In this document: positions 1 to 64,000 of the stretch, one piece after another
How the letters are laid out: every line of letters starts with the position of its first letter
Numbering within the stretch: the stretch's first letter is position 1
NCBI GenBank assembly: GCA_903866625.1
Contig: CAIPOI010000002.1
Coordinates: 37,063 to 101,062 of the forward strand
Source of the DNA: an uncultured archaeon
GTDB taxonomy: Archaea; Nanobdellota; Nanobdellia; Pacearchaeales; GW2011-AR1
Reading direction: 5' to 3'
DNA length: 64,000 bases
Position numbers and translations under genes: made by a program
Notes under the pieces: model-generated
Database searches by the model: none
The model's input: the letters and a program-made list of their open reading frames with translations, nothing else
Told to the model about the DNA's origin: nothing

Positions 1-423
1 ACTAATTTCATAACCTGATTTTTTTAGATTACTATTGAGTATGCTAAAACAATTTTTTACATCTGCTAAAACAAGATTATTAATTTTTGCTCTTACTTTT
101 TCGATAAGCATGGGCTCTTGATTAACACAAGGAGAATAATATGTAGAGGTTAAACATAGATAAGGAACTTTTTTTCCAAGATAAAGTGCGTAATTTCTTC
201 CACCATCATAAAGATTACTTTGGGTTATATTTGTCTCGGCTTTCTGTAAAGATTCTTGAATACAATTGGTTATGTAGATCTTAGGGTCAGATATATTTGT
301 CTTTTGATTTCTTGAATGATTAACTATCAAAAATATTAATCCTATTACTACAACTAATATAACCGCTACACCGATAAACATTGAAAGTTGGGCCTTTTTA
401 TTTATTTTTTTCTTCTCAATCAT
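1..423 (-). CDS. Pilin-like/secreted protein with archaeal class III (type IV pilin-type) signal peptide; C-terminal part lies beyond the left window edge
   Basis: Not in ORF track (no stop inside window). ATG at 423..421. My translation is MIEKKKINKKAQLSMFIGVAVILVVVIGLIFLIVNHSRNQK...: a short basic N-terminus, K-A-Q, then about 20 hydrophobic residues. Same layout as 51906..52619 (MSKKGQLSLFIVVAIILVVIIVAFF). Confidence 0.5.
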   Translation of the reverse strand, partial: MIEKKKINKKAQLSMFIGVAVILVVVIGLIFLIVNHSRNQKTNISDPKIYITNCIQESLQKAETNITQSNLYDGGRNYALYLGKKVPYLCLTSTYYSPCVNQEPMLIEKVRAKINNLVLADVKNCFSILNSNLKKSGYEIS

Positions 424-562
424 TTTTCTCCTCTTCTTTATTTAATAATTCTATAGCTTTTTCTATAACATGAGATTTATTTCTAAATTTTCCATTTTCT
501 AAAAGCAAGGCTATTAGTTTTATGGTTTCTTTATCTACAGTTGCCGAAATTCTTTCCTTCAT
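416..562 (-). CDS. Small ribbon-helix-helix (CopG/Arc-like) protein, 48 aa
   Basis: Below ORF-track size cutoff. My translation is MKERISATVDKETIKLIALLLENGKFRNKSHVIEKAIELLNKEEEKND. It shows a beta-strand then two helices, typical of RHH. Its stop overlaps the ATG of the downstream pilin-like gene (AATGATTGA). Confidence 0.4.
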   Translation of the reverse strand: MKERISATVDKETIKLIALLLENGKFRNKSHVIEKAIELLNKEEEKND

Positions 563-711
563 TTCAAGTATTACTAAGTATTCTTTAGTATTATCCAGTA
601 TTACTAATATTTAAACCTTTTCAAACAAGAAAAATAAGCTTTAGGTGACAGTATTAATTAAAAAGGAGTAACACTGAAAAGCTTTATAAACGAGCAGAAA
701 TTAGTATTTTT

Positions 712-1278
712 ATGGAAAACACCTCTCAAAATAGAACTCTTATAACTAAGCACTATGGCTTAAATAGGCTTAATCTTTTGATTGCAGTTGTATCTGCACT
801 TATTATGATTGCTTTGGGTTTGCTTGCGGTTTACACTCTTAATTTTAGTTTAAGGGAAACTGCAGAAATGTCATTTTTACTTATGAGTTTTTACGCTTTA
901 CTTATGTTTATTTTAGCTATAAGAAGAACACTCGTAGAATCCAAGAGCATAGAAACAAAAGTTAAATTTGTGGAAAAGTTTATAGAAAAACCCTTGGTTG
1001 AAAGAGTAGTTATTCATGAGCCAGCAGAACCCAAAACTCGAACAATAACTAAAATAATCAATAAGGTAAGAACAATTAAACAAAAATCCAAGAAACTTAA
1101 TATTCCTCACTATAAATTTGTAGGTTCAAGCGTTAACAAAGTTTTTCACACTCATAATTGTAGATTGGGAAAACTAATAAAAAAGAAATATAAAATTAGT
1201 CATAATACAAAAGCTTATTACCTTCAAAGAAAATTCAAACCTTGCAAGGTTTGTATTCTAAAGCAGAAGAAGGTTTAA
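712..1278 (+). CDS. Membrane protein (2 TM) with C-terminal His/Cys metal-binding motif resembling the Ada-type Zn-binding domain
   Basis: Two hydrophobic helices occur in the N-terminal 70 aa. The C-terminus is KFVGSSVNKVFHTHNCRLGKLIKKKY...KFKPCKVC (H-x-x-C ... C-x-x-C). The function call is weak. Confidence 0.45.
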   Translation: MENTSQNRTLITKHYGLNRLNLLIAVVSALIMIALGLLAVYTLNFSLRETAEMSFLLMSFYALLMFILAIRRTLVESKSIETKVKFVEKFIEKPLVERVVIHEPAEPKTRTITKIINKVRTIKQKSKKLNIPHYKFVGSSVNKVFHTHNCRLGKLIKKKYKISHNTKAYYLQRKFKPCKVCILKQKKV

Positions 1279-1303
1279 GATAATTCTAATTTGTACTAGC
1301 CAG

Positions 1304-2032
1304 TTATTCAGTCTCCACTCTTGGAGCAAGAATAAAACTCAACTCCATCAAAGGTGTTCTGAAATCTAACTTTAATGGATAATCATTGCCAAAATTAATA
1401 ACCACTTTTTCAGTAAGCTTGGAACCCTTTATCATCTTTTGCAAATATTCAATCGAATATTTACTCTTAGATTTGTAAGGAGATTCAATATAAACTGCAT
1501 CACTTGAATAAGCAAGATTTGCAGAATTCAAAGGTCCACGACCCGAAACACTAAACTTTCCTGGGTCCGCCTCAAAAGAGCAAGAATCTGCTACTATAGA
1601 ACAATCTTCAATAGCTTCAGATAAGTCTGAAGAACTTAACTCCACCTTGGTTGTAAACTCTAAGTTTGGAATAGGTTTATCTTTGTTTTCCAAATCAATC
1701 AATGCAAGTGTAAACTCTCTCTTGATTCTATCAATTATCTCTAACTTTAGTATATTATCTTCAGTCTTCATAATTAAAGAGCTTCCAACCGAACATCTTC
1801 TAAGAATAGCTTTAAGACTATCTAAATTCACCCCTATAGTTTCTTCATTAACTTCAAGTTGAGAAAAAGCAGGAGCAGGTAAAACAAAAACTGTCATAGC
1901 AACATTTGCAGGATCAATAGCAACAATGCTCATGCCTGCACTATTTACTTTTATTTTTACCTCTGAAACTAACTCAGATATAATTCCTACAACATCAGAA
2001 AATAGTTTCGGATTATCTAACCTCAATATCAT
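1304..2032 (-). CDS. pcn: DNA polymerase sliding clamp PCNA
   Basis: 242 aa, the typical PCNA length. The C-terminal ...LSFILAPRVETE matches the archaeal PCNA LAPRxE tail. It is divergently paired with the primase gene. Confidence 0.85.
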   Translation of the reverse strand: MILRLDNPKLFSDVVGIISELVSEVKIKVNSAGMSIVAIDPANVAMTVFVLPAPAFSQLEVNEETIGVNLDSLKAILRRCSVGSSLIMKTEDNILKLEIIDRIKREFTLALIDLENKDKPIPNLEFTTKVELSSSDLSEAIEDCSIVADSCSFEADPGKFSVSGRGPLNSANLAYSSDAVYIESPYKSKSKYSIEYLQKMIKGSKLTEKVVINFGNDYPLKLDFRTPLMELSFILAPRVETE

Positions 2033-2172
2033 ATAATTATACTCTTGCTTGGGCTTTTAAATATTGTTGTTGTGTTTTATACTAAACAAAAAATCTTAGG
2101 GAATATTTATACCACTTATTTTTACTACAAAACGTAGATTAGTTATTTAAACTAGCAGAAGGGTAAATTATT

Positions 2173-3783
2173 ATGGTTGAAAACAAAAAAAACGAGCCAG
2201 AAGAGAAAAAAGAAGTAAGCTTAAAAGAACAAAGAATTAGAAGAATTGCTCTCTTATACTATTCTCGTCAGGATATAAGAAAAAATTTAGTAGAATTTTC
2301 AAAGAATAGGGAGTGTGTTCCAAGATATTTTGAAGGTTTTGGTTCCCGACCAGACGCATTTCAGTACGAATCTGACATAATTGAATATGCTAAAAAAGGC
2401 GCAACAAGTTTTCATTGTTCTGAAGAGTTATGGCGAGATCCTTTAGAAATAGTTACTGGCATGTCTGATTCAGATTTTAAGAAATTAAGAATTGGCTGGG
2501 ACTTGCTTATAGATATTGATTGTAAATATTTAGAATATAGTAAAAAAGCAGCATATTCTATTATTCAAGCATTAAAATCTGCAGGAGTAAAAAATGTTGG
2601 ACTGAAATTTTCAGGAGGAAAGGGTTTTCATATTATTGTTCCTTCAAAGGCTTTTCCTGAAGAAATTTCTGGAAAAAAAACTTCTGAAATGTTTCCAGAA
2701 TGGCCGAGAAGAATATGTGCCTATCTAAAAGAAAAATCAAGAGATTTTTTAGAAATAGAAATGCAAGAAGAAGATGCTAAATCTATGTCCAAATTTGATA
2801 AAGGTATGATTTGTGAAACTTGTAAAAATCTTAGTCAAGAAAAGGAAAAAGTGCTTTATGTCTGTCCGGGATGCAGAACTGAAATTGAGAATCTTGTTGA
2901 TAATTTTAAAAGAAAAAGAATTATCCGTTGCCCAAAATGTGAGAAAGAAATGCAAGAATCTTCAAGAAGCAAATTTTATCTGTGTACAATTTGCAATAAA
3001 AATTCAAAAACACATCCCCAGAACTTTAAAATGGAAAAAGAGGACATCTTTCAGATTCTTGGATTAGATGTCATTTTAGTTTCTCCAAGACACCTCTTCA
3101 GAATGCCTTATTCACTACATGAAAAAACTGCACTAGTAAGTGTAGTAATAAGTCCTGAACAGCTAAAAGATTTCGATATGATCAAAGATGCAGATCCCAT
3201 GAGAGTAATTCCAAGGAGCTTTATTCCAAACTCCGAGATAGATGAAGCAAAAAGATTGCTAATTGAAGCTATCGAATACAAACTTCCAGAAGAAAAAGCA
3301 GTAAAAACCCCCACTTACAATAGCATAGAAAAAGAATTTAATAGGGATGGAACAGAAAAAAAACCATTAGCAGAAATAAATAAAGACAAGAAGTTTTCAG
3401 ATATAGATTATTCAAGGGTAAAAGAAGAACACTATCCCCCAACAATAAAAAAGATTTTAGCAGGAATGAAAACTGATGGAAGAAAGAGAGCATTATTTAT
3501 TTTATTAAGTTTTTTTAAATCTTTGAGAATGAATGATGAGGCTATTAATGAAAAAATCGAAGAATGGAATAAGAAGAATACAGAACCTCTTCATCCAAGT
3601 TATATTAGGGGTCAGTTAGGGTGGTATGCAAAGTCTAAACAATTAAAACTTCCACCAAATTTTGATAAACCTTATTACAAAGAAATTGGAATCCTCCCAA
3701 GTGAAGAAGAACTAAAAGCAAAAAATCCATTGAGTTATGCTGTAAGAAAAAGTTTTGGAAATAATTTTAAGAAGAAAAATTAG
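2173..3783 (+). CDS. DNA primase, fused PriS catalytic core plus PriL-CTD-like helical domain
   Basis: WDLLIDIDCK (DxD) and KFSGGKGFHIIVP are PriS catalytic motifs. Four CxxC pairs (CETC, CPGC, CPKC, CTIC) are inserted. The C-terminal HYPPTIKKILAG...RKRALFILLSFFKSL resembles the PriL-CTD PPC helix, with Cys replaced by Thr. Confidence 0.7.
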   Translation: MVENKKNEPEEKKEVSLKEQRIRRIALLYYSRQDIRKNLVEFSKNRECVPRYFEGFGSRPDAFQYESDIIEYAKKGATSFHCSEELWRDPLEIVTGMSDSDFKKLRIGWDLLIDIDCKYLEYSKKAAYSIIQALKSAGVKNVGLKFSGGKGFHIIVPSKAFPEEISGKKTSEMFPEWPRRICAYLKEKSRDFLEIEMQEEDAKSMSKFDKGMICETCKNLSQEKEKVLYVCPGCRTEIENLVDNFKRKRIIRCPKCEKEMQESSRSKFYLCTICNKNSKTHPQNFKMEKEDIFQILGLDVILVSPRHLFRMPYSLHEKTALVSVVISPEQLKDFDMIKDADPMRVIPRSFIPNSEIDEAKRLLIEAIEYKLPEEKAVKTPTYNSIEKEFNRDGTEKKPLAEINKDKKFSDIDYSRVKEEHYPPTIKKILAGMKTDGRKRALFILLSFFKSLRMNDEAINEKIEEWNKKNTEPLHPSYIRGQLGWYAKSKQLKLPPNFDKPYYKEIGILPSEEELKAKNPLSYAVRKSFGNNFKKKN

Positions 3784-3787
3784 TCGT

Positions 3788-3991
3788 TTAAATTCTGTAT
3801 CTTCTTATAACTATATAAAAAGAGCAAATAAGAATAGTAAAAATAAATAACGTCACACTAAGAGTATCGGTTATTTCTAAAGTTGCTGTTGCTGAAACAT
3901 TTCCAGTTATCCTTAGAGTTAGAAAAAACATGAATAAAAGTAGGTTTGCTAAGATTAAAAATACTATACTCAAAAACAGCATTTTTTTCAT
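3788..3991 (-). CDS. Small membrane protein (2 TM), hypothetical
   Basis: 67 aa, almost entirely two hydrophobic helices. No homology recognised. Confidence 0.3.
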   Translation of the reverse strand: MKKMLFLSIVFLILANLLLFMFFLTLRITGNVSATATLEITDTLSVTLFIFTILICSFYIVIRRYRI

Positions 3992-4029
3992 AACTTTATA
4001 TATTTCTCAAGTTTTTAATCCTTACGCTG

Positions 4030-4045
4030 GTAAGATTTATTAACA
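4030..4045 (+). promoter_or_regulatory. BRE/TATA-like promoter element (gtaagatttattaaca)
   Basis: An AAGATTTAT(T/A)A motif lies about 20 nt upstream of the ATG at 4065. The same motif recurs at 8861 and 51871. Confidence 0.4.
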
Positions 4046-4064
4046 ACCTAAGTTTAAATTAAAA

Positions 4065-4892
4065 ATGCAAAATCCAATTAATAAACCCTCGCGAAAACCA
4101 GTAAGTGTAACTGAACTAACTGCTTGGGAATATTGCCCAAGAAAACTTTTTATTCAAAAAATTTTAAAACTGCCATCTAAGCTGAATCGAGCCATGCTTT
4201 TAGGAAAGATAAAGCATCAGACAATAGAACTTCTCTCTAATAATGAAGAAAAAATAATAAAAAATATAGACAAAGATTATGATAAATTAGACTTAGTTTT
4301 AATATATGAAAAATTCATCCGAGATTTAGTAGAGAAAATCTTTCAGGATAATAGAAGAATATTAGAAGGATTTAATATAACTCTTGAAGAAATTAATAAA
4401 AAAGTTATGTCTGACTTTTCTCATGATCTCAAATTAAGAGTAAGTTCGATAAAAGATAAACTGAAATTTGGTTTTTTTAAAGATAAGTTATGGGATTCCT
4501 TGGATTCTTTATTTATTTCTGAATTAAGACTTGAATCTCAAGAGCATGGATTAAAGGGCAGGGTAGATAGGATAGAAATTGTAAAATCAACTAATGAAAT
4601 AATTCCCTATGAACTGAAAACAAGGGAAGAAAGAATATTTCATTCTGATGAGATTCAATTAACCGCTTATTCAATTATGCTCGAGGAACACTATAGAACA
4701 AAAGTAGCAAGAGGATTTATTGAATCAGGAACAAATAAGCAAGAGATAAAAATTACAGAAGAACTAAAAAAAGAGGTTTTGGATTTAATCGAAAAGATAA
4801 GGAATATTGAAAATTCTCCTCCTCCCGCAATGCTTTCAAATTTTAACAAATGCAGGAGCTGCGAATTTCAAGAAGAGTGTATGAAGCTGTGA
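4065..4892 (+). CDS. Cas4/RecB-family PD-(D/E)xK nuclease with Fe-S cysteines
   Basis: N-terminal Cys in WEYCPRKLF. GRVDRIE...IIPYELKTRE gives the D...ExK motif and QLTAYSIML the QxxxY motif. C-terminal CRSCEFQEEC completes the set. This is the Cas4/DUF83 arrangement. Confidence 0.65.
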   Translation: MQNPINKPSRKPVSVTELTAWEYCPRKLFIQKILKLPSKLNRAMLLGKIKHQTIELLSNNEEKIIKNIDKDYDKLDLVLIYEKFIRDLVEKIFQDNRRILEGFNITLEEINKKVMSDFSHDLKLRVSSIKDKLKFGFFKDKLWDSLDSLFISELRLESQEHGLKGRVDRIEIVKSTNEIIPYELKTREERIFHSDEIQLTAYSIMLEEHYRTKVARGFIESGTNKQEIKITEELKKEVLDLIEKIRNIENSPPPAMLSNFNKCRSCEFQEECMKL

Positions 4893-4932
4893 AAACCAAA
4901 AGGGTTTTAAATACCTCAAACCTATTTGTCTT

Positions 4933-6804
4933 ATGAAAAAGGGTGTTAGTTGTATATTTGCTGTTTTAGTGCTTTCTATTCTTGCACTTTCTATGCTTTT
5001 AGCAGCAGATAATTCTTCAAATTCCACTTCAAATTCTTCTTCAACTTCCTTAACAGGATTTGAAAAATCCTATAGTTGTCTTAAAGATATTCTAGCAGGG
5101 AAAGATGTTACAAAACTAACTCAAGATGAACTTTCTTTCTCTTTACTTGCTATGTCTTATGATTCTTCTACTCAGACAAAAATAAAAAATGAATTAATGG
5201 TAAGGCAAGATTCCAGTAAATGTTGGCCAAAAGGCGCTTGCACAATAAGAGATACTGCAATTGCTCTTCTGGCACTTGACTCTATAGGCAAAGATACTAA
5301 GGACATACAAAATTGGCTTACTAATCAAACTATGAGCCCAACAGATTTAACTTGGTTTCTTCAAATTGATACTGATGCTACCACAAAAACAAAATGTACT
5401 ATCACTGCTGATGGAAGTTCAAAAACTATCTATGTAAATGAAGATAAAACTCTATCTGGAACTCCTGGAAGTTGCTTTACAATAGCTAATAATGATTGGT
5501 GGTTGCAAATCAATCCAAAATGTTATGGAAAGGATATTCAAGTTCAATGCGACAATTCTTTTTTAATAGCTACTCATTTTAAGAGAAAACTTGAAGATGT
5601 TAACTGGATTCCAGCAACAACTCAAACTTCTTCACCTGGCGGAACAAGAAATATCAGCGTTAATTCTATCTGCTTTAAAAAATCTGGAAGTTGTAATTAC
5701 GAAGGTAGCTTATGGGCTTCTCTAGCTTTAAACAAAAAAGACTCTTCAATAAGAGAAAAAGTTCTACCCTATCTTATGACTTCTGCCAGTGCAAATGAAA
5801 GATTACTTCCTTCTTCTTTCTTATATATGATTACTGGATATAATGATTATTTCCAAGAACTAACTAATCTTCAAAAGACACAAGGTTACTGGCAGGTTAC
5901 TTCTGAACAATCAAGAAGATACTATGATACTGCTACTGCTTTACTCGCTTTAAATGAAAGAGCAGAACAAGCAGATACAGCAAAAGAATATTTAATTCAA
6001 CCTGATGTTCAGGGTTCAGATGGCTGTTACAATAAAAATATTGCCGATGTAGCTTACATACTTTACGCATCTTCTCCAAAAACTCCTGTTTCAACAACTG
6101 ATACTGTAAGAAGTCAATGCGCAGATTTTTCTACTCAATATGGTTATAGCTGTTCAACTTCCAGAGATTGTGAATCTCAGGGCGGAAAAGTTTTAACAAA
6201 CTTTGATTGCTTCTCAGGATTTGTCTGTTGCAGCATTTCTACTACTCAAAAAGCCTGTCTGGATATGGGTGGAAAAAAATGTTCCTCTACTCAAGAATGT
6301 AGTTCTGGAGGATTTTCTCTAGCTTCAGATACAAGTTATTGTTGCTTATCTGGGGATTGTCAAGATAAATCTTCTGATACCCTGAATGAGTGTGAGCAGC
6401 AGGGTTCTGGCTATTTTTGTAGCTCTTCATGCGACTCTGCAAATATTCAAAACTTTGAATGTTCTAACTCTGGAGAATACTGCTGTTCTTCAAGTCAAGC
6501 AAAGAAAAGTCTTTGGTGGGTTTGGGTATTAATCTTACTAATTATTCTTTTAGCACTAGCCATAATCTTTAGAAATCAACTAAAAGTTTGGCTATTTAAA
6601 AGAGAGTCTGGATTTTCAAAATCTCCACTATCTCAAGAATCAAGACCTCCAATGCCACCTTCAAATCAGGGATTAATGTCTATGCCAAGAAGAATCTTGC
6701 CAAATCCCTCTTCAAGACCAATCTCTCCAATGCAGAGAAGACCTTTTCCAAAAGATAGAGAATTGGACGAAACTTTAAGGAAACTTAAGGATATGAGCAA
6801 ATAA
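4933..6804 (+). CDS. Secreted, C-terminally TM-anchored surface protein: alpha/alpha-toroid (prenyltransferase/terpene-cyclase-like repeat) region, three Cys-rich modules, TM helix, Pro-rich cytoplasmic tail
   Basis: Signal peptide MKKGVSCIFAVLVLSILALSML. Repeated DTAIALLAL / TATALLAL motifs. Cys-rich modules at 6118..6486. TM helix WWVWVLILLIILLALAIIF. Tail RPPMPPSNQG... Confidence 0.6.
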   Translation: MKKGVSCIFAVLVLSILALSMLLAADNSSNSTSNSSSTSLTGFEKSYSCLKDILAGKDVTKLTQDELSFSLLAMSYDSSTQTKIKNELMVRQDSSKCWPKGACTIRDTAIALLALDSIGKDTKDIQNWLTNQTMSPTDLTWFLQIDTDATTKTKCTITADGSSKTIYVNEDKTLSGTPGSCFTIANNDWWLQINPKCYGKDIQVQCDNSFLIATHFKRKLEDVNWIPATTQTSSPGGTRNISVNSICFKKSGSCNYEGSLWASLALNKKDSSIREKVLPYLMTSASANERLLPSSFLYMITGYNDYFQELTNLQKTQGYWQVTSEQSRRYYDTATALLALNERAEQADTAKEYLIQPDVQGSDGCYNKNIADVAYILYASSPKTPVSTTDTVRSQCADFSTQYGYSCSTSRDCESQGGKVLTNFDCFSGFVCCSISTTQKACLDMGGKKCSSTQECSSGGFSLASDTSYCCLSGDCQDKSSDTLNECEQQGSGYFCSSSCDSANIQNFECSNSGEYCCSSSQAKKSLWWVWVLILLIILLALAIIFRNQLKVWLFKRESGFSKSPLSQESRPPMPPSNQGLMSMPRRILPNPSSRPISPMQRRPFPKDRELDETLRKLKDMSK

Positions 6805-6824
6805 TTTCTTTTTAATATATTATT

Positions 6825-8792
6825 CTAACTTACTTTTCCACCCTTTCTTTTAACTAGATAATCTAAAAACATGTTAGAATGAGTTCTAAAATCTTCAAAA
6901 GGTATTTCAAAAGTTACAGCATCAATAGAACTTGTTCCATCTAATAGCATTTCCATGCCCGCAAGTGCCAAGGGTTCCATTCCTCTCGCAATAGCTTTAT
7001 CAAGATATACCCTTGAATCTCTTACTCCAGTAGACATCAGTTTTTTTTCTTCAGCTCCAGGAATCCAAATTTCTGTAACTGGTTTTCTTCCACGATAACC
7101 CATATCCATACAGTGTTCGCACTTTTTTGTAGGGTCTTTAGCTCTATAAAGCCTTATGCCTCCGCCAAGATGTTCTTCATCAACGCCTAACAGCTCTCTC
7201 ATATCTTCAATGCCATTATAAGGAACTTTGCAGTTATCGCAGAGCTTTCTAACAAGTCTTTGAGCAACGATGCATCTTAAGAAATTTTGCAAGTCTGAAT
7301 TTTCAACTCCCATCTCAAAAAGTCTTGAGAGTGTTCCAGTAGCATCATTAGTATGCAGAGTTGAAAAAACCAAGTGTCCGGTCTTAGACGCTTCCATTGC
7401 TATTTTAGCAGTTTCTCCATCTCTGATTTCTCCAACAAGAATAACATCAGGGTCTTGTCTTAAATATCTCCTAAGCATTTCTGGAAAGGTTAATCCTATT
7501 TCGGGTCTTATCTGGGTTTGATTTATACCTTTGAGAGGTATTTCTATAGGGTCTTCAACAGAACCAATATTAATATCCGGTTTATTTAATTCTTGGAGTG
7601 CAGAATATAGCGTGGTTGTTTTTCCAGAACCCGTAGGACCTGTAACTAAAATTAATCCATTAGGCAATTCAGTTTGCCTCTTTAATTGAGTGTAAACCTT
7701 TTCAGGATAACCCAGTTTAGCTAGATTAAAATCCCTATCTAACTTTAACATTCTAAGAACTGCCTTTTCTCCAAAGAGAACCGGTATTGTAGAAACTCTG
7801 ATACTATATTCTTTTAAATATTTTTTAATTTCGTTGGCCATATCATCTTTTATAACGCTTTCGTCATCTGCTCTGTGCTCAAAAGTTATAACCCCATCTT
7901 GAGGGAGTCTTTTTTCTTCAATTCTTAATTTAGCAGAAGTCTTTACAGCATTAATTAAACTATTAAACACACTCATAGGAACTCTATATTCTGCTTCCTT
8001 TAACATTCCATCTACTCTGTATCTTATTCTACATCTTTCAGAATCAACTGGTTCTATATGCACATCTGTTGCCCCAAGTTTTCTGGCAGTTTTAAGAACT
8101 GCAAAATAAATTTTTCTGGCATTTTTTTCCTCATCAAAATTATTTAAAAATTGTCTTCTTTCATCAAATGCATTTGGGCCATAGGTTAAATCAAGAGCAT
8201 CCATAAATACTTTTTCAGGCAAAAAGATTCCTGTAACCTGATCTAGTATCCATTTCTTATCCGCTTCTAATGCAAGCTCTTCAGGTTCTAACTCACTCTC
8301 TAAATTTTTGGGCAATTTAAGATAATTATTAAAACAAGGAAGTAAGGAGCTTTCTAGTGCATCATAAATATTAACTGCATTTGCTATCTCTCCAGCATTA
8401 TGGGTTCTTATTCCCAAGGTTAGTCTTCTAATTGGTTGCTCTCCTGTCATCACATCTGCCTTTGTTCTTATTTCTTGAGCTAAAGGGATAATCCCATTTC
8501 TGTAAAATAAAGAATAATTATGTTCTTGAAATTCTGGATCGCTTGCTCCATTAGATTTTCTATCAAATTTAGTGAACTCAAGTCTATGGCCATGAAAAAA
8601 TTGAATCATATTCTCCCAGCTTGCAAAGGGCGTGGCTTCTATAAGGGGAACTGAATTACCTAGATAGGGCTGAAGTTCTGCTTCTAATCTTCCTATGTCT
8701 TGTAGTTGTGCCGGACTTAATCCTTCTATAGAGCTTCGCCTTAAAGAATCATATTTTAACTGTACAGCATTAGGTTCTGTAGACTCAACCAT
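6825..8792 (-). CDS. Type II/IV secretion / type IV pilus assembly ATPase, bacterial GspE/PilB type
   Basis: Walker A VTGPTGSGKTTTLYS. Walker B/Asp box DPDVILVGEIRD. His box TGHLVFSTLHTND. Tetracysteine CDNC...CEHC is followed by GYRGR. Confidence 0.85.
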   Translation of the reverse strand: MVESTEPNAVQLKYDSLRRSSIEGLSPAQLQDIGRLEAELQPYLGNSVPLIEATPFASWENMIQFFHGHRLEFTKFDRKSNGASDPEFQEHNYSLFYRNGIIPLAQEIRTKADVMTGEQPIRRLTLGIRTHNAGEIANAVNIYDALESSLLPCFNNYLKLPKNLESELEPEELALEADKKWILDQVTGIFLPEKVFMDALDLTYGPNAFDERRQFLNNFDEEKNARKIYFAVLKTARKLGATDVHIEPVDSERCRIRYRVDGMLKEAEYRVPMSVFNSLINAVKTSAKLRIEEKRLPQDGVITFEHRADDESVIKDDMANEIKKYLKEYSIRVSTIPVLFGEKAVLRMLKLDRDFNLAKLGYPEKVYTQLKRQTELPNGLILVTGPTGSGKTTTLYSALQELNKPDINIGSVEDPIEIPLKGINQTQIRPEIGLTFPEMLRRYLRQDPDVILVGEIRDGETAKIAMEASKTGHLVFSTLHTNDATGTLSRLFEMGVENSDLQNFLRCIVAQRLVRKLCDNCKVPYNGIEDMRELLGVDEEHLGGGIRLYRAKDPTKKCEHCMDMGYRGRKPVTEIWIPGAEEKKLMSTGVRDSRVYLDKAIARGMEPLALAGMEMLLDGTSSIDAVTFEIPFEDFRTHSNMFLDYLVKRKGGKVS

Positions 8793-8860
8793 TAATCTTT
8801 TATTGGGATTTTCTTTAAAAAGATGATTGTTTTAGGGTATATAGTTTAGACTTAACTAAG

Positions 8861-8876
8861 GCAAGATTTATTAATC
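8861..8876 (+). promoter_or_regulatory. BRE/TATA-like promoter element (gcaagatttattaatc)
   Basis: It lies 20 nt upstream of the ATG at 8896 and has the same consensus as 4030 and 51871. Confidence 0.4.
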
Positions 8877-8895
8877 TGCTATTTCTATAATTTTT

Positions 8896-10194
8896 ATGAA
8901 AAATTGGTTGTTTTTATTTAGTTTTATTTTTATCTTTAGTCTTGCAACTATTTCTGCGGTAACTATTAACCTTGTTAAATCTGAATACTATTCTGGAGAA
9001 ACTTTACAAGCAGAAATTTCTGGCGGATTTGTAGATTCTTTGTTAGATTCTAATATTGGCATTTACAAAGAAGGAGCAGTGCATAAATCTCCTACTGGAG
9101 ATTCTGGAATAGTAAAGGATGAGACAAAATACTACTACTATGCTCTTCTACCTCAAGAACCTGGAAAATATTCCCTGAGAATTGAAAACACTAAACACTA
9201 CGAAAATAATAATGCTACAACTGCAACAATTGAGAAAAACTTTACTATAACTGAAACAAATAGTTCCTATCTCTCTTTTAGCCCAGGTTATATTAAAACT
9301 ACGACTGATTTTAAAATTATAGTTAAATCTTATAATGAAGAGCAAAATATTAAGGTAGAATTTCCACTAAAAGATTTTGAACAGAACTTTAGTCTTGGTT
9401 ATGGATTTTCAAAAAATATTTATCTATCTATTTCCGGATTAACCGGAGTTTCAAGAGATAGCATTAAGATTAATTCATATACTCTTCCGGTTATAGTTGT
9501 AATGAATGATTCTTCTTCAACTAATGACTCTTCCATAATTGATAGATATAATCTAAGCGATATTATAGAAGTTGATCCTAGGGGATTGAATATACTTTTG
9601 CCAAAAAATAAAGAAAATATTTTTCCAATAGATATTAGAAATACTCGTCAAGAGTTCTATAATATAGAACTAACTACTTCAGATAAAGAACTAAAAATTG
9701 AACCTGAAGAGATAATTGGTTTTAATGGCACTCAAAGAATAAATCTTACAATCTCTTCTAATAGAAGTTTTAATGGTTACATAAAAATAAGTCACGGAGA
9801 TAATTCCTTAAGGATTCCTATAAATCTCGAAGTCAGCGATAATGCTTCTGCTTTTAATTCTACTCCTGTCGAAGTCAATCCATCAAAAACTTGTTCAGAT
9901 TTGGGAGGAAAGATTTGTAATTATGAATCTGGAGAAGAGTGCGATAAGATTACCTATGACGCCAATAATAAAGCTTGTTGTTTATCTGGGTGTATGGGTA
10001 AAAAAACTTCTTATGGTTGGTTATGGGGTTTGCTACTATTAATAGTTCTTGGAGTTGGAGTTTGGTATTTTTTAAAGAAAGCAAAAAAGAGTCCTGATGA
10101 AAAATCTACCCTAACTAAAAGAGTAGAAGATTACAAAAAAAGAATGGATTTAGATGAAAATTTAGAAGTAAGAAAGGGACTAGTTAAAGAATAA
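8896..10194 (+). CDS. Secreted surface protein with one Cys-rich juxtamembrane module and C-terminal TM anchor
   Basis: Signal peptide MKNWLFLFSFIFIFSLATISA. Many N-x-S/T sequons. Module CSDLGGKICNYESGEECDKITYDANNKACCLSGC at 9892..9993, followed by TM helix WLWGLLLLIVLGVGVWYF. Confidence 0.55.
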   Translation: MKNWLFLFSFIFIFSLATISAVTINLVKSEYYSGETLQAEISGGFVDSLLDSNIGIYKEGAVHKSPTGDSGIVKDETKYYYYALLPQEPGKYSLRIENTKHYENNNATTATIEKNFTITETNSSYLSFSPGYIKTTTDFKIIVKSYNEEQNIKVEFPLKDFEQNFSLGYGFSKNIYLSISGLTGVSRDSIKINSYTLPVIVVMNDSSSTNDSSIIDRYNLSDIIEVDPRGLNILLPKNKENIFPIDIRNTRQEFYNIELTTSDKELKIEPEEIIGFNGTQRINLTISSNRSFNGYIKISHGDNSLRIPINLEVSDNASAFNSTPVEVNPSKTCSDLGGKICNYESGEECDKITYDANNKACCLSGCMGKKTSYGWLWGLLLLIVLGVGVWYFLKKAKKSPDEKSTLTKRVEDYKKRMDLDENLEVRKGLVKE

Positions 10195-10761
10195 TTATTT
10201 GTTCTTCTTTCCTTTTTTGCCCTTTCCTTTATTTTTTTCAGATTTTTGGCTTTTCTCTTGGGCTTGTTCTACAACTTTTAATTCATTGAGTGCAGGATTT
10301 GAATTGCCTTGAGAGTTTTGCATGCTTCTCAATTTGTCTGCAATTATCTTATTGTTCATTATAGCCGATTTAGCTATAGAATCATAGTGATGTAATCTTC
10401 TTATGATCTCATTAGCAATGCTATTAAACTCAATATTTTTTAGGCTTACTCTTTCAGGTTCTATAATTTCCACACTTGAAGGCATATAGGTAAAACATAT
10501 GCCGAATAAATTTACGATATTATCACACTCAAATTCAATTTCTGCAAAAGAAGTAAATAATTCACTTTCGCTTTTTATTACATTGCCTTTCTCATCTTTT
10601 CTTTCATAAAGTTTTGCTTCATGGATATTGCTGTTAAGGACTTTTATTCCATTTTCCTTGCCAATAGTTTCAACCATTTTTTTTAGAGTTTCAACTAAAT
10701 GTTCTTTAGGCCTTCCAAGTACTTCTAAAATTATTAAAGCTTTTATTTTTTTATCAAACAT
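10195..10761 (-). CDS. Hypothetical protein with Lys-rich C-terminal tail
   Basis: 188-aa ORF whose start overlaps the stop of the upstream gene. The tail is KSQKSEKNKGKGKKGKKNK. No family recognised. Confidence 0.45.
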   Translation of the reverse strand: MFDKKIKALIILEVLGRPKEHLVETLKKMVETIGKENGIKVLNSNIHEAKLYERKDEKGNVIKSESELFTSFAEIEFECDNIVNLFGICFTYMPSSVEIIEPERVSLKNIEFNSIANEIIRRLHHYDSIAKSAIMNNKIIADKLRSMQNSQGNSNPALNELKVVEQAQEKSQKSEKNKGKGKKGKKNK

Positions 10762-11851
10762 TTTTATTCTGATCTAAATTTAATATTAACACTATTGTTA
10801 AAATTATGCATAACATGCCAAAAGCATAAGGTGCATATTCTCTTATATACTCGTTTTTTGATTTATAAACTATACTATTCGCGGTTAGAGTTTTATTATT
10901 TTTGCTAGTTGATTTAGAATTCAATCTTATAACCTCTACATTAGAATTGGAGGTATGGTTCTGAAACGAAAGATTTTCTTCAGTTAATGTTAAGTTATTC
11001 AAGATAACTTCAATATCTTTAGTTATATCTGCTACAATTGAACTTGCCCCATAAATTCTTATCTTAGCACCTATCTTAAAATCTCCGGAAAGATTATCCT
11101 GCTTTAGCCTTAATTTAATGCTTTGTTGATCCTCTCCTTCTCCTTGAAGACAATCTTCAATATAATAGTTTCCAGATTGCCAAGCTCCTTCAGGTTCATT
11201 ATATGTCTCAGAAACAATTGTTCCATCTTCATCTTCGATAAAGATTTTAACATCATAGTCTTCATTAGCAAGATTAAAAGCTTTAACCACAACTATAAAT
11301 TCTTTATTTGAAACAATATCTTCATCATCCCAATCGAGTTTAAGATAGAGAGAATCGTTTTCAGAAGTGTTTGTATTGCTTGTTGAATTGTTGTTTGTTT
11401 GGTTAGAGGTATTATTAGAATTTTGAATCTGACAGTTATTAACTATTCCCCTGGTAGAATTTGTAAATATCCATTCCCCACTGCAATATTGCCAAGTCTG
11501 ATTATTATTTAAGCTGTCGCTTATAATACTGGTATTAAAAATAAGATTATTCATCGAATCATAGATAAATAATTGTTCATTAGCATTGTTTAGACTTATT
11601 GTTAGGTTCTGTAGAATGTAGTAACCTTCAATATTCAAATTAAGAGTTTGATTCTTACCTGAGGCGTCAGAAATATACCAATTAGTTAAATCTGTCTGGG
11701 CAGAACTATAGAACTCCACCCACTCACTACAATCATTACAAGTATCATTTGGATTAAGCTCAATTTCACTTATAATAACTGAGGCTAAGCAAACATTTAA
11801 ACTTCCAAGAAAAATAAATGCTAACAAAAAGGCAGACGAGCTCCTTTTCAT
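10754..11851 (-). CDS. Secreted lamin-tail-domain (LTD) protein with C-terminal TM anchor
   Basis: A signal peptide is followed by VIISEIELNPN...SEWVEFYSS...DLTNWYISDASGK, an LTD-like pattern. It also has an Asn/Ser/Thr-rich linker and a C-terminal TM helix FGMLCIILTIVLIL. Confidence 0.55.
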   Translation of the reverse strand: MKRSSSAFLLAFIFLGSLNVCLASVIISEIELNPNDTCNDCSEWVEFYSSAQTDLTNWYISDASGKNQTLNLNIEGYYILQNLTISLNNANEQLFIYDSMNNLIFNTSIISDSLNNNQTWQYCSGEWIFTNSTRGIVNNCQIQNSNNTSNQTNNNSTSNTNTSENDSLYLKLDWDDEDIVSNKEFIVVVKAFNLANEDYDVKIFIEDEDGTIVSETYNEPEGAWQSGNYYIEDCLQGEGEDQQSIKLRLKQDNLSGDFKIGAKIRIYGASSIVADITKDIEVILNNLTLTEENLSFQNHTSNSNVEVIRLNSKSTSKNNKTLTANSIVYKSKNEYIREYAPYAFGMLCIILTIVLILNLDQNKNV

Positions 11852-11873
11852 CTAAATAATTAGATTCTAAGAT

Positions 11874-12314
11874 TTATAGATTTTGCTCTTCAATATTATT
11901 TTCAGCTTGGTTAGTAAAGCCAAAAAACTGACCAAATCTTTTCCCAATAGTTTTTGCTTCTTCTAAAGTTATTGCCCAATTCTTTCCTGAATCTCTTAGT
12001 TGTTCTGGTTTAACAAATAACCACCCCTCACGATTAAATCTAAGAGCAACAACAGGGACTAATCCAAATATCTCAGAAAATATTACAAATTCTTCAATTT
12101 GCTTTTTAGTTATGTATTTTACAGGAGCCTTAGAAGACTTAGCTTCAATAGCATATTTTTGTTTTCCATCTTCACTTGCTTTCCCTGCTATAAGGTCACA
12201 AGCAGTATTTTCCATAACTCCTGAGCCTGCAACACGAACTGCTCTAAAATGATTTTGTATAAATAAATCATACAACTCTCTTTCAGCCTTTGACCCCTTT
12301 GCTTTGTTGCTCAT
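11874..12314 (-). CDS. hjc: Holliday junction resolvase Hjc
   Basis: KGSKAERELYDLF...FRAVRVAGSG...CDLIAGK...YAIEAKSS matches the Hjc nuclease motifs (ERE, SG, D, ExK). Confidence 0.8.
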   Translation of the reverse strand: MSNKAKGSKAERELYDLFIQNHFRAVRVAGSGVMENTACDLIAGKASEDGKQKYAIEAKSSKAPVKYITKKQIEEFVIFSEIFGLVPVVALRFNREGWLFVKPEQLRDSGKNWAITLEEAKTIGKRFGQFFGFTNQAENNIEEQNL

Positions 12315-12481
12315 AATTATAAAACTCTTTTCAGAGTTTTTATAGTTAACCTCTAATATCTAAGCTTTAACTCAAAAATTAAAACTTTCAGAAAGGCTAA
12401 AGGTCAAAAATCCAAAAACTTCAGTTTATAAGGGCTATTAATCAAAACTACATATAAAACACTCTTATGCACAATAAAAAA

Positions 12482-12535
12482 TAGATTTGTCTATCCCCCG
12501 ACCACCCGCCCCTGACCGAAAGGCTTAAATACTAT
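12482..12535 (+). repeat. C-rich repeat copy A (tagatttgtctatcccccgaccacccgcccctgaccgaaaggcttaaatac)
   Basis: It is similar by eye to copy L at 15008..15057: tagattt..tatccc..ccacccg..gaa(a/g)gg..(t)aaatac/atttac, with a 9-nt insertion. It includes the BRE/TATA for the gene at 12562. Confidence 0.5.
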
Positions 12536-12561
12536 AAGTATTCCATGTATACATATACAAA

Positions 12562-13038
12562 ATGGCAGAAAAAGTTAAGGCAACAATAAAAACTGGTTCG
12601 GGAGTAGAGATAGTTATAGAAAGCGATAGGAGGACTGTTCAGGAAATTGTTTCAGAAATTCACAGAAGAGAAGAGTCAAGAGTCCGATTTAGAGAGGAAT
12701 TTGAAAAGAGAAGAGAATTGGAAAGAAAGAGATTTATTGAACTAAGGCAAAAAAGAAATGAGCTCGTTCATGGAGAGAGTAAAAATCACGAAAAAGAAAG
12801 AAATAGGGCTAAAACAAAAATGGATGTTTTTGCAGATTTGATAAGGCAGGGCTTTTTTAACGAATCTAGAAATCTCGGAGAAGTACAGAAAGTTTTGGAA
12901 GAAAAAGGTTATCATTATCCTGTAACCTCTCTGTCTCCTACATTACTCCGACTTGTGAGAAAAGGAGAATTAAGGAGAACTAAACAAATAAAAGATGACA
13001 AGGAAATGTGGGTTTATAATTCAGGAGATGGAAAATGA
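12562..13038 (+). CDS. wHTH-like module protein 1 of 5 (charged coiled-coil N-terminus)
   Basis: C-terminal module DLIRQGFFNESRNLGEVQKVLEEKGYHYPVTSLSPTLLRLVRKGELRR...WVY is shared with the next four genes. Family unknown. Confidence 0.6.
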   Translation: MAEKVKATIKTGSGVEIVIESDRRTVQEIVSEIHRREESRVRFREEFEKRRELERKRFIELRQKRNELVHGESKNHEKERNRAKTKMDVFADLIRQGFFNESRNLGEVQKVLEEKGYHYPVTSLSPTLLRLVRKGELRRTKQIKDDKEMWVYNSGDGK

Positions 13039-13349
13039 ACAAGGAGATAAAAAGCGAATTTAACAGGGTGTGGCAAGCAATTCGTAAGCTCGAAGGCAAA
13101 CCTTCAGCTAAAAAACCAGTTAATGAAGGCAAGAAATCAAAAAGATCTATTACCAAACTGATATTGGAGTTAAAATCAGAGGGTTTCTTTAAGTCTCCTA
13201 AGACTTCTGAAGAAATACGGGCGGCTTTGGCAGCGAATGGGCATCATTATGCAGCACCAAGTTTGACTTGGTCATTGCAAGAACTGGTAAGAAAGAGAGA
13301 ATTTGGAAGAATTCCTGAAGGGAAGGGCTGGAGGTATGCTGCAAGATAA
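13035..13349 (+). CDS. wHTH-like module protein 2 of 5
   Basis: LILELKSEGFFKSPKTSEEIRAALAANGHHYAAPSLTWSLQELVRKREFGR...WRY. ATGA overlap with gene 1. Confidence 0.6.
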   Translation: MNKEIKSEFNRVWQAIRKLEGKPSAKKPVNEGKKSKRSITKLILELKSEGFFKSPKTSEEIRAALAANGHHYAAPSLTWSLQELVRKREFGRIPEGKGWRYAAR

Positions 13350-13350
13350 G

Positions 13351-13599
13351 ATGAAAATCGCAAAAACTGCTACAGAAGGGCTCATAATTTTATGGTCAGA
13401 AAAGTTTTTTGAGAAGTTTAGAAAGGTCTCTGATATCGTAGAAAATTTTTCAAAGAGACACCATCATTTCAGTGATGCTGAACTTGGAATGGCTCTAAAA
13501 AGAGCAAGCTATCTTACTCGAAAGGGCAAACGCGGGAGCTATGAGTATATTCAAAAGCATCCTTATGTAGAAGAGGAAAAAAATGTTAAAAGAAAATGA
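13351..13599 (+). CDS. wHTH-like module protein 3 of 5 (most divergent)
   Basis: The ATG at 13351 lies immediately after the stop of gene 2; the track start at 13303 would overlap by 47 nt. Module: LIILWSEKFFEKFRKVSDIVENFSKRHHHFSDAELGMALKRASYLTRKGKR. Confidence 0.5.
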   Translation: MKIAKTATEGLIILWSEKFFEKFRKVSDIVENFSKRHHHFSDAELGMALKRASYLTRKGKRGSYEYIQKHPYVEEEKNVKRK

Positions 13600-13933
13600 A
13601 CTGAATAGCCTAATTAAGCTGTTAAAAGATCATGAAAGGAGAATATCTGTGCTTGAAGGAAAAAAGATTGGCAAATCAAAACCCTCTACTCACGAATGGT
13701 ACAAGCCAGGAAGTACCATAGAAAAAATCGTATTGCTTATCCATGAAAAATTCTTTAATCAACCGAGAAGTATATCGGAGATTATAGAAAAACTTGCAAC
13801 AAAGGATTATCATCTAGGAGCCTCAGACTTAACGCTTCCATTAAGAAAAATTGTAAGAAAGGGGATGCTGTCTAAAACGAAGAAAAATGCAGATGGTTCT
13901 TTATCTAAGAAATGGTTATACTTGAGGGTTTAG
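13583..13933 (+). CDS. wHTH-like module protein 4 of 5
   Basis: IVLLIHEKFFNQPRSISEIIEKLATKDYHLGASDLTLPLRKIVRKGMLSK...WLY. Confidence 0.6.
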   Translation: MLKENELNSLIKLLKDHERRISVLEGKKIGKSKPSTHEWYKPGSTIEKIVLLIHEKFFNQPRSISEIIEKLATKDYHLGASDLTLPLRKIVRKGMLSKTKKNADGSLSKKWLYLRV

Positions 13934-13935
13934 AT

Positions 13936-14715
13936 ATGGATTCAAAGAAAGATATTTTGGGGAAAGCAAAGGTGTTTTTAGATAAAAAAGGAAGCTTTGT
14001 TTATCGAGTATGTAAATTATTAGTTGATGGAGAATTCAATGAAGTTTTATCTTCAGCAGATTTAACCCATTTGCTGAACGAAGGCGCGGGTAAAAAAATT
14101 AAGCCAAATAATTTGACTGCTTTAATGGAGCCATTATTGCGCGAGGATGTAGTCAAGGTTAAAATCACTGGAAATGGGAGAAACAAGAAAAAATTTTGGT
14201 TTCCTGGTTGGTTAGATAAAAAACAACTAGAATGTTCACTCAAGTTAGACAAAGGGGCAATGTTCTTTAGTGGCAAGGGTTCCTGGACAGATCCAAACAA
14301 GAACTTTCCAAAGATTGTATCTCTCTTAGAGGGAGACTTGTGCGTGGTGGATCCCTATTACGGAAATGGCACTTTTTTTGCCTTAGAGAAATTTGGTAAT
14401 AAAAGAAAAATTAGATTTTTAACTTGCAAATTAGGAGGGGAAGAACAAGATAATCCTACAAAATTTGATAATAACTTAAAGAGATTTAAAAAGGAATTCA
14501 AAAATATAGAACTTCGAGAGTATGAGAAATTTTATGAGTTACATGACAGGTATATAATCTCAGATAATGCTTTGGTCATCATAGGTTATGGAATCAAAGA
14601 TTTAGCGGACAAAGAATCTTTTATAGTGTTCTTACCAAAAAATTTAGTTAAGGATTTTCTGCCTACATTAAAAAAGACTTTTGAAATGCGTTGGAGCAAA
14701 TCTCGCAAGATTTAG
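13936..14715 (+). CDS. wHTH-like module fused to a MIT_C / phospholipase-D-like C-terminal domain (5 of 5)
   Basis: The ATG at 13936 directly follows the stop of gene 4; the track start is 13912. N-terminal module: VCKLLVDGEFNEVLSSADLTHLLNEGAG...LMEPLLREDVVKV. C-terminal part: CVVDPYYGNGTFFALEKF...KIRFLTCK...ELHDRYIISDNALVIIGYGIKDL, resembling the MIT_C pattern DPY...HDR.I...G.G.D. Confidence 0.55.
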   Translation: MDSKKDILGKAKVFLDKKGSFVYRVCKLLVDGEFNEVLSSADLTHLLNEGAGKKIKPNNLTALMEPLLREDVVKVKITGNGRNKKKFWFPGWLDKKQLECSLKLDKGAMFFSGKGSWTDPNKNFPKIVSLLEGDLCVVDPYYGNGTFFALEKFGNKRKIRFLTCKLGGEEQDNPTKFDNNLKRFKKEFKNIELREYEKFYELHDRYIISDNALVIIGYGIKDLADKESFIVFLPKNLVKDFLPTLKKTFEMRWSKSRKI

Positions 14716-14777
14716 CTTCTAATCCTTTTCACAAACAGAAACTAACTTCGCCTAATGAACATAACTAACCAAACCGC

Positions 14778-14798
14778 CTTCTTTTTAGAAAAAAGAAG
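14778..14798 (+). terminator. Possible terminator hairpin with T5 run (cttcttttt-aga-aaaaagaag)
   Basis: A perfect 9-bp stem with a 3-nt loop lies 63 nt after the stop at 14715, and the 5' arm contains TTTTT. A role in archaeal termination is uncertain. Confidence 0.25.
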
Positions 14799-15007
14799 CA
14801 AAAATTTCGAGCTGACCCCTAAAACCCCGACTATTATTCGAGCCCACCTGCGTCATAATAACTCATCGTTCGCAATATTCTTTGCTCACTCGCCCTATCA
14901 GGAGTATTCGCATCAGCTCTGATTTTCTCCAAAAATCGAGGATGCTCATCTCGATAGGGTCGGCTAAGCGGCTTAGTTTCAATATTTTTCTGCGGAAAAA
15001 TACTCTT

Positions 15008-15057
15008 CGCTCGATTTAGATTTTAGTTATCCCTCCCCCACCCGAAGGGGCATTTAC
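15008..15057 (+). repeat. Repeat copy L (left inverted-repeat arm of the HAD cassette; direct repeat of copy A)
   Basis: atttagattttag (15014..15026), a 17-nt C-rich spacer, then gaaggggcatttac (15044..15057). Both blocks are exact reverse complements of blocks in 15479..15530. Confidence 0.6.
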
Positions 15058-15443
15058 TCTTGTAAATTCTCGTCGATAAATTTCTTTAGTGTAATTAAGT
15101 CTTTCTTTTCTTTGTCGTAATTAAAGGCGATTATTCCAATAGATTGAGCACTCTTTACAGCATCTGGATTGTGCTCAAAGTAAATTACATCTTTCACACT
15201 CAAATTAAAATGCTTGAGCATAATTTCAAAGAATTTTGGGTTTGTTTTTTCTGGATTATGTTTTAAGGTAAATACTTCATAAGGCATTTTATCTAATCCA
15301 AAATTCTTCATTTGTTCGTCATCAGCGTTTGTTAGAATAATCTTTCGGTTAGGATATTTCTCAAGCATTTTATACATTTCTTGAAAGATGCCTTCGCTTT
15401 TAATTACAAAGGTATTAACTGCATCAACTAAAATGGTTTTCAT
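15054..15443 (-). CDS. Small HAD-superfamily hydrolase-like protein
   Basis: 129 aa. The N-terminal ILVDAVNTFV resembles HAD motif I of the DAxGT (haloacid-dehalogenase-like) variant. ILTNADDEQ and a later IYFEHNPD are also present. Function uncertain. Confidence 0.45.
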   Translation of the reverse strand: MKTILVDAVNTFVIKSEGIFQEMYKMLEKYPNRKIILTNADDEQMKNFGLDKMPYEVFTLKHNPEKTNPKFFEIMLKHFNLSVKDVIYFEHNPDAVKSAQSIGIIAFNYDKEKKDLITLKKFIDENLQE

Positions 15444-15478
15444 AATTTTGAAATGCTGGAGAAGTTTATAAGTTTTCT

Positions 15479-15530
15479 GTAAATGCCCCTTCCCCCGCCC
15501 ACGAAATTGCTAAAATCTAAATCTCGCTCG
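15479..15530 (+). repeat. Repeat copy R (right inverted-repeat arm of the HAD cassette)
   Basis: gtaaatgccccttc (15479..15492), a 17-nt C-rich spacer, then ctaaaatctaaat (15510..15522). It has the same 17-nt spacing as copy L with the arms inverted. Confidence 0.6.
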
Positions 15531-15631
15531 TCCTCTCAGCACTCAATTCTCCAGCTCTCAATTTACTCCCTAAGAAAAAATATCTACTCAATCAACATAA
15601 AGCTTATAAGTAAAAACCTGATGAATTCATA

Positions 15632-16234
15632 ATGGCATTAGAATCACTATCCCAAGAACTATCTGAAACACAAAAAGTTTCTAATATTGAAAAAAAATAT
15701 TCTAAAATAAAAAAATATATCGGAAGAGCTACCTCTATTGGAGCAGTTCTTATTGGATTAACTTTTGGAGGATTAGCTTGTCATAAATCTCAAGAATTAA
15801 ACAATCTCCAAAAACCTGCTAAAGTTATAGAACTAGCTCAAACAAGAGCACATCTTAATGAGCTTTACCGAGCCTCAGAAACACTTGAAAAAACTGCTGA
15901 AAATTGTATTGGTTTGGATTTTCCTTTTAGATATGAAGATTTTAGACCCCAATTAGAAAGAGAAATAGATTATACTGAAGAAAGAATTAACAACTTAGCA
16001 AGACTTCCAGAAGTTAAGTCTTATCAGGCTAGAAAAAAAAGCTTAGAAGCAGAATATGCATCTATTTCTTTTACAGCAGGGGCAGGTTTAGGTATTCTTG
16101 GAGTAGGCTTCTTATTGAGCCTTTCTTTAACTAACTATCTTCAAAGAAAAGAACTCAAAAAAATTCCAAAAACTCTACAAATAAAAGATAAACCAAAAAA
16201 AGTAGTTCTTCCAGAAACGATTAGTCCTACCTAA
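15632..16234 (+). CDS. Hypothetical membrane protein (2 TM, coiled-coil middle)
   Basis: TM helices GAVLIGLTFGGLA and GAGLGILGVGFLLSLSL. No family recognised. Confidence 0.4.
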   Translation: MALESLSQELSETQKVSNIEKKYSKIKKYIGRATSIGAVLIGLTFGGLACHKSQELNNLQKPAKVIELAQTRAHLNELYRASETLEKTAENCIGLDFPFRYEDFRPQLEREIDYTEERINNLARLPEVKSYQARKKSLEAEYASISFTAGAGLGILGVGFLLSLSLTNYLQRKELKKIPKTLQIKDKPKKVVLPETISPT

Positions 16235-16812
16235 AACTTGTCCTTATTTTCCATTTCTTTTTGCTCCAGCATCATTAAGACTAAACAACAGGTTTCTCTA
16301 GGGTGCTTTAATCCATATAACTCTAGAAGAGCAGCCCAACCCGATTTTATTCTTTGTTTTGGAACTTCAGGATACGCTTTACCATACTTAATAGCCATTT
16401 CTAAAAAATACTTTGAATGCCAAAAAGCTTCAAGCATGGGCCTGCAAATTTGAGCCCAATTTTGATTATCCTCGTTTTTATGCTCTCTACCAGTCATGCC
16501 TTCACTAATAATCTGCCGATAGTAAGGATCTGGAATTTTTTCTCCTTCTTGATGAGGCGATATTCTTTCTAAGGCACTATAAATTGTCTGAGTCAATCCT
16601 TGAATATAATAACCTTTTTTTGATTCATGATAAAATCTGTAAACTAAATCTTCTTCACCCCAAAGATTAGTTCTGGTTATTTGTTCAAGAATTCTTTCAA
16701 GATTAGGCATCTCTCTTTTAATATTTCCAAGAAGCACTACTTCTTTTTGCTCTATTTCTTCAAGTTTTTTTAAAACTTCTTCTTTTGTCCAAGGCTTTTT
16801 ATTAGTCATCAT
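16231..16812 (-). CDS. Hypothetical protein
   Basis: 193-aa ORF with non-biased composition. No motif recognised. Confidence 0.45.
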   Translation of the reverse strand: MMTNKKPWTKEEVLKKLEEIEQKEVVLLGNIKREMPNLERILEQITRTNLWGEEDLVYRFYHESKKGYYIQGLTQTIYSALERISPHQEGEKIPDPYYRQIISEGMTGREHKNEDNQNWAQICRPMLEAFWHSKYFLEMAIKYGKAYPEVPKQRIKSGWAALLELYGLKHPRETCCLVLMMLEQKEMENKDKF

Positions 16813-16843
16813 ATTTGGAAGTCGCTCAAATATAAATAATTGA

Positions 16844-17158
16844 CTAATCTCTTCTAAAAGGTGAAAGTTGTGGTTGTAACTCTAAGGGCAGTTTTGGAAG
16901 AAGATGTTCTGGTAGAAGTTCTAAAAGTCCATAGTATTGTTCTAAGCACAAATATCCCCTTAAACAATTTCTTGAGTATGGTAGAAAAAACTCAGCACCA
17001 CACTCACCACAAACATCCAATGGATTTTCTTCGGAAAAATTTCTTAGATCATAGTATTCACCACAACAATAACAAATAATAGTACTTACTTTCTTATTAG
17101 ATTTAAATATCTCTTCCATAGAGCGTCTTTCTATGATTATTCTCTGCTCGCTTAACAC
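16844..17158 (-). CDS. Hypothetical Cys-rich (zinc-ribbon-like) protein; true start probably the internal ATG at 17119
   Basis: CYCCGEY...CGECG gives a CxxC...CxxC pattern. The track start overlaps the upstream histone-fold gene. Confidence 0.35.
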   Translation of the reverse strand: MLSEQRIIIERRSMEEIFKSNKKVSTIICYCCGEYYDLRNFSEENPLDVCGECGAEFFLPYSRNCLRGYLCLEQYYGLLELLPEHLLPKLPLELQPQLSPFRRD

Positions 17159-17294
17159 CTTCTTTAATCATTTCTCTAACTTTTTTATCAAGCGCTTCAG
17201 CAACATCTTCAGATATATTTTGAACTTCTTTAGTTCCAGTTGCTTCTACAATTTCTCTAATCTTGCTTTTGATGATTATACACTCTTTGGTCAT
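17103..17294 (-). CDS. Histone-fold protein (single fold, DUF1931/archaeal histone-like)
   Basis: 63 aa. ISEDVAEALDKKVREMIKEGVKRAENNHRKTLYGRDI aligns with the histone-fold helix2-loop-helix3 pattern (...A...GRKT....D.). Confidence 0.55.
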   Translation of the reverse strand: MTKECIIIKSKIREIVEATGTKEVQNISEDVAEALDKKVREMIKEGVKRAENNHRKTLYGRDI

Positions 17295-17296
17295 AT

Positions 17297-17989
17297 TTAT
17301 TTTTTCTGTCTCCTTTTTCTAATTAATTCTGATAGTATTATTAGGATTACCCATATTAAAAAGATTACTAATATGTATTTTGGACCCATTAGTGCTATTG
17401 CTTGAGCTCCTATAAAGAACACAAGTAATCCCCAAAAGGTTTCCCATATTAATATCCCTATTGCAGAATAAATCAAGAACTTTTTGATATTCATCTTTAA
17501 TGTTCCGGCAGCAGTTGCCATTATAGAAGATAAGTTTGGTTCCCAATAGCTTAATAATATTGCTCTGAGTTCATTTGTCTTTAGTTTCTTCTGAGCATTT
17601 TTCAAAGATTTTTTTAAACCAAATTTAACAAAGAGTTTATGCCAACCATAATATCCAAGTAAATAATTAAGAGTATAAGAAATAAAAAATGCAATTGCAA
17701 CAACAGAAACTACTTGTGTAACTCTTAGACCATTATTACCCGCAGATATAACTCCTAAAAATATAATTGTACTTCCAGGAAAATACTGTCCGAGTAGAAA
17801 AAAGCCTTCTATAAGTGCGCCTATGAAAACAACCAATAATCCATATCTGTTAAAAAAAGCCGTTACGAGATTGACAAATTCTGCATCTTCAGGCAAACCA
17901 AGTAATCTCCAGATTAAAACCATTAACAGATAGGCAATAATCAAACTTAGGGGAATATAAAGAAGTTTCAGGTATTCCTTTAGTTTCAT
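17297..17989 (-). CDS. DedA/SNARE-associated family membrane protein
   Basis: Multi-TM protein. VFIGALIEGFFLLGQYFPGSTIIFLGVI matches the DedA signature region. Confidence 0.65.
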   Translation of the reverse strand: MKLKEYLKLLYIPLSLIIAYLLMVLIWRLLGLPEDAEFVNLVTAFFNRYGLLVVFIGALIEGFFLLGQYFPGSTIIFLGVISAGNNGLRVTQVVSVVAIAFFISYTLNYLLGYYGWHKLFVKFGLKKSLKNAQKKLKTNELRAILLSYWEPNLSSIMATAAGTLKMNIKKFLIYSAIGILIWETFWGLLVFFIGAQAIALMGPKYILVIFLIWVILIILSELIRKRRQKK

Positions 17990-17993
17990 AGAA

Positions 17994-19556
17994 TTATTTT
18001 TTCTTCTTATCTTTTTTATCTTGCTTTTCTACTTTAGTTTCTTTCTTCTCAACCTTTTCTTCCTTAACTTCTTTCTTTATTTCCTGAGTTTCAGGTTTCA
18101 TAAAAGGAAATAAAATAACATCTCTTATACTTTCTTGTCCAGTAAGCATAATTATCATTCTATCAATTCCTATTCCCAATCCGCCTGTTGGCGGCATTCC
18201 AACTTCAATAGCATTAACAAAGTCTTCATCATAAGGATTGGCTTCATCATCTCCTTGAGTTAACATACTTTGCTGATTCTCAAGTAACTTCTTTTGTTCA
18301 ACAGGATCATTTAATTCAGAATAAGCATTAGCCATCTCTGCTCCAAGACAAAAAGGTTCAAATCTTTCTATTAATCTTTCATCTTTTCTATGAACTTTGC
18401 ATAAAGGAGTTAATTCTCTAGGATGATCTGTAACAAAAGTAGGCTGAATTAATTCTTTTTCACAGAAGTGTTCAAAGATAGCTGCAATCAACCAGCCCCA
18501 ACCCTTGTGCTTGTATTCGACTTTATTTTTTTCACAGAAGGTTAACAATTCTTTTTCAGCCATCTTTAGAACATCTATGCCTGCAAATTTTTTAATAGCC
18601 TCTGCCATAGTCATTCTTTTCCAAGGTTTTTTGAAATCTAATTCTTTACCTTGACAACTAATCTTTGTTGTTCCAAATACTTTTTTACACACATAAACAT
18701 ACAAATCTTCCATTAGTTCCATCATATCATTATAATCTGCATAAGCCCAGTATATTTCCATCATAGAGAACTCAGGATTATGCCATCTATCTATTCCTTC
18801 ATTTCTAAAGTTTCTTGCTATAGTAAATACTTTTTCAAACCCACCAACAATAAGTCTCTTTAAATAAAGTTCTGGAGAAATCGCCATATACAACTTTATA
18901 TCTAATGCATTCAGATGAGTCTCAAATGGTCTAGCTTCAGCCCCGCCATACACTGTCTGCATATAGGGAGTATCAACTTCATTAAATCCTCTTGATTTAA
19001 GAAATTCCCTAATAGCATCAATAATCTTTTCACGAGTTTCAAAAACTTTCTTAACCTCAGGATTCATAACTAGGTCAAGATATCTTTTTCTATATCTTTC
19101 TTCTTTATCAGTAATTCCATGCCATTTTTCAGGTAATGGTAAAATAGATTTGGTTAATATTTCAACATCTTTTACTAATATGCTTACTTCTCCTCTTCTT
19201 GTTTTGAAAACTGAGCCTTCAACACCTACAAAATCTCCAGCATCAATATATTTTTGAAAAGCTTCAAGTTTTTTTTCATTTGTTTCTCCTTTCTGAAGGA
19301 CTATTTGTATTTTTCCAGAACCATCTTGAATATGGCTAAACACAAGATTACCCATGTCCCTTATAGTCATAACTCTTCCAGCAACACTAACTTTGTCTTT
19401 TGTTCGTTCATCATTTGCAAGTTTAGCATATTTTTCTTGCAACTCTTTAGAATTATTTTTCTTGTCAAATTTATAAGGATATGGATTTACTCCACTTTTC
19501 CTAAGTTCATTGATTTTTCTAAGCCTCTCTTGAACAATTTGATCTTCGCGACCCAT
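17994..19556 (-). CDS. lysS: Lysyl-tRNA synthetase, class II
   Basis: N-terminal OB anticodon-binding domain. Motif 2 ARNFRNEGIDRWHNPEF. Motif 3 GGLGIGIDRMIIMLTG. A Lys/Glu-rich tail of about 45 aa follows. Confidence 0.9.
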   Translation of the reverse strand: MGREDQIVQERLRKINELRKSGVNPYPYKFDKKNNSKELQEKYAKLANDERTKDKVSVAGRVMTIRDMGNLVFSHIQDGSGKIQIVLQKGETNEKKLEAFQKYIDAGDFVGVEGSVFKTRRGEVSILVKDVEILTKSILPLPEKWHGITDKEERYRKRYLDLVMNPEVKKVFETREKIIDAIREFLKSRGFNEVDTPYMQTVYGGAEARPFETHLNALDIKLYMAISPELYLKRLIVGGFEKVFTIARNFRNEGIDRWHNPEFSMMEIYWAYADYNDMMELMEDLYVYVCKKVFGTTKISCQGKELDFKKPWKRMTMAEAIKKFAGIDVLKMAEKELLTFCEKNKVEYKHKGWGWLIAAIFEHFCEKELIQPTFVTDHPRELTPLCKVHRKDERLIERFEPFCLGAEMANAYSELNDPVEQKKLLENQQSMLTQGDDEANPYDEDFVNAIEVGMPPTGGLGIGIDRMIIMLTGQESIRDVILFPFMKPETQEIKKEVKEEKVEKKETKVEKQDKKDKKKK

Positions 19557-19584
19557 AATCTAATGAGGAAGAAGGTGTTTAAAA

Positions 19585-19884
19585 ATGTTTATTAGGCCTA
19601 GTTTTATAAATCGCACACACTTATTCTTTATTATGAGCTGGAAAGATTGGCCCAGATGGTTTAAGTGTCTTTTTGTGATTTATATTATTTTGATAGCCAT
19701 CGGTGCTTTTTTGGTAATACAAGAGGGCTATATGTGCTATACTGGTGCTTGGAGATGTACAATGGGTTATGGTTCAGTATTGATTGTTCTTCCAGTTGAG
19801 GGCATATTTTCTCTTATTGTTTTGGTTAGCTTTATAATTTACAAGAGGATTAATAAGAATTCTCAAAAAGTAGAAATTAATTAA
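19585..19884 (+). CDS. Small membrane protein, hypothetical
   Basis: Two or three hydrophobic helices. The start is uncertain; an internal MSWKDWPRWF is possible. Confidence 0.3.
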   Translation: MFIRPSFINRTHLFFIMSWKDWPRWFKCLFVIYIILIAIGAFLVIQEGYMCYTGAWRCTMGYGSVLIVLPVEGIFSLIVLVSFIIYKRINKNSQKVEIN

Positions 19885-19941
19885 TAATATTCGGGATGTT
19901 TGTTTTAAGAATAAGATGTTTAAAAACTTTGAGATTAAGAA

Positions 19942-20214
19942 CTAAATATCCAATATTTTAAAATCATCAAAACCAATATGATTCATCTCTTGAGTATCTA
20001 CGCCCTTAACTGTACTGTGCGGAGCTCCTTTCTTGCATATTGCCTGCATAGCATCAACATTTTCATCTTTGCCTTCAACAATAACTTCAACTTCTCCAGA
20101 ATCAAGGTTTCTTACATGTCCTTTTAGAGAGAGTTTTTCAGCTTCTGCCTTGATATAATTTCTAAAATTAACTCCTTGAACAAGGCCGTTTATCTTTATC
20201 CTAACAGTCTTCAT
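19942..20214 (-). CDS. acyP: Acylphosphatase
   Basis: 90 aa. INGLVQGVNFRNY...LKGHVRNLDSGEVEVIVEG matches the acylphosphatase signatures. Confidence 0.8.
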   Translation of the reverse strand: MKTVRIKINGLVQGVNFRNYIKAEAEKLSLKGHVRNLDSGEVEVIVEGKDENVDAMQAICKKGAPHSTVKGVDTQEMNHIGFDDFKILDI

Positions 20215-20248
20215 TGTATTTTTCTTATGCTTTTTGGGTTTAAAAGCT

Positions 20249-21151
20249 TTAGTTTTGCTTAACTATAAGCACTTCAGGTTTAGCAAGAATATCTGGATTT
20301 TTGAACTGTTTTGTGGATTTTGCTATTTCTATAATCTTGTTTTTTGATATCACCCCAAAGGGCTGCTCAAGATTTTCAATAGTTTTTGCATCTTTTTCAT
20401 TTATCAGCATGGTTCTAAACAAAGGCGAACCATTTTTAAGTTTTGTAACAACTTCTTCACTAACTTCAAAACCATTCATAAAACTTAATATAACCTCTGC
20501 AGGTATTAAATATTTTTTTAGTTCTTTCTCATTTTTTTCTGCTACAAGTTTAGAAAGGTTTTCAATAGTAGTATACTCTTTATTATTTTCATTAAATATT
20601 CCTGCTTCTATTCTTCTAAGCTCAGTCATCTGAGCTCCAATTCCCAAACTTTCTCCCAAGTCATGAATTAATTTTCTAATATAGGTTCCAGCTTCAACTT
20701 TACTTAAAAATTCAGCTTCTTGCTTTTTTTCATCAAAATTAGTAAGTTTGAATTCAATAATCTCTCTTTCTCGAACAACTCTTTTAACACTAGACTTAAC
20801 TGGCGGTAATTGATTAATCTTTCCAAGAAACTTTTTCATTTCCTGTTCAAGTTCTTCTCTTTTTATTTGCTTGTGAATCTTCATCTTTCCAATATAAGTT
20901 TTATTTTTATGCATAAAATATTCTTGAACTTTACAAGCATCACCCAAACATATTGGAAGTAAGCCCGTAACATTCGGATCAAGTGTACCAAAATGACCTG
21001 CTTTTTTTATTCCAAAACTTGAGAAAATTCCTCTAACTTTATTAACAACATCAAAACTCGTCCAATCTGATGGTTTATCTATTAGAACTATAGAGAAACT
21101 CACAAGTTCTTCTATGGGTTTTTCTTGTTTTATTTTTTCTAGGTTGAGCAT
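20249..21151 (-). CDS. cbf5: tRNA/rRNA pseudouridine synthase Cbf5 (TruB family with PUA domain)
   Basis: GHFGTLDPNVTGLLPICLG contains the catalytic Asp motif. A C-terminal PUA-like region is present. Confidence 0.8.
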   Translation of the reverse strand: MLNLEKIKQEKPIEELVSFSIVLIDKPSDWTSFDVVNKVRGIFSSFGIKKAGHFGTLDPNVTGLLPICLGDACKVQEYFMHKNKTYIGKMKIHKQIKREELEQEMKKFLGKINQLPPVKSSVKRVVREREIIEFKLTNFDEKKQEAEFLSKVEAGTYIRKLIHDLGESLGIGAQMTELRRIEAGIFNENNKEYTTIENLSKLVAEKNEKELKKYLIPAEVILSFMNGFEVSEEVVTKLKNGSPLFRTMLINEKDAKTIENLEQPFGVISKNKIIEIAKSTKQFKNPDILAKPEVLIVKQN

Positions 21152-21222
21152 GATAATTTAATTCAAATTTAGTTTTTATATTTATGTCCATAAATTAAAA
21201 TCCAATTCTTTAGCTAGATTTA

Positions 21223-21636
21223 TTATCTAGGACTAAAAACAGATCTCACCAAAAACTTAACTATAACTGCACATTCATAAGGTATTCTTACGAATCTTCT
21301 ACTATTTTTTAGTTTTGAAATAAGCTCATTAACAACATAAACTTCGCCAATTCTAAATCCTGATGCTTTAGCAAGAGTTTCATCAAATTCTTTTGTATGT
21401 TCTGTTTCTCCTTCTGTTCGAATCGAACATCGTTCATAATGCCATCTATATTTTTCAGAAGATTTACAGGTATGACAAACAACATCAGACCTGCCTGCAA
21501 CTATTTCTATTTGCTTACTTTGGTCTCCTTCTAATATATCTTGATATAAACTATACCAATAATTATCAGTTCCATCAAGAGCAGCATCTCTTAGATTCTT
21601 TAAATGATGCCCACGAATAGTTAATCTTTTATCCAT
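21223..21636 (-). CDS. Hypothetical Cys-containing protein, possibly DUF1284-like
   Basis: IRGHHLKNL...VVCHTCKSS...C resembles the DUF1284 pattern (RGHHL...C..C). Weak call. Confidence 0.35.
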   Translation of the reverse strand: MDKRLTIRGHHLKNLRDAALDGTDNYWYSLYQDILEGDQSKQIEIVAGRSDVVCHTCKSSEKYRWHYERCSIRTEGETEHTKEFDETLAKASGFRIGEVYVVNELISKLKNSRRFVRIPYECAVIVKFLVRSVFSPR

Positions 21637-21688
21637 ATTATTCTAGAATTCTAAGGTGAACTCAGACCAACACCTTATTTATTAAATT

Positions 21689-22231
21689 TTACTTCTTCAA
21701 AGCTTTTCTCTGTATCTTTGGAGTTTCTTGACTAGTTTTTGAAGTATGTTTTTCTTGTTTAGCTGCTTGTTTTTCTATTGCTTGTTCAGCAACCTTGCTT
21801 GAAGCTTCTTTTTCTTTAGTATCTTTTGTTTCTTCTTTCTTTTCTTCAACTTTTTCAACTTTTGGAGTTTCTTTTTGTCTTACAAGTTTTTCAGCTTCTT
21901 TCTTAGCTTTTCTTGCTATTTCAAATTCAATATGTTTTGGTAATTCAACTAATCTTGCAACAACGATTCCATCATCATATTTTGTTGCTTTAACTTTTAT
22001 TTTTGCTGGAGGTTTCCTCATACCTCTAAATCTGATCTCATTATTAAGAAGAACATCTACTCTAACTTTGCTCAAATCTCTATCATAAATTTTCATGTGC
22101 TGAACTAAGAATTCTTTTATAGCTTTTACAGCTCTCTTTCCACGTTTGTATTTTTGAGCTCTCAACCAAGAATCTCTAAGTGGAATAATATATTCTCTTT
22201 CAATTATGATTTTTCTTTCTTGTTCTGCCAT
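21689..22231 (-). CDS. rpl31e: Ribosomal protein L31e with long Lys/Glu/Ala-rich C-terminal extension
   Basis: The N-terminal ~100 aa (REYIIPLR...KRGKRAVKAIKEFLVQHMK...VDVLLNNEIRFRG) is L31e-like. The remaining ~80 aa are low-complexity K/E-rich. Confidence 0.75.
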   Translation of the reverse strand: MAEQERKIIIEREYIIPLRDSWLRAQKYKRGKRAVKAIKEFLVQHMKIYDRDLSKVRVDVLLNNEIRFRGMRKPPAKIKVKATKYDDGIVVARLVELPKHIEFEIARKAKKEAEKLVRQKETPKVEKVEEKKEETKDTKEKEASSKVAEQAIEKQAAKQEKHTSKTSQETPKIQRKALKK

Positions 22232-22232
22232 T

Positions 22233-22487
22233 TTATGCTTTTTTTCCTTCTACTTTTAATATTAATCCATTAACAATCCTTATTAGTTGTTTTCCTAAAC
22301 TTGTTCTTGTGTTTAAAATTGTTGCAGTTCTATCATCAGGACTCATTAAAACCATTGCTCCCCTTTTAGGGTGATTATATCCTTGTACATTTCCAGAGAC
22401 AACTGGAACTGGCTCTAGAGTAGTATTTCTAAATATAAGACTAAGTGCATCATACACCTGTTCACTTAAATTATATGTTTTTGCCAT
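22233..22487 (-). CDS. Hypothetical conserved-looking protein inside the ribosomal protein cluster
   Basis: 84-aa ORF tightly packed between the L39e and L31e genes. Family not recognised. Confidence 0.45.
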   Translation of the reverse strand: MAKTYNLSEQVYDALSLIFRNTTLEPVPVVSGNVQGYNHPKRGAMVLMSPDDRTATILNTRTSLGKQLIRIVNGLILKVEGKKA

Positions 22488-22495
22488 GTTAATTA

Positions 22496-22711
22496 TTAAT
22501 CTCCAAACTGTCTCTTTCTCATTGTTGTAGGTTTAATATGAAGTTTTGTTCTTCTCCAGCTTCTCTTAACTCTTGTCATGTAGCTTGGATGTACTCTCTT
22601 GCCCTTTCCATATTTTTTTACAACAGTCCAAAATGGTGCCCATTTTGTTTGCCTTGCTTTTACAGCATATTTTCTCTTTCTTTGAGCTAATCTTCTTGAT
22701 TTCTTTACCAT
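22496..22711 (-). CDS. rpl39e: Ribosomal protein L39e
   Basis: Highly basic. ...KRVHPSYMTRVKRSWRRTKLHIK resembles the L39e pattern ...HPKRRHWRRTKLKV. Confidence 0.7.
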   Translation of the reverse strand: MVKKSRRLAQRKRKYAVKARQTKWAPFWTVVKKYGKGKRVHPSYMTRVKRSWRRTKLHIKPTTMRKRQFGD

Positions 22712-22715
22712 TTTA

Positions 22716-23135
22716 CTATTTTATTCCCTCCAAAAATTCTCTTCCTTTAACTGTTAATTTTCTTCCTAATCTCTTGCCATCTTTAGCATCTTTAACTTTT
22801 TCAAGAAATCCTGCTTTTTCAGCTTGTTGTAACATTGTTCTTATGATTTTTCCAGATGCCTTTGCAAACATTTCAGGTTTAGAACCCCTATTTTTTCTTG
22901 AACCATATTTTGTTCTTAGTCTTCCAACACCAACAACATGATGTATTGCAATCTGTCTTAGTATAGAAGCAATTCTTGCATGCCACCAGTCATTATTCTC
23001 CGGAGGTCTTGCTTTTGATAATCCGGTTTTAACATAGAAAGCCCATTCAGGCATTTTTATTTCTGAAATAGTTTTTAGCTTAGTAGCTAGTTTAGCATTG
23101 TATTCTTGTGCTGGAATTTCATATATAGCTTTCAT
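22716..23135 (-). CDS. rps19e: Ribosomal protein S19e
   Basis: PEWAFYVKTG...ARPPENNDWWHARIASILRQI...VGVGRLRTKYGSRKNRG is a typical S19e pattern. Confidence 0.85.
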   Translation of the reverse strand: MKAIYEIPAQEYNAKLATKLKTISEIKMPEWAFYVKTGLSKARPPENNDWWHARIASILRQIAIHHVVGVGRLRTKYGSRKNRGSKPEMFAKASGKIIRTMLQQAEKAGFLEKVKDAKDGKRLGRKLTVKGREFLEGIK

Positions 23136-23273
23136 GTTTGTTTTGTAAACTTATTAAGCCGTATCTTACGATACTAGATTGGTTCGTTTGAACCATCAAG
23201 CTTAAAATTTTGAGTTTTCAGGGGTTTATAAATATATTGTTATCTGAGTTTAAGAAATAAACTTTGGAGATAT

Positions 23274-23837
23274 TTAGGAGGCATATGCCTCTATACAGAG
23301 TTGTTTTTCTAAATCCTTATCTTTTGGATTATGTCCATTAGCGCCCAACCAAGCTCTAACCCCGTATTTAATTCTAACAAGTTGATTAGCTCTCTCAAAA
23401 GAAAGTTTTCTTTTATTTAGTTCGTGGTTTATTTGGTCCAGAGCTAATTTAAATTGCCGCATAACTTCTGTATAGTCTTTATGACTTTTATGCTTTAGTT
23501 CTATAATTTCCCTTTGAAAGATTATATCTCCAACCTCTAATAATAATTCAATTTCATTATCCCTGGTTGGATTTTTATCATATACTTCTAATGCTTCAAC
23601 AACTTCTGCATATTCTGTATCAACATTTTTTCCTCTTCGTTCATCAAAATATTGAGGTTCATACTTATTTGGACCCTGATAATTTTTACCAAGTGTTCTT
23701 ACAAGAATTCCTTCACTACCATTTAAATCTCTTGGTGCCCTATGAGCGTATATGCTTGTTATTGTAGATTCTAAACTGCCAATTGATCTCTTTAGCTCTA
23801 ATAATTCTTCTTGTTTTAAATTATTAATTGTTGTCAT
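23274..23837 (-). CDS. Hypothetical all-alpha protein, possibly MazG-like NTP pyrophosphohydrolase
   Basis: EYAEVVEALEVY...EIELLLEVGDIIFQ is reminiscent of MazG EExxE/ExxD helices. Weak call. Confidence 0.35.
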   Translation of the reverse strand: MTTINNLKQEELLELKRSIGSLESTITSIYAHRAPRDLNGSEGILVRTLGKNYQGPNKYEPQYFDERRGKNVDTEYAEVVEALEVYDKNPTRDNEIELLLEVGDIIFQREIIELKHKSHKDYTEVMRQFKLALDQINHELNKRKLSFERANQLVRIKYGVRAWLGANGHNPKDKDLEKQLCIEAYAS

Positions 23838-23887
23838 AGTGTTTTTGGTTAGTTAGGTTTATTTAAATTTTAATACTTTTAGTTATT

Positions 23888-24499
23888 TTAATCTCCATCT
23901 CTTTCACTCGCTCTAAATCTTGGAAAAATCTCCTTCTGAGGCCCCACTAGGGGAACATTAAAGCCCCAGCATTCCAATAGGGTATGAGCATAACTATTAT
24001 ATATCCATAAATTCTCAGGGATATTAAAATTTCCACCGCAACTTAAATTTATAGTTTTTGCCACAACTTCTTCAGCAATTTTCTTTATTCTCACTCTTTC
24101 AGTTAGAGAAAGCTCTCCACCAACTAAAAATTCTAACTGATATCTGGCTTCTTTTATTATTTTATCCCTGTCAGTAGGACAATATCTCCTTAGCCATATT
24201 ATACCTGTCTTATCCTTCGATAAACAGCCACCCCCACTCGAGATTTGGTAAAGAACTCCTTTAAAAGAAATATACTTGAAAGTTTTATCTCCTACAGATT
24301 TAGCTCTTCCGTTCTTTTCTACAAGCACGCTTTCGTTTTCAGAGAAAAATTCAGGTAGAGTTCTAAGCCATTGTTTAACTAAATTACCTTCAACTTCTTT
24401 TATATCTTTATAGAACTTTTCATCAATTAATCTTGTTCTAGCTCTATCTTGAAACGCTAAACTAAATGTATAAACAGGGGTTCTTATTTCTTCTTCCAT
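23888..24499 (-). CDS. Hypothetical protein
   Basis: 203-aa ORF. No family recognised. Confidence 0.4.
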   Translation of the reverse strand: MEEEIRTPVYTFSLAFQDRARTRLIDEKFYKDIKEVEGNLVKQWLRTLPEFFSENESVLVEKNGRAKSVGDKTFKYISFKGVLYQISSGGGCLSKDKTGIIWLRRYCPTDRDKIIKEARYQLEFLVGGELSLTERVRIKKIAEEVVAKTINLSCGGNFNIPENLWIYNSYAHTLLECWGFNVPLVGPQKEIFPRFRASERDGD

Positions 24500-24575
24500 T
24501 TTATATTTTTAAGAACTCTCGTGTTCTCTTACGAACACCTCAACTAATTTATTAATTTTCTATTTAAAAATTTAT

Positions 24576-26342
24576 TTATACTCCCCAAGTTGGCTCTTTT
24601 GCTCTCTTAATCTGGGCAATTTTTTGCAAAACATCGGTTTCTTCTTTGCTTAACAAATCTTTGTTCTTTTTAAATTCTCTAAACTGTCCTGAAGAAATAT
24701 CGGAGTACAAATATTCTTTTTCCTTGAGTTGTCTCTCAAAATTAACTCCCGGCAGACTCATAGCAACTTCCATACCTGAAGTTGCTTCAGCAACACTTTC
24801 TTTTTCCATCTGAATATTTCTTACATCTGCGATTTCTACTCCACTATCGTCCATGAGGGTTACTCCTGGCTTCAAAATTCCTGCTTCAACCTTTACTCCA
24901 AAAACTGCAGGATTAGAATTTCTAAAAACATAGTGAGAAAGTATTTTTATCTTGCAAATAGTAGAAAGTTTCATCATCTTTTCTTTTTCTATCTCTTTTC
25001 TTCTATTCTCTCTATATTCTTCAACTTGTTCTATAAGCTTGTAGACTACTTCACCATCTATGATTTTTAAATTTTTAATATTCAATTCTTTAATTTCTTC
25101 TTCTCTGGAAACATTAAAACCGATAATAATTGCATCAAGAGGATTAGTCTCAAAATTCGTGTTTGCATGTATAACATCCCTTTTATCAATATTACCTATT
25201 CCTGCTTTGCTAATACTTATTCCTTTTTCTCTTAACAAAACTAACAACGCTTCTAAACTTCCAAGAGAATCTGCTTTTATAACTATCCCGCCAGAATCAG
25301 TTTTTATGCTTTCAGTTACTTGCTTTTTGAACTCTTTTATAATCTCTTCTTTATTATTTTTAAAGACCTGAAATGGCATTCCTGGAAGCACATCTTTTAT
25401 CTCAGTTAACTGCAATCTTAATCCTGTTGAAGCATTTGCTTCTTTTACTGTTTTAAATTTATTAGATAAGGGTTGAATCTCTTCAAGTATTCTTATTTTT
25501 CCAAATACAGGCTCATCAAAACTAGCAATAGCTATCTCATCGTTGGCGTTTATCTGACCATCATATAGGATGGATTCTAAATAAACTTGATTTTTATCTT
25601 TTTTAATTTCAAGAACTACCCCCTTAGCATCTTTTCCAAGTTTTAATCTTTCTTTTAAGAACTTTTGGCTTAACCCACAAAGAGTTAATATTAATTCAGG
25701 TATTCCTTCTCCGCTTCTTGCAGAGCAGGGTACTAAAGCAAGATTTTTAGTAAAATCAGTTATTTCATAGTAGGGTAGAGCATTAAATCCGTGAGCATGT
25801 AGTGAGCCTTCTAAAGTTAATAATTTTTCCGTAAACTCATTTTGAGTGAGCATAGATTGTGCTTTTATATTCTCGAAAAGATTTTCTGATTGCTTTCTCC
25901 ATCCTGCAATATTATCTACTTTATTTAATGCAACAATAAATGGAGTTTTATTCAATTTGAGAATACTTATTACTTCTGCAGTTTGAGGTTTAATTCCTTC
26001 ATTGATATCTATAACTAATATTGCTAAATCTGCTAAAGCTCCGCCTCTTTTTCTTAAATTTGAAAAAGCTGCATGTCCAGGAGTATCAATAAAAAGAAAA
26101 CCAGGAATATCAAGTTTTATGCCTTTTTGTTCTATTAAGGGGCATCTCTTAAGGAGTTTGTCTCTAGGAAATAAAGTGAAAGATATTTTTTGAGTTATTC
26201 CTCCTGCTTCTCCTTCTTGAACAGAAGTCTTTCTTATATTATCTAACAGAGAAGTTTTTCCATGATCTACATGTCCAGCTACAGTTACAATTGGTTGCCT
26301 TATATTAGATTTTTCATTAATTTCATCTGTTTTGGTTGTCAT
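24576..26342 (-). CDS. infB: Translation initiation factor aIF5B (IF2 family GTPase)
   Basis: G1 AGHVDHGKTSLLD, G3 DTPGH, G4 NKVD. 588 aa, the typical aIF5B length. Confidence 0.9.
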   Translation of the reverse strand: MTTKTDEINEKSNIRQPIVTVAGHVDHGKTSLLDNIRKTSVQEGEAGGITQKISFTLFPRDKLLKRCPLIEQKGIKLDIPGFLFIDTPGHAAFSNLRKRGGALADLAILVIDINEGIKPQTAEVISILKLNKTPFIVALNKVDNIAGWRKQSENLFENIKAQSMLTQNEFTEKLLTLEGSLHAHGFNALPYYEITDFTKNLALVPCSARSGEGIPELILTLCGLSQKFLKERLKLGKDAKGVVLEIKKDKNQVYLESILYDGQINANDEIAIASFDEPVFGKIRILEEIQPLSNKFKTVKEANASTGLRLQLTEIKDVLPGMPFQVFKNNKEEIIKEFKKQVTESIKTDSGGIVIKADSLGSLEALLVLLREKGISISKAGIGNIDKRDVIHANTNFETNPLDAIIIGFNVSREEEIKELNIKNLKIIDGEVVYKLIEQVEEYRENRRKEIEKEKMMKLSTICKIKILSHYVFRNSNPAVFGVKVEAGILKPGVTLMDDSGVEIADVRNIQMEKESVAEATSGMEVAMSLPGVNFERQLKEKEYLYSDISSGQFREFKKNKDLLSKEETDVLQKIAQIKRAKEPTWGV

Positions 26343-26439
26343 AAGAGAATCAGAATATTAGGGGTTAAAAGCTTTTAGTTTACTCCTTTAGATACTTTAT
26401 CACAATCTTATTTAAAAATAATAAATCTAGAAGTTTAGT

Positions 26440-26976
26440 ATGTTTTATCAATTAGATCCAAATAAGATTACACTTGATCCAAAATTTAGAGGTATGTGTA
26501 AACTACCCTTTTATGGTCATGCTTATGGTTGTCCCAACTTTGGTAAAAAACAGGGTTGCCCGCCACATAATTTTTTAGAAAAAGATATTTTAGATTTTAA
26601 TAGAGATTTATTTTTAATCTATACTCGATTTGACTTAGCAGGTTTTGCATCAAGAATTGCAGAAAGACATCCAGATTGGGTTAAGCATCCAAGAATGCTT
26701 GTAAATCCAAGACAGTGGCAGCCTTCTGCAAGAAAACTTCATAGACAGGATATCTCTACCTTTAGACAGTACTATCCTGATATGTATGTTGATGAATCTC
26801 CAGAGTCTAAAGGAGTAAATGTAAGTGAGTTAATGAAACAAGTAGGCATAACTCTTAGTTGGGATTGGCCACCTAAAGAAATAGCTAATCTAAGTTGCAG
26901 AGATTTAAAAGATTCAAAAAAAGTTTATACTTATCGAGTTTCTCTGGCAGGTTATTTAATCGATTCCCACCATTAA
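26440..26976 (+). CDS. Hypothetical Cys/His-rich protein (possibly DUF2284-like metal-binding)
   Basis: MCKLPFYGHAYGCPNFGKKQGCPPH motif. Family assignment uncertain. Confidence 0.35.
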   Translation: MFYQLDPNKITLDPKFRGMCKLPFYGHAYGCPNFGKKQGCPPHNFLEKDILDFNRDLFLIYTRFDLAGFASRIAERHPDWVKHPRMLVNPRQWQPSARKLHRQDISTFRQYYPDMYVDESPESKGVNVSELMKQVGITLSWDWPPKEIANLSCRDLKDSKKVYTYRVSLAGYLIDSHH

Positions 26977-27027
26977 TACTCATTTCTAAATCAACAGGCT
27001 TAAATAGACATTTTTTATTATTTTTAT

Positions 27028-27489
27028 ATGCCTGCAAATACTATTAAAATTAAAATAAAAAAGCTTCATCCAGATGCAATACTTCCTAGCTATGCTCATC
27101 CGGGTGATGCTGGAATGGATATTTATTCTGTAGAAGACGTTATCATTCCACCTAAAGAAAGAAAAACGATTTCAACTGGAATTTCCATGGAGTACCCTGA
27201 AGGTTATTGTACTTTGTTATGGGATAAATCTGGATTAGCTTCAAAAAACGGATTAACAGTTTTAGCAGGTGCGATAGAATATACTTATCGTGGAGAATAC
27301 AAAGTAGTTTTATTGAATACCTCTGACCAAGAGTATGTTGTAAAAAAAGGCGATAAAATTGCCCAAGTAATTGTTCTTCCTGTTATTACTGCCGAGACAG
27401 AAGAAGTTTCAGAACTATCTGATTCAGTTAGAGGTTCTGGAGGTTTTGGCTCAACCGGATTAGTAAAAAATTCAGCAAATTCCAAATAA
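27028..27489 (+). CDS. dut: dUTP diphosphatase (trimeric dUTPase)
   Basis: GDAGMDIYS, AGAIEYTYRGE and the C-terminal RGSGGFGSTG motif. Confidence 0.85.
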   Translation: MPANTIKIKIKKLHPDAILPSYAHPGDAGMDIYSVEDVIIPPKERKTISTGISMEYPEGYCTLLWDKSGLASKNGLTVLAGAIEYTYRGEYKVVLLNTSDQEYVVKKGDKIAQVIVLPVITAETEEVSELSDSVRGSGGFGSTGLVKNSANSK

Positions 27490-27494
27490 ACAAC

Positions 27495-27818
27495 ATGATA
27501 AAAGAAAAAAAACTTCAGGACTTAGAAAAAGAATATAATTTGGACTTAGAGAAAGCGGCAGCTACTATAAAAAAACAAAAACCAAAAAAAGTTTTACTTC
27601 AATTTCCAGACGGATTTAAGCCATACGCAACAGAAATTCAGAAAAAACTAGAAAAAATACTTGGAAAATCAAGTCCAGAATTTTATTTATGGTTTGATTC
27701 TTGTTTCGGCGCATGTGACATTCCTTTAGAAACAAAAAATCTTGAAATAGATTTAATTATTCAGTTTGGACATTCAAACTGGGATTATTCTGAAAAAAAA
27801 GATATAAAAGTTTTATAA
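27495..27818 (+). pseudogene. dph2: Truncated diphthamide synthase Dph2 (N-terminal ~105 aa only)
   Basis: KKVLLQFPDGFKPYATEIQKKLE...CFGACDIPLE...DLIIQFGHS matches the N-terminal domain of archaeal Dph2 (~340 aa). The ORF stops soon after GHS and abuts a convergent gene. Confidence 0.55.
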
Positions 27819-28790
27819 GAAGTTCTCAGCCAGAGAATTTTTTGGATAGTAATCAACTTCTTTTTTCTTTGCGATTATCTTTTCGCTAAGTTTCCAAGTT
27901 TCTAGTGCTTGTTCAATTGTTGGAAATTCTTTTTTCTTGTTATTAAAAAAGCTCTGAAACAATTTTATATAAGAATTTTCCTCACCAAGATTATATCTTT
28001 CTCCATCAATTTCTATGAAACCAAGTTTTTTATCAAATGCTTTGCCAGTTATTAATTCTATTTTTTTGCCCTTATAGTCTAACTCTAATTTTACAAATGT
28101 TTCTGTTGAACTTTTCATCCCGAGCTCTTGCTCATATTCTTTATACTGCTTGAACTCTGCACTTTTAATTATAATCTCTTTGATATTAATCCGAGTAATC
28201 TTTAGTAGTAGATTTAATAGATGACTTTGAATCATATCTTTTAGAGCACCAATAGAATCATAATATCCTCTATTCTCCAGCCCAACTTTCTCAAGAGAAA
28301 CTATTTTTATTCTACTAAAATTTTTGATTTGCGGAATATTATCCTTAAATAAATAGTGGTCTGCAAGAAATATATTTTCCTCAAGTTTCTCTCTATAAAT
28401 AAACTTTTTTAATTTTTTTGCTTCTTTAAGACTTGATCCGAAGGGTTTTTCTATAAGTATTCTTATATTTGTATTATTTTCTACTTTAACTAATTCTTTT
28501 AACACTTTTAGAATCATATCCGGAGGTAAAGATAGATAAAAATAATTTTCTTCTTTTTCTTTTATATAGTTTTTTATCTCTTCATATAAATTATCAAAAT
28601 CGACGTTGATATAGTGTAGTCTATTTGTAAATTGAATTTCACATTCAGGACAATAGCCCTTATGATATTCTTCTCGGCTTATATTTTTCCGGCCAATAGC
28701 ATAAACTTCTAGTTTTGGAATATGATGCAGAGCAGGTAGAATTTTTCTTTTTACTAAATCTCCTGTAGAACCAAATATAAATAATCTCAT
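27813..28790 (-). CDS. Glucose-6-phosphate dehydrogenase-like protein (short form)
   Basis: N-terminal IFGSTGDLVKRKILPAL (NADP site). IEKPFGSSLKEAKKL matches the EKPFG motif. LADHYLFKD matches the RIDHYLGKE-like motif. At 325 aa it is shorter than canonical Zwf. Confidence 0.55.
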   Translation of the reverse strand: MRLFIFGSTGDLVKRKILPALHHIPKLEVYAIGRKNISREEYHKGYCPECEIQFTNRLHYINVDFDNLYEEIKNYIKEKEENYFYLSLPPDMILKVLKELVKVENNTNIRILIEKPFGSSLKEAKKLKKFIYREKLEENIFLADHYLFKDNIPQIKNFSRIKIVSLEKVGLENRGYYDSIGALKDMIQSHLLNLLLKITRINIKEIIIKSAEFKQYKEYEQELGMKSSTETFVKLELDYKGKKIELITGKAFDKKLGFIEIDGERYNLGEENSYIKLFQSFFNNKKKEFPTIEQALETWKLSEKIIAKKKEVDYYPKNSLAENFL

Positions 28791-29134
28791 TTCCAGTTCC
28801 TGATTTCTTCTTCAAACTTATCAGTCCATTTTTGTATTATTGAGATTACCATTTCTTTTATTTTAGTTTTATCATTAATACCATAATTAAATTGATAACC
28901 CCCACTACTCAAATTTATCTGAGACCTATTTATTATTTCTTTTTCATAAAGCTTTTTTAGGCATCTCTGTACTGTTGATAAATCTAATCCAAGACTCTCA
29001 GAAATTTCTTGACTAGAAAGCTTAGGTTTATCTGTTTTTATTAGGAAATCTAGGATTTTATATTCGCCCTTAGTCAAATTAAGGCTACATCTTATTATCT
29101 CTTCAATTTTAAAGTTCTTACATGCAAAGTCCAT
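28787..29134 (-). CDS. Winged-helix transcriptional regulator (TrmB/MarR-like)
   Basis: LTKGEYKILDFLIK...LSSQEISESLGLDLSTVQRCLKKLYEKEIINR. Confidence 0.6.
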   Translation of the reverse strand: MDFACKNFKIEEIIRCSLNLTKGEYKILDFLIKTDKPKLSSQEISESLGLDLSTVQRCLKKLYEKEIINRSQINLSSGGYQFNYGINDKTKIKEMVISIIQKWTDKFEEEIRNWK

Positions 29135-29135
29135 A

Positions 29136-30038
29136 TTATTCCTCCATCTTTAGACTATCGTAAACCGCTCTGGTGGCTATAGCTCCATGACCTGCAGATA
29201 CAACTGCCTGTTTAAATTCAAAATCAACAACATCTCCAGCAACAAAGAAACCCTTAACATTTGACTCTTGATTTTTATCTGCAACTATATAATTATTATT
29301 AGTATTTAGTTGAAGAGAATCAACAGCGCGAGGATTTGGATTCGACCCTATTTCTATGAATATTCCATCAACCTTTAATTCTTTTTTATTATTTAGAACA
29401 ACAGAGTTAACTTTTTTTAAACCCTTTATCTCCATAACCTCTGTATCAAACATAATCTCTATGTTTTTGCTTTTTTTTACTGCTTCTACCCAAGCAGGTT
29501 CTGCTTTTGAAAATTCAGATTTTCTATATATTATATAAACTTTTTTTGACTTTTCTGCCAGAAGTATGGCTGCACTTAGGGCGCTATTTCCTCCACCAAC
29601 AACTGCTACAACTTTATATCTAAAAAAAGGTCCATCACAAACCGCACAATAACTAACACCCTTGCCATAAAATTCTTTTTCCCCTTTTATATCTAGTTTT
29701 CTTCTTAGGTTTCCAGGGGCATAAATTACTTTTTTAGATGAATAACTATTATTTGAAGTTTTAATTATGAAACCTGCTTTATCTTTCTTTATTTCTAGAA
29801 CTTCTTCAAGAGCTATTGGAACACCTAATTTTTCAACTTGTTCACGTACTTTTTTCATTAATTCAAAACCCGAGATTTCAAAATAAGATGGGAAATTACA
29901 TACCTTATGAGCGGTAGCTGTTGTCCCACCCAGTTCTCTAGAGATAACTAGGGCCTTTATATTATACCTTGCCGCATATATGGCTGAAGTTAGACCTGCC
30001 ATACCTCCACCAACAATAATCAAATCATAATCTTGCAT
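29136..30038 (-). CDS. trxB: Thioredoxin reductase
   Basis: FAD site DLIIVGGGMAGLTSAIYAAR. Redox-active CAVCDG. Second dinucleotide site VAVVGGGNSALSAA. Confidence 0.85.
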   Translation of the reverse strand: MQDYDLIIVGGGMAGLTSAIYAARYNIKALVISRELGGTTATAHKVCNFPSYFEISGFELMKKVREQVEKLGVPIALEEVLEIKKDKAGFIIKTSNNSYSSKKVIYAPGNLRRKLDIKGEKEFYGKGVSYCAVCDGPFFRYKVVAVVGGGNSALSAAILLAEKSKKVYIIYRKSEFSKAEPAWVEAVKKSKNIEIMFDTEVMEIKGLKKVNSVVLNNKKELKVDGIFIEIGSNPNPRAVDSLQLNTNNNYIVADKNQESNVKGFFVAGDVVDFEFKQAVVSAGHGAIATRAVYDSLKMEE

Positions 30039-30053
30039 TTTTCTAGACTCCTA

Positions 30054-30368
30054 TTAAATCATTTCATTTATCTTTATTTTTAGGGCGTCTCTTGGCATGA
30101 AGCCGGTTATTCTATCTACTTCTTTTCCTTTTTCTGCAAGTACTAAAGCAGGTATTCCAGAGATTTCAAACTTCATTGCAAGATCCTGATTTTCGTCTAC
30201 ATTTACCTTGACAAATTTAAGTTTGCCTTCAAATTCTTTTGATAGTTGTTCGAAAACAGGACCCATCATTTGACAGGGACCACACCAATCTGCATAAAAG
30301 TCAATCAGCACTGGTGTTTTAGATTTTGCAACTTCTTTCTCAAAATTTTCATTATTTATATGTATCAT
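30054..30368 (-). CDS. trxA: Thioredoxin
   Basis: WCGPC active site. The ATG at 30368 is preceded by GGAGG; the track GTG start at 30380 is less likely. Confidence 0.85.
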   Translation of the reverse strand: MIHINNENFEKEVAKSKTPVLIDFYADWCGPCQMMGPVFEQLSKEFEGKLKFVKVNVDENQDLAMKFEISGIPALVLAEKGKEVDRITGFMPRDALKIKINEMI

Positions 30369-30390
30369 TTTAGCCTCCACTTGTTTTAAG

Positions 30391-30411
30391 TACTGCTATA
30401 AAGAAGCAGTA
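30391..30411. promoter_or_regulatory. 7-7-7 palindrome TACTGCT-ataaaga-AGCAGTA, candidate operator in the trx promoter
   Basis: A perfect inverted repeat lies between the minus-strand TATA (tttatatat, 30412..30420) and the trx start. A half-site-like gcagtact recurs at 30455..30462. Confidence 0.3.
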
Positions 30412-30549
30412 ATATATAAACCTTTTTATGAAATGATTTTTTGTCAAGTTTTCTGCAGTACTATCTTTTGGCTTAGTTAACTTTCAGAATATAAATCATT
30501 AAAAAGCTTTTTTATTGTTATTTTAGTATAAGAAGTGTAAAAATGGGAA

Positions 30550-31329
30550 ATGGCATTGTTTAATTTATTTGAGCGAGAAAATATCTATTTTCCAGGTTGT
30601 TTTAGCGAAGCTTATCTTCCAAATTTAATAAAAAATTATGAAAGAGTACTAAAAAAATTAGGAATAGGTTTTAAGACAATTAGTAGCTCTTTTTGCTGTT
30701 CTGCAATAGTTGAAGAAGCTGGCTACGAAAAGCAAGCCAGAAAAATTGCAAAAAATAATTTTGAAATATTTAATGAAAAGGGAATCAAGAGAATAATAAC
30801 ATCTTGTCCCAATTGTTTTAGGATGTTTTCACAGAACTATAAAGAGATTATTCCTAACTGGGATATAAAAGTAGAGTTTATTCTTGAACCTATATTAGAA
30901 GCTATTAAACAAGGGAAAAGTAGAAAGGTAGATTATTTCGGAGAACCAATAGTTTATTATGATTCTTGCTATCTTGCTAGATATTCTAGATTGTTAAGTG
31001 TCCCACGGGAAATTCTGAAGTTGTTTGGTTTTAAGCTAATTGAATTGAGCAGTAATAATGAAGAAGTAAGTTGTTGTGGTAGTTGTGGCAATCTCCCCTT
31101 GATTGATAACGCTCTTTCAAATAAGATCGCAAGAAATTTCATAAAAAATCTCAGGCAGCAGGGAGTTAAAAAGATAGTTACTGCAGATAGTCAAGCATAT
31201 CGACATCTTAAGCGTAATCTTGAGAAGGAAGAAAATATAGAAATCCTTGAATTTTCTGAAATTTTATGTGATGCTGTCGGAGTAAAAAAAGAAATAATTG
31301 AAGAAGAAAGTAAGGGGGAAGTAGCATGA
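30550..31329 (+). CDS. CCG-domain (cysteine-rich) subunit, GlcF/LutA/HdrB-like
   Basis: Two Cys-rich repeats: YFPGCF...FCCSA and YYDSCY...SCCGSCG. Confidence 0.55.
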   Translation: MALFNLFERENIYFPGCFSEAYLPNLIKNYERVLKKLGIGFKTISSSFCCSAIVEEAGYEKQARKIAKNNFEIFNEKGIKRIITSCPNCFRMFSQNYKEIIPNWDIKVEFILEPILEAIKQGKSRKVDYFGEPIVYYDSCYLARYSRLLSVPREILKLFGFKLIELSSNNEEVSCCGSCGNLPLIDNALSNKIARNFIKNLRQQGVKKIVTADSQAYRHLKRNLEKEENIEILEFSEILCDAVGVKKEIIEEESKGEVA

Positions 31330-32690
31330 AACTAACAAAAAATAAAATTATTTATGAAAAAAATTGGAAAAATGTGCCTTCAAAGTGTTTGGCTTTTGTT
31401 ATCCCTGAAACAATCGAGGAAATACAAAAAGTTGTTCGGTCTAATGAGCTTATAACTATAAGGGGAAGTGGTACAAGCCTTACAGGGGGATGTACTGCTC
31501 ATAATTCAGTGGTTATTGATATGTCTAAATTAAATAAGGTAATAGACATAAATCCTAATAAAAAAATAGTGGTTGTTGAAGCAGGAATTTTGGTTTCAGA
31601 TCTTAATACTATCTTAGAAACCTCGGGTTTAGAATTTCCAATAGAGACAATTTTTTATGGTGTTGAAACTATTGGCGGAATGATTGCTAAAAATAGTTGT
31701 GGTAGTAGAGAGATAAAATACAATCGCATGATGAACTGGATAGATTCTTTAGAGATAGTTAATGCAAAAGGAGAACTATTAAAAATTTCTAAATCTGAAA
31801 TGAGTGATTTTATAGGGTTAGAGGGCATAACAGGAGTGATAGTCAGGGCAAGTTTAAGATTAACAAATAAAAAGAAAAAAACTATTTCTATACTAAAATC
31901 TAATAATCTGGAAGATATTTTCAAAGCTAACTCTAGACTAAGGCTGAATCAAGATATAAGCTCCATAGAGTTATTAAATAAAGACATTTCTTATTTATTA
32001 GGATTAGAAAAAAAGTATCACTTATTCATAGAATATGAAAATAATGAAGGTTTATTTAAAGAGCAGGAATACGTTAAATTCTTTAAATTAAAAAATAAAG
32101 CATTTGAAAGAGTTCTTGGAGAAGGATTATTTTATATTGAATCAGTAAAAATATTTCAGGATAGCATAGAAGATTTTATTATATACTTGGAACAAAACAG
32201 TATACAATATTTTTCGCACTTTGCTTCCGGAGTATTTTATTTATGTTTTCATCCAACCCAAATAGACAAAAGGAATGATACGTTAAGGTTTGCTAAAAAA
32301 ATAAATGGAAAGATTGCCTATAACTCTGGTTTTGGAATTACTAATAAGGAATTTTTAGAGTTTGGTGAAAAAGAAATTATAAAAAGAATAAAGAAAAGGA
32401 GGGATTCAGAATTTAAATTTAATAAGTATATTCTCCTAAACCCCTTAGATTTTTCTAAGGAAAAATCAAAAGATTTTGAGGAAGATGTAAATGAAGATCT
32501 AGAAAAACAAGGCAATGCTAAAGATAAAGAGGAAGAAGAAATTCAAACAACTTTGGATACGGATGAAAAACTAATAGAAACTTTTAATCTAAAGACACAA
32601 AAACAAAGAATAGAGTTAAGTGAAGAAGAAAAAGAAAAAGTAAAAAAATTGGCTGCCGGATTTTTTGCTGGAGGAAAAAAAGAAGAATAA
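31326..32690 (+). CDS. FAD-linked oxidase (GlcD / D-lactate dehydrogenase-like) with acidic/basic C-terminal tail
   Basis: ITIRGSGTSLTGGC is a FAD_binding_4-type motif. The start overlaps the upstream stop. Confidence 0.6.
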   Translation: MKLTKNKIIYEKNWKNVPSKCLAFVIPETIEEIQKVVRSNELITIRGSGTSLTGGCTAHNSVVIDMSKLNKVIDINPNKKIVVVEAGILVSDLNTILETSGLEFPIETIFYGVETIGGMIAKNSCGSREIKYNRMMNWIDSLEIVNAKGELLKISKSEMSDFIGLEGITGVIVRASLRLTNKKKKTISILKSNNLEDIFKANSRLRLNQDISSIELLNKDISYLLGLEKKYHLFIEYENNEGLFKEQEYVKFFKLKNKAFERVLGEGLFYIESVKIFQDSIEDFIIYLEQNSIQYFSHFASGVFYLCFHPTQIDKRNDTLRFAKKINGKIAYNSGFGITNKEFLEFGEKEIIKRIKKRRDSEFKFNKYILLNPLDFSKEKSKDFEEDVNEDLEKQGNAKDKEEEEIQTTLDTDEKLIETFNLKTQKQRIELSEEEKEKVKKLAAGFFAGGKKEE

Positions 32691-32697
32691 AGAAAAA

Positions 32698-33042
32698 ATG
32701 GTTCAAATAGAAGAAAAAAATACTAGAGAGGATATTATAGAGATAACTGAGAAGTGCATAAAATGTGGATTATGCAAGGAATTATGCCCTGTTTTTAAGG
32801 CACTAAGGGAAGAGCAGACTTCTCCAAGAGGACATTGCATCCTTCTTTCAAATAAGATATTTAGTGAGTTAGTTTATCAATGTACTCTATGCAAGGCCTG
32901 TGAGTTAAAATGCCCCCTTCATCTGGATATTTGCAGAGCAATTAAAAAAGCTCGAACAATTTTAGCAAATCGAGAAGAGGATAACCCTGAACTAAAAAAA
33001 GTTCTGAAGAAAATTGAAGATAAAGAGAATCCTTATTTGTAA
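32698..33042 (+). CDS. 4Fe-4S dicluster ferredoxin-like subunit (GlcF N-terminal-like)
   Basis: CIKCGLCKELCP and CTLCKACELKCP. The ATG at 32698 follows the upstream stop. Confidence 0.6.
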   Translation: MVQIEEKNTREDIIEITEKCIKCGLCKELCPVFKALREEQTSPRGHCILLSNKIFSELVYQCTLCKACELKCPLHLDICRAIKKARTILANREEDNPELKKVLKKIEDKENPYL

Positions 33043-33525
33043 TTAAAGTTTTCCTATTAAAGATTCAAATGAAAATGGATTTTGAGAATCTTCATATATA
33101 ACCCACTCTTCATGTGTTAATCTTTCAGAATAAGGCGGTAATTTCTGTCTAAATTGTGGAACTTTTATGAATCTAACTCCGAACTGCTGAGCAGAATCTT
33201 CATCTCTTCCAACAAAATTATCTCCAATAAAAACTGCTTCTGAAGTAGGAAGATTAGCTTCATAACAAATTTTACCTAAATTTTTTAAAGTTCTTGAAGA
33301 TCTTATTAGACTATCTGCAAAGTAGTGCATATCAAAATCTCTATAGAGTCCAACACTTTCTAAATCTGCTCCAACTATTTCTTCAGGTCCATCACTACAA
33401 GTTACTTTTAACTTATCCTTGTAAAATTCTAATAATTCTCTTAGTCCCAGCCTTATAACTCCATCTGCATAATCTGCTTTTATGAGTGTTCCATAAACAT
33501 CAAATATTATTAGTTTTACCATCAT
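33043..33525 (-). CDS. HAD-superfamily hydrolase
   Basis: Motif I IIFDVYGTLI. Later FIGDNFVGRDEDSA matches motif IV. Confidence 0.6.
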   Translation of the reverse strand: MMVKLIIFDVYGTLIKADYADGVIRLGLRELLEFYKDKLKVTCSDGPEEIVGADLESVGLYRDFDMHYFADSLIRSSRTLKNLGKICYEANLPTSEAVFIGDNFVGRDEDSAQQFGVRFIKVPQFRQKLPPYSERLTHEEWVIYEDSQNPFSFESLIGKL

Positions 33526-33558
33526 AATTTATCAGAACTCTTTTATTTATCTTAATTA

Positions 33559-33855
33559 TTAGTAATCATCAACGCTACTATTAGCTTCTTTCTTGCTTGT
33601 TTTTGGAGCACTAGCTGCTTCAGCTGCAGCCGCATTAAGTTCGTCTAATGAAATTGAATTAACTAATTCTCTAAACTCTAAGAACTTTTCAGCAGGTATT
33701 CTTGTTCCAGATTTTGTAAATCCTTTATATCCCGAAGGAGATTCATTAACAAATTCTCTAATAGTTATTCCTGGTTTCCCGCCAAAACTATCCATTCTAA
33801 CAACAATATCTGTACTAGAATTTTTCGCAATTTTTCCTATATCTTTTTCTACCAT
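33559..33855 (-). CDS. PC4-like (transcriptional coactivator p15 family) ssDNA-binding protein
   Basis: DIVVRMDSFGGKPGITIREF...KGFTKSGTRIPAEKFLEFRELV resembles the PC4 fold pattern. The ATG at 33855 is preferred over the track TTG at 33873. Confidence 0.45.
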   Translation of the reverse strand: MVEKDIGKIAKNSSTDIVVRMDSFGGKPGITIREFVNESPSGYKGFTKSGTRIPAEKFLEFRELVNSISLDELNAAAAEAASAPKTSKKEANSSVDDY

Positions 33856-34012
33856 GTTTGTTTGTAGCAACAAACGAACAGACAGAAATTTCTAATTTCT
33901 GTATTTCAAAAATCTTCTAAGTTGAACCTGAAGGGCACTTTTAGATTTTTGAATCGCTTGTTTGTAATATTCGGAGTTTTTGTTTCTATTTAAGCTTTGT
34001 TGTTTCAGATTA

Positions 34013-34420
34013 TTAAGATAACCTTTTAGTTAGCTCTCTTAAAATTGGAATTATTCCCCTTTCATTAGTTTTCAACACTCGAGTTTCTATCTCATGTAAA
34101 TCAAAAATGGGTTCAACTACTATTACTCTTTTATCTTTATCATTTAAATTATAATTTTGTTGAGTCCTGTTAAATTTTAGTGTAGCATGATGAGCCCTGG
34201 CATATTCTTCATCATCAACCATATATCCTATTCCTGCAAAAGATTCAACTTCAAAGCCAAGAAGAATAGCGTCTAATCCTGCTAAAGACTCAGTTTTTCC
34301 AAAAAAACAAACAGGATGATAAGCTACGCCCCCGATTTTTGCTCTTTCTTCTTCAGTATATCTGCACATCACGATTTGTTCAGGTATGAATACCGGTAAT
34401 ATTTCTGTTTCATTCTTCAT
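34013..34420 (-). CDS. Hypothetical protein
   Basis: 135-aa ORF. No family recognised. Confidence 0.4.
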   Translation of the reverse strand: MKNETEILPVFIPEQIVMCRYTEEERAKIGGVAYHPVCFFGKTESLAGLDAILLGFEVESFAGIGYMVDDEEYARAHHATLKFNRTQQNYNLNDKDKRVIVVEPIFDLHEIETRVLKTNERGIIPILRELTKRLS

Positions 34421-34474
34421 ATTGTTTCTAAAAAATTCCTACTTTTAAACTTAATTATACAGAAAAATATTTTA

Positions 34475-35332
34475 TCACAACCTTAAATTTCCATCTTGCC
34501 AATCTTTTATAATAACATAACTCGTTCTATTTTCATCAGCTACTCCACCTTTCCTTAAATGTTTCATTCCAAGGGAAAGTTCAGTTAGTATTTCTAAGGC
34601 ATTTTTATCATATTCGCTTTTTTGCTCTTTTAAATTATAAAATTCAAATATTTTTGAAACATTATTTTTAACCATAAAACTTTCAATAATTTTTATAGCA
34701 ACAACTTGAGGGTCATGTATTTTTTCTAAACTTTTTGCTGCAATCATCGCAAGTTTTGATTCTTCTTCATATTCTAGAGGTATTACTCCGGGAGTATCTA
34801 TAAGTTTTATTTCATTATTTGCTTTTATCCAATGAATTCCGTGGGTTGTTCCAGCTTTTTTTGAAACAGCTACTTTTTTCTTGAAAGACAGAGCATTAAT
34901 TATGCTTGATTTTCCAACATTAGGGTAACCTACAATTCCAACTACAATATCTCCTTTTGCTTCTCTGTATGGCTTTTTTATAATTGGTTGATTATAGAAA
35001 TCCGGTCTTTTTCCATACTTTGCAAAAACTTGTCTAATTTTAGCAAGTAAAGTTTTAACTGTTCTTGTTTGCCTGTTTGAAATATAAACAATTTCTGTTT
35101 TTCTTTCTTTATCATCAAATTCTTTAGTGAGCTCTGCAACATTAACCTCTAAATCTTTTCTAGATATCAAATCTGCTTTATTCATAACAATTATAACCGG
35201 CCTTCCAAGCTTAACAAGTAATTCTTCTACTTGTTTATTTCTTGACAGCTGAGGAAATCTTGCATCTATAACTTCCAGTATAATATCTGATTCTCTAACA
35301 ATTTGTTCTATTAAGTCCCAATAGCGTTCCAT
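34475..35332 (-). CDS. Circularly permuted GTPase (YlqF/RbgA/Nug-type ribosome biogenesis GTPase)
   Basis: G4 NKADL precedes G1 GYPNVGKSS and G3 DTPG. Confidence 0.75.
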   Translation of the reverse strand: MERYWDLIEQIVRESDIILEVIDARFPQLSRNKQVEELLVKLGRPVIIVMNKADLISRKDLEVNVAELTKEFDDKERKTEIVYISNRQTRTVKTLLAKIRQVFAKYGKRPDFYNQPIIKKPYREAKGDIVVGIVGYPNVGKSSIINALSFKKKVAVSKKAGTTHGIHWIKANNEIKLIDTPGVIPLEYEEESKLAMIAAKSLEKIHDPQVVAIKIIESFMVKNNVSKIFEFYNLKEQKSEYDKNALEILTELSLGMKHLRKGGVADENRTSYVIIKDWQDGNLRL

Positions 35333-35503
35333 AAGAATAAGAGGAATTTAGGGTTTTTAAGGTGATTTATCAGAATCTTCAGAACTTTCTTCAGCTACTT
35401 CGAGAGAATTACCAAGATTATTACCAAACTCGCTTATTTTTTCTAAGATTTTATCTATGCTTTTTTTATTAGAGTTTTGTTTATCTGAAACCTTCATATT
35501 AAT

Positions 35504-35890
35504 TTATTCTCTTCTCAACAAATAACCTCTGCAATTTTCACTCTGGCACTCGCATTTTATTCGGATAGCATCAGGGCCTTCTGTTCGGTTATAATCAACA
35601 GTTATCTCTTCTCCAGCCAGGATGGGTCTAAGTGAAAAAAGACAAGGTGTTGAAGAAGCATCAATAAGTGTTGATAGCTCTGAATTAGGATTGCAAGAAT
35701 GATTAACATAATTTAATACTTCTTCATCAGAGACCCATAAATTTGTAGCAATTCTAGCACATCTCGGTAGTGGTTTATTAAAGACTTTGCTAAGTGGAAT
35801 TTCATAAAAAGTTTCTCTATCCGAGATTTGTCTTTCTGTAAATATTCCTGTTCCGTGTATTCTACTTGGTTTTTTTACTAGATGATTCAT
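35504..35890 (-). CDS. SET-domain protein lysine methyltransferase
   Basis: RIHGTGIFT, NHSCNPN and EEITVDY, plus post-SET CECQSENC. The ATG at 35890 lies 1 nt after the upstream stop; the track start at 35956 overlaps by 65 nt. Confidence 0.8.
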   Translation of the reverse strand: MNHLVKKPSRIHGTGIFTERQISDRETFYEIPLSKVFNKPLPRCARIATNLWVSDEEVLNYVNHSCNPNSELSTLIDASSTPCLFSLRPILAGEEITVDYNRTEGPDAIRIKCECQSENCRGYLLRRE

Positions 35891-35891
35891 T

Positions 35892-36287
35892 TTATCCTCC
35901 AAACTTTGGACCAAAATCCCGCAGCCAAGCTTCTGATCTAAACTGTCCAAGCCCATTAAGAATTCCAGTAATTTTTTGCACGAGAGTTGTACTTTTCTTT
36001 CTCTTTTCTATCTCAGTAAGTAATGTTTGTCTTACATATTCGACTTCTTGAGGGCCAATTTGTCTTCCAAAATGTATTCCATCCATAAGAAGGAGAAAAT
36101 AACCTTCATGAGCTACTTCTTTAGGTGCGGCAAATTTCTTAGGATAAGATTCATGTAGGGCTTGTTCTAGTCCAATCTGATAATTCTCTAGTGCGTGAAT
36201 TCTATATTGTCCGCCATAGCCTCTTAAATCATTATCAAGATGTTTGAGATGCTCTCTTACATAAGGGGGTAAATAATGTTTTGTCAT
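35892..36287 (-). CDS. Hypothetical protein (operon member)
   Basis: 131 aa. 4-nt overlap with the upstream methyltransferase gene. No family recognised. Confidence 0.5.
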   Translation of the reverse strand: MTKHYLPPYVREHLKHLDNDLRGYGGQYRIHALENYQIGLEQALHESYPKKFAAPKEVAHEGYFLLLMDGIHFGRQIGPQEVEYVRQTLLTEIEKRKKSTTLVQKITGILNGLGQFRSEAWLRDFGPKFGG

Positions 36288-37039
36288 TTTGTTACTTTAA
36301 ACCCCTGGAAGATATCGTGTTCTCTATAATTTCTCCAGTAATCTAGAGGTAGTGTTAATAATCCCTCTGTAGAGACCACATTTCGACAGCTATACCATTC
36401 AATTTTTTTAAATCCGGCTCTTGCAGCGGCTTCTTGATAACTGCTTTTAGGCCAATCATTTATTTCTGCACTAAACTGTTGTTCTCCAACAGTTCTTGTA
36501 AATCTAAATCTCGGAATATTTGGAGATTCGGGTAAGGATTCAATTCTTTCGTAAACTCTATCGCTATTTGCTCTTCCACCATTAAATCCTTGCTCAACAA
36601 GATGGTTTTGAAAACCTATGAAATCAGCATTTTTTAATAGATGCGGATAAACTCTTGAAAACACTTCGTTCATTTGTTTCTGACTTCTTATATAGTTAAG
36701 CATAAGAATAGAAACCGCATGATCAAATGTAGGTCTTAATTCAGGTAATTTTTCTGCATCCAAACAATAATAGTCTATGCCTTGTTTTCTTTTCGTTTCT
36801 TCCGCATTTGCTAAGTCTATCATTTTTTGTGAGCTATCTATTCCTAAAATGCAGGCACCCATTTCTGCCAGTATTCTGCTGGTATAACCATATCCACAAC
36901 CAATATCAAGAATATGTTTGTTCTTTATGTTTCCAAGAAGCATAAGGAGTGTTGGAGTAATAGAATATCTTTTTACATAATGTGTTTCATCTGCTTCTTG
37001 ATATTTTTTAGCAAGTGCGTCGAATTGTGGATCTGTCAT
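36284..37039 (-). CDS. Class I SAM-dependent methyltransferase
   Basis: Motif I ILDIGCGYGYTSRILAEMG. Post-I ILGIDSS. Confidence 0.75.
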   Translation of the reverse strand: MTDPQFDALAKKYQEADETHYVKRYSITPTLLMLLGNIKNKHILDIGCGYGYTSRILAEMGACILGIDSSQKMIDLANAEETKRKQGIDYYCLDAEKLPELRPTFDHAVSILMLNYIRSQKQMNEVFSRVYPHLLKNADFIGFQNHLVEQGFNGGRANSDRVYERIESLPESPNIPRFRFTRTVGEQQFSAEINDWPKSSYQEAAARAGFKKIEWYSCRNVVSTEGLLTLPLDYWRNYREHDIFQGFKVTK

Positions 37040-37479
37040 TTTCTCTCTCCAATTAATTGTTTTCTTTTTGCTTCAAGATGTTCAATCTCTATTCTTATAA
37101 AATTTCTAACACCAAATATAAGTAAAAATGAAAATACAAGCCCAATTTCCATACCAACAACAAGATTTTTGAAAGTATATCCAATCAAGGCACCAGCAAC
37201 AACAAAATTTATAACTAACTTAGAGATTTCTATATTTCTCAGTTTATGAAGCGGATTCTTAAATAATTTTACTAAATTATCTATAAGAATGAACACGCCC
37301 AGAGCTGCAGCTATACTTCTTACTATAGAAACATCTAATTGCTCTTCTTGAAGTGCACTTTCTGCAGCAAATTTTGCAGTCTCTAATCTATTTATGGGTT
37401 CTTCTAAAGTGCTTGGCATAATGGTTTCAGAATTATTTATAAGTCCCTGCTCGGCTTTCATTAAAGTTAAATCATTCAT
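37036..37479 (-). CDS. Hypothetical membrane protein (about 3 TM)
   Basis: Hydrophobic segments AAALGVFILI, FVVAGALIGY and GLVFSFLLIFGV. Overlaps both neighbours by 4 nt. Confidence 0.5.
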   Translation of the reverse strand: MNDLTLMKAEQGLINNSETIMPSTLEEPINRLETAKFAAESALQEEQLDVSIVRSIAAALGVFILIDNLVKLFKNPLHKLRNIEISKLVINFVVAGALIGYTFKNLVVGMEIGLVFSFLLIFGVRNFIRIEIEHLEAKRKQLIGERK

Positions 37480-37649
37480 CTTAACTCCTCCACAAATCCT
37501 TCAGGATTTGCTTCTTCAAGAATATCTATTTGTATTCTTACAAGCATGGAAGGTTTAACATGCTCGGAAAGTATGCTTGGAATAACAATCACCGATTGCT
37601 TGCCGTGCTTGGCAATTCTTTTTGTTATTGTGAATGTTTGTTTTTTCAT
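37476..37649 (-). CDS. Unannotated 57-aa AbrB/SpoVT-like (swapped-hairpin) small protein, paralogue of 42924..43094
   Basis: Below ORF-track cutoff. My translation is MKKQTFTITKRIAKHGKQSVIVIPSILSEHVKPSMLVRIQIDILEEANPEGFVEELR. Its TGA overlaps the ATG of the next gene (ATGA). About 60% identical to its paralogue over 40 aa. Confidence 0.55.
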   Translation of the reverse strand: MKKQTFTITKRIAKHGKQSVIVIPSILSEHVKPSMLVRIQIDILEEANPEGFVEELR

Positions 37650-37655
37650 CGTCTC

Positions 37656-38366
37656 TTAGAAGCTATAGCCCAAGCTAATTCCTCCCCAGTTTAGATTTTC
37701 AATTTTACTTGAAACTCCTCTTTGAGCATTGAAGAAAGCATGGGCATTGAAATTCTTGTAAGAAACTCCGAGTTTTATTCCGGGAGTTAGATGTGCTAGA
37801 CCATAAGTACCATAGTAATTATTATTCACAGAGCTCGATAGTGAAGGAGTTAAATTCACTTTAACCTTGCTATCTACTACTGGAATTGTTTTAGAAACAC
37901 TTGCACAAAATCTATCTCCATTTTCAGTTAACTCCGTTTTGTTTAAATGATTCCAAAATACTTTTGCGTCAAATTTTCCAGAATAACTTAATGTCAGTCC
38001 TTCAACAGAATCATGATCTCCAAATCTCTCGTTAGGGTAGTCCCAATATTGAGCTGTTGCAGAAGCAGTTAAATTACTAGTTAATGGAACAGAGTAAGTT
38101 AAACAATAATCTCTTTCACTTATACTTCTCTCTGAAGTAAATTGATTCTGCCATACTCCTAATTCAAGTCCTTTTACCGGATTTATACTCATCCAATCTT
38201 GTCTGCATGTTTCATTTATCGCTGGTCCAGCAGGCGAAACAAAAGCAGATACTAATGAGCTTTGTACATAAGGTTTTGGAAGTTCAAATGCTTGAGATTT
38301 TTGGAAAGGCATTAAAGCACTAGCTCCAACTAATATTCCAGCAAGAATAGATTTTAGAGAGCTCAT
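37656..38366 (-). CDS. Signal-peptide protein resembling a bacterial outer-membrane beta-barrel (TorF/Gcw_chp-like putative porin)
   Basis: Signal peptide MSSLKSILAGILVGASALMPFQKSQA. Alternating-polarity strands. GLELGVWQNQ...ERDYCLTYSV...AQYWDYPNE...EGLTLSYSG. C-terminal ...GISLGYSF ends in an aromatic residue. Confidence 0.5.
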   Translation of the reverse strand: MSSLKSILAGILVGASALMPFQKSQAFELPKPYVQSSLVSAFVSPAGPAINETCRQDWMSINPVKGLELGVWQNQFTSERSISERDYCLTYSVPLTSNLTASATAQYWDYPNERFGDHDSVEGLTLSYSGKFDAKVFWNHLNKTELTENGDRFCASVSKTIPVVDSKVKVNLTPSLSSSVNNNYYGTYGLAHLTPGIKLGVSYKNFNAHAFFNAQRGVSSKIENLNWGGISLGYSF

Positions 38367-39454
38367 TTTTTACCTCCAAAACTATAGGTATAAGCAAAAT
38401 ATCCTGCATAATCAGGTTTTGTATTTTCACTGAAACTTGCTTGAGTCCAGATTCTAAAGTTTTTACCTAGATAAGAACTTAAACCAACTCTGAATCCATC
38501 ATTATTGTTAGAAAGATTTCTATTAACTTCTTGAACTAACATAACATTTTGAACGGGTCCATAAGAACCAATATTTTCTGCAAATCTAGCATATGATTGA
38601 TTATTTCTGCTTACACTAATGTCTCCACCAACATCTCCAAACTTTTCTCCGCATTGACTTTCAGCAGTCAAATAACTAAATTGACCAACTCCCCATGGCT
38701 GAGTTGGATCTGCCCAATATCCAGGTTCAGTTAATTCAGTATTGTTTGCAAAATCTGCTTCTATAGATCTGTTTATACAGAACATACTATTTCTTCCAAA
38801 TCTAATTCTTGCTTCTCTACAATTAACTTGAGCTTTATCTCCAACCTTAACGTGTCCGTTTATTCTATAGTCCGGATTAATTCTTGTACTATACGCAAGT
38901 TCAGCTACTCTTTCTTTTCCTTTATTCTGACCAAAACCAATTTCTGCTCTAGTATCTTTATCTAATTGATAAAAATTAACCGATCTCCAAGTACCAAGAT
39001 CATTAAATGAGATTTGATTCTGTAATTCTTTAGTTGGTTTTATAGCTAAACGGGCATTAACAGAGTCAACTAAATTTGATTTTTGAAAAGAATCATAAGC
39101 TACATCAAACCAGCCATGTTCATTTTCCAATCCTCCAAGAATTCTATAAGAATCTGTATTAGAATTCTCCCCTTCTCTTTGAACTAAACTAAGTTTAGCA
39201 CTTCTATTATCTAGCGTAAGACCATAGATATTTTTATCTCCTCTTGTTTCAACTACGGCCCTACTGTCTCCATATCTGTATAGTGTTTCAGTTATGGGTC
39301 TTACAGAATTTTCGACTACTACTCTTTCATCAAGTGTAGGTTTAAATGGTTGGTAGATATGCTCACCAGCAAAGCCAGGTATAACTGAGATTACTAGAGC
39401 AAGTGCTCCGGCTGTTAAGCTTCTAAATTTATTCTTTATTGTTTTTGTTTGCAT
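38363..39454 (-). CDS. Signal-peptide, beta-strand-rich secreted protein (beta-barrel-like)
   Basis: Signal peptide ...LTAGALALVISVIPGFAG. Strand-like alternation throughout. C-terminus ...YFAYTYSFGGKK. 4-nt overlap with the next gene. Confidence 0.5.
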   Translation of the reverse strand: MQTKTIKNKFRSLTAGALALVISVIPGFAGEHIYQPFKPTLDERVVVENSVRPITETLYRYGDSRAVVETRGDKNIYGLTLDNRSAKLSLVQREGENSNTDSYRILGGLENEHGWFDVAYDSFQKSNLVDSVNARLAIKPTKELQNQISFNDLGTWRSVNFYQLDKDTRAEIGFGQNKGKERVAELAYSTRINPDYRINGHVKVGDKAQVNCREARIRFGRNSMFCINRSIEADFANNTELTEPGYWADPTQPWGVGQFSYLTAESQCGEKFGDVGGDISVSRNNQSYARFAENIGSYGPVQNVMLVQEVNRNLSNNNDGFRVGLSSYLGKNFRIWTQASFSENTKPDYAGYFAYTYSFGGKK

Positions 39455-39467
39455 TTTGTTTCTCCTA

Positions 39468-39554
39468 TTATCTCAAGAATTCGCAGTCTTGAGGCGCTGC
39501 TGCACCTCTTCCTTTTTTACTTTTTGTTATCGACTTGTGAGTTTTTTGCTCAGT
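39468..39554 (-). pseudogene. Possible degenerate relic of a third AbrB-like leader ORF
   Basis: ATG-less frame TEQKTHKSITKSKKGRGAAAPQDCEFLR*. It shares ITK and the DNA string gaattcttga with the intact copy at 42924..43094. It is flanked by the same promoter and RBS strings. Confidence 0.25.
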
Positions 39555-39684
39555 CTAAGTCTATAATCTATACATAAATAACACATATTTGAAAGGTTTA
39601 AACTTTATTATTAAAGTATATATAGTAGTATAAATGTATATACTCAATCAAAAGGTTTATATATGGGTGATACATGGGGAGTGT

Positions 39685-40038
39685 ATGATAAATGCAATAG
39701 TAGACCAAAGAAGATTTGCGATAGTAAAAGCAAAAGAAAAAGCTGAGGCTTGGGCTTGCATCGATGATGGACGAGAAATAACTCTAATTGTTGAAGAATC
39801 TAAAATAAATAATATAAAACCTATAAAAAAAGAGAAAGATTTTAGATTAATCACTTTTGATGCAAACCTAGATTTTTCACTAACCGGTTTTATTTCGAAT
39901 ATTTCTAATAAATTAGCAGAAGCTAAAATTCCTATCTTTGTAATTTCTGCATTTTCTACAGATCATATTTTAGTTAAAGAGCAATATTTGAAGAATACAA
40001 CTAAGCAATTAGAAGCACTATACTTCAAGGTAATATGA
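39685..40038 (+). CDS. ACT-domain-like small protein
   Basis: FSLTGFISNISNKLAEAKIPIFVISAFSTDHILV matches the ACT_7-type pattern. The ATG at 39685 is preferred because the TATA-like aaagtatatatag lies at 39613..39625. Confidence 0.5.
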   Translation: MINAIVDQRRFAIVKAKEKAEAWACIDDGREITLIVEESKINNIKPIKKEKDFRLITFDANLDFSLTGFISNISNKLAEAKIPIFVISAFSTDHILVKEQYLKNTTKQLEALYFKVI

Positions 40039-40916
40039 AACGAAAACTTGTAAAACAGGGTGCAGCAACTATGATGATTAGTTTGCCAACTAAATGGATT
40101 AAAGAAAATAGTCTTAACAAAGGAGACGAAGTTGATGTAATTGAATCAGAAAAAGATCTTATTATTTCTCGCGAATCTAAAGAAATAAAAAAAGAAACAG
40201 AGATAACTATAACTGTTCCTCTTCAAACAGCAGTCCAAGTTATGATTACTAATGCTTATAGAGCAGATTATCATAAAGTAAAGGTAAACTTTAAGGATAA
40301 GAGAATTTATCCAATGATCAAACAGTTAGTTGATGATCAATTATTGGGTTATGAAATAATAAAGAAAGAAGAAAACTATTGTATCATAGAAAACATAGCT
40401 TCTTTGACAGAAACGCAATTTGATAATATCTTTTCAAAGCTTCTTATGAATGTTGAAGAAACTTTTGATTATGCAGAACAATTATTTAATGGTGAACGAG
40501 TAAATTTTGAAACAACTCAGAATAAAACTAAAGAGTTTGATAATCTTTGCAGAAGATTGATTTTTAGAGAGAGAATGTCTAAGTCTGAATTAAGGGTAGA
40601 TTTTCATTCTGAACTTATGCATGCTCAAAGAGAGATTTATTTGTTATTAACCTATCTAAGCAAAAATAAATTTAAAACTGATAAGACTGAATTAGATTTA
40701 CTAAGAGAATGCAGAAAAGCTTTTGAAATGCTAAAAGAAGCTTATTACACAAAAAGTATTTCTACAATAGAAAAATTAATAGAATTTGAACATGAAGAAT
40801 ACAAAAAAGCTTACAAAGATTTAGAAAAAAGTAATCCAATTATTATTCATCATTTAATGAATGCTTTAAGAGGATTTTATTTGTGTGCTTCGCCTTTAGC
40901 AGGTATACTCATCTGA
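40035..40916 (+). CDS. AbrB/SpoVT-domain plus PhoU-like domain regulator
   Basis: The N-terminal RKLVKQGAATMMISLPTKWIKENSLNKGDEVDVIE is AbrB-like. The remainder is helical and PhoU-like. Confidence 0.65.
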   Translation: MKRKLVKQGAATMMISLPTKWIKENSLNKGDEVDVIESEKDLIISRESKEIKKETEITITVPLQTAVQVMITNAYRADYHKVKVNFKDKRIYPMIKQLVDDQLLGYEIIKKEENYCIIENIASLTETQFDNIFSKLLMNVEETFDYAEQLFNGERVNFETTQNKTKEFDNLCRRLIFRERMSKSELRVDFHSELMHAQREIYLLLTYLSKNKFKTDKTELDLLRECRKAFEMLKEAYYTKSISTIEKLIEFEHEEYKKAYKDLEKSNPIIIHHLMNALRGFYLCASPLAGILI

Positions 40917-42934
40917 GATTTTACTTGGATATTCTGATATCTCTCAAAATGAGTTTCTCCACTATCATCTGTAGCTAACCAAAAAGCAACCGCTCTATCA
41001 ATTATTTCTCTTTTCTCTGCAGGTATAAATGTATTATATCCCGGAATACATTTTGTTATTTTATCATTCTTATTAATAAGTCCAGTTCCGTTTACTTGGA
41101 TTTGTTTAGGATAATAACTAAAATCTTGTGCTCTTAATGAACCAATTATCTCTGAAGGTGAAACCAAACCCCCATTTAGGCATCTATTTTCTTGAAGTTG
41201 TTCAAAACTATATCTTTCTTGAGCTTTTGCTATGGCTGTTCTTATCTCGCTCGGACTGCATAAAACTCTTGCATAAACTTCTTCTAGAGAATCTCCAAAT
41301 CTGTAATTGCCTTGGATATACTTAGCAGTGTGAATCCATTTTCTCCATCCTTGAAGATTTAAATCATTAGTTGAAGCTACCCCTCTTTCTCTTGTAGATT
41401 CTATTATAAAGTTTTTAGGAGTAAATGAACTAGTTCTCTCTTCATCAAAGTCCACTTTATCTTTTGATAATGCCATACTCCTTATCATTGATAATGTAAG
41501 TCTTTTATCTAATCCGGGATGTATTCTAAAGAATCCATCAAAATCTTTCATATCCTGACTTTCTAAAATTTCTTTGCTTTCTAAACCTTGCTTATAGTAC
41601 TTAGCAAACATATCTGGCCCATAAGCAACTTCATAATTGATTGTAGCCGCTTTTCCAGGAGAATCAGCCATTAATCCCGTTCTTGTCTGGCATCTTAGAA
41701 CATCACTCAAGGTTGGAATCCTCTCATTATTCTGACTTGAACTAAATGCTCCGGCAGATATTCCCCAAGAAGCAGCAAATCCAAGACATAAAAGAGAGCC
41801 ACCCAAGGCAGCATATTTTTTTACTGCGTCTACTACTTCTTCTCTAGTAGTTCTTGTAGCATCTTTAAATCTTAATTCTGCTTGATAGACACTGGTTATT
41901 GGTCTTTTTGGTTTTGTAGATAACATATCGTATAAGAAGCTCCTAATATATCTTGGAGCTCGCTCTAACCTTTCTTTTAATTCTGTTTCATGTTCTTCTA
42001 AAGAAATAGATTCTAAGTCCCTATCTCCTTCCCTTAATTTAACTATAAACTCTGCGCCGCCAATAGATAATTTTCTTCCATTCTTATCTTCAACTAAACT
42101 ATAATCAAATAATTTTCTCCCAGTTACTATTTCATATAATACTGCGCCAATTGCATAAATTTCTTCTCTTTCTGTATATTTACTCGGAATTCCTGTTGCA
42201 CAAGCGTTTAACAGTACAGGATGAGTAGCAGAAGTAGAACCTCTTGTTGGAACTGCTTCAGATTCTATTTCCATTTTCATTGCAGCATTTTGCAAATCAG
42301 TCACTATAACTCCTTCCCTTCTCCGAGGTACAATCATATTTTCAGCACTGATATCTCTATGTAAAATACCATTATCATGCAAATATGCAAATGCTTCTAA
42401 TATTGGAGTAAAAAATCTCTTTAGAGCTTTTCTTTCCCTTACCCTATTTGCATCCCTAATATACCCTCTAACAGTTTGTCCTTCAATATAATCTTCAGCA
42501 TTAACAGTTCTACCATCAGGTAACTGAAAACTATCTGCAGTTCTAACAATATAAGGATGACTTAGTTTTCCAGAGATAATTGCCTCTTGCAAATCAATAT
42601 TTCTTCTACTTCTATTAATCTTAGCATTTACAGAGCTTACAATGGAATTTGGTTCAGGTACTTTTACTACAACGTCTCTTTGTAGATTACCATTAGAATG
42701 TACTGCTTTGTAGACTACCCTATTACTTCCTTCATTATACCACAGACCTCTGTTTAGCGGTCTACCGATAAGAGTATATCCTCTTTGAGTAATCGCTTCT
42801 AAATCATTTTTGCTTAGTCCTGGAAATTCTGTCTTAGGATCTTGATTTACTATTCTCTCTGCTTGAGTTAGTAATTCTTGAGTATCAGTCATTCTTGCTT
42901 GATCGGGTTTTTGTTCTAAAGTTTTAGTTTGCAT
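40877..42934 (-). CDS. Membrane-spanning protein kinase-like protein (N-terminal ePK-like domain, 1 TM, ~290-aa C-terminal extracytoplasmic domain)
   Basis: VVVKV (beta3 Lys), HRDISAENM (catalytic loop without the Lys), VTDLQ (in place of DFG), EIYAIGAVLYEIVTG. TM helix AALGGSLLCLGFAASWGISAGAF. ATG at 42934; the track uses GTG at 42949. Confidence 0.65.
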   Translation of the reverse strand: MQTKTLEQKPDQARMTDTQELLTQAERIVNQDPKTEFPGLSKNDLEAITQRGYTLIGRPLNRGLWYNEGSNRVVYKAVHSNGNLQRDVVVKVPEPNSIVSSVNAKINRSRRNIDLQEAIISGKLSHPYIVRTADSFQLPDGRTVNAEDYIEGQTVRGYIRDANRVRERKALKRFFTPILEAFAYLHDNGILHRDISAENMIVPRRREGVIVTDLQNAAMKMEIESEAVPTRGSTSATHPVLLNACATGIPSKYTEREEIYAIGAVLYEIVTGRKLFDYSLVEDKNGRKLSIGGAEFIVKLREGDRDLESISLEEHETELKERLERAPRYIRSFLYDMLSTKPKRPITSVYQAELRFKDATRTTREEVVDAVKKYAALGGSLLCLGFAASWGISAGAFSSSQNNERIPTLSDVLRCQTRTGLMADSPGKAATINYEVAYGPDMFAKYYKQGLESKEILESQDMKDFDGFFRIHPGLDKRLTLSMIRSMALSKDKVDFDEERTSSFTPKNFIIESTRERGVASTNDLNLQGWRKWIHTAKYIQGNYRFGDSLEEVYARVLCSPSEIRTAIAKAQERYSFEQLQENRCLNGGLVSPSEIIGSLRAQDFSYYPKQIQVNGTGLINKNDKITKCIPGYNTFIPAEKREIIDRAVAFWLATDDSGETHFERYQNIQVKSQMSIPAKGEAHK

Positions 42935-43094
42935 TTTTCTCCTCCGCACCCAAGATATCTATATTTAGTTGAACAATTGTTCCTGGTTTTAACTGCGATT
43001 CAAGAATTCTAGGAATAACTATTACTGCTTGTGAGCCATGCTTTGCTATCTTCTTTGTAATAATGAATTTTTTTGTTGGGTTTTGGTTTTCCAT
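42924..43094 (-). CDS. Unannotated 56-aa AbrB/SpoVT-like small protein, paralogue of 37476..37649
   Basis: Below ORF-track cutoff. My translation is MENQNPTKKFIITKKIAKHGSQAVIVIPRILESQLKPGTIVQLNIDILGAEEKNAN. Its last 11 nt overlap the kinase start. Confidence 0.55.
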   Translation of the reverse strand: MENQNPTKKFIITKKIAKHGSQAVIVIPRILESQLKPGTIVQLNIDILGAEEKNAN

Positions 43095-43330
43095 GTTATT
43101 TTGTTACTACTTTTTAGTCATATATTATACATAAATTATGTATAAATCCTTTATAAACCTTGTGGTTTTGTCTTAATTATAAAGTGACACCTATTATCCA
43201 AAACACATTATACCAAAACTTTAAATACTCCGATTTTGGTTTTATATAATAAGAAGTAGTTGAGACAATGTTGAGTTGAGTAAAACGAATTCTTATAGAA
43301 ATAAACAACATTGGAGGAAAAAATTTAAGA

Positions 43331-43636
43331 ATGGCATACGGTAATTTTCGAGGCAATTCTGGTGGATTCGGCGGCGGTAGAAGGCCTGGCGGATTCAGAA
43401 GAAGCTTCGGACCACGTGAAATGACTAAAATCAAGTGTTCACAATGTGGTAAAGAAGACGAAGTCCCTTTCAAGCCTAGAGATGGAAGCACAGTTCTTTG
43501 TAAAGAATGTTACTTCAAATCAAAAGGAATTGAACCAAGAAACAATAGTTTCAAAAAGGACAAAGAACAGAAAGAAGTAGCTGAATCTGCTGAAAATGCA
43601 GAAGAAGCTGAAGAAGAAAATTCTGAAGACTTCTAA
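43331..43636 (+). CDS. RGG-rich zinc-ribbon protein (CxxC-x(n)-CxxC) with acidic tail
   Basis: GNFRGNSGGFGGGRRPGGFRR, then CSQCG...VPFKP...VLCKECY, then an E-rich tail. Confidence 0.6.
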   Translation: MAYGNFRGNSGGFGGGRRPGGFRRSFGPREMTKIKCSQCGKEDEVPFKPRDGSTVLCKECYFKSKGIEPRNNSFKKDKEQKEVAESAENAEEAEEENSEDF

Positions 43637-43678
43637 AAGTTCAAACAATTTAATAAAATTATTTTTATTATTTTTTCT

Positions 43679-44320
43679 TTATTTTTTTATTTTTCTTTTT
43701 TTCTGTCTCTCTTTCTTTTCTATACTTTCCTCTTCAACATCTAACCAGCGATTTATTGCCTTTTGAATAAAATTAAAAATTATAAATACTAGTATCAAAA
43801 TGGTTATAGCAATCTGCAAATTTTCAACTGCCTTATACACCCAATTAAACCCAACTGCAGCAAGATAGCCTATCCCACCCATAAATATAACCCATAGTAT
43901 AGTAGCAAAACAATTATAATACAAAAATCTACCAAAACCAATTTTCTTTTTAGATAAATAAAGAGTAGTTATAACTCTTGTTCCATACAAAAATTTTACA
44001 ATACATAATAAAATAAAACTACTTCCCCCAAAAACTTTTTCCATTAATTTCTCAACATGCCTATATCCATGGTTAAATTTTTCATTTTTAAATGTAGCTA
44101 GAAATCTTACTCCAAGGCCATACCATATAGCATCTCCAATCATTGTTCCAAAGTATGCTGCACTAAAAATTATCCAAAGAGGAATATGAAAGTGTACGGA
44201 GAGTATAACTAATGCAACTAAAGAAGCATCTCCCCATAAGGCGGTAGCAATCATTGAGGTTATATAAAAAAGAATATAGTTATTTACAAACAACAATCCA
44301 AAACTTTCAAAGTTTATCAT
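43679..44320 (-). CDS. DedA/SNARE-associated family membrane protein with basic tail
   Basis: Multi-TM protein with a GTMIGDAIWYGLG region typical of DedA-like proteins. Tail KKERQKKRKIKK. Confidence 0.55.
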   Translation of the reverse strand: MINFESFGLLFVNNYILFYITSMIATALWGDASLVALVILSVHFHIPLWIIFSAAYFGTMIGDAIWYGLGVRFLATFKNEKFNHGYRHVEKLMEKVFGGSSFILLCIVKFLYGTRVITTLYLSKKKIGFGRFLYYNCFATILWVIFMGGIGYLAAVGFNWVYKAVENLQIAITILILVFIIFNFIQKAINRWLDVEEESIEKKERQKKRKIKK

Positions 44321-44334
44321 CGGTTTTATTAATT

Positions 44335-44910
44335 TTAATAATTATCGGCTTTTAACTCATAAAATGCTTGAGGATGAGAGCAAGTAGGACATATTGCAGG
44401 AGCATCCTTACCCTCATGAACGTGCCCACAATTTCTACAAACCCATCTTACATTTTCTTTCTTCTTAAAAACTTCTTTCTTTTTTACGTTTTCTAAAAGT
44501 TTTCTAAATCTTTTTTCATGTTCAACTTCAACTTTTGCGACATTCTTAAAAGCATTAGCAACTGCTATAAATCCCTCTTCTCTTGCAATCTTTTCAAATT
44601 CAGGATAAATAGTTCCCCACTCCATCTTCTCGCCTTCAGCAGAAGCTAAAAGATTTTCAGCGGTGGTTCCAATCTTTCCAGCAGGATAACTTGCTTCAAT
44701 AGTTACGTCTCCGCCTTCTAAAAACTTAAAGAAGATTTTTGCATGTTCTTTTTCATTATTAGCAGTTTCTTCAAAGAAAGCAGAAATCTGTTCAAATCCT
44801 TCTTTTCTCGCTACACTTGCAAAATAAGTGTATCTATTTCTTGCTTGGCTTTCGCCAGCAAACGCCTTCAAAAGATTTTTTTCAGTCTCACTTCCTTTTA
44901 TACTCTTCAT
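44335..44910 (-). CDS. rbr: Rubrerythrin
   Basis: Ferritin-like diiron helices (EKEHAKIF, EVEHEKRF) plus a C-terminal rubredoxin-like CRNCGH...CPTC. Confidence 0.85.
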   Translation of the reverse strand: MKSIKGSETEKNLLKAFAGESQARNRYTYFASVARKEGFEQISAFFEETANNEKEHAKIFFKFLEGGDVTIEASYPAGKIGTTAENLLASAEGEKMEWGTIYPEFEKIAREEGFIAVANAFKNVAKVEVEHEKRFRKLLENVKKKEVFKKKENVRWVCRNCGHVHEGKDAPAICPTCSHPQAFYELKADNY

Positions 44911-44968
44911 TATTTTATATCGGCTTTTGGGTTTATAAGGGTTTTGAAAATTAAAGAATTATGTTTGC

Positions 44969-45754
44969 TTAATAGATGCTACACTTACTTTCTTTTATGA
45001 ATCTATCAGCTCTTTTTTGAGCAGCAACTAACTCTCTTCCAAAAAAAGTTCTAATCTCTTCAGGAGTTTTCAATTGTGCTCTTTCTTCTTGACTATATTT
45101 TAGTTTGCTAAAACGATTATAAGAAAGCATTTCTTCGTACATACTTCCATTTTTAATATCAACTTGCCTAGCTAACAAATCCAAGAGAATTCTTGTTGGT
45201 GGGGGAGAAACAGCATAAACTTCTTCTAAGCTTAAACCGGCATGCATAAGTCCACTAATATATCTTCTAAGCATAAAAGTCCTTTCATTTTGCGTATAGT
45301 GCATAAGTCTATCATGCTCTTCTGCAGTTTTGATTAAAACTTTTGCTCCAGCTTTTTCAAAAGCACCAATAACTGCTTTACATTTTTCTCCAGATTTTTC
45401 TGTGGGGCAATATACTACTGTCTCATTGTAGATACTTTCTCTTTCTCCATATAATGGATGTAAACTGCCAACTTCTGCATTTTTTGGAGCATAGTGTTTC
45501 ATTAAATCTAAAAAAGGAATTTTTACTCCAGTAAAATCCATAACTGCTTCAGAAACAGGAGCTACTCTTTCTATTATCTGTTGTGTAGCTGAAATAGGAA
45601 CAGTGATAATTGTTAAATCTGCCATACTCGCTGCAACCTCTAAACTCGGAGTAGAATTTCTTCCAGAAATTATAACTTCGTGTCCTGCTGCTTCAAAAAC
45701 AGGTTTATGTGTTCTTCCCATAGGTCCATTTCCCCCCGCAATATTAATTATCAT
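44969..45754 (-). CDS. tyrA: Prephenate dehydrogenase
   Basis: N-terminal Rossmann INIAGGNGPMGRT. Length and layout fit TyrA, and pheA is adjacent. Confidence 0.65.
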   Translation of the reverse strand: MIINIAGGNGPMGRTHKPVFEAAGHEVIISGRNSTPSLEVAASMADLTIITVPISATQQIIERVAPVSEAVMDFTGVKIPFLDLMKHYAPKNAEVGSLHPLYGERESIYNETVVYCPTEKSGEKCKAVIGAFEKAGAKVLIKTAEEHDRLMHYTQNERTFMLRRYISGLMHAGLSLEEVYAVSPPPTRILLDLLARQVDIKNGSMYEEMLSYNRFSKLKYSQEERAQLKTPEEIRTFFGRELVAAQKRADRFIKESKCSIY

Positions 45755-45759
45755 TTTTA

Positions 45760-46623
45760 TCAGGTTTTTTTAATTTCATCCCAATGAGTATTAGGATAAC
45801 TTCCATAAATTCTTACGGCATCAGGATATTTACCCTGTGGGTCTAAATATAATTTTAGATCTTCAAGTGCTCTCTTGACTAATTTATCCTCTTTATGTCC
45901 ATTTATTTCTACAAAAAAATGATAGCTTCTCTTTTCAGGATTTTTATCAGGTCTTGAAAAAATATCTGCCATATTAATATTAAAAAGTTTTAATGGAGAT
46001 AAACAATTATACAAAACTCCTGCTTCGTCAGTTACATAAGGATGAAATGAAATAAAGGTTTTATCATCGCCAGTTAGTTTTGTTGGTTGTTTTCCAAGTG
46101 CGAAAAATCTTGTAAGATTATTTGGACAAATATCTTCTGCTAAAATTTCAAGTCCTTCAAGACCTTTTTTAGAAGCAATAGCTCCAGCATTTTTTAATTG
46201 CTCCTTAACTATTCTTTCAACTGCTAAAACAGTATTTGCTACAGCTACTTGTTCTGCTTGAGGATAATTTTCACTAAGATAAGCCTCGCACTGTTCTAGA
46301 GCTTGGTCTTTTGACATTACCTGAGTTATTTGCCCATGGTCTTTTAATGCTCCAAAACAATGAACAATCGGAGTAGCTAATTCTCTAACTATAGATGATT
46401 GGCGGGTTAAACTAACTAAACTATCTAATGTACCTATGACTTTTCCATTATAGATATTCTCGAAAGGAATAACTCCATAATCTACCTCGCCATTCTCCAC
46501 AGCCATTACAACATTTTTTACGTGAGCATAAGTTGCTAATTCTGCTCCAGCAAACATTAACTCTGCAGCACTATGAGTATATGCTCCTTTATTACCCAAG
46601 CATGCTACTTTTGTTCTTCTCAT
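45760..46623 (-). CDS. pheA: Prephenate dehydratase (PDT plus ACT domains)
   Basis: VACLGNKGAYTHSAA..., TRFFALGK, and a C-terminal ACT-like FSRPDKN...YHFFVEINGH. Confidence 0.75.
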   Translation of the reverse strand: MRRTKVACLGNKGAYTHSAAELMFAGAELATYAHVKNVVMAVENGEVDYGVIPFENIYNGKVIGTLDSLVSLTRQSSIVRELATPIVHCFGALKDHGQITQVMSKDQALEQCEAYLSENYPQAEQVAVANTVLAVERIVKEQLKNAGAIASKKGLEGLEILAEDICPNNLTRFFALGKQPTKLTGDDKTFISFHPYVTDEAGVLYNCLSPLKLFNINMADIFSRPDKNPEKRSYHFFVEINGHKEDKLVKRALEDLKLYLDPQGKYPDAVRIYGSYPNTHWDEIKKT

Positions 46624-47006
46624 GTTATAGGTTCTCCTTTCTCCTTTAAAAATTCTATGTACTTTTTTAAGATTGTTGTTAAATTGAGCAGGGCATAATC
46701 TGCTTTCTCGCCAATAGCTATTTCTCCAACAACTTCTACGGCATCTAATGGACTAGTTCTAACCATTCCGCAATATAACGCTACTTTTAGTTGAGGATAA
46801 GCTCGTTTTACTTCTCTTACATCTCCGTCTTTTGCCCAATGAACAATAAGCCCATCAAGACTTTTAGCTCTAACTAGAGAATCTAATTCAACTAGATTTC
46901 TTATTTGAACTGTCTCTATAGGTTCTATAGCATTAATCACTCTGGTTAGATGTTCAAATATATCTTCCTGATGATCTGCAAACCTTTCATATATTCCAAT
47001 TCTCAT
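46620..47006 (-). CDS. Hypothetical protein translationally coupled to pheA
   Basis: ATG at 47006 (MRIGIYERF...); the track uses GTG at 47036. 4-nt overlap with pheA. No family recognised. Confidence 0.45.
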   Translation of the reverse strand: MRIGIYERFADHQEDIFEHLTRVINAIEPIETVQIRNLVELDSLVRAKSLDGLIVHWAKDGDVREVKRAYPQLKVALYCGMVRTSPLDAVEVVGEIAIGEKADYALLNLTTILKKYIEFLKEKGEPIT

Positions 47007-47030
47007 ATTTTTGTCTTTCTTTTTACCTAA

Positions 47031-47055
47031 TATCACCAGAACTCTTTTCCCAGAT
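47031..47055 (-). promoter_or_regulatory. Conserved leader motif (minus-strand reading ATCTGGGAAAAGAGTTCTGGTGATA)
   Basis: It shares a 17-nt exact core, tatcaccagaactcttt, with 59395..59417. It contains an SD-like GGTGAT and lies 25 nt upstream of the ATG at 47006. Confidence 0.35.
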
Positions 47056-47085
47056 TCTTTAGTTTTAAAGGGTTTATAATACTAA

Positions 47086-47168
47086 CGCCCGCGCCAGGAG
47101 TCGAACCTGGGCACCCAGTAAAGGGTCGAGCTTTCCAGGCTCGTGCAATACCGTTATGCGACGCGGGC
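47086..47168 (-). tRNA. tRNA-Ser(GGA)
   Basis: Hand-folded. Acceptor GCCCGCG/CGCGGGC. D-arm with GG. Anticodon stem CGAGC/GCUCG with loop CUGGAAA. Long variable arm CCC...GGG. T-arm CCAGG-UUCGACU-CCUGG. No encoded CCA. Confidence 0.85.
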
Positions 47169-47272
47169 TTAAAATATTCAATAAAAATCTTCTTATAAAC
47201 CTTGTTGCTATTTATTTAATATATCTTTCAAATCAAACAAATCTTTATATTCTCTTTTTCAGAGTTAAGATT

Positions 47273-47821
47273 ATGGGTGATGAAGTATTATTCAAAGATT
47301 GGGAGAAACCTAGCTGGAATGAGTACTATATGGGTATGGCTTTTCAGATAGCAATGCGTTCTATTGACCCTTCAACAAAGCAAGGTTGTATAGTTGTTGG
47401 TCCCCACCACGAACCTTTGACTCTTGGGTATAATTCTCCTCCAAGAGGCTGTCTAGATCATTTAATTCCAATTACAAGACCTGAAAAATATCCTTATATG
47501 ATTCACGCAGAAGAAAATGCTATAGCTAATGCTGCTCGAAAGGGGATTGCATTAATTGATTCAACTTTTTATATAACTGGCCACCCTTGTTCAGATTGTT
47601 TTAAATTAATGCTTCAGGTTGGTGCTAAAAAGATTATCTATGGTCCTGTAACTTCTAATCAAAAGTGTATTTCTCCTAAAGATTTAGAAGCCATAGCCCT
47701 TATGTTAAAGGGAAGAGAGGGTTTTCCTTTCGAGAAATTTTCAGGAAATTTAAATCAAGTCTCAAAACTAATGAGAATGGCTGCAGATTACTTAGACTCT
47801 GAATCAAAAAGATTAATCTGA
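47273..47821 (+). CDS. dCMP deaminase (ComEB/CDA family)
   Basis: HAEENAI and PCSDC zinc motifs. The ATG at 47273 is used because the track start at 47156 overlaps the tRNA. Confidence 0.8.
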   Translation: MGDEVLFKDWEKPSWNEYYMGMAFQIAMRSIDPSTKQGCIVVGPHHEPLTLGYNSPPRGCLDHLIPITRPEKYPYMIHAEENAIANAARKGIALIDSTFYITGHPCSDCFKLMLQVGAKKIIYGPVTSNQKCISPKDLEAIALMLKGREGFPFEKFSGNLNQVSKLMRMAADYLDSESKRLI

Positions 47822-48583
47822 AATAATATAAAAAAACTCATTTGGAAAGTTTAACAGCTTAGAATTAAGTTTTTTTCTCTCAAGCATTTTTTCTATCCAA
47901 CCCCTATAAGGAAAATTCATGGGTTTGCCTGAAACAGTAAGCTTTGAAAAGCTGACAACAATAAACTTATATTTTTTTATTAATTCAAGAATAATTTCTT
48001 CACTATACTTATGACCTTTTTTTTCAAGAACATCAAGAAGCTTAAACATAAAGCAAATCTCTGCGTTAGGAAGTTCTTTTACGTTTTCTATCTTGCTTAG
48101 ATCTAAAATTTCTGCTTTTCCATCTATTTTTTCAGATTTAAAAAAATGATTAATTATTTCTTTATCACTTTCATTGATATCATAAGCAAAATATTTTATT
48201 TTTTTATCAAGATTCATATGAGAAAATGAAAGAGGATTTAATCCACAACCCAAATCTACTACTGAGCTTGGCTTTCCTGTAATCTCAAATATTTCTTCAT
48301 ATAATTCTGGATAAATTTCAAGTCTTTCTTTTGTTGAACGATTACTCTTAAGCAATTCTAAAAAATCTCCAGTTTGAATATATTTATTTTTTAGTTTTGT
48401 GGAAAATCTAAAACTTCCGTGAGTTTTATGCAAACTTGCTTTTATTTCCTTTAAAGCTAACTTTTCATCAGCATAAGGATATTTTTTTAAAAATTCCTCT
48501 ACTCTTGTTTTTATAATCTCCCCAGATATTTCTTTATACTTCTTAGAGTTTTTTATGAGTTTTACAAGTTCTTTGGGGTCCAT
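47813..48583 (-). CDS. 16S rRNA (guanine1405-N7)-methyltransferase family protein (ArmA/Rmt/FmrO-like)
   Basis: Motif-by-motif match to my recollection of ArmA/RmtB: NSKKYKEIS, LHKTHGSF, RSTKERL, VVDLGCGLNPLSF, YFAYDIN, FMFKLLDVLEK, VVSFSKLTVSGK. Confidence 0.7.
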   Translation of the reverse strand: MDPKELVKLIKNSKKYKEISGEIIKTRVEEFLKKYPYADEKLALKEIKASLHKTHGSFRFSTKLKNKYIQTGDFLELLKSNRSTKERLEIYPELYEEIFEITGKPSSVVDLGCGLNPLSFSHMNLDKKIKYFAYDINESDKEIINHFFKSEKIDGKAEILDLSKIENVKELPNAEICFMFKLLDVLEKKGHKYSEEIILELIKKYKFIVVSFSKLTVSGKPMNFPYRGWIEKMLERKKLNSKLLNFPNEFFYIISD

Positions 48584-48620
48584 AATCTAATAAAGAAAAA
48601 GATAGTTTTAAGGTTAACTA

Positions 48621-49754
48621 TTAAACAATTCTTTCAAGTGCTCTTCTACCTTTCCAAACACACGAGCCAGAGCAATGCATACCCTGCATACATTTTGGAT
48701 TTATCCAAGCATTTACTCTAGGAACTTCTTGTGCATATTTTCTAGCTGTTTGAAGTGTGTTAACCATTATCTCTTGTTGTGCATGTCCGCATAATCTTAA
48801 AATACATTTACTTCTAAAATCTTCAAGCAGTCCTCTTTCTCTTACTCTTACTAGCTGTGCTTGAGGATAATCGCTTTTTGCGACTTTTCCTAAATCAGTA
48901 ATCCATGCTTCATTTAATCCATTAGCTCTAACTATTGGCGGAACGAAAAAGGCCTTAAATGCTGCATCTCGTGGAACTGCCATATTATAAGCAATTGTTC
49001 TATGTCTTTGTGCTTGTGCTAATCCAGCAAAACTTAAATTATAACTTGTAGAATATGTGTCGGCAAAATGATCTGGCCACTCTTCTATTTGAAATATGCT
49101 AAGATGCCTATCTGTTTGATTATCTAAGCCTTCAATTTCAAATTCTCCTAACTGTCCTAATAATTCTGGAATTACAGAAGCAACTTTTTTTTCAAAAGGA
49201 TTTCCAAGTTGTGCTTTTTCAGCTTCATATTTTCTAAGTTCTTTCATGAGAAAATTAAGTTGTCTTAGATTTACAGTATGCACCATTTTTGTGGGTGTAA
49301 AAACACTAGTCATATACCTTGCATTTTCTTGCGCTAACTTTTTGATATTTATACTTCTTTGAGAAGCGTCAGCCATTGTTGGATAAACTTCAGCTATGCG
49401 TGGAGTAAGTTTTTCCATCCATTTATCATAAAACTCTTGTTGGTCTGGATGCATATCTCTCATTACAGTATATCTCGCAGATTTTTCAGAACTAGCATAT
49501 TGTCTTTCATTATTCAGCATCATTGCCAGAATTTTTGGAATTCCAGACATGTAAAAGGTTAAATTAATATGCTCAAAAACACTATGATGTCCGCTATCTA
49601 AAGTTCTTTTAACTAGATCACTTTTATCTTCTTCTTGAAGAACCATCTCAAAATCTTTTTCAGTATAGCAAACTCTTCCACATGCTCTTGAGAAAGCCAT
49701 CCACTCTTCTCGGGTTTTCATGCAGTTTGTTATTGCTTTTAGTTGGATATTCAT
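48621..49754 (-). CDS. Divergent, long ThyX-like (flavin-dependent thymidylate synthase family) protein
   Basis: SGHHSVFEH. NERQYASSEKSARY is a degenerate RHRxxSxxxxSxR. A second QAQRHRTIAY is present. At 377 aa it is longer than the ~220-250 aa typical of ThyX. Cys-rich C-terminus. Confidence 0.55.
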   Translation of the reverse strand: MNIQLKAITNCMKTREEWMAFSRACGRVCYTEKDFEMVLQEEDKSDLVKRTLDSGHHSVFEHINLTFYMSGIPKILAMMLNNERQYASSEKSARYTVMRDMHPDQQEFYDKWMEKLTPRIAEVYPTMADASQRSINIKKLAQENARYMTSVFTPTKMVHTVNLRQLNFLMKELRKYEAEKAQLGNPFEKKVASVIPELLGQLGEFEIEGLDNQTDRHLSIFQIEEWPDHFADTYSTSYNLSFAGLAQAQRHRTIAYNMAVPRDAAFKAFFVPPIVRANGLNEAWITDLGKVAKSDYPQAQLVRVRERGLLEDFRSKCILRLCGHAQQEIMVNTLQTARKYAQEVPRVNAWINPKCMQGMHCSGSCVWKGRRALERIV

Positions 49755-50383
49755 TTTAATCTTTTTTCAAGTTCATTTAATATCTGCATATGAACAATAT
49801 CTACTTCTCTCGAAGCATCTATTATAGCAAATCTACTTTCTTTTTTAGCCATTTCTAAATAACCTTCACGTACTCTTTTATGAAATTCTAGTTCTAGTTT
49901 TTCAAAGGTATCTTTCTGGCCCCCCCTGGCAGTAACTCTATTCATGCCTTTCGTAGGATCAATATCTAATAAAAATGTAACGTCGGGATATCTCCCCCCA
50001 ATTGCAAATCTATTTATTACTTCTAATACTTCAATATTCATACCTCTGCCATAACCCTGATAAGCAATTGTTGAATCACAAAATCTATCAGAAATCACCC
50101 AAACACCATTTTCTAATTGTGGTTTAATCACATTATTCACTAGTTGGGCTCTTGAAGAAGCAAACAAAAGAAGCTCTGTTTGAAATGCCAAAGCTTCTTG
50201 TGAAGCCCCATGTTGTAAAATATTTCTAATTGCTTCACCCGTTGGTGTTCCACCTGGTTCGCGAGTATACAAAGTTTTATATCCAAAGGAATCAAGCTTA
50301 GCTATTAATTTTTTGGCTTGAGTTGTTTTTCCACCCCCCTCCGGACCTTCAAATGTAACAAAATACCCTTTTTTATCACCCAT
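49751..50383 (-). CDS. tmk: Thymidylate kinase
   Basis: P-loop FEGPEGGGKTTQ, TREPGGTPTGEAIR and the DRFCDST motif. Confidence 0.85.
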   Translation of the reverse strand: MGDKKGYFVTFEGPEGGGKTTQAKKLIAKLDSFGYKTLYTREPGGTPTGEAIRNILQHGASQEALAFQTELLLFASSRAQLVNNVIKPQLENGVWVISDRFCDSTIAYQGYGRGMNIEVLEVINRFAIGGRYPDVTFLLDIDPTKGMNRVTARGGQKDTFEKLELEFHKRVREGYLEMAKKESRFAIIDASREVDIVHMQILNELEKRLK

Positions 50384-50402
50384 AAATCTTTACCCTTTTC
50401 AG

Positions 50403-50414
50403 GGTTTATAAATA
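50403..50414 (-). promoter_or_regulatory. TATA-like element (minus-strand reading tatttataaacc) for the tmk operon
   Basis: It lies 20-30 nt upstream of the ATG at 50383. The TTTATAAACC form recurs upstream of several minus-strand genes (23222, 44931, 47071, 59751). Confidence 0.4.
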
Positions 50415-50481
50415 ATTATGTAACCAAAAATATAAATTAAAAAGTAATTTTATTATTAAATTAGGGTTTGGGTTTTATCTT

Positions 50482-51081
50482 ATGCCAATAGGATTTGATT
50501 TAGATGAAGTTATAGCACCATTGCTCAGGTACCATTGTTTATACCTAAATCAAAAATATAGCTGTAATATTTCTGAAAAAGATTTTATTACCTATAATTT
50601 TTGGAATCACTACCAAGCCACTCAAGAACAAGCAATCAAGGATTTTTTTGAATTTTGTGAAACAGATTTTTTTCATTCAATTCAGCCATTTAAAGAAGCA
50701 AGACCCGTATTAGAAAGATTATCTAAACTCGAAAAGCTTCATGTTATAACTGCAAGACAAGATTTTTTGCAACCAGTTACCCGAGCATTTGTACATAGAA
50801 ATTTTCCTAGAATATTCAGCAAGATTGATTTTGGGAACTATTTTGGAAAAAAAGGCAGTCATATAACAAAATCTGAACTTTGTGATAGAAATAATATCTA
50901 TCTTTTAGTTGAAGATGACCCCAAACATATACTCCCGGTTTCTAAAGGTATTCCAGTAGTTATGCTAGACAAGCCTTGGAATCAAAATGTTCAACCAAGC
51001 AGAAATATTATCCGAGCCTATAACTGGCAGGATATAGGAGAAATAGTTCAAGAATTCTTAGTTAATCCTAATTTTTTCTAA
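50482..51081 (+). CDS. 5'(3')-deoxyribonucleotidase-like HAD phosphatase
   Basis: N-terminal FDLDEVIAP (DxDxV motif I), HVITAR (motif II-like) and VEDDPKH (motif IV-like). Confidence 0.5.
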   Translation: MPIGFDLDEVIAPLLRYHCLYLNQKYSCNISEKDFITYNFWNHYQATQEQAIKDFFEFCETDFFHSIQPFKEARPVLERLSKLEKLHVITARQDFLQPVTRAFVHRNFPRIFSKIDFGNYFGKKGSHITKSELCDRNNIYLLVEDDPKHILPVSKGIPVVMLDKPWNQNVQPSRNIIRAYNWQDIGEIVQEFLVNPNFF

Positions 51082-51434
51082 GTATTTTCTATTTTAAATC
51101 TACTAATAGCACTACCATAAACTCTAACCATGCCAAGAGGATATCTCGGTTCGCCTTCTCTTCTAGTATCCCAATTTGAGGTCATATCAAAATATAAATC
51201 TTTTATTGAATTAACATAGCCCGAATATTTCATAGAAGGTAATTCTTGAGTTTCTTCAGTTCCAGCTCTTAAAAAAGGACAAGAAGGAATAACACCTGTA
51301 GAACGTATGTGTGTCGGAGATACTAATACTTCTATTTTGCTTCCAATTTTTAATCCTTTTCTTTTTAAGTTTACTATGCGAATTACATCTAAGTCTAGTA
51401 TTGCTTTAGCGGCTTCTCTACTTATTGTCATCAA
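51078..51434 (-). CDS. Hypothetical protein
   Basis: 118-aa ORF. No family recognised. Confidence 0.4.
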   Translation of the reverse strand: MMTISREAAKAILDLDVIRIVNLKRKGLKIGSKIEVLVSPTHIRSTGVIPSCPFLRAGTEETQELPSMKYSGYVNSIKDLYFDMTSNWDTRREGEPRYPLGMVRVYGSAISRFKIENT

Positions 51435-51501
51435 AATTAATAGAAAAATTAATATTTAAACATAATGATACTTAGAAATATATAACGTAACTTATGAAGG
51501 A

Positions 51502-51810
51502 TTAATCCTTCATCTCTATCTTAACATTAACACTTCTTGGAATAGAAAGTCTCATTATTGAATGCAGAACTGCCTCATTAGCAGGCAAATCAATAACTCT
51601 TTTATGAATTCTCATCTCAAAATTATCAAAAGTAGCAGTTCCATTTCCACATGGACTCTTTCTTGTTGTTATCTTAAATCTTTTTGTTGGAAGAGGTATA
51701 GGCCCACTTATATTTACGCCTGACTTTTTAGCCAGTTCTTTTATTGTAGCGCAGATATTGTTAAGTTCGGTAATATCCAAGCTTCCTAATTTTATTCTTA
51801 CCTTTGACAT
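51502..51810 (-). CDS. rps10: Ribosomal protein S10 (uS10)
   Basis: KVRIKLGS...ISGPIPLPTKRFKITTRKSPCGNGTATFDNFEMRIHKRVIDL is a typical uS10 pattern. Confidence 0.85.
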   Translation of the reverse strand: MSKVRIKLGSLDITELNNICATIKELAKKSGVNISGPIPLPTKRFKITTRKSPCGNGTATFDNFEMRIHKRVIDLPANEAVLHSIMRLSIPRSVNVKIEMKD

Positions 51811-51870
51811 AAATACTCTAAAAATAAGGTATTTAAAAAGCTTTTGTAAAAGAGTTTTTTAAGTTCTATC

Positions 51871-51885
51871 CCAAGATTTATATAG
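51871..51885 (+). promoter_or_regulatory. BRE/TATA-like promoter element (ccaagatttatatag)
   Basis: It lies 21 nt upstream of the ATG at 51906. Confidence 0.4.
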
Positions 51886-51905
51886 TTAAGATGTGAATAA
51901 TTCAT

Positions 51906-52619
51906 ATGTCTAAAAAAGGTCAGTTAAGCTTATTTATTGTTGTGGCAATAATTCTGGTTGTTATAATCGTAGCATTTTTTATAATTAATAAGAAAAATAC
52001 GGATAACATTCCAGCTCAGATAGTGCCAGTTTATAATTCTCTTAAAACTTGTATTTCTAACGAAGCAATTAAGGGAATCAATGAAATTAGTCTAAATGGG
52101 GGTTACTATAAATCTTCACCTTATATTTTAAATGACACAGTCATTTATTTTAATGAAGGTAAAAACACCATGCCTTCTAAACAGGATATTGAAAATCAAT
52201 TAAATTTATATCTTAAAGACAATTTTATGAGTTGTAATAACTCTCTTTCAGAATTAAAAGATTACAAGGTTAATGTAAAGGTGTTTAATCCAGATGTAAA
52301 AATATCTCCCGATGTTGTTTATGTTGATGGGAATGCAACCATTCTAGTAACTAAAGGAGAGAATACTTATACAATCAATAAGATAGAAGGCATAAAAATA
52401 AACTCGCCCCTAAGTGTAGTGTATGATTCTGCGAAGAGCATCATTGAAGAAGAACTAGCTGACAGAAACTCAACCTGCATGAGCTGTATATATGATATAG
52501 GATTAAAGAATAATATCACGATCGGATTGATAACTAAAGAAAGACTACACATATTTTTTATAGAGCCTAATTCTAATCAATCTGGAGAATATGTATTTAA
52601 ATTTGGGGGCATAAAATGA
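51906..52619 (+). CDS. Pilin-like protein with class III signal peptide
   Basis: MSKKGQLSLFIVVAIILVVIIVAFF: KGQ followed by a hydrophobic stretch. Paralogous layout to 1..423. Confidence 0.5.
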   Translation: MSKKGQLSLFIVVAIILVVIIVAFFIINKKNTDNIPAQIVPVYNSLKTCISNEAIKGINEISLNGGYYKSSPYILNDTVIYFNEGKNTMPSKQDIENQLNLYLKDNFMSCNNSLSELKDYKVNVKVFNPDVKISPDVVYVDGNATILVTKGENTYTINKIEGIKINSPLSVVYDSAKSIIEEELADRNSTCMSCIYDIGLKNNITIGLITKERLHIFFIEPNSNQSGEYVFKFGGIK

Positions 52620-53791
52620 AAAAATTAACCTTATTACTAGCTTTATTTTTTCTTATTACTAGCTTTATTCAAATAGCTTCTGAAGACTTTAAATCAACTA
52701 TAGATGATAAAACTGGAATAACCACGGTTAGCATAAACAATAATATCGCGGGTGGTTCATTAGCTTCCAGAGAAAATGTGTACTTCCATGTAGATTCTGG
52801 TTCTTTCTTAAAGGTAGATAAAGAAGGCAATATTCTTGAAGCAAATTTAATTACTAACAAAGACTTACAAGGTTCAACTCGCTTTGATTTTGGAGATAAA
52901 AGTGTAGAAGTTTTAGCAGGTAATAATGTAACCTATAAAAATGGCACAATTACTGTAAAAGGTCCAAAAACAGAGGGCGTTAGTAATTATTTTAAGTATT
53001 CTCCAGATAGTGCTAACCCTGAACAATCATTATTAATCAAGGCAGATTCGCGGGGAGAAGATAATACTATTACGATTAATGGAAATAAGATTTCTGGAGA
53101 ATCTTTCTCCATAAAGAAGGGAGATTCTAGAAGTATCTCTTTTTCTGAAGAGAAATATCAAGTAAAGCCAGAAGTAGTAATTTTAGATGAAAATGGAAAT
53201 TACTTAATAAATACTCCTGTTAAGGTTGGACTTTATGACTCTGAGTTTTATTATGCAGGGGATAATATTCAAATTCTTGATAAGTCTTCTTATTCTGGAT
53301 CCTCGCAAGAGGATACATCTAAGTTAATTTATGATTCTAAAAATCTTGGAAACCTAGAGTATATTCAAGGGAGCAAATATAGTGAAGCAACATTTATCAT
53401 ACCTTCAAATAGTCCAATCTTCCCATCTACCCATGAAAATGAAAGGATTACATTAGAGTCAAAAGGTTCTGATTTTAAGATTGATGCAGCTAGTAGGACT
53501 TTATATATGAATTCTCCCAAAGAGTCTGATGTTTCAGGGTTTATAGAGTATCAAAAAGATTTTGATAAGAAAAGATTTCGAATCAATTCTAGGGATGGAT
53601 TAATTTTTGATACTTCTCAAGAAGGCCCCGGCGTATCTGATTTATTCTTTCTTCAGACATATGGGATTCAAGGTTCAATTGTTAGTTCAATACTAGCTTC
53701 TGATAGCACTGTTAAGACAAATATTATGAGTTCTCGCAAGAATTTATATCTTGCAGAGCCTAATATAAACGTTCTATTGGATAAAAAGTAA
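52616..53791 (+). CDS. Secreted hypothetical protein
   Basis: Signal peptide MKKLTLLLALFFLITSFIQIAS. 4-nt overlap with the upstream pilin-like gene. Confidence 0.5.
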   Translation: MKKLTLLLALFFLITSFIQIASEDFKSTIDDKTGITTVSINNNIAGGSLASRENVYFHVDSGSFLKVDKEGNILEANLITNKDLQGSTRFDFGDKSVEVLAGNNVTYKNGTITVKGPKTEGVSNYFKYSPDSANPEQSLLIKADSRGEDNTITINGNKISGESFSIKKGDSRSISFSEEKYQVKPEVVILDENGNYLINTPVKVGLYDSEFYYAGDNIQILDKSSYSGSSQEDTSKLIYDSKNLGNLEYIQGSKYSEATFIIPSNSPIFPSTHENERITLESKGSDFKIDAASRTLYMNSPKESDVSGFIEYQKDFDKKRFRINSRDGLIFDTSQEGPGVSDLFFLQTYGIQGSIVSSILASDSTVKTNIMSSRKNLYLAEPNINVLLDKK

Positions 53792-53846
53792 TCTAAACTC
53801 ATGTCACCCCATGTCAGAACTAATTTAGAATTGTATATTTACTCTT

Positions 53847-54830
53847 TTAATAAGCGGTTGTTCTAGTAAGATGATGTCTTCCAGGAGTTTTTCGAGTTTC
53901 TGACCAAAGCTTATAATCTAAATGAAGAACATTAATCGGTTGCTTTTCTGGAGTTCTAAGTTCATTTATAGTTCTTAATAATCTATCAAAAGCATGAAGC
54001 ATAGCCGCCCTTATTTCTATTTCTTCTCTTGTTTCCTTGGGAATTTCAATTCCATTATCTATTTTTTCAGCTAATTCTGGAGAGTATTCTAGAATACCAA
54101 GACTTCTAAGTCCCTTCGGTAATTCATAATCTGCAAAACCACTCAAATCTTCTATATCTGAAAATAAAACTAAACCTTCTGATAGATATCTCGCATGAAG
54201 TTCAGCAGGTCCAAGTTGAGCCCTTTTATTAAAACATATTTTTCTACCTTCAAAAGTAGTTGAATCCTCAAAAGAAGGAAACTCATTTGCAAGTCTTTCA
54301 ACTAAACCCGAACCATTATCAAATAATCTCCAACGACTTTCTTCAATAACTTTAATGAAACTACCGGAATATCTGTCGCATAATACTCTTCCAGTATCAT
54401 TCCATTGTTTAACTCTTTCTGCCAACATCGGTATTTCACTAGTTCTGCAGAAAATATTCTCCACCTCTTTTTGAGTTGTGTTTTTAAGATAAGTTCCATC
54501 AAGTATTGGAATTTTATCTTGAATAGCTTGCATCATAGCGGCATACATGGCATAAGCACCCCTGTATTCTTGACCATTAAATCCCGCCTTATATTTTTCA
54601 CCAGTAGTGAAGTTAGTAAATGCGAAGTTTATAGTATTAGCTAAGAGAAAAAAAGCAGAAACATCGCTTAGTTTTCCTTTAAGAAAGACCTCAGCATCCC
54701 ATGCTGGAACTATAAAATCTTGTTGAGCAAATTGTTGAGCCGTAGCTTTTATTCTAGTATCATTAATCCTAACGTATTTAGAATTTTCAACTAAAAATCT
54801 TGTAGAATCTAACACCTGATTTTTTCCCAT
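53847..54830 (-). CDS. Queuosine salvage protein family (DUF2419/QNG1-like)
   Basis: FADYELPKGLRSLGILEYSPELAEKI...EEIEIRAAMLHA matches the family pattern ADY.(L/V)P..LR..G.L.YS...E.EIRA. Confidence 0.55.
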   Translation of the reverse strand: MGKNQVLDSTRFLVENSKYVRINDTRIKATAQQFAQQDFIVPAWDAEVFLKGKLSDVSAFFLLANTINFAFTNFTTGEKYKAGFNGQEYRGAYAMYAAMMQAIQDKIPILDGTYLKNTTQKEVENIFCRTSEIPMLAERVKQWNDTGRVLCDRYSGSFIKVIEESRWRLFDNGSGLVERLANEFPSFEDSTTFEGRKICFNKRAQLGPAELHARYLSEGLVLFSDIEDLSGFADYELPKGLRSLGILEYSPELAEKIDNGIEIPKETREEIEIRAAMLHAFDRLLRTINELRTPEKQPINVLHLDYKLWSETRKTPGRHHLTRTTAY

Positions 54831-54931
54831 ATCAATTCTTAAGGAATTTAATTTATAAGCATTTATGATTTAGAACCTATATTTTTATAGAGTATACAAA
54901 CCTTTATAACCTTCTTCTCTTGCTTTAAATC

Positions 54932-55117
54932 ATGGCAGAAAACGAAATGTCAAAAGAAGAGCAAATAGGCTTTCATAAGGGTGCTATTCAAACTCTTGTA
55001 AATGAGAGAAATGAATTAGTTAGAATAGCTAAAGTTGCAGAATCTTTGATTGCAGCTCATATTGAAGAGCTTAAGAAACTTGGAGTAAATATCTCCATGG
55101 AAAGAAAAAAAGAATAA
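54932..55117 (+). CDS. Small helical hypothetical protein
   Basis: 61 aa, coiled-coil-like, preceded by a cctttataacc TATA-like element. Confidence 0.35.
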   Translation: MAENEMSKEEQIGFHKGAIQTLVNERNELVRIAKVAESLIAAHIEELKKLGVNISMERKKE

Positions 55118-55134
55118 AAGATTTTTATCACCTC

Positions 55135-55878
55135 ATGAAAATCAATAAACGATTAATAGCTTTTGTATTAGTTATCTTAGTTCTGGCTTTAATATCTGTT
55201 ATATATCCTTCTTTAAAACACACTGGAAAATCTATAAATATTCAGTATGAAAAAGAAAAAAATACTCTAGTAAGAGTTGTAGATGGAGATACTATTGAAT
55301 TAGAAGATAATAAAGTTGTTAGACTTTTAGGGATAAATACTCCTGAAAAAAATATGCCTTATTCTGAACTTGGAAAGAATTTTCTTCAGCAATTTGTTGG
55401 TAAAACAATCTATACCCAGAGAGATAAAGAAGATACAGACAAATATGGAAGAAAACTAAGATACATCTTTTATGAAGATCGTCTCTTAAACTTAGAAATT
55501 ATTGAAAATGGTTTTGCAAATGCTTATATGACTAAAGGTTTAATTTATGAACAAGAATTTTTAAATGCAGAAAATCAAGCCAGAGATTTTGAATCAGGGA
55601 TTTGGCAGAATTCTGAAGATAGCTGTTCTAATTGTATAACTCTTTCTAATCTTGACTTAAAACGAGATAGTTTTATTTTAACTAATACTTGCAGCTTTGA
55701 TTGCAATCTCTCAGTTTGGTTTGTTAAAGATTCAGGTAGAAATATTATGAATCTCTCAATTATTCCTGCAAAACAAGAAAGATTTTTTCAATCCAAACCC
55801 GGAGTTTGGAATGATGATGGTGATGAATTTTTCTTATTTGATTCAGAAGGAAGATTAGTTCTGTTTGAGAGATACTAG
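55135..55878 (+). CDS. Membrane-anchored staphylococcal-nuclease (SNase/thermonuclease) domain protein with C-terminal lamin-tail-like domain
   Basis: VRVVDGDTIELEDNKVVRLLGINTPEK and RKLRYIF... are SNase motifs. The C-terminal FILTNTCSFDCNLSVWFVKDSGRN is LTD-like. Confidence 0.65.
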   Translation: MKINKRLIAFVLVILVLALISVIYPSLKHTGKSINIQYEKEKNTLVRVVDGDTIELEDNKVVRLLGINTPEKNMPYSELGKNFLQQFVGKTIYTQRDKEDTDKYGRKLRYIFYEDRLLNLEIIENGFANAYMTKGLIYEQEFLNAENQARDFESGIWQNSEDSCSNCITLSNLDLKRDSFILTNTCSFDCNLSVWFVKDSGRNIMNLSIIPAKQERFFQSKPGVWNDDGDEFFLFDSEGRLVLFERY

Positions 55879-56339
55879 TAATCTTCATAATCTCTTTCTA
55901 AATAATACTTTACTGGAATAAGCATACCTATTATAAATGTTAACCAACCAATTCCAGCAGCCACGATAGTGTAAAGATTTCTATCCAATATTTCAAATGT
56001 AAGAAGACTTCCCCAGAATAATAATCCTATTAAGAACAGAACAAACCAAGCAGCTTTATCTTTTTTTCTCGTTATATAAGAAGATAGGTAAATAATCATA
56101 ATACCTATAGAAATAATAAATAATCCCTTTATTATCAAGAGTTTTAAGAATAGGGCACTTATCAAAGGATTATACTTAGAGAATATTTGCCAGATAGAAT
56201 CTATTGAATGAAAATTAGTCTTGATAATAAAATTAAAGAGCGAACTATAAAGTATGCCTAAAATTATGGCATAAATACCATTGATTAAAGTTATTCTAGA
56301 ACCTGTCTTAATATTTTTAACTGTTTGGATTGTTAGCAT
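55875..56339 (-). CDS. Hypothetical membrane protein (4 TM)
   Basis: Four hydrophobic helices. No family recognised. Confidence 0.4.
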   Translation of the reverse strand: MLTIQTVKNIKTGSRITLINGIYAIILGILYSSLFNFIIKTNFHSIDSIWQIFSKYNPLISALFLKLLIIKGLFIISIGIMIIYLSSYITRKKDKAAWFVLFLIGLLFWGSLLTFEILDRNLYTIVAAGIGWLTFIIGMLIPVKYYLERDYEDY

Positions 56340-56441
56340 AGGAAACTAAGTTTTTCCAAGTTTTAAAAGATTTATATTGTTAATAAGTAATATATTTTAG
56401 ATATTAATAATGTTTATATACGAGATTAAAATATAAAAAAT

Positions 56442-56828
56442 ATGGATATTCAAGCTAAAATCAGGATAGGTGCAATCGTTACTACTTTGGCTGCTTTGTT
56501 AACCGTAAGCATTAATTGTGCAAATAACCGCAATGGAGAACGAGAAGAGAGAAGCAAGGCAAATATTGCTCTTGTGGATAGATGTATGGTTCTTGCTTCG
56601 GGAGAAGATGGCGTTCTAAATTTTGAAGAAGGAGTTAAATTAGCAAGGGGTTTGGGTTATAACAAAGCAATCTTAAAAGATGAAAGAATAGTCTTAGAGC
56701 ATTTTTATGATCGTGATCCTGTACTTTACATTGGTTATACTGGTTCGCGAAACAATTTTAGAGACTCAATAACTGTAACTCCTGATTTAATGAATTTATT
56801 TATAAAAAATAGAGACTCTAAGCCTTAG
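56442..56828 (+). CDS. Hypothetical protein with N-terminal hydrophobic anchor/signal
   Basis: IGAIVTTLAALLTVSINCAN may be a lipobox-like Cys. No family recognised. Confidence 0.35.
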   Translation: MDIQAKIRIGAIVTTLAALLTVSINCANNRNGEREERSKANIALVDRCMVLASGEDGVLNFEEGVKLARGLGYNKAILKDERIVLEHFYDRDPVLYIGYTGSRNNFRDSITVTPDLMNLFIKNRDSKP

Positions 56829-57222
56829 ATAAATAATCTTTTATTATTTCTTTAGCATTAAATGCAAACTTGTGCTTTTCTAAATTAGGATTGTTCAAAT
56901 CTATTTTGATAATACTTTTTCCTTCAAGAATCCTTAGTTCGTCCGCATTCAATTCACAATCTATTTTTAAAAACATGAATATATTGTATCCTTCAAATGG
57001 GAAGTTGCCAATAAACTCAAACTCTTTTAAATTATAACCCAACTCTTCTTTAACTTCTCTTACTATTGCTTGCTCAGCAGTTTCGTTATCTTTAATAGCC
57101 CCACCAAAAGTACCCACACAGTCAGGATATTTAATTTCAGAAATATTATCTCTTAATTGAAGCAAAAGATTATTGTTTTTGTCTATCAATAACAGCCCAA
57201 CTTTATCTTTCTCTTTATTCAT
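56818..57222 (-). CDS. NUDIX hydrolase
   Basis: Nudix box GGAIKDNETAEQAIVREVKEELG. Confidence 0.75.
   Translation of the reverse strand: MNKEKDKVGLLLIDKNNNLLLQLRDNISEIKYPDCVGTFGGAIKDNETAEQAIVREVKEELGYNLKEFEFIGNFPFEGYNIFMFLKIDCELNADELRILEGKSIIKIDLNNPNLEKHKFAFNAKEIIKDYLSKA

Positions 57223-64000: not shown

Follow-up and report, generated by a model that had tools for sequence, protein, structure and literature searches.

A winged-helix operon with a terminal PLD-fold gene in a Pacearchaeales genome: a candidate conflict cassette of an undescribed family

Described systems closest to the locus

An HDR motif and, following an early strand, a conserved acidic residue have been described for PLD-fold proteins of the MIT_C/PB-PLD1 type, and the MIT_C-like HDR-PLD clade is predicted to provide the nuclease effector in Menshen (NsnC) and BrxL (PMC12065111). 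In the AbiJ-NTD family the conserved N-terminal domain is fused in some members to a DUF4145-type HEPN and in others to an HKD/PLD nuclease (PMC3710099), while the Abi protein RAZR combines a zinc finger with a DUF4145 domain that constitutes its HEPN RNase (PMC13017515). Furthermore, the type IV restriction enzymes Aba4572I and CbaI are PLD-wH proteins (PMC11037411), and a representative of the PADLOC candidate system PDC-S05 lowered the plating of T7, T5 and T4 in E. coli (bioRxiv 10.1101/2024.09.26.614923).

The window considered here (the whole 64-kb stretch of DNA that was analysed, from an uncultured archaeon of the Pacearchaeales) contains five co-directional genes on the + strand (12562-14715), the last of which (gene 5) ends in a PLD-fold domain. 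Like the MIT_C/HDR-PLD proteins, gene 5 shows the PLD fold, an H-D-R in place of HxK and an acidic residue (D139) after the strand 135-138, and its family gives recurrent weak matches to Pfam MIT_C and a Foldseek match to MITD1; unlike them, it scores 14.9 bits against MIT_C (PF16565), below the gathering cutoff of 25, and its N-terminal fusion partner is a winged helix and not an MIT, inactive-PIN or AAA+ domain. The partners of Menshen are a ParB-like protein and an ABC-ATPase, whereas gene 5 and its relatives follow one to four small winged-helix genes. With PDC-S05 the family shares a ~130-aa C-terminal HDR-PLD domain (E 2e-10 to 1e-16; E 2e-10 for gene 5, in its C-terminal part only), but in gene 5 and 14 relatives only positions ~160-300 of the 306 of the model align, the N-terminal half is unrelated (the assayed PDC-S05 representative has a Virulence_RhuM domain), and PDC-S05 is defined as a single gene, without partner winged-helix genes; matches to NsnC and DrmC were weak. 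Aba4572I and CbaI are likewise single chains that pair a winged-helix DNA reader and a nuclease domain of the PLD family in a genome-conflict context, yet their domain order is the reverse of that in gene 5 (wH-PLD) and they lack small paralogue partners. As in AbiJ-NTD/RAZR, the same two effector types alternate in the operon family of the window, in which, however, a winged helix takes the N-terminal place of AbiJ-NTD or the zinc ribbon and up to four extra winged-helix proteins are present as putative further subunits. Taken together, the family looks undescribed as a multi-gene system, with only its PLD domain covered by a PADLOC model (PDC-S05).

Operon layout and the winged-helix proteins

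The five + strand ORFs abut or overlap one another and form one operon, its junctions being those listed by the first-pass annotation (an ATGA overlap at 13035-13038, a stop at 13349 followed by an ATG at 13351, a 17-nt overlap at 13583, and a stop at 13933 followed by an ATG at 13936). Gene 1 (12562-13038, 158 aa) starts with a beta-hairpin-like segment, which is succeeded by a long charged helix and by the winged-helix module (residues ~85-153, nt 12814-13020; module profile E 4e-26), and has an orthologue in the related locus L116. Gene 2 (13035-13349, 104 aa) comprises a short helix with a terminal LEGK, a basic linker and the module (residues ~37-104; profile E 2e-27), its orthologues being P0124, P0125, P0127 and P0135. 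Gene 3 (13351-13599, 82 aa) consists of the module alone with an acidic/basic tail (profile E 9e-19), and the same position in other operons is held by orthologues of its type. Gene 4 (13583-13933, 116 aa), with orthologues that are ~60% identical, encodes an N-terminal helix (residues 4-24) that a basic, disordered linker (25-44) connects to the winged helix (45-115, nt 13715-13927), and is followed by gene 5 (13936-14715). Shine-Dalgarno-like motifs could be read from the sequence upstream of gene 2 (GGAG, 13024-13027), gene 4 (GAGG, 13573-13576) and gene 5 (GAGGG, 13924-13928). Gene 3 (ATG at 13336, giving 87 aa, and TTG at 13303) and gene 5 (ATG at 13912) have other possible in-frame starts, and public gene calls use versions of 87/98 aa and 267 aa, respectively; with these starts the neighbouring genes still abut or overlap.

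Upstream of gene 1, the known layout of archaeal promoters points to a putative TATA box (TTAAATA, 12525-12531, + strand) preceded by a purine-rich AAAGGC; as it lies ~34 nt before the ATG, the gene 1 mRNA would have little or no leader. Two short palindromes in the interval from the TATA box to the start codon (AATACTATAAGTATT, 12528-12542, and TGTATACATATACA, 12546-12559) are candidate operators. AT-rich palindromes were found at the equivalent promoter position in several related loci, such palindromes being common in AT-rich DNA.

The relatedness of the modules (a shared domain of ~70 aa) was assessed by comparing Smith-Waterman scores with those of 500 shuffles. High z values were obtained for g1-g2 (10.9), g1-g4 (16.4), g2-g4 (11.5) and g3-g4 (11.5), while gene 3 reached only ~3.7 against gene 1 or gene 2 and is thus tied to the module through gene 4. 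The proposal that one module recurs in all five genes consequently holds for genes 1-4, and fails for the N-terminus of gene 5 (pairwise z <= 2.2). The N-terminal parts, which had been described as unrelated, are so only partly, since genes 2 and 4 align from residues 16 and 21 onward through a common LEGK-ended helix and basic linker; an N-terminal helix with a basic linker is carried by three of genes 1-4.

In the AF2 model of gene 4 (mean pLDDT 86.7, >90 over the winged-helix domain) three helices (H45-54, H64-73 and H80-92) are followed by a beta-hairpin wing (E96-101 and E107-115), and Foldseek retrieved the winged helices of Fur, Zur, PadR, MecI and MarR (rmsd 2.4-3.5 over 70-78 columns; probability up to 1.0, E >= 0.012). 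In line with the winged-helix-like character suggested earlier, the module of the small proteins is thus predicted to be a winged helix-turn-helix. Searches of Pfam, NCBIfam, PADLOC and PHROGs produced no above-threshold match for the small proteins, the models of named wHTH families (MarR, PadR, ArsR, Fur and others) included; a precomputed Pfam domain was present in none of the 120 relatives listed (of 585 found), and the module-family profile gave only chance-level matches against solved structures (e.g. AspA, E 0.28). The family, which encompasses >1,300 clusters at 50% identity, therefore has no curated model in these collections; the first-pass annotation had named neither a family nor a corresponding system.

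A recent local duplication was rejected as the origin of the array, since g2-, g3- and g4-type proteins are closer to their orthologues in other phyla than to their paralogues in the window. Instead of the locally diversified array that had been envisaged, genes 1-4 are, judging from these sequence comparisons, old paralogues of a single winged-helix family, representing subfamilies with a conserved order.

The N-terminal domain of gene 5 (‘type A’, residues 1-93, nt 13936-14214) is also a winged helix in the AF2 model, with Foldseek matches to PadR, YodB, TFE-alpha and MarR, and 11 of 33 gene 5 relatives showed weak matches to Pfam MCM4_WHD. Its score against the module profile of genes 1-4 was no better than those of 2000 shuffles, and a profile-profile alignment (hhalign) recovered the expected register, but with an E of 0.014 and a probability of 3%. 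As the former is at shuffle level and the latter marginal, we do not count gene 5 as a member of the module family, and its N-terminus is predicted to be either a distinct winged helix or a highly diverged one.

The PLD-fold domain and its replacement in sister operons

The C-terminal domain of gene 5 (residues 109-259, nt 14260-14715; supported by the alignments A2, A3 and A6 and by Foldseek) proved PLD-like, as previously supposed for the last gene: AF2 modelled residues 130-259 with a pLDDT of ~90, and Foldseek matched the domain to NucT, Zucchini, PLD3 and FAM83 (E 1e-4 to 3e-6) and also to MITD1, in agreement with the fold of the PLD superfamily. The model contains a single PLD-fold copy per protein. 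The domain is marked by the invariant motifs WTDxN, VDPYYG, ELHDRYII[AS]DN...G[HY]GIKD, KESF and RW, and its HDR, D, K and E residues are invariant in the 23 and 16 relatives of two alignments. In gene 5 the central motif reads H203-D-R205-x4-D210-x6-G217-[YH]-G219-I-K221 (His203-Asp204-Arg205 codons at 14542-14550, + strand, read from the sequence as the ‘HDR’ variant of the PLD HxK motif), an HxR(x4)D(x6)GxG that keeps the spacing of the canonical HxK(x4)D(x6)GSxN but departs from the canonical HKD motif by the substitution of Lys by Arg and of GSxN by GxGxK. The residues typical of the MIT_C/HDR-PLD clade (H203, D204, R205 and D139, the last directly after the strand 135-138) are all invariant. 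Pfam MIT_C was weakly matched by 15 of 33 gene 5 relatives, in every case under the curated cutoff (best E 1.3e-4), and profile searches of solved structures, with the gene 5 family or the PLD domain alone as well as with the module family and domain X, yielded only chance-level matches (L3, AgrA and AspA across the four) and did not recover MITD1. On the strength of the structural model and the conserved residues, we assign the C-terminus of gene 5 to a predicted single-copy PLD-fold domain of the HDR/MIT_C clade, i.e. a clade of predicted nuclease effectors. MITD1, its eukaryotic relative, is known as a membrane binder and not as an enzyme, its MIT_C being a binding domain; because of this, and because Lys is replaced by Arg, the PLD-like domain of gene 5 could likewise be a binding domain.

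A search for the same synteny in other genomes, as the first-pass annotation had advised, revealed that the operon recurs in bacteria and archaea: in 47 of 59 distinct loci from >10 phyla the PLD-like gene is immediately preceded by module genes on the same strand and in conserved order (CPR bacteria, Proteobacteria, Verrucomicrobia, Planctomycetes, Micrarchaeota, Woesearchaeota, Nitrosopumilaceae and Methanosarcinales are among the host groups). Other loci have one to three module copies, and four were seen only in this genome. In all, there are ~1,400 module clusters and ~570 terminal proteins. The distribution is sporadic, with identities of 60-70% between bacterial and archaeal members. 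No gene 5 relatives were detected in IMG/VR, GenBank phages or PLSDB plasmids, which lends no support to carriage on known mobile elements.

Moreover, in sister operons the small proteins are kept while the PLD domain is exchanged for another one (domain X, DUF4145/HEPN-like and absent from the window), and the small protein beside an X-type effector is closest to one beside a PLD-type effector (61% vs 29%; 66% vs 47%). Weak matches of domain X to DUF4145 (PF13643) were obtained for 15 of 52 members (best E 8e-4, under the cutoff), its profile gave only chance-level matches against solved structures, and it contains a K/R-x7-H motif (‘IKFLGDTSAH’) with the spacing of R146...H154 in RAZR. The commonest neighbour families, in a tally made without a matched background control and for part of the loci, were RM, Mrr, AbiEi and integrase. 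Many loci (L119-L121 included) have housekeeping surroundings rather than defence islands, the window itself having Hjc, a HAD-like gene and tRNA synthetase and ribosomal protein genes near the operon, and one relative adjoins Replic_Relax, resolvase and reverse-transcriptase genes.

Possible roles of the operon and its flanks

Across phyla the terminal gene keeps its small companion genes, with their order conserved, and the patchy distribution, the swapping of effectors and the presence of RM, Abi, Mrr and integrase neighbours at some loci lend support to the mobile-element, conflict or addiction role that had been put forward for the block. From these observations we infer that the five genes may be the operon of a horizontally mobile conflict cassette (of the defence/abortive-infection type) belonging to an undescribed family, a reading to which we give an even chance. 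Single-HKD PLD enzymes (Nuc, BfiI, Zucchini) need two domains per active site, and a purely speculative mechanism, combining a hetero-oligomer with a dimerisation switch, can be sketched around this requirement. On DNA, the small proteins would join the terminal protein's winged helix by means of their N-terminal helices, and the resulting complex would repress the operon from the promoter palindromes and keep the effector inactive. Recognition of foreign or abnormal nucleic acid would then bring two effector domains together, as a single-HKD active site demands, and the paired effectors would cut nucleic acid (RNA in the HEPN-type sister systems).

A bolder proposition, which we rate at somewhat under an even chance, is that the locus is the founding example of a large undescribed multi-subunit immune/conflict family, in which two to five different winged-helix proteins serve as a hetero-oligomeric DNA-reading scaffold with an interchangeable HDR-PLD or DUF4145-HEPN effector on the last winged helix, spread among CPR bacteria, DPANN and other archaea and several bacterial phyla; for the HDR-PLD (MIT_C) domain of eukaryotic MITD1 it would mean a prokaryotic conflict context and a testable enzymatic role. 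If so, distinct winged-helix subunits in fixed order with a swappable nuclease would be a new multi-gene architecture for prokaryotic conflict systems, found in DPANN archaea and CPR bacteria, lineages with, to our knowledge, few described defence systems other than CRISPR and restriction-modification. It would furthermore offer a tractable test of the HDR-type PLD as an enzyme (a question shared by MITD1, BrxL and Menshen), and provide a fold and a genomic context for >1,000 small unannotated proteins.

Several features of the operon would also suit an addiction module similar to type II toxin-antitoxin (TA) systems, in which the small winged-helix proteins, as antitoxins and autorepressors, bind and neutralise a terminal PLD- or HEPN-like toxin that is freed upon loss of the cassette: small DNA-binding proteins precede a putative nuclease, stops and starts overlap, palindromes are present at the promoter, the distribution is patchy and horizontally transferred, and the loci are often set amid housekeeping genes, as are TA modules. 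HEPN and PLD domains are, in addition, known toxin types (PMC3710099). We consider this reading unlikely, given that the small proteins do not co-vary with the type of effector (near-identical ones stand beside unrelated effector domains), and therefore their contacts are likely with DNA or with the shared N-terminal domain and not with the toxin domain. Moreover, we know of no TA layout with two to four different antitoxins in fixed order. Distinctly unlikely, in our estimation, is a kinship in function with TrmB/TrmBL2-like regulators or chromatin proteins, whereby a PLD-like domain that binds some small phosphorylated ligand or brings about oligomerisation would make gene 5 a one-component regulator, genes 1-4 would be accessory DNA-binding proteins and no nuclease would be involved; the finding would then amount to an ordinary regulator operon. 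For gene 5 as a whole protein, the best structural matches are TrmBL2 chains (E 1e-9 to 3e-7), which have the same two-domain architecture; the sugar-binding domain of TrmB is matched by Foldseek as well, and the C-terminal domain of TrmB is itself PLD-like (Foldseek; CDD). Winged helices in all five proteins, the MIT_C of MITD1 as a binding domain and the swapping of C-terminal domains, typical of one-component regulators too, would fit the same scheme. The resemblance is, however, structural only (no TrmB match in Pfam at E <= 1), and the invariant constellation of polar residues reminiscent of the PLD motif (HDR), the paralogous small winged-helix genes alongside, the DUF4145/HEPN-like alternative C-terminus and the RM, Mrr or Abi neighbours at some loci set the family apart, as does an identity of 60-70% between bacteria and archaea in a sporadic, horizontally transferred distribution, which is unlike that of housekeeping regulators. 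A literature search for TrmBL2 together with phospholipase D returned no match.

The surroundings of the operon bear on a further alternative, namely that the genes serve the maintenance or regulation of an integrated mobile element, their DNA-binding products taking part in partition, excision or the control of replication and C-rich direct repeats forming the ends of the element. The C-rich sequence said to bracket the block is real: a copy just 5' of the operon promoter (TATCCCCCGACCACCCG, 12492-12508, + strand) has, within 3 mismatches, its sole other match in the 64 kb at 15028-15044 (+ strand, TATCCCTCCCCCACCCG, with 3 mismatches), whereas 0 of 100 shuffles gave one, and the two copies enclose exactly the operon and its 3' spacer. 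Such an element would be consistent with the relative beside replication, resolvase and reverse-transcriptase genes, with the integrases among the neighbours and with the weak, non-significant match of the module profile to AspA, an archaeal plasmid partition protein. Against it, this genome has no integrase, transposase or replication gene inside the bracket or less than 10 kb away, the plasmid and phage collections gave no matches, and comparable flanking repeats were not found in 49 related loci, where the best 17-mers were at shuffle level; repeats as a general feature of the family are thereby rejected. Matches of 14/17 are ordinary in such locus comparisons, and the repeat of the window is distinctive only by its C-rich composition. 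Because a further C-rich element (15479-15523), in inverted orientation, flanks the neighbouring gene, the repeat is an element specific to this genome and not an end of the operon, and we consider a mobile-element maintenance role very improbable.

With regard to base composition, the GC excess claimed for the block exists (0.351 vs a mean of 0.320, sd 0.017, i.e. the 95th percentile) but is modest, and is equalled by two other stretches of the window. Rfam and tRNA scans revealed nothing within the operon or adjoining it, the Rfam scan including the gene-free stretch of 338 nt that follows it (14716-15053). Oligo-T tracts (TTTT, 14726-14729) occur in this stretch, 3' of the operon, as does a hairpin with T5 (~14777-14800), and folding z-scores were about -2 on both strands.

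Anatomy of the operon and of its winged-helix module

The array consists of five consecutive plus-strand genes, g1 (12562-13038, 158 aa), g2 (13035-13349, 104 aa), g3 (13351-13599, 82 aa), g4 (13583-13933, 116 aa) and the terminal g5 (13936-14715, 259 aa), whose junctions read in the sequence exactly as the first-pass annotation had given them (an ATGA overlap, a 1-nt gap, a 17-nt overlap and a 2-nt gap). Alternative starts of g3 (ATG 13336) and g5 (ATG 13912) yield the longer forms present in public gene calls, with which the overlap of genes persists. Shine-Dalgarno-like sequences are situated 6-7 nt 5' of the ATGs of g2 (GGAG), g4 (GAGG) and g5 (GAGGG), while g1 is preceded by a TTAAATA box (~34 nt upstream) and, before the box, by a purine-rich AAAGGC; this layout would be the one common in archaea, where the first gene is almost leaderless and the internal ones are SD-led, with the box as the putative promoter. 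The five genes are co-transcribed and their products probably co-translated. The neighbouring genes (Hjc resolvase, ribosomal proteins L31e and S19e, IF-2-type translation initiation factor) indicate that the host is an AT-rich archaeon, and the higher GC content proposed for the block is present in windowed GC (0.351 vs 0.320 +/- 0.017, 95th percentile) but modest, being equalled by two other stretches of the window.

A single module had been proposed for all five genes. Smith-Waterman scores against 500 shuffles uphold it for the first four (z 10.9 for g1-g2, 16.4 for g1-g4, and 11.5 for both g2-g4 and g3-g4), in which g3 is joined to the set through g4, its likeness to g1 and g2 being weak (z ~3.7). 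For g5 the claim was not sustained: its pairwise comparisons with the g1-g4 modules were not significant (z <= 2.2), and an HMM of the four modules scored its N-terminus no better than 2000 shuffles, although a profile-profile alignment (g5 16-71 vs g4 40-94) recovered the register originally suggested, at E 0.014 and a probability of only 3%. The N-terminal parts, regarded at first as unrelated, are not so throughout, for g2 and g4 align from residue ~16/21 through a common helix ending in LEGK and a subsequent basic linker. In several g1/g2-type proteins the charged helix is preceded by a short segment resembling a beta-hairpin (e.g. KATIKTGSGVEIVIESD); we observed this small conserved N-terminal element in the window (12562-12640, g1 residues 5-22), in three relatives (P0125, P0149 and P0166) and in a related locus (L116:3709-4098).

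The AlphaFold2 model of g4 (40 relatives in the input; mean pLDDT 86.7, >93 over the module) comprises an N-terminal helix (4-24), a disordered basic linker (25-44) and a winged helix-turn-helix (45-115) built of three helices and a two-strand wing. Foldseek matched it to the winged helices of Fur, Zur, PadR, MecI and MarR (rmsd 2.4-3.5 over 70-78 columns), which bears out the winged-helix-like character first attributed to the module; as the E-values are only >= 0.012, the evidence is at the level of fold. Winged helices encoded in the operon number four or five, and three carry both an N-terminal helix and a basic linker.

Spread of the operon and exchange of terminal domains

The operon is conserved and probably mobile. 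Relatives of g5 number 137 in the protein collection (many at 60-70% identity, with source names from Micrarchaeota to Paceibacterota). A scan of one genome per species yielded 23 loci, spanning Doudnabacteria, Gammaproteobacteria, Micrarchaeota, Woesearchaeota, Methanosarcinales, Nitrosopumilaceae, Verrucomicrobiota, Planctomycetota, Acidiferrales and others, and metagenomes added 80 more. Module genes were sought with an iterated module HMM over all ORFs of the genome and metagenome loci; in the 59 distinct loci whose PLD-like gene has 1300 nt or more of upstream sequence, the number of module genes directly upstream on the same strand was none in 12, one in 15, two in 20, three in 11 and four in a single locus, that of the window's own genome. 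The order g1/g2-type, g3-type, g4-type and terminal gene is kept across loci. Furthermore, g3- and g4-type orthologues elsewhere score 80-150 bits (vs 25-50 for the next paralogue) and the alignment also displays g2- and g4-type orthologues; since single types have clear orthologues in other loci, a recent local amplification was ruled out and the array is one of old, subfunctionalised paralogues.

In agreement with the initial failure to name a family, the small proteins have no model in Pfam, NCBIfam, PHROGs or PADLOC 2023, and we found no description of them or of the operon in the literature. Their module family comprises 585 proteins in a word-indexed search (none of the 120 listed carrying a Pfam domain) and 1371 clusters at 50% identity (E <= 1e-3), and nearly all of the 150 clusters listed are 100-160 aa long with a C-terminal module. 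In four loci (L013, L014, L016 and L025) the last module gene is separated from the terminal gene by an added ORF (134-155 aa) that the module profile missed and that may be a more divergent partner. In two others (L020:6517-6843 and L083:1981-2304, both on the minus strand; a Nitrosopumilaceae MAG and a metagenome contig) an extra module gene lies directly downstream of, and convergent with, the PLD-like gene.

The alignment of g5 relatives revealed two or more unrelated N-terminal domains fused to the PLD domain, and also that the N-terminal winged helix of g5 (type A) is joined elsewhere to an unrelated C-terminal domain of 134 aa (domain X). The domain X family (431 proteins, mostly ~215-220 aa, with terminal proteins of ~215-245 aa) outnumbers the PLD type, is devoid of a curated model and has the invariant motifs SGTC, FLLRKILEK and KFLGDTSAHNP; its terminal proteins occur at L116:5001-5681, L117:5001-5663, L119-L121 and L033:6001-6738. 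Most of them carry, as N-terminal domain, a true member of the module family, with g3 as its closest counterpart (E ~1e-12). These genes, too, are preceded by between one and four module genes that overlap, and L116 has orthologues of g1, g2, g3 and g4 in the order of the window. The small protein beside an X-type effector is often closest to one beside a PLD-type effector (cross-effector identity 61% vs 29% at L033 and 66% vs 47% at L116), so that effectors have been exchanged repeatedly on a conserved small-protein scaffold. DUF4145 recurs as a weak match of domain X (15 of 52 members, best E 8e-4). It is a divergent form of HEPN (PMC3710099) that serves as the catalytic RNase in RAZR, an abortive-infection protein (PMC13017515), and the spacing of the K/R-x7-H motif of domain X equals that of R146...H154 in RAZR. 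A similar alternation is found in the HEPN survey, where Abi N-terminal domains are fused to either DUF4145 or HKD/PLD nucleases (PMC3710099). Downstream of the X-type gene of L117 we noted a 142-aa ORF with an HEIEH (HExxH-like) metallopeptidase motif (5670-6098) and, slightly beyond, a Peptidase_M78 (ImmA/IrrE-type) gene, which together may represent a regulatory protease link.

The terminal protein and readings of the system

The g5 model (23 relatives in the input; mean pLDDT 85.4) consists of a winged helix (1-93; Foldseek matches PadR, YodB, TFE-alpha and MarR), a short low-confidence linker (predicted helix 95-102) and one PLD-fold domain (109-259; matches FAM83, NucT, Zucchini, PLD3, PLD4, F13, MITD1 and the TrmB sugar-binding domain), so that the array does end in a PLD-like protein, as had been proposed. 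Residues W117, D119, N121, D139, Y142, G143, H203, D204, R205, Y206, G217, G219, E227, R252 and W253 are among those invariant in alignments of 23 and 16 relatives (K221 and D222 are invariant in the smaller alignment and almost invariant in the larger), and the core H-D-R-x4-D-x6-G-x-G-x-K retains the spacing of the PLD motif HxK(x4)D(x6)GSxN with Arg in place of Lys. In Pfam the sole recurrent match is to MIT_C, known as the PLD-like domain in MITD1, and it was obtained for 15 of 33 relatives, in each case under the curated cutoff. A published analysis of Menshen describes a domain of this type: the MIT_C-like 'PB-PLD1', with a conserved acidic residue and HDR motif, which is found in a subset of NsnC effectors and C-terminally in many BrxL proteins, its enzymatic role being predicted rather than proven (PMC12065111). 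PADLOC matched g5 to the C-terminal third of PDC-S05 (2e-10) and weakly to NsnC and DrmC; a PDC-S05 representative reduced the plating of T7, T5 and T4 in E. coli (one preprint, bioRxiv 10.1101/2024.09.26.614923). In g5 and in 14 relatives, however, alignment to the PDC-S05 model is confined to its C-terminal ~130 positions, so that membership was ruled out; the HDR/MIT_C clade and PDC-S05 are nevertheless the closest to the effector domain. With the g5 operon, the question of whether HDR-PLD is an enzyme becomes testable.

Taken together, we consider the operon anatomy and the comparative pattern to be solid and as yet unannotated, and the kind of system they suggest, judged from sequence, to be a DNA-binding sensor with a swappable nuclease effector. 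That g1-g5 form a conflict system is, in our estimate, an even call. In such a system, the small proteins and the terminal protein would come together on DNA, oligomerising through the N-terminal helices, and the complex might autoregulate from palindromes at 12528-12559 (weak evidence, the DNA being AT-rich). Nuc, BfiI and Zucchini exemplify the established rule that PLD enzymes with a single HKD need two domains per active site; effector domains would therefore be paired once the complex forms on a target nucleic acid, and this pairing would switch cleavage on. As the small proteins do not track effector type, they are more likely to contact DNA or the shared N-terminal winged helix than the effector domain, and we favour a sensor/scaffold role for them over that of a classical antitoxin.

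A toxin-antitoxin-like addiction module is an unlikely reading. Quite unlikely, too, are TrmB-like regulators or chromatin proteins with the PLD-like domain as a binding domain, for although the archaeal chromatin protein TrmBL2 is the best structural match of whole g5 (E 1e-9) and TrmB/TrmBL2 come closest to its architecture, a sequence relationship is absent. Winged-helix/nuclease type IV restriction enzymes (PMC11037411) follow a similar logic with reversed domain order, as do Abi proteins with swappable HEPN or PLD effectors, in contrast to which the operon is multi-subunit; none of the known systems compared has two to four different genes for small winged-helix proteins as partners. Very improbable, finally, is a role in mobile-element maintenance; no relatives were found in IMG/VR, GenBank phages or PLSDB plasmids, and integrases do recur among the neighbours.

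Genomic surroundings and flanking repeats

Among 140 neighbouring ORFs from 21 loci, the commonest families were Eco57I-type IIG RM and phage integrase (3 each), followed by N6_Mtase, N6_N4_Mtase, ResIII, Mrr_cat, HSDR_N and AbiEi (2 each); some non-defence families (e.g. Radical_SAM, N_methyl) were equally frequent, and the remainder were mostly housekeeping singletons. L033 adjoins an Mrr-type enzyme, a UvrD/PD-(D/E)XK helicase-nuclease, a type III RM pair and an integrase, and L004 the same RM pair together with Replic_Relax, resolvase and reverse transcriptase, while many loci (the window and L119-L121 included) have housekeeping surroundings. These counts, which are without a matched background, fit a partial defence-island or mobile association. 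On a 460-kb bacterial contig (L001), a YaaC-like protein (6823-7593, Pfam E 2e-26) directly follows the operon, with two unannotated genes and a dCMP-deaminase/HATPase_c_4 fusion beyond, which may be a defence-type neighbourhood.

The C-rich repeat reported to bracket the block was recovered, with TATCCCCCGACCACCCG at 12492-12508 and a copy with 3 mismatches at 15028-15044 (matched in 0 of 100 shuffles), the two copies enclosing the operon and a 338-nt gene-free spacer. The downstream copy belongs to an imperfect inverted repeat of ~45 nt (15013-15057 vs 15479-15523) on either side of a HAD-like gene (15054-15443, minus strand); its outer 14-nt arms (GATTTAGATTTTAG and GAAGGGGCATTTAC) are perfectly complementary, and its core is not inverted (C-rich on the plus strand in both copies). 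This repeat may represent a MITE-like element, one able to invert, or else a pair of regulatory sites. As it flanks a neighbouring gene, no integrase was found near the window operon and comparable flanking repeats were found in none of 49 related loci, we consider the C-rich copies unlikely to be operon ends and treat them as a genome-specific repeated element.

A palindrome with 11-bp arms (TATAAAACTCT-TTTC-AGAGTTTTTATA, 12317-12341) is situated directly upstream of the divergent Hjc gene (start 12314, minus strand). The spacer between the operon and the HAD-like gene (14716-15053; no ORF >=60 aa, no Rfam match) holds a long imperfect hairpin (~14894-14960) and one with a T5 run (~14777-14800). 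Its folding z-scores are about -2 for either strand, and it may act as a terminator region or encode a small RNA.

Follow-up and report, generated by a model that had tools for sequence, protein, structure and literature searches.

To our knowledge, archaea are not known to produce proteins folded like the porins of the bacterial outer membrane, and we know of no outer membrane documented in Woesearchaeota. Some archaea, ARMAN cells of the DPANN among them, are documented to have double-membrane envelopes (PMC4243693), and bacterial outer-membrane machinery is reported to be lacking in archaea (PMC7613921). The nearest solved folds to the first two products of the operon analyzed here are OprD/Occ porins (g1) and NanC/KdgM porins (g2). 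A described system that combines such barrels with methyltransferases and a small protein was found neither in the literature nor with PADLOC, in agreement with the preliminary description of this DNA, whose author knew of none.

A compact seven-gene operon

The window (the whole stretch analyzed, 64,000 nucleotides) has seven co-directional ORFs, g1 to g7, on the minus strand between 35504 and 39454. The ORF list gives these and their downstream neighbors as follows:

38363..39454 (-): g1, 363-aa signal-peptide protein, predicted antiparallel beta-barrel of ~20 strands (OprD/Occ-like), ending ...YSFGGKK
37656..38366 (-): g2, 236-aa signal-peptide protein, predicted 12-strand beta-barrel (NanC/KdgM-like), ending ...LGYSF
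37476..37649 (-): g3, 57-aa conserved small protein, putative DNA-binding regulator
37036..37479 (-): g4, 147-aa lineage orphan with three hydrophobic helices
36284..37039 (-): g5, class I SAM-dependent methyltransferase
35892..36287 (-): g6, 131 aa, from a conserved family without annotation that is specific to these operons
35504..35890 (-): g7, minimal SET-domain methyltransferase, 128 aa, start ATG 35890
35357..35497 (-): g8, doubtful 46-aa low-complexity ORF, 6 nt past the SET gene
34475..35332 (-): YlqF/MMR_HSR1-type GTPase, conserved downstream flank, possibly co-transcribed

The tight layout first reported for g1 to g7 holds. Four junctions (g1/g2, g3/g4, g4/g5 and g5/g6) are 4-nt overlaps, and gaps of 6 nt and 1 nt separate g2 from g3 and g6 from g7, the latter value applying with the SET start at ATG 35890 instead of 35956, the first ATG; a 128-aa SET product is also what public gene calls give. 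This is the longest tight run in the window (8 genes if g8 is counted; the next longest has 5). Because the genome is 94% coding, such close junctions are weak evidence of linkage: 33 of the 57 same-strand junctions in the window (58%) have spacings of 10 nt or less. The argument rests on comparative data. The run could extend across a 24-nt gap into the GTPase gene, which is syntenic in loci L003 and L008/L009; inspection of the sequence between g8 and this gene revealed no T-run. The g8 ORF occurs only in the window and in an identical contig (L001).

Two predicted outer-membrane-type barrels

Both g1 and g2 have Sec-type signal peptides, which the preliminary description had noted, and are all-beta. 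Its suggestion that these are beta-barrel-like proteins is strongly supported by AF2 models, which rest on shallow alignments (13-15 sequences), and by Foldseek. The g1 model (15-sequence family alignment; pLDDT 80.5, pTM 0.76) has 20 strands, and its best PDB match is OccK3/OpdO (3szv; E 1e-6, TM 0.46), after which come further Occ/OprD porins, the BamA barrel and VDAC. The g2 model (13 sequences; pLDDT 84.9, pTM 0.75) matches NanC (2wjq; TMt 0.62), PcoB (7pge; 0.64) and VhGalP (8xua; 0.63), and also Tsx and OmpG. All top matches of the two models are outer-membrane barrels, with strand number agreeing. Amphipathic strand dyads are a sequence signature of barrel proteins; in g1 they place L/V/Y/I/F/A on one face and R/S/G/N/E/D on the opposite one.

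The g1 family has just 17 representatives in a search of 1.84e9 proteins and the g2 family 13 clusters in a search of 5.8e9; g2 has no match in Pfam. Across all DNA examined, 37 of 613 proteins have a signal peptide, lack internal TM segments and end in an F/W or [FL]GGK tail; the five barrel families account for 34 of them. No BamA/Omp85-like gene was seen in this DNA (the window and the related loci).

The small protein, its partner g6 and the accessory genes

The small protein g3 has a paralog (60% identity) at the head of a neighboring kinase operon:

42924..43094 (-): g3 paralog, 56 aa, overlapping the kinase gene by 11 nt
40877..42934 (-): Hanks-type Ser/Thr kinase, 685 aa, starting MQTKT

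This family has invariant residues T9, K10, A13, K14, H15, G16, Q18 and P24 and more than 558 metagenomic matches. The preliminary description called g3 AbrB-like, which is not demonstrated: the sequence has no match in Pfam, NCBIfam or the PDB, PF04014 is touched by just 4 of 83 family members (E at least 0.039), and hhalign of the family against AbrB domains gives a probability of ~1%. Its observation that a second such gene precedes the kinase was correct apart from the same label.

For g6, a word-index search returned no homolog besides itself; local BLAST and alignment place its family in 13 loci, often immediately 3' of the small gene, with the motifs YP..F, QFGPLE and EKRKxKFSxP. It has no match in Pfam or the PDB. 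The three hydrophobic segments expected of g4 were found (47-65, 83-101 and 103-121); a search of 5.8e9 proteins gave no relative besides itself, and its C-terminal tail alone resembles another family, F97 (E 0.003).

Both methyltransferase calls proved sound. The g5 protein, with the motif DIGCGYG, matches Pfam Methyltransf_25 (1.8e-16; 61 bits, cut-off 27), and its best full-length PDB matches are ToxA-type N-methyltransferases (5jdy/8rdl, E ~1e-17). Its family, found in 9 loci, is the most recurrent methyltransferase family of these operons. The g7 protein matches PF00856 (42.6 bits, cut-off 22.4) and has the motifs GTG13, NHSC63, VDY98 and CECQSENC113 (post-SET CxCx4C); its PDB matches are the SET domains of KMT2/SETD2/NSD (E 3e-9 to 1e-6) and, weakly, BurB (1.4e-5). 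The g7 family is counted in 4 loci; among the distinct loci examined, only 3 have a SET gene.

The kinase, the regulator and a shared control region

The kinase consists of a kinase domain (Pkinase, 7.4e-21; VVKV89, HRD192, DLQ213), one TM segment and a ~285-aa uncharacterized extracytoplasmic domain. Its single hydrophobic segment, at 375-398, fits the membrane kinase first noted beside the operon; in L007 the kinase is split over two genes. The 3' end of the gene overlaps by 40 nt the gene of a regulator, whose operon diverges from that of the barrels. Upstream of g1 and of the kinase operon lie the following:

39472..39508 (-): two adjacent hairpins in the ~115-nt leader of g1
39559..39581 (-): TATGTRT repeat element that contains the shared 11-mer and closely follows the TATA box of the barrel operon
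39595..39606 (-): BRE/TATA-like box AAAGTTTAAACC of the barrel operon, inside a ~70-bp block
39616..39643 (unstranded): putative operator pair, two GTATATAC-type palindromes between the divergent TATA boxes
39654..39664 (+): BRE/TATA-like box GGTTTATATAT for the ACT / AbrB-PhoU-like operon, which is transcribed divergently
39685..40038 (+): ACT_7-domain protein, encoded by the first gene of this divergent operon
40035..40916 (+): regulator of 293 aa; AbrB/MazE domain at the N-terminus, helical C-terminal part weakly resembling PhoU
43117..43161 (-): kinase-operon promoter, AAGGTTTATAAAGG then the palindrome TTATACAT-AATT-ATGTATAA

The ACT_7 protein probably starts at M18, since the alignment begins at residue 18; PF13840 is found on homologs of 116-117 aa. 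PF04014 is found in 16 of 16 members of the regulator family (best E 6e-9), and PF01895 (PhoU) in 3 of 16 (best 2.4e-4), so that the PhoU-like assignment is weak.

In 21 loci the bidirectional control region of ~70 bp is conserved; within the window it is unique, and a 26-mer at 39597-39622 likewise occurs once there (0 expected). Its palindromes (GTATATAC at 39636-39643 and CTATATATAC at 39616-39625) have columns at least 80% conserved in the 21 loci, and so is the GGTTTATATAT box conserved there, read as TATTTAAAC on the opposite strand.

The preliminary description had seen a promoter/leader repeated at the kinase locus. What stands is an 11-mer, ATTTATGTATA, present in the 64 kb only at 39569-39579 and 43126-43136 (0.10 expected) and lying ~15 nt downstream of the TATA box in both promoters; nothing beyond it qualifies as a promoter/leader repeat. 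An MQTKT start region is common to the two genes compared. Compared with other intergenic DNA, both promoter classes are enriched 5-8 times in the TATGTRT heptamer, which, with the 11-mer, ties the barrel-operon and kinase-operon promoters together. The kinase-promoter layout is the same in L004 and L016 and is degenerate and wider-spaced in L047; ATACATA direct repeats are all that L057 has, and the palindrome of L059 falls outside the scored window, ~100 nt upstream of the called start. The second hairpin of the g1 leader is conserved in L030; the fold is not significant (z = -1.55) and the leader has no match in Rfam.

A recurrent locus with variable cargo

Synteny in other genomes, which the preliminary description had set as a test of its reading, was found: homologs of g1, g2, g3, g5, g6 and g7 occur together in the same operons of independent assemblies. 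The recurring layout has three parts. A small protein of 50-60 aa precedes a Hanks kinase (~26 loci, the small gene directly upstream); the kinase is convergent on an AbrB/PhoU-like regulator gene (24 of 32 distinct loci); and an operon divergent from the regulator opens with signal-peptide proteins, with a barrel at its head in ~22 of the 32. Behind these proteins the operon has a second copy of the small protein, the g6 family and the variable cargo. The envelope-linked module suggested earlier is a recurrent locus, lineage-wide in DPANN archaea of the Woesearchaeota type, and the window holds one instance of it. The exact seven-gene mix does not survive as the unit: the core is the barrels, the small protein and g6 only, with methyltransferases as interchangeable, strain-variable cargo.

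A census of 139 cargo proteins gave 13 class I methyltransferases, 2 O-methyltransferases, 2 of N6_N4 type, 2 SET proteins and 5 radical SAM enzymes, 4 of them B12-binding; ~100 had no Pfam match.

Proposed function and alternatives

The best reading, held with moderate confidence, is that the locus encodes an envelope pore module that is regulated and accompanied by accessory enzymes for methylation. The operon opens with two Sec-exported proteins predicted to be porin-type barrels (~20 and 12 strands), followed by the highly conserved 57-aa protein, its conserved partner g6 (131 aa), and accessory genes that vary by strain; here these encode a 3-TM protein, a class I methyltransferase resembling ToxA and a minimal SET methyltransferase. 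Transcription would start in the deeply conserved bidirectional region shared with the ACT / AbrB-PhoU-like regulator operon, which adjoins the operon of a receptor-type Hanks kinase headed by the small-protein paralog; a TATGTAT-type element is common to both promoters. We infer barrel assembly and, for the biochemical function of the module, the following. In an outer envelope layer, or in a partner cell's membrane, the barrels would act as pores for solutes; nutrient and envelope signals would set their expression via the AbrB/PhoU-like regulator, the kinase and the small protein, the last as a DNA-binding factor for the shared promoter element; and cytoplasmic SAM enzymes may methylate a component of the module, protein or lipid, strain-specifically. 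A functional link between barrels and methyltransferases is suggested solely by neighborhood.

Could g4, g5 and g7 be unrelated genes gathered at a permissive, strain-variable spot, with the barrels, small protein and g6 as the unit and the apparent coupling due solely to extreme genome compactness? This is unlikely, though it is the strongest competitor. The junction statistics above favor it, as do the continuation of the run with similar spacing into a housekeeping GTPase, the orphan status of g4, and two loci with the same flanks: in L003 there are an O-methyltransferase and further orphans, and in L008 the core genes come with neither a methyltransferase nor any other SAM enzyme. However, SAM-dependent enzymes make up ~24 of the roughly 40 cargo proteins with any Pfam match, from independent loci, an enrichment unexpected for random filler, and the g5 family recurs in 9 loci. 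The SET gene also recurs: in L010, a Woesearchaeota MAG in which overlapping junctions join small gene, kinase and g2-like barrel, a gene 54% identical to g7 follows that barrel after 114 nt on the same strand with nothing called between, and in L036 one follows radical SAM genes.

A RiPP-like or proteusin-like biosynthetic cluster, with the small protein as precursor or carrier, SAM enzymes as tailoring enzymes and barrels for export, is improbable. The several methyltransferase classes, B12-radical SAM enzymes and many small ORFs of related operons, the closeness of g5 to the small-molecule N-methyltransferase ToxA and the BurB match of g7 are consistent with it. Against this, the small protein is conserved throughout its ordered length, with a short acidic tail and without a variable Cys/Ser/Thr-rich core; the same genomes have a paralog of it heading a kinase operon; the operons examined showed no protease, cyclase, ABC exporter or recognizable scaffold enzyme; and L008 keeps the core genes without a SAM enzyme.

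Slightly less probable again is an anti-virus defense or methylation-associated (MADS-like) island built on kinase and methyltransferases. A fixed site does carry different cargo in different strains, related operons include N6_N4-type methylases, and PADLOC/NCBIfam matches link g5 to mad2 (2.4e-16) and the kinase to mad6, PD-T4-6 and PglW, but these are domain-level matches of generic catalytic domains, far under the family cut-offs (78 bits versus 460 for MAD6). Neither a nuclease nor a helicase or ATPase accompanies the genes of the window operon, most of the ~32 related loci examined share the backbone, no PADLOC defense system includes secreted barrels, and viral contigs lack the small protein.

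Origin of the locus

The preliminary description also raised a horizontally acquired cassette and proposed GC and codon checks. Recent transfer is unsupported because the codon usage of g1 to g7 is like that of the rest of the window (GC3 0.15-0.29 against 0.20 +/- 0.04). Their reported lack of K/N/I bias is real in that five of the genes fall short of the window mean by 1-1.7 SD, but they stay inside the range of other window genes. All g1/g2 homolog contigs that could be judged are archaeal (several were too short to judge). PriS, PCNA and aIF5B also speak for an archaeal identity. A recent bacterial cassette of outer-membrane proteins, as foreign DNA or assembly chimera, is suggested by the typically bacterial folds and a GC slightly above the window mean (0.33-0.35 against ~0.32), but it is already largely refuted and highly improbable given this composition, the same arrangement in many independent assemblies with archaeal flanks (TFIIE, diphthamide synthase, aminoacyl-tRNA synthetases), and no bacterial relatives of g1/g2 detected in the searches of 1.84e9 representatives and 5.8e9 proteins.

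For the regulated pore module we favor, the significance lies in the first two genes: the operon of a symbiotic-type DPANN archaeon opens with proteins whose predicted folds are those of bacterial porins.

Gene content and predicted operon

The window encodes several archaeal markers (PriS primase, PCNA, aIF5B, Cbf5-type TruB and a FlaI-type ATPase) and has a GC content of ~31% and a coding density of ~94%. Seven minus-strand ORFs, here g1 to g7, lie within 35504-39454 and are joined by junctions of -4, +6, -4, -4, -4 and +1 nt, bearing out the tightly packed run reported in the preliminary description. The +1 junction holds only if the SET gene (g7) starts at the ATG at 35890 (128 aa) and not at the first ATG (150 aa). 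In public gene calls the SET product is likewise 128 aa long, and the kinase of the neighboring operon starts at 42934 and has 685 aa.

Features of the locus (window coordinates)
35357-35497, minus strand: doubtful 46-aa low-complexity ORF, 6 nt beyond the SET gene, seen only in this organism's contigs
35504-39454, minus strand: g1 and g2 (barrel-like), g3 (small protein, 57 aa, 37476-37649), g4 (147 aa, three TM helices), g5 (class I methyltransferase), g6 (131 aa), g7 (SET)
~39595-39664, both strands: conserved block, two outward TATA-like boxes flanking two GTATATAC-type palindromes
40035-40916, plus strand: AbrB-domain regulator, 293 aa
40877-42934, minus strand: Hanks-type Ser/Thr kinase, 685 aa
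42924-43094, minus strand: paralog of the small gene g3, heading the kinase operon

The 46-aa ORF may be a spurious gene. A YlqF-type GTPase gene follows after a further 24 nt, and no T-run was found between the end of the SET gene, the 46-aa ORF and the GTPase gene, so transcription may extend beyond the SET gene. Are g1 to g7 a single transcription unit? They share a strand, have overlapping or very short junctions and are preceded by a conserved promoter block upstream of g1, and on these features they are a predicted operon. The run is the longest tight one in the window (eight genes if the 46-aa ORF is included; the runner-up has five). Because tight junctions are the norm in this genome (33 of the 57 same-strand junctions in the window are ≤10 nt), spacing is weak evidence for functional linkage. 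It had also been proposed that these proteins escape the extreme Lys/Asn/Ile bias of the core genes. Their K+N+I fraction does fall up to 1.7 SD under the window mean, but stays within the spread of the other window genes. The GC3 of g1 to g7 is 0.15-0.29, compared with 0.20 ± 0.04 for the 54 other genes.

Elsewhere in the window, a FlaI/PilB-type secretion ATPase (6825-8792) is surrounded by three proteins (4933-6804, 8896-10194 and 10754-11851) that match no Pfam family and have a signal or TM segment at the N-terminus and a TM anchor at the C-terminus; the locus probably encodes a surface structure or pilus. The gene for a Cas4/Dna2-like PD-(D/E)XK nuclease adjoins that for an unusually long (536 aa) PriS-type primase (2173-3783, 4065-4892).

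Porin-like proteins g1 and g2

The most remarkable content of the locus is the two porin-like barrels, not the methyltransferases. Both proteins start with a Sec-type signal peptide (MQTKTIKNKFRSLTAGALALVISVIPGFAG in g1 and MSSLKSILAGILVGASALMPFQKSQA in g2, the mature proteins beginning with E and F, respectively). AlphaFold2 models made from the family alignments have ~20 antiparallel strands for g1 (pLDDT 80.5, pTM 0.76) and 12-13 strands for g2 (pLDDT 84.9, pTM 0.75); these alignments are shallow, and closure of the barrels is a tentative prediction. Foldseek searches of the PDB with the two models retrieved almost solely bacterial outer-membrane barrels, plus organellar ones such as VDAC, with probability 1.0 to outer-membrane barrels and TM-scores up to 0.64 for these shallow-alignment models. 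The best matches were 18-strand OprD/Occ porins for g1 (E 1e-6, TM ~0.46) and 12-strand NanC/KdgM-type porins, PcoB and Tsx for g2 (TM up to 0.64). The beta-barrel-like character first suggested for g1 and g2 thus stands, in the form of predicted outer-membrane barrel folds. In both proteins the strand faces alternate between one rich in L/V/I/F/Y/A and one rich in S/G/N/R/D/E (mean Kyte-Doolittle hydropathy +1.13 and -1.51 in g1, +0.84 and -0.95 in g2), and the C-termini are ...YSFGGKK in g1 and ...GYSF in g2. Taken together, these models and features describe two exported proteins that are predicted as barrels with good confidence and whose sequences carry a signature like that of outer-membrane proteins.

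Neither protein had a Pfam or NCBIfam match at E ≤ 0.1 other than a chance-level one to OmpX (E 0.088); the Pfam search gave no match to the OprD (PF03573) or KdgM (PF06178) HMMs, and PDB sequence searches returned nothing useful. Relatives of g1 numbered 17 representatives among 1.84 billion protein clusters, and those of g2 13 clusters among 5.8 billion proteins. No bacterial homolog of either was found in the 1.84e9-representative and 5.8e9-protein searches. The contigs carrying relatives were archaeal wherever context sufficed (those of two distant g1 homologs were too short for any gene context), and of the two GTDB matches one was to a 'Candidatus Woesearchaeota archaeon' MAG and the other to an unclassified archaeon.

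The same signature is common to five families in the window and related loci: g1, g2 and three further barrel-type families, F6, F11 and F38 (hhalign links F6 to g1 weakly, with 90% probability over 74 columns). All 51 full-length members have a signal peptide; 29 have F at the C-terminus, 18 have K and 2 have W, and the K-ending members bear a GGK-type tail, mostly [FL]GGK(K). Among 613 proteins of at least 150 aa in the window and loci, 37 combine a signal peptide, a barrel-type C-terminus and no internal TM segment, and 34 of these fall in the five families. The [FL]GGK(K) tag follows the last aromatic residue in g1-type and F6-type proteins and in one F38 protein (window 38363-38380; related loci L016, L020, L022, L024 and L035). 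This recurrent tag may serve in sorting or processing.

With the OprD/Occ and KdgM/NanC porins, g1 and g2 share the Sec signal peptide, a matching predicted strand count in an antiparallel barrel, the opposition of hydrophobic or aromatic and polar strand faces, and a C-terminal aromatic residue. They show no sequence kinship to these porins, however, the structural alignments having 7-13% identity. In addition, g1-type proteins depart from the bacterial rule by the GGK(K) added after the terminal aromatic, the families are restricted to a narrow DPANN lineage, and the host is an archaeon without a known outer membrane or BAM machinery. A large barrel that might be an Omp85/BAM candidate was sought in the 64-kb window and within ±10 kb at the related loci, and none was found.

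Methyltransferases and orphan proteins

The g5 product is a class I SAM methyltransferase (Methyltransf_25, 61 bits against a cut-off of 27; Methyltransf_11, 55.9 against 21.2) with motif I, DIGCGYG, at residue 45. Its best PDB relatives are ToxA-type N-methyltransferases of the toxoflavin pathway, to which it is similar over its full length (residues 3-246, E ~1e-17); the other genes of that pathway are absent from the locus, however, and NCBIfam scores fall far under every equivalog cut-off.

The g7 product is a minimal SET domain (PF00856, 42.6 bits against a gathering score of 22.4) that aligns to KMT2 SET domains and has the GxG, NHSC63, catalytic-Tyr VDY98 and post-SET CxCx4C (CECQSENC113) motifs, and from these motifs is a SET-domain methyltransferase with predicted methyl transfer. 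Minimal prokaryotic SET lysine methyltransferases are known, e.g. the Methanosarcina mazei SET protein that methylates MC1. Like g7, such enzymes are ~130 aa long and consist of the SET core only, with NHSC, catalytic Tyr and post-SET Cys cluster; unlike them, g7 ends an envelope-protein operon and recurs beside barrel or radical SAM genes.

The g4 product has three hydrophobic helices. In word-index searches for homologs, g4 and g6 each retrieved the query itself only. Relatives of g6 were recovered by local BLAST among the fetched loci, but neither g6 itself (Pfam, NCBIfam and PDB sequences) nor its family profile (PDB) gave a match.

Related loci and their variable cargo

The arrangement recurs in other contigs with the same flanks: on one side an ACT_7 gene and the genes for the regulator and the kinase, on the other the GTPase gene. 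The interior between these kept flanks differs from contig to contig.

Gene order at related loci
L003/L004 interior: barrel, barrel, O-methyltransferase, 117-aa protein, 99-aa protein, small protein, 164-aa protein, g6 homolog
L007 interior: barrel, g2 homolog, four genes including class I and N6_N4-type methyltransferases, then small protein, 421-aa protein, g5 homolog
L008 interior: three barrels, small protein, five orphans; no methyltransferase
L010: small protein, kinase and g2-like barrel with overlapping junctions; SET gene (54% identical to g7) after a 114-nt gap, same strand

The most extreme methylation version seen is a relative of the operon on an ENA contig, which runs to 20 or more genes in one direction; at least six of them encode methyltransferases, and many others are orphans of 80-140 aa. 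Long operons that include the small gene hold barrel-family proteins, the g6 family (13 loci, frequently right behind the small gene), the g5 family (9 loci), further methyltransferases (class I, PrmA/MTS-type and N6_N4-type), SET proteins and B12-radical SAM proteins; those of other lineages hold MoxR-type AAA and VWA-like proteins. Among 139 cargo proteins from these operons (products of the strain-variable accessory genes), a Pfam census counted 13 class I methyltransferases, 2 O-methyltransferases, 2 N6_N4-type enzymes, 2 SET proteins and 5 radical SAM proteins, 4 of them with a B12 domain; ~100 matched no family. The combination of domains first described as unprecedented is present, but it is better seen as one strain's version of a conserved Woesearchaeal pore and regulator locus. 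What recurs is the association of barrels with the small protein, the g6 family, SAM-dependent enzymes, the receptor kinase and the AbrB-domain regulator.

The small protein

The g3 product and that of the gene at 42924-43094 are paralogs (60% identity). Their family, with at least 558 relatives in the metagenome collection and none found in viral contigs, is conserved throughout except for a short acidic tail, and has eight invariant residues inside ITKxIAKHGxQxxIVIP. The small gene overlaps the start of the Hanks kinase gene in ~26 of 80 fetched loci; elsewhere it lies inside long tight operons.

Is it AbrB-like, as had been proposed? The idea is plausible by eye: the small protein is similar in size to AbrB/MazE/SpoVT regulators, its genes head or sit within operons that they possibly regulate, and it parallels the AbrB domain of the 293-aa regulator in the pattern K-x-[VA]-K-[QH]-G...[IV]-x-[LI]-P...L-x-[KP]-G. 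Statistical support failed in every test, however. No Pfam, NCBIfam or PDB-sequence match was found for g3, and PF04014 was touched by only 4 of 83 relatives, at E ≥ 0.039; a PDB search with the family profile gave nothing relevant; and hhalign against AbrB domains gave E ~0.04 and ~1% probability, in the expected register.

In other lineages, operons of MoxR-like AAA ATPases open with a paralog of the small gene. These operons also hold repeated ~250-300-aa proteins of unknown function, and L074 and L075 have 538-aa proteins that are VWA-type by eye.

Small gene in MoxR-type loci (approximate position in each locus)
L073: ~10001
L074: 2901
L075: 3309
L076: 320
L077: 1027
L093: 268

In L021 and L078, paralogs head operons of radical SAM and double-AAA ATPase genes. 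Across these archaea, then, the small protein seems to be a factor that heads operons quite generally.

Control region, kinase and regulator

The ~70-bp divergent intergenic block (consensus TATTTAAACyTTTCTAAAAtrTATATAsATTTAtACTArTATATATAGTTTAATAAAAAtGTTTAAAT) is common to 21 distinct loci; identity between their proteins is often no higher than 30-50%. Its 26-nt core occurs as a single copy in the 64 kb (0 expected). A TATGTRT repeat lies just downstream of the barrel-side TATA box; this motif occurs at 1.0-1.7 per 100 nt in both promoter classes, compared with 0.22 in other intergenic DNA of the loci. Within the window the 11-mer ATTTATGTATA is found only at 39569-39579 and 43126-43136 (0.10 expected by chance). 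At the latter, the equivalent position of the kinase promoter, it lies in the palindrome TTATACAT-AATT-ATGTATAA; the form TTATACAT-N4-ATGTATAA does not occur elsewhere in the window beyond chance. The repeated promoter and leader that had been claimed for the kinase operon therefore reduces to this 11-mer, an operator-like element common to both promoters; the promoter itself is not duplicated, and a repeat search between the barrel and kinase loci gave weak 71%-identity matches only. The locus architecture is thus conserved and includes a deeply conserved bidirectional control region, one element of which is shared by two operons.

The g1 leader (~115 nt) has no Rfam match and no significant fold (z -1.55). 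It contains two adjacent hairpins (39472-39508), of which the second, CTCAAGACTGCGAWTTCTTGAG, is identical in L030 (7001-7022); the first differs in sequence there, with pairing still possible by eye. Both g1 and the kinase start with MQTKT in similar A/C-rich DNA around the start codon (39427-39464 and 42907-42944), and first genes of homologous operons start with MQTQTK, MKTQNK, MKTQTK or MVQTKN; this may be a conserved region of translation initiation. The ACT_7 gene is probably annotated too long (39634-39684): homologs are 116-117 aa and align from residue 18, making the ATG at 39685 the likely start. With this start the divergent intergenic region is 230 nt, as in L004.

The kinase matches the Pkinase HMM at 75.2 bits (cut-off 31.7) and has VVKV89, HRD192 and DLQ213 (DFG-equivalent). 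It converges on the 3' end of the regulator gene in 24 of 32 distinct loci, and a barrel is the first or second gene of the operon divergent from the regulator in ~22 of the 32. The 3' overlap of kinase and regulator is 40 nt both in the window (40877-40916) and in the distant L007 (8951-8990), and could provide antisense coupling or a shared terminator. In the regulator the predicted AbrB domain is solid (PF04014 matches 16 of 16 family members) and the PhoU similarity is weak (3 of 16, weakly); a PDB sequence search with the family profile gave nothing useful. Divergent from the small-protein/kinase operon is a gene (43331-43636) for a 101-aa protein that is RGG-rich at the N-terminus, carries a CxxC...CxxC zinc ribbon and ends in an acidic tail; it is conserved in L004 (PF23477, zf_Tbcl_2).

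Nutrient-regulated porins are known in Gram-negative bacteria, e.g. PhoE and OprP of the Pho regulon. Here too, pore genes would be under a dedicated control region beside a PhoU-like regulator and a sensor kinase. The differences are that an AbrB/PhoU-like protein, an ACT-domain protein, a Hanks kinase and the 57-aa protein take the place of PhoBR, that phosphate-transport genes are not adjacent, and that the PhoU similarity is weak.

Interpretation

We infer the function of the locus from predicted folds and gene neighborhood only, and rate it as one that encodes envelope proteins of the porin type, with regulation of their own, in a domain of life where such proteins were not expected. The barrels would form pores, either in an outer layer of the envelope or in a partner's membrane; a porin in an energized cytoplasmic membrane would be harmful. 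The small protein may be the factor that recognizes the shared promoter element, and the methyltransferases may act on some component of the module. A further-reaching reading, which we hold to be less likely than not, is that ultra-small DPANN archaea of the Woesearchaeota make genuine porin-type barrels of lineage-specific families (g1, g2, F6, F11 and F38). This would imply either an unrecognized outer membrane with BAM-independent assembly or insertion into the membrane of a partner cell to tap its metabolites. The pore operon would be under a dedicated conserved circuit (57-aa DNA-binding protein, receptor Hanks kinase and AbrB/PhoU-like regulator) and decorated by strain-specific methylation enzymes. 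What chiefly puts the functional interpretation of the locus at risk is that its barrels, as predicted, may not be pores in a membrane.

The most serious rival is that the region is simply variable and its cargo unrelated filler, a reading that is partly compatible with our best explanation, porin-type envelope proteins with their own regulation. A RiPP-like biosynthetic cluster is disfavored, since conservation of the small protein extends along its entire length, with no variable core, and no maturation protease or ABC exporter was found in the operons examined. Also disfavored is a defense island. The locus does share generic Hanks kinase and class I methyltransferase domains with MADS, PD-T4-6 and BREX-PglW, but these are domain-level matches with the partner genes absent: MAD6 scores 78 bits against a cut-off of 460, the mad2 match covers the methyltransferase domain only, no other mad genes were found, and PADLOC gave generic domain matches only, so that the evidence is generic and sub-threshold. 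Moreover, defense islands are typically patchy, whereas the backbone here recurs in most related loci examined. A bacterial cassette (the preliminary description had allowed for a horizontally acquired one) or an assembly chimera is essentially excluded: GC3 and K+N+I are like those of the window, the two large protein searches found no bacterial homologs of g1 or g2, and the same arrangement holds a conserved chromosomal position in other assemblies, all of which argues against recent horizontal acquisition.

Porin-type transmembrane beta-barrels count as a hallmark of the outer membranes of bacteria and of organelles with a bacterial origin. Archaea are stated to lack bacterial outer-membrane machinery (PMC7613921). 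Two membranes occur in a few archaea, including the DPANN ARMAN cells, all of them closely associated with other organisms (PMC4243693). Full-text searches found no literature on barrel outer-membrane proteins in Woesearchaeota and, for archaea overall, one passing remark only, on a possible distant PopA relative in Altiarchaeales. If the barrels are real, they would make the envelope of uncultivated DPANN archaea accessible at the molecular level, and would bear on solute exchange between metabolically dependent cells and their partners and on whether assembly of barrel membrane proteins is possible without BAM. The 70-bp control region and the abundant 57-aa family together offer a testable regulatory circuit in a group that is almost without experimental genetics.

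Follow-up and report, generated by a model that had tools for sequence, protein, structure and literature searches.

A family of predicted OMP-type beta-barrels in Woesearchaeota-type DPANN archaea without detectable Omp85/BamA

Results

The stretch of DNA analysed here, a window of 64,000 nucleotides, comes from a Woesearchaeota-type DPANN archaeon with a genome of 725 kb (~0.73 Mb) in 8 contigs. Archaeal markers (PriS and an aIF5B-type IF-2) lie within the window itself, and its syntenic relatives, one of which is labelled Candidatus Woesearchaeota, contain diphthamide synthase and aRF1. Two open reading frames on the minus strand, found with the positions and sequences given in the initial annotation, encode exported proteins of 236 and 363 amino acids, both of which had been put forward there as candidate beta-barrels of the bacterial outer-membrane kind (Table 1). 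The two frames overlap by 4 nt (ATGA), an arrangement by which the 363-aa gene appears to be translationally coupled to the barrel gene.

Table 1. Genes and other features at the barrel locus, in window positions.
Feature	Positions	Strand	Basis
131-aa protein followed by SET-domain protein, last operon genes	35504..36287	-	SET, E=8.9e-11
251-aa SAM-dependent methyltransferase, same operon	36284..37039	-	Methyltransf_25, E=1.8e-16
147-aa membrane protein, same operon, 4-nt overlap with the neighbour on each side	37036..37479	-	ORF, independent assemblies
57-aa AbrB-like mini-gene, 6 nt downstream of the barrel gene	37476..37649	-	called in independent assemblies
236-aa exported protein, predicted 12-stranded OMP-type beta-barrel	37656..38366	-	ORF, AF2, Foldseek
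363-aa exported beta-rich protein, first operon gene	38363..39454	-	ORF
Upstream intergenic region, putative promoter and leader of the operon	39455..39633	-	alignment with sequence preceding the kinase gene
Divergent pair: 134-aa ACT-domain protein and 293-aa putative regulator	39634..40916	+	ACT_7, E=1.2e-15; MazE_antitoxin, E=2.8e-5
690-aa protein with N-terminal Ser/Thr kinase domain and ~340-aa C-terminal extension	40877..42949	-	Pkinase, E=7.4e-21

The alignment upstream of the operon pairs 39425-39640 (-) with 42905-43180 (-), which have in common a short TATA-like string, GGAG and ATGCAAAC.AAAAC (MQTKT). Among the neighbouring products, the window's copy of the 57-aa protein had no match in Pfam, the 147-aa membrane protein had none in Pfam or NCBIfam, and the long C-terminal extension of the kinase matched no family. 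The 293-aa protein has an AbrB/MazE-fold N-terminal domain; a PhoU-type identity for this regulator was considered and dropped, no PhoU match being found.

Several of these neighbours recur beside other members of the barrel family. Of 21 loci, 6 have a kinase in the vicinity of the barrel gene (clusters 5 and 6) and 6 have the 293-aa family there (cluster 1); TrmB-type sugar regulators adjoin the gene in 6 loci. A SET gene adjoins it in four (cluster 3; L005), and in L005 a 355-aa kinase gene overlaps it. Homologs of the 57-aa gene are adjacent in L001 and L041 (cluster 4), a 55-aa MazE-fold gene follows the barrel gene in L042, and methyltransferase genes are recurrent neighbours. The usual company of the barrel gene is a kinase, an AbrB-type gene or a TrmB regulator, and the cassette at the locus differs between related genomes.

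The same genome holds a second cluster, composed of four exported tandem genes at C2:157995-161225 with OMP-like C-termini, and the exported proteins with such C-termini in this genome have a common leader motif. The tandem family occurs in 2 of 61 close relatives.

The 236-aa protein begins with MSSLKSILAGILVGASALMPFQKSQA|FE. Here a basic n-region is followed by a hydrophobic core free of charge and by a cleavage site of small residues (...KSQA|FE); judged from these sequence features, the segment is the Sec-type signal peptide first suggested, as expected of an outer-membrane beta-barrel (OMBB). The C-terminus (...GISLGYSF) is likewise as claimed, and its terminal aromatic residue is that of an OMBB beta-signal. 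The AF2 model (pLDDT 84.9, pTM 0.75; at least 77.6 in all five models) consists of a signal helix and then 12 long, hairpin-connected beta strands, with turns of 2-4 residues, on the same side as the termini, alternating with longer loops of mostly 7-14 residues. The model thus has the single chain, antiparallel order and even strand number of an OMBB, and I infer that the barrel is closed from full-length Foldseek alignments to closed 12-stranded barrels and from conservation. A search of the PDB with this model gave 204 matches at E<=1e-3, and the 50 listed are all outer-membrane beta-barrels, with no soluble fold among them. The closest size-matched neighbours among the matches listed are NanC 2wjq (TM 0.55/0.62), PcoB 7pge (TM 0.56/0.64) and the KdgM-type VhGalP 8xua (TM 0.57/0.63). 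Against BFVD, Foldseek returned only phage-encoded OMP-like barrels. That the 236-aa protein might be a soluble beta-sandwich misread as a barrel, as the initial annotation had allowed, is rejected.

The alternation of polar and hydrophobic residues that had first drawn attention to this protein was borne out strand by strand, each AF2-defined strand having one hydrophobic and one polar face, which is the dyad repeat of an OMBB. Across the family the hydrophobic face has a mean KD of +0.55 to +2.0 and is 2-13% charged. Because a whole-protein dyad counter failed to separate either protein from shuffles (7 vs 4.8±1.7 for the 236-aa protein, 8 vs 7.2±2.0 for the 363-aa protein), support for the alternation rests on this strand-resolved analysis. 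Residue identity is better conserved on the polar face than on the hydrophobic one (0.46 vs 0.36, p=0.004), and highly conserved columns number 9 on the former and 3 on the latter; information content does not differ significantly between the two faces of the family (p=0.49). Conserved positions of the predicted polar lumen are Q56, W72, E84, D86, W108 and Q215, and girdle-like Tyr/Trp residues stand at the strand ends. Taken with the Foldseek alignments, this conservation suggests that the hydrophobic face is lipid-facing and the polar face lumenal.

Dyad alternation by itself is silent on which face points outward, and archaea are without a known membrane beta-barrel pathway. Both points would suit a barrel that never enters a membrane, being instead secreted or S-layer-associated, for example as a carrier whose hydrophobic interior holds a lipid or other hydrophobic ligand, or as an oligomer that buries its hydrophobic faces. 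I regard this as distinctly improbable. The near-invariant polar and charged residues of the polar face are more easily reconciled with a buried polar lumen than with a surface exposed to solvent, the terminal aromatic and the Tyr/Trp girdle are against it, and the structural neighbours listed are membrane barrels without exception. Furthermore, closed soluble barrels of 12 strands are not known without a central plug or helix. The 236-aa protein is confidently predicted, from AF2 and Foldseek, to be a closed beta-barrel of the bacterial OMP type in an archaeon without BAM.

The family to which this protein belongs, aligned here as A1 and A3, comprises 217 clusters at 50% identity and has no Pfam or NCBIfam model; a search of PDB sequences with the family profile gave no match at E<=10. 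A terminal aromatic (F, Y or W) is present in 111 of 148 full-length members (75%), F alone accounting for 104, and 128 of the 148 have a signal-peptide-like N-terminus (an uncharged hydrophobic segment). Divergent members have weak Pfam matches, nearly all of them to outer-membrane barrels: Autotransporter, Gcw_chp, OMP_b-brl, TonB barrel, DUF481, YaiO and Phage_OMP. Three members (P0048, P0111 and P0147) carry an N-terminal extension ahead of a C-terminal barrel, an autotransporter-like order of parts, and the N-terminal extensions of family members matched no passenger-domain family. No members were found on viral contigs. The family is present in 22 of 401 genomes of the archaeal phylum, spanning 17 genera, and (as A3) in 4 of 61 close relatives, and is therefore accessory. 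In the literature searched the family is not described; what comes closest is one sentence on a possible porin-like PopA relative in Altiarchaeales (PMC12228718). It is a real, previously undescribed archaeal family of predicted OMP-type barrels. A third exported protein of the relatives (237 aa, L001:2605-3318) was considered as a paralog and set aside, profile comparison with the barrel family showing no similarity past the signal peptide.

The case of the 363-aa protein is different. The proposed signal peptide is there, its n-region basic, its hydrophobic core without charge and its cleavage site (...PGFA|GE or ...FAG|E) made of small residues, and the protein does end in ...YFAYTYSFGGKK; this end, ...YSFGGKK, is not a canonical OMP beta-signal. 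The AF2 model, built on a four-sequence alignment, reaches a pLDDT of 32. The alternation claimed for this protein stands in so far as the same face pattern appears, compatible with amphipathic strands; the strand boundaries on which that pattern is drawn come from the unreliable pLDDT 32 model. Only three homologs were found, at 53-79% identity, and the family occurs in 1 of 61 close relatives; a profile search, the 61 relatives, the surroundings of 21 barrel loci and the window's genome yielded no others. Pfam, NCBIfam and PDB sequences gave no match, and hhalign against the barrel family aligned only the signal peptides. In all four genomes known to carry it, the gene occupies the same locus and adjoins other exported beta-rich genes. 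The 363-aa protein is a clade-specific exported partner, which may be a second, larger barrel or a helper.

The fold of the 236-aa protein is otherwise bacterial or organellar. Its archaeal context would be an artefact if the DNA were bacterial, whether by contamination or by chimeric joining, or had only very recently been imported from a bacterium. The phylum does acquire bacterial genes, ~70 of 401 genomes having a bacterial-type GroEL, and the neighbours of one distant family member (L042), namely GroES/GroEL, an M23 peptidase and MshEN-T2SSE, are ambiguous and look bacterial. However, because bacterial-type GroEL is common in the phylum, its presence in L042 is not diagnostic of bacterial origin. 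The gene order ACT-363-236-57-147-MTase-131-SET-GTPase came out of the separate assembly of at least four samples, in one case on a 76-kb contig, and related species have syntenic loci at 53-64% identity. GC is uniform, and GC3 and codon usage in the genes for the 236-aa and 363-aa proteins are typical of the genome. In other archaeal MAGs, family members adjoin aRF1 and aIF5B; archaeal copies are scattered across the family tree, and no bacterial Pfam family claims the 236-aa protein. A bacterial origin of this kind is so improbable as to be negligible. Of the forms in which the initial annotation had raised it, recent transfer is rejected by native codon usage and by the spread of the family over 17 genera of the archaeal class, and contamination or chimerism by the relatives' synteny and by both joins being reproduced in at least four independent assemblies.

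Beta-barrels in membranes are commonly taken to mark the outer membranes of bacteria and of the organelles derived from these, and insertases of the Omp85 family are generally considered necessary for assembling them. An OMBB is expected to share its genome with an Omp85/BamA assembly, and here the present barrel departs from the type: no Omp85/BamA (PF01103) was found in the window's genome or in the 21 other carrier genomes tested, and the same search gave matches in 7 diderm bacteria used as positive controls. With no Omp85/BamA in its carriers, the barrel would have to fold into a bilayer spontaneously or via an unknown helper. To my knowledge, archaea have no chaperone or insertase for a fully hydrophobic monomeric barrel, nor do I know of an outer membrane in the Woesearchaeota-type group.

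Discussion

What might such a barrel do? I consider it moderately probable that the 236-aa protein is a Sec-exported, single-chain, 12-stranded transmembrane barrel of the OMP type, an accessory small-solute channel inserted independently of BAM, with the membrane of a partner or host cell as its favoured site. In size it would rank with NanC/KdgM, PcoB and Tsx, which are small monomeric channels. A conserved polar lumen together with a freely varying hydrophobic exterior would predict residence in a lipid bilayer and passage of small solutes; membrane residence, channel function and target membrane are inferred. The gene would be an accessory one in a cassette whose exported beta-rich genes vary, and would be linked to sensors and regulators such as the Ser/Thr kinase with its long C-terminal extension and the AbrB-fold proteins here, and TrmB elsewhere. 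At a contact site, the barrel could then serve as a nutrient conduit in the membrane of the partner or host cell. An unusual envelope or host-interaction function had been among the explanations first offered; it is the reading that remains once the other three are rejected for the 236-aa protein.

Alternatively, the barrel could reside in an outer lipid membrane of the archaeon's own that has gone unrecognised, in which case Woesearchaeota-type cells would be diderm and their exported barrel-like proteins porins. The double membrane documented in the DPANN-associated Altiarchaeales is in keeping with this, as are the classical OMP topology of the model (a signal peptide, a terminal aromatic and short turns at the end of the barrel where the termini lie), the second group of exported genes, four in number, whose products have OMP-like C-termini, and the leader motif common to these proteins. 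On the other hand, a core envelope porin would be expected to be near-universal in its lineage, and so the patchiness of the barrel family, of the 363-aa family and of the tandem family counts against one. Omp85 is absent, and a regulator-linked gene in a variable cassette is typical of accessory functions. Furthermore, cryo-ET of cultured DPANN shows one membrane and an S-layer, and the host-contact structures seen in them are molecularly unassigned (PMC11329633). Residence in an outer membrane of the cell's own thus seems unlikely overall, and if the protein is indeed membrane-embedded I would prefer the partner or host membrane, by a narrow preference. No Woesearchaeota-type cell is known to possess an outer membrane, nor is any known to place proteins in a host.

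The broader claim, that Woesearchaeota-type DPANN make true transmembrane beta-barrel channels without Omp85/BAM, under the control of a sensor kinase and regulators and from a fast-evolving cassette, for a host membrane or an outer membrane of their own, is one that I make tentatively and rate somewhat below an even chance. If it is true, either target membrane would break the rule that confines membrane beta-barrels to the outer membranes of bacteria, mitochondria and plastids. An archaeal OMP-type family with native codon usage and no insertase would point to BAM-independent biogenesis, to an unrecognised outer membrane or to a tool that opens host membranes. The second of these, if true, would concern a major uncultured archaeal lineage, and the third would bear on how DPANN obtain metabolites, a central open question. 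The mature 236-aa protein (residues 27-236) is small, at ~210 residues, and therefore amenable to refolding and bilayer electrophysiology.

Comparison with known families

The initial annotation had associated the 236-aa protein with the TorF/Gcw_chp family of putative porins, which it resembles in length (that family being exported porin-like barrels of ~230-280 aa) and in its signal peptide. The membership did not hold. PF09694 gave no match at E<=0.1 and TIGR02001 none at E<=1; over the 22 carrier genomes PF09694 had a single match, which lies in G366 and not in the window's genome and reaches 23.1 bits where the cut-off is 24. Of 87 family members, two match PF09694, with E down to 3.4e-4, and no member passes the curated threshold. 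From these sub-threshold matches on a few distant members a distant common origin with Gcw_chp is possible, at most a faint remote link. Gcw_chp is moreover a bacterial family, whereas the present one is found in DPANN archaea. Membership of the beta pore-forming toxins was also considered and rejected: in the model one chain forms the whole barrel and lacks a soluble domain, and no toxin fold is among the Foldseek matches listed.

Bdellovibrio PopA and Neisseria PorB are OMPs that act in the membrane of another cell or organelle (PMC12228718). They supply a functional precedent for a barrel from a small predator or symbiont acting in prey or host membranes. They have no relation in sequence or architecture to the 236-aa model, for which transfer to a host is a proposal only. 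PopA is oligomeric, lipid-trapping and porin-like, and comes from a diderm bacterium with BAM, unlike the monomeric 12-stranded model described here.

Closed barrels of 12-14 strands among the Foldseek matches listed also include PcoB (7pge), Tsx (1tlw), OmpG (2f1c, 2iwv) and the autotransporters EspP (2qom) and Hbp (3aeh), at TM 0.5-0.64. None of these has sequence homology to the window protein, which is a barrel alone; the extended members P0048, P0111 and P0147 resemble autotransporters in their order of parts.

Finally, the KdgM/NanC-type channels, with NanC (2wjq/2wjr) and VhGalP (8xua) as the closest size-matched neighbours among the Foldseek matches listed (TM 0.55-0.63), share with the mature 236-aa protein (~205-210 residues) a signal peptide and a single-chain, 12-stranded antiparallel barrel. 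They differ in that identity over the structural alignment is 8-13%, the conserved lumen residues of the 236-aa protein are specific to its family, and it comes from an archaeon that lacks BAM and in which no outer membrane is known; the KdgM/NanC HMM (PF06178) was not among its Pfam matches at E<=0.1. The parallel extends to regulation, expression of KdgM/NanC-type channels being controlled by substrate in bacteria and TrmB-type sugar regulators standing next to the archaeal barrel gene.

Results

Both open reading frames that the initial annotation had read as candidate outer-membrane-protein (OMP) style beta-barrels are present, with the termini it gave (...YFAYTYSFGGKK in the 363-aa protein, ...GISLGYSF in the 236-aa protein) and with Sec-type signals in which a basic n-region precedes an uncharged hydrophobic core and a cleavage site of small residues. 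The stop of the former overlaps the start of the latter by 4 nt, and the pair stands at the head of seven minus-strand genes densely packed as an operon. The operon and the kinase gene are preceded by regions that share a short TATA-like string and also GGAG plus ATGCAAAC.AAAAC, owing to which the 363-aa protein begins MQTKT; in the kinase ORF, MQTKT recurs at an in-frame ATG, five codons downstream of the GTG with which that ORF starts. These common stretches are brief and do no more than suggest co-regulation of operon and kinase gene.

Features of the operon, its surroundings and related loci (window coordinates unless a locus is named)
Feature	Coordinates	Strand	Position
363-aa ORF	38363-39454	-	operon gene 1
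236-aa ORF	37656-38366	-	operon gene 2
AbrB-like mini-gene, 57 aa		-	operon gene 3
Membrane protein, 147 aa		-	operon gene 4
SAM methyltransferase		-	operon gene 5
131-aa protein, function not assigned		-	operon gene 6
SET-domain protein		-	operon gene 7
ACT-domain gene			upstream of operon, divergent
293-aa gene, AbrB/MazE-fold N-terminus			upstream of operon, divergent, with ACT gene
690-aa protein, N-terminal Ser/Thr kinase domain			beyond divergent ACT/293-aa pair
Operon upstream region	39425-39640	-	
Kinase gene upstream region	42905-43180	-	
Kinase/barrel locus, Woesearchaeota MAG	L005:4937-6708		
Bacterial-type GroEL	L042:8666-10677		
Third exported protein of relatives	L001:2605-3318; L055:4289-4999		upstream of 363-type gene
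136-aa gene	L001:4429-4839		between 363-type and barrel genes
Four tandem exported genes	L048:2996-6226 (= G000:C2:157995-161225)		window's contig, outside window

The source is an archaeon, to which the locus is native. PriS (primase small subunit) and an aIF5B-type IF-2 are encoded within the window, and the genome spans 8 contigs totalling 725 kb; diphthamide synthase is present in syntenic relatives, and aRF1 or aIF5B adjoins the barrel gene in other carriers, one of them deposited as Candidatus Woesearchaeota. Two explanations raised initially, a contaminating or chimeric segment and a recent bacterial transfer, do not survive. Against the first, database records place an identical 236-aa protein on 8 contigs, the order ACT-363-236-57-147-methyltransferase-131-SET-GTPase was recovered in assemblies from at least four different samples (including a 76-kb contig), and species with 53-64% identity in these proteins retain the flanks (kinase, AbrB-293 and ACT; on the other side AbrB-57, GTPase and an FAD-binding protein). 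Against the second, GC is uniform over the whole window, GC3 places the two candidate genes at the 46th and 4th genome percentiles, with codon-usage distances typical of genes that long. Independent assemblies, syntenic relatives and native composition therefore exclude contamination, a chimeric join and recent import for practical purposes, and the probability that I would leave to an artefact or foreign segment is negligible.

AlphaFold2, run on a 13-sequence alignment, models the 236-aa protein as a signal helix and then 12 long strands in hairpins (pLDDT 84.9, pTM 0.75; all five models at least 77.6), in which turns of 2-4 residues alternate with loops of mostly 7-14 residues. Such alternation of short turns with longer loops is the classical OMP topology. 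Foldseek returned 204 PDB matches at E<=1e-3, and all of the best 50 of these 204 are outer-membrane (OM) barrels. Closest by size among the matches listed, and all 12-stranded, are NanC 2wjq (TM 0.55/0.62), PcoB 7pge (0.56/0.64) and VhGalP 8xua (0.57/0.63), with Tsx, OmpG and autotransporter beta-domains next; in a viral structure library the sole matches were phage-encoded OMP-like barrels.

Across an 87-sequence alignment, each strand has a hydrophobic face (mean Kyte-Doolittle, KD, +0.55 to +2.0; 2-13% charged) opposite a polar one, the inward face being judged by identity constraint on the residues rather than from model coordinates. Top-residue frequency is 0.46 on the polar face vs 0.36 on the hydrophobic (Mann-Whitney p=0.004), highly conserved columns number 9 and 3, respectively, and the polar face holds six of the eight residues that are nearly invariant (Q56, W72, E84, D86, W108, Q215); of the other two, G47 is a loop position and K159 belongs to a strand bulge. 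This pattern is what a polar functional lumen and a freely varying lipid-facing exterior would be expected to produce, and is the opposite of what a soluble protein built around a hydrophobic core would show. The faces do not differ in information content (p=0.49), and support for the lumen/exterior assignment is therefore moderate. A barrel fold in a non-membrane protein, a reading that the face pattern speaks against, I consider improbable. Among 148 full-length family members, 111 end in an aromatic residue (Phe in 104) and 128 have a signal-peptide-like N-terminus. For the 236-aa protein, then, the proposed OMP-type barrel is supported by the AlphaFold2 prediction, the Foldseek neighbours and the strand dyad pattern.

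The 236-aa protein matches neither Pfam nor NCBIfam, and the profile of its family (hereafter the barrel family) matches no PDB sequence at E<=10. An exhaustive profile search gathered 217 clusters (50% identity) at E<=1e-3, mostly of 220-300 aa. Pfam matches of 87 members scanned singly were all weak, and seven of the nine families matched are OM-barrel families: Autotransporter (3 members), Gcw_chp (PF09694; 2 members, best 3.4e-4), TonB barrel, OMP_b-brl, DUF481, Phage_OMP and YaiO. The TorF/Gcw_chp assignment first suggested was a fair likeness, but whereas those two members match Gcw_chp weakly, the window's 236-aa protein does not, and over 22 carrier genomes the model finds one barrel gene, at 23.1 bits vs a cut-off of 24. 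Matches this weak therefore indicate resemblance, possibly remote relationship, and not membership.

Of 61 close relatives, 4 carry the family, whose gene was seen in none of five genomes from the same genus; across the phylum, 22 of 401 high-quality genomes have it (two with two copies). Among the matches listed, carriers represent 17 genera and 14 families of a single class, and copies from placed archaeal genomes are spread across the family tree. Patchy in distribution and scattered in the tree, this is thus an established archaeal family, though an accessory one. Some of its anonymous clades may be bacterial. One contig (L042), with GroES/GroEL, an M23 peptidase and MshEN-T2SSE by the barrel gene, looks bacterial, though bacterial-type GroEL is frequent in this archaeal phylum (roughly 70 of 401 genomes have a copy, 44-57% identical to that of L042); it was not found in the window's own genome. 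Some members are extended at the N-terminus, or have a lipobox-like Cys and a Pro-rich linker. Among members from metagenomes (P0048, P0111, P0147), some combine a signal peptide and a helical N-terminal domain of ~340 aa, matching no known family, with a C-terminal barrel; another has a lipobox-like LLPGC, a Pro-rich linker and then the barrel.

The 363-aa protein has only three homologs (53-79% identity, profile search included), none in the 61 relatives, and no family or PDB match. The AlphaFold2 model cannot be used (pLDDT 32), the C-terminus (...YSFGGKK) departs from a canonical beta-signal, and a profile comparison with the barrel family aligned only the signal peptides. Its faces, with strand boundaries from that unreliable model (KD +1.2, 6% charged vs KD -1.4, 31% charged), are compatible with a larger barrel of about 16-18 strands, but any amphipathic beta structure would fit them equally well. 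I regard the protein as an exported partner specific to its clade.

Recurrent neighbours of the barrel gene in 21 neighbourhoods are sensors and regulators: a Ser/Thr kinase (6 loci), the 293-aa AbrB-fold protein (6), a TrmB-family regulator (6 other loci, often divergently adjacent), the SET protein (4) and the AbrB mini-gene (3); methyltransferases likewise recur. At the Woesearchaeota MAG locus, a 355-aa kinase gene, its product without the long C-terminal extension, overlaps the barrel-gene start, and a SET-domain gene and aRF1 follow. The TrmB-family regulator, of the sugar-specific type, pairs with the barrel gene in other lineages, at L006, L027, L029, L031, L039 and L042, and in carrier genome G246 a TrmB-cluster gene lies close to both barrel copies.

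In its content, the locus itself behaves like a variable cassette. In the window it consists of the 363-aa and 236-aa genes; in one relative it comprises a 237-aa exported protein (...RGTF) with a 362-aa and a 236-aa gene; a second combines the 237-aa type with 370-aa, 136-aa and 236-aa genes; and in a third the 237-aa type is accompanied by a 369-aa gene but by no barrel-family gene. The additional exported protein is beta-rich (236-237 aa, ...LAVRGTF), and both it and the 136-aa gene are absent from the window.

Elsewhere on the window's contig, four tandem exported genes (254, 275, 266 and 248 aa; two paralog pairs) have OMP-like C-termini (...SFGIEIKKRF, ...SFRLGAIYKF, ...GARAGFNFKY, ...SFSLGIFTRF) and are followed by a secreted Q/R/E/P-rich protein of 185 aa. 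They match nothing in Pfam or NCBIfam and, among the 61 relatives, occur only in the window's genome and one same-genus genome. A leader motif defined post hoc, [LF][KR][STNA][ILF][LITVA][AS][SAG], is present within the N-terminal 40 residues of 7 out of 827 ORFs vs about 0.5 expected (for example LKSILAG, LKSILAS, LRSFIAS, FRSLTAG); five of the seven are OMP-like candidates of the 363/236-aa pair and this tandem set, and only 3 of 149 members of the wider barrel family carry it.

Discussion

With moderate confidence I read the 236-aa protein as a Sec-exported, BAM-independent, 12-stranded transmembrane channel, accessory and regulated. Omp85/BamA (PF01103), the barrel insertase, was found neither in the window's genome nor in the 21 other carrier genomes; the same search was positive in seven diderm bacteria. 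Within the membrane reading, the archaeon's own outer membrane would be a rather unlikely site: imaged DPANN have one membrane and an S-layer, and host-contact structures that are molecularly unassigned (PMC11329633). OMPs that work in another cell's membrane have precedents in Bdellovibrio PopA and Neisseria PorB (PMC12228718). Because of these precedents, and because each barrel-like family is patchy, the genes lie in a variable cassette and barrel genes are linked to sensors, my preference is for a host or partner cell, into whose membrane the barrel would be inserted.

OMP-type barrels as such are already known; what is new is a conserved OMP-type barrel family in archaea without Omp85 or a known outer membrane. 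A full-text literature search found no description of such an archaeal family, and the nearest precedent is a single sentence that mentions, for Altiarchaeales, a possible relative of PopA (PMC12228718).
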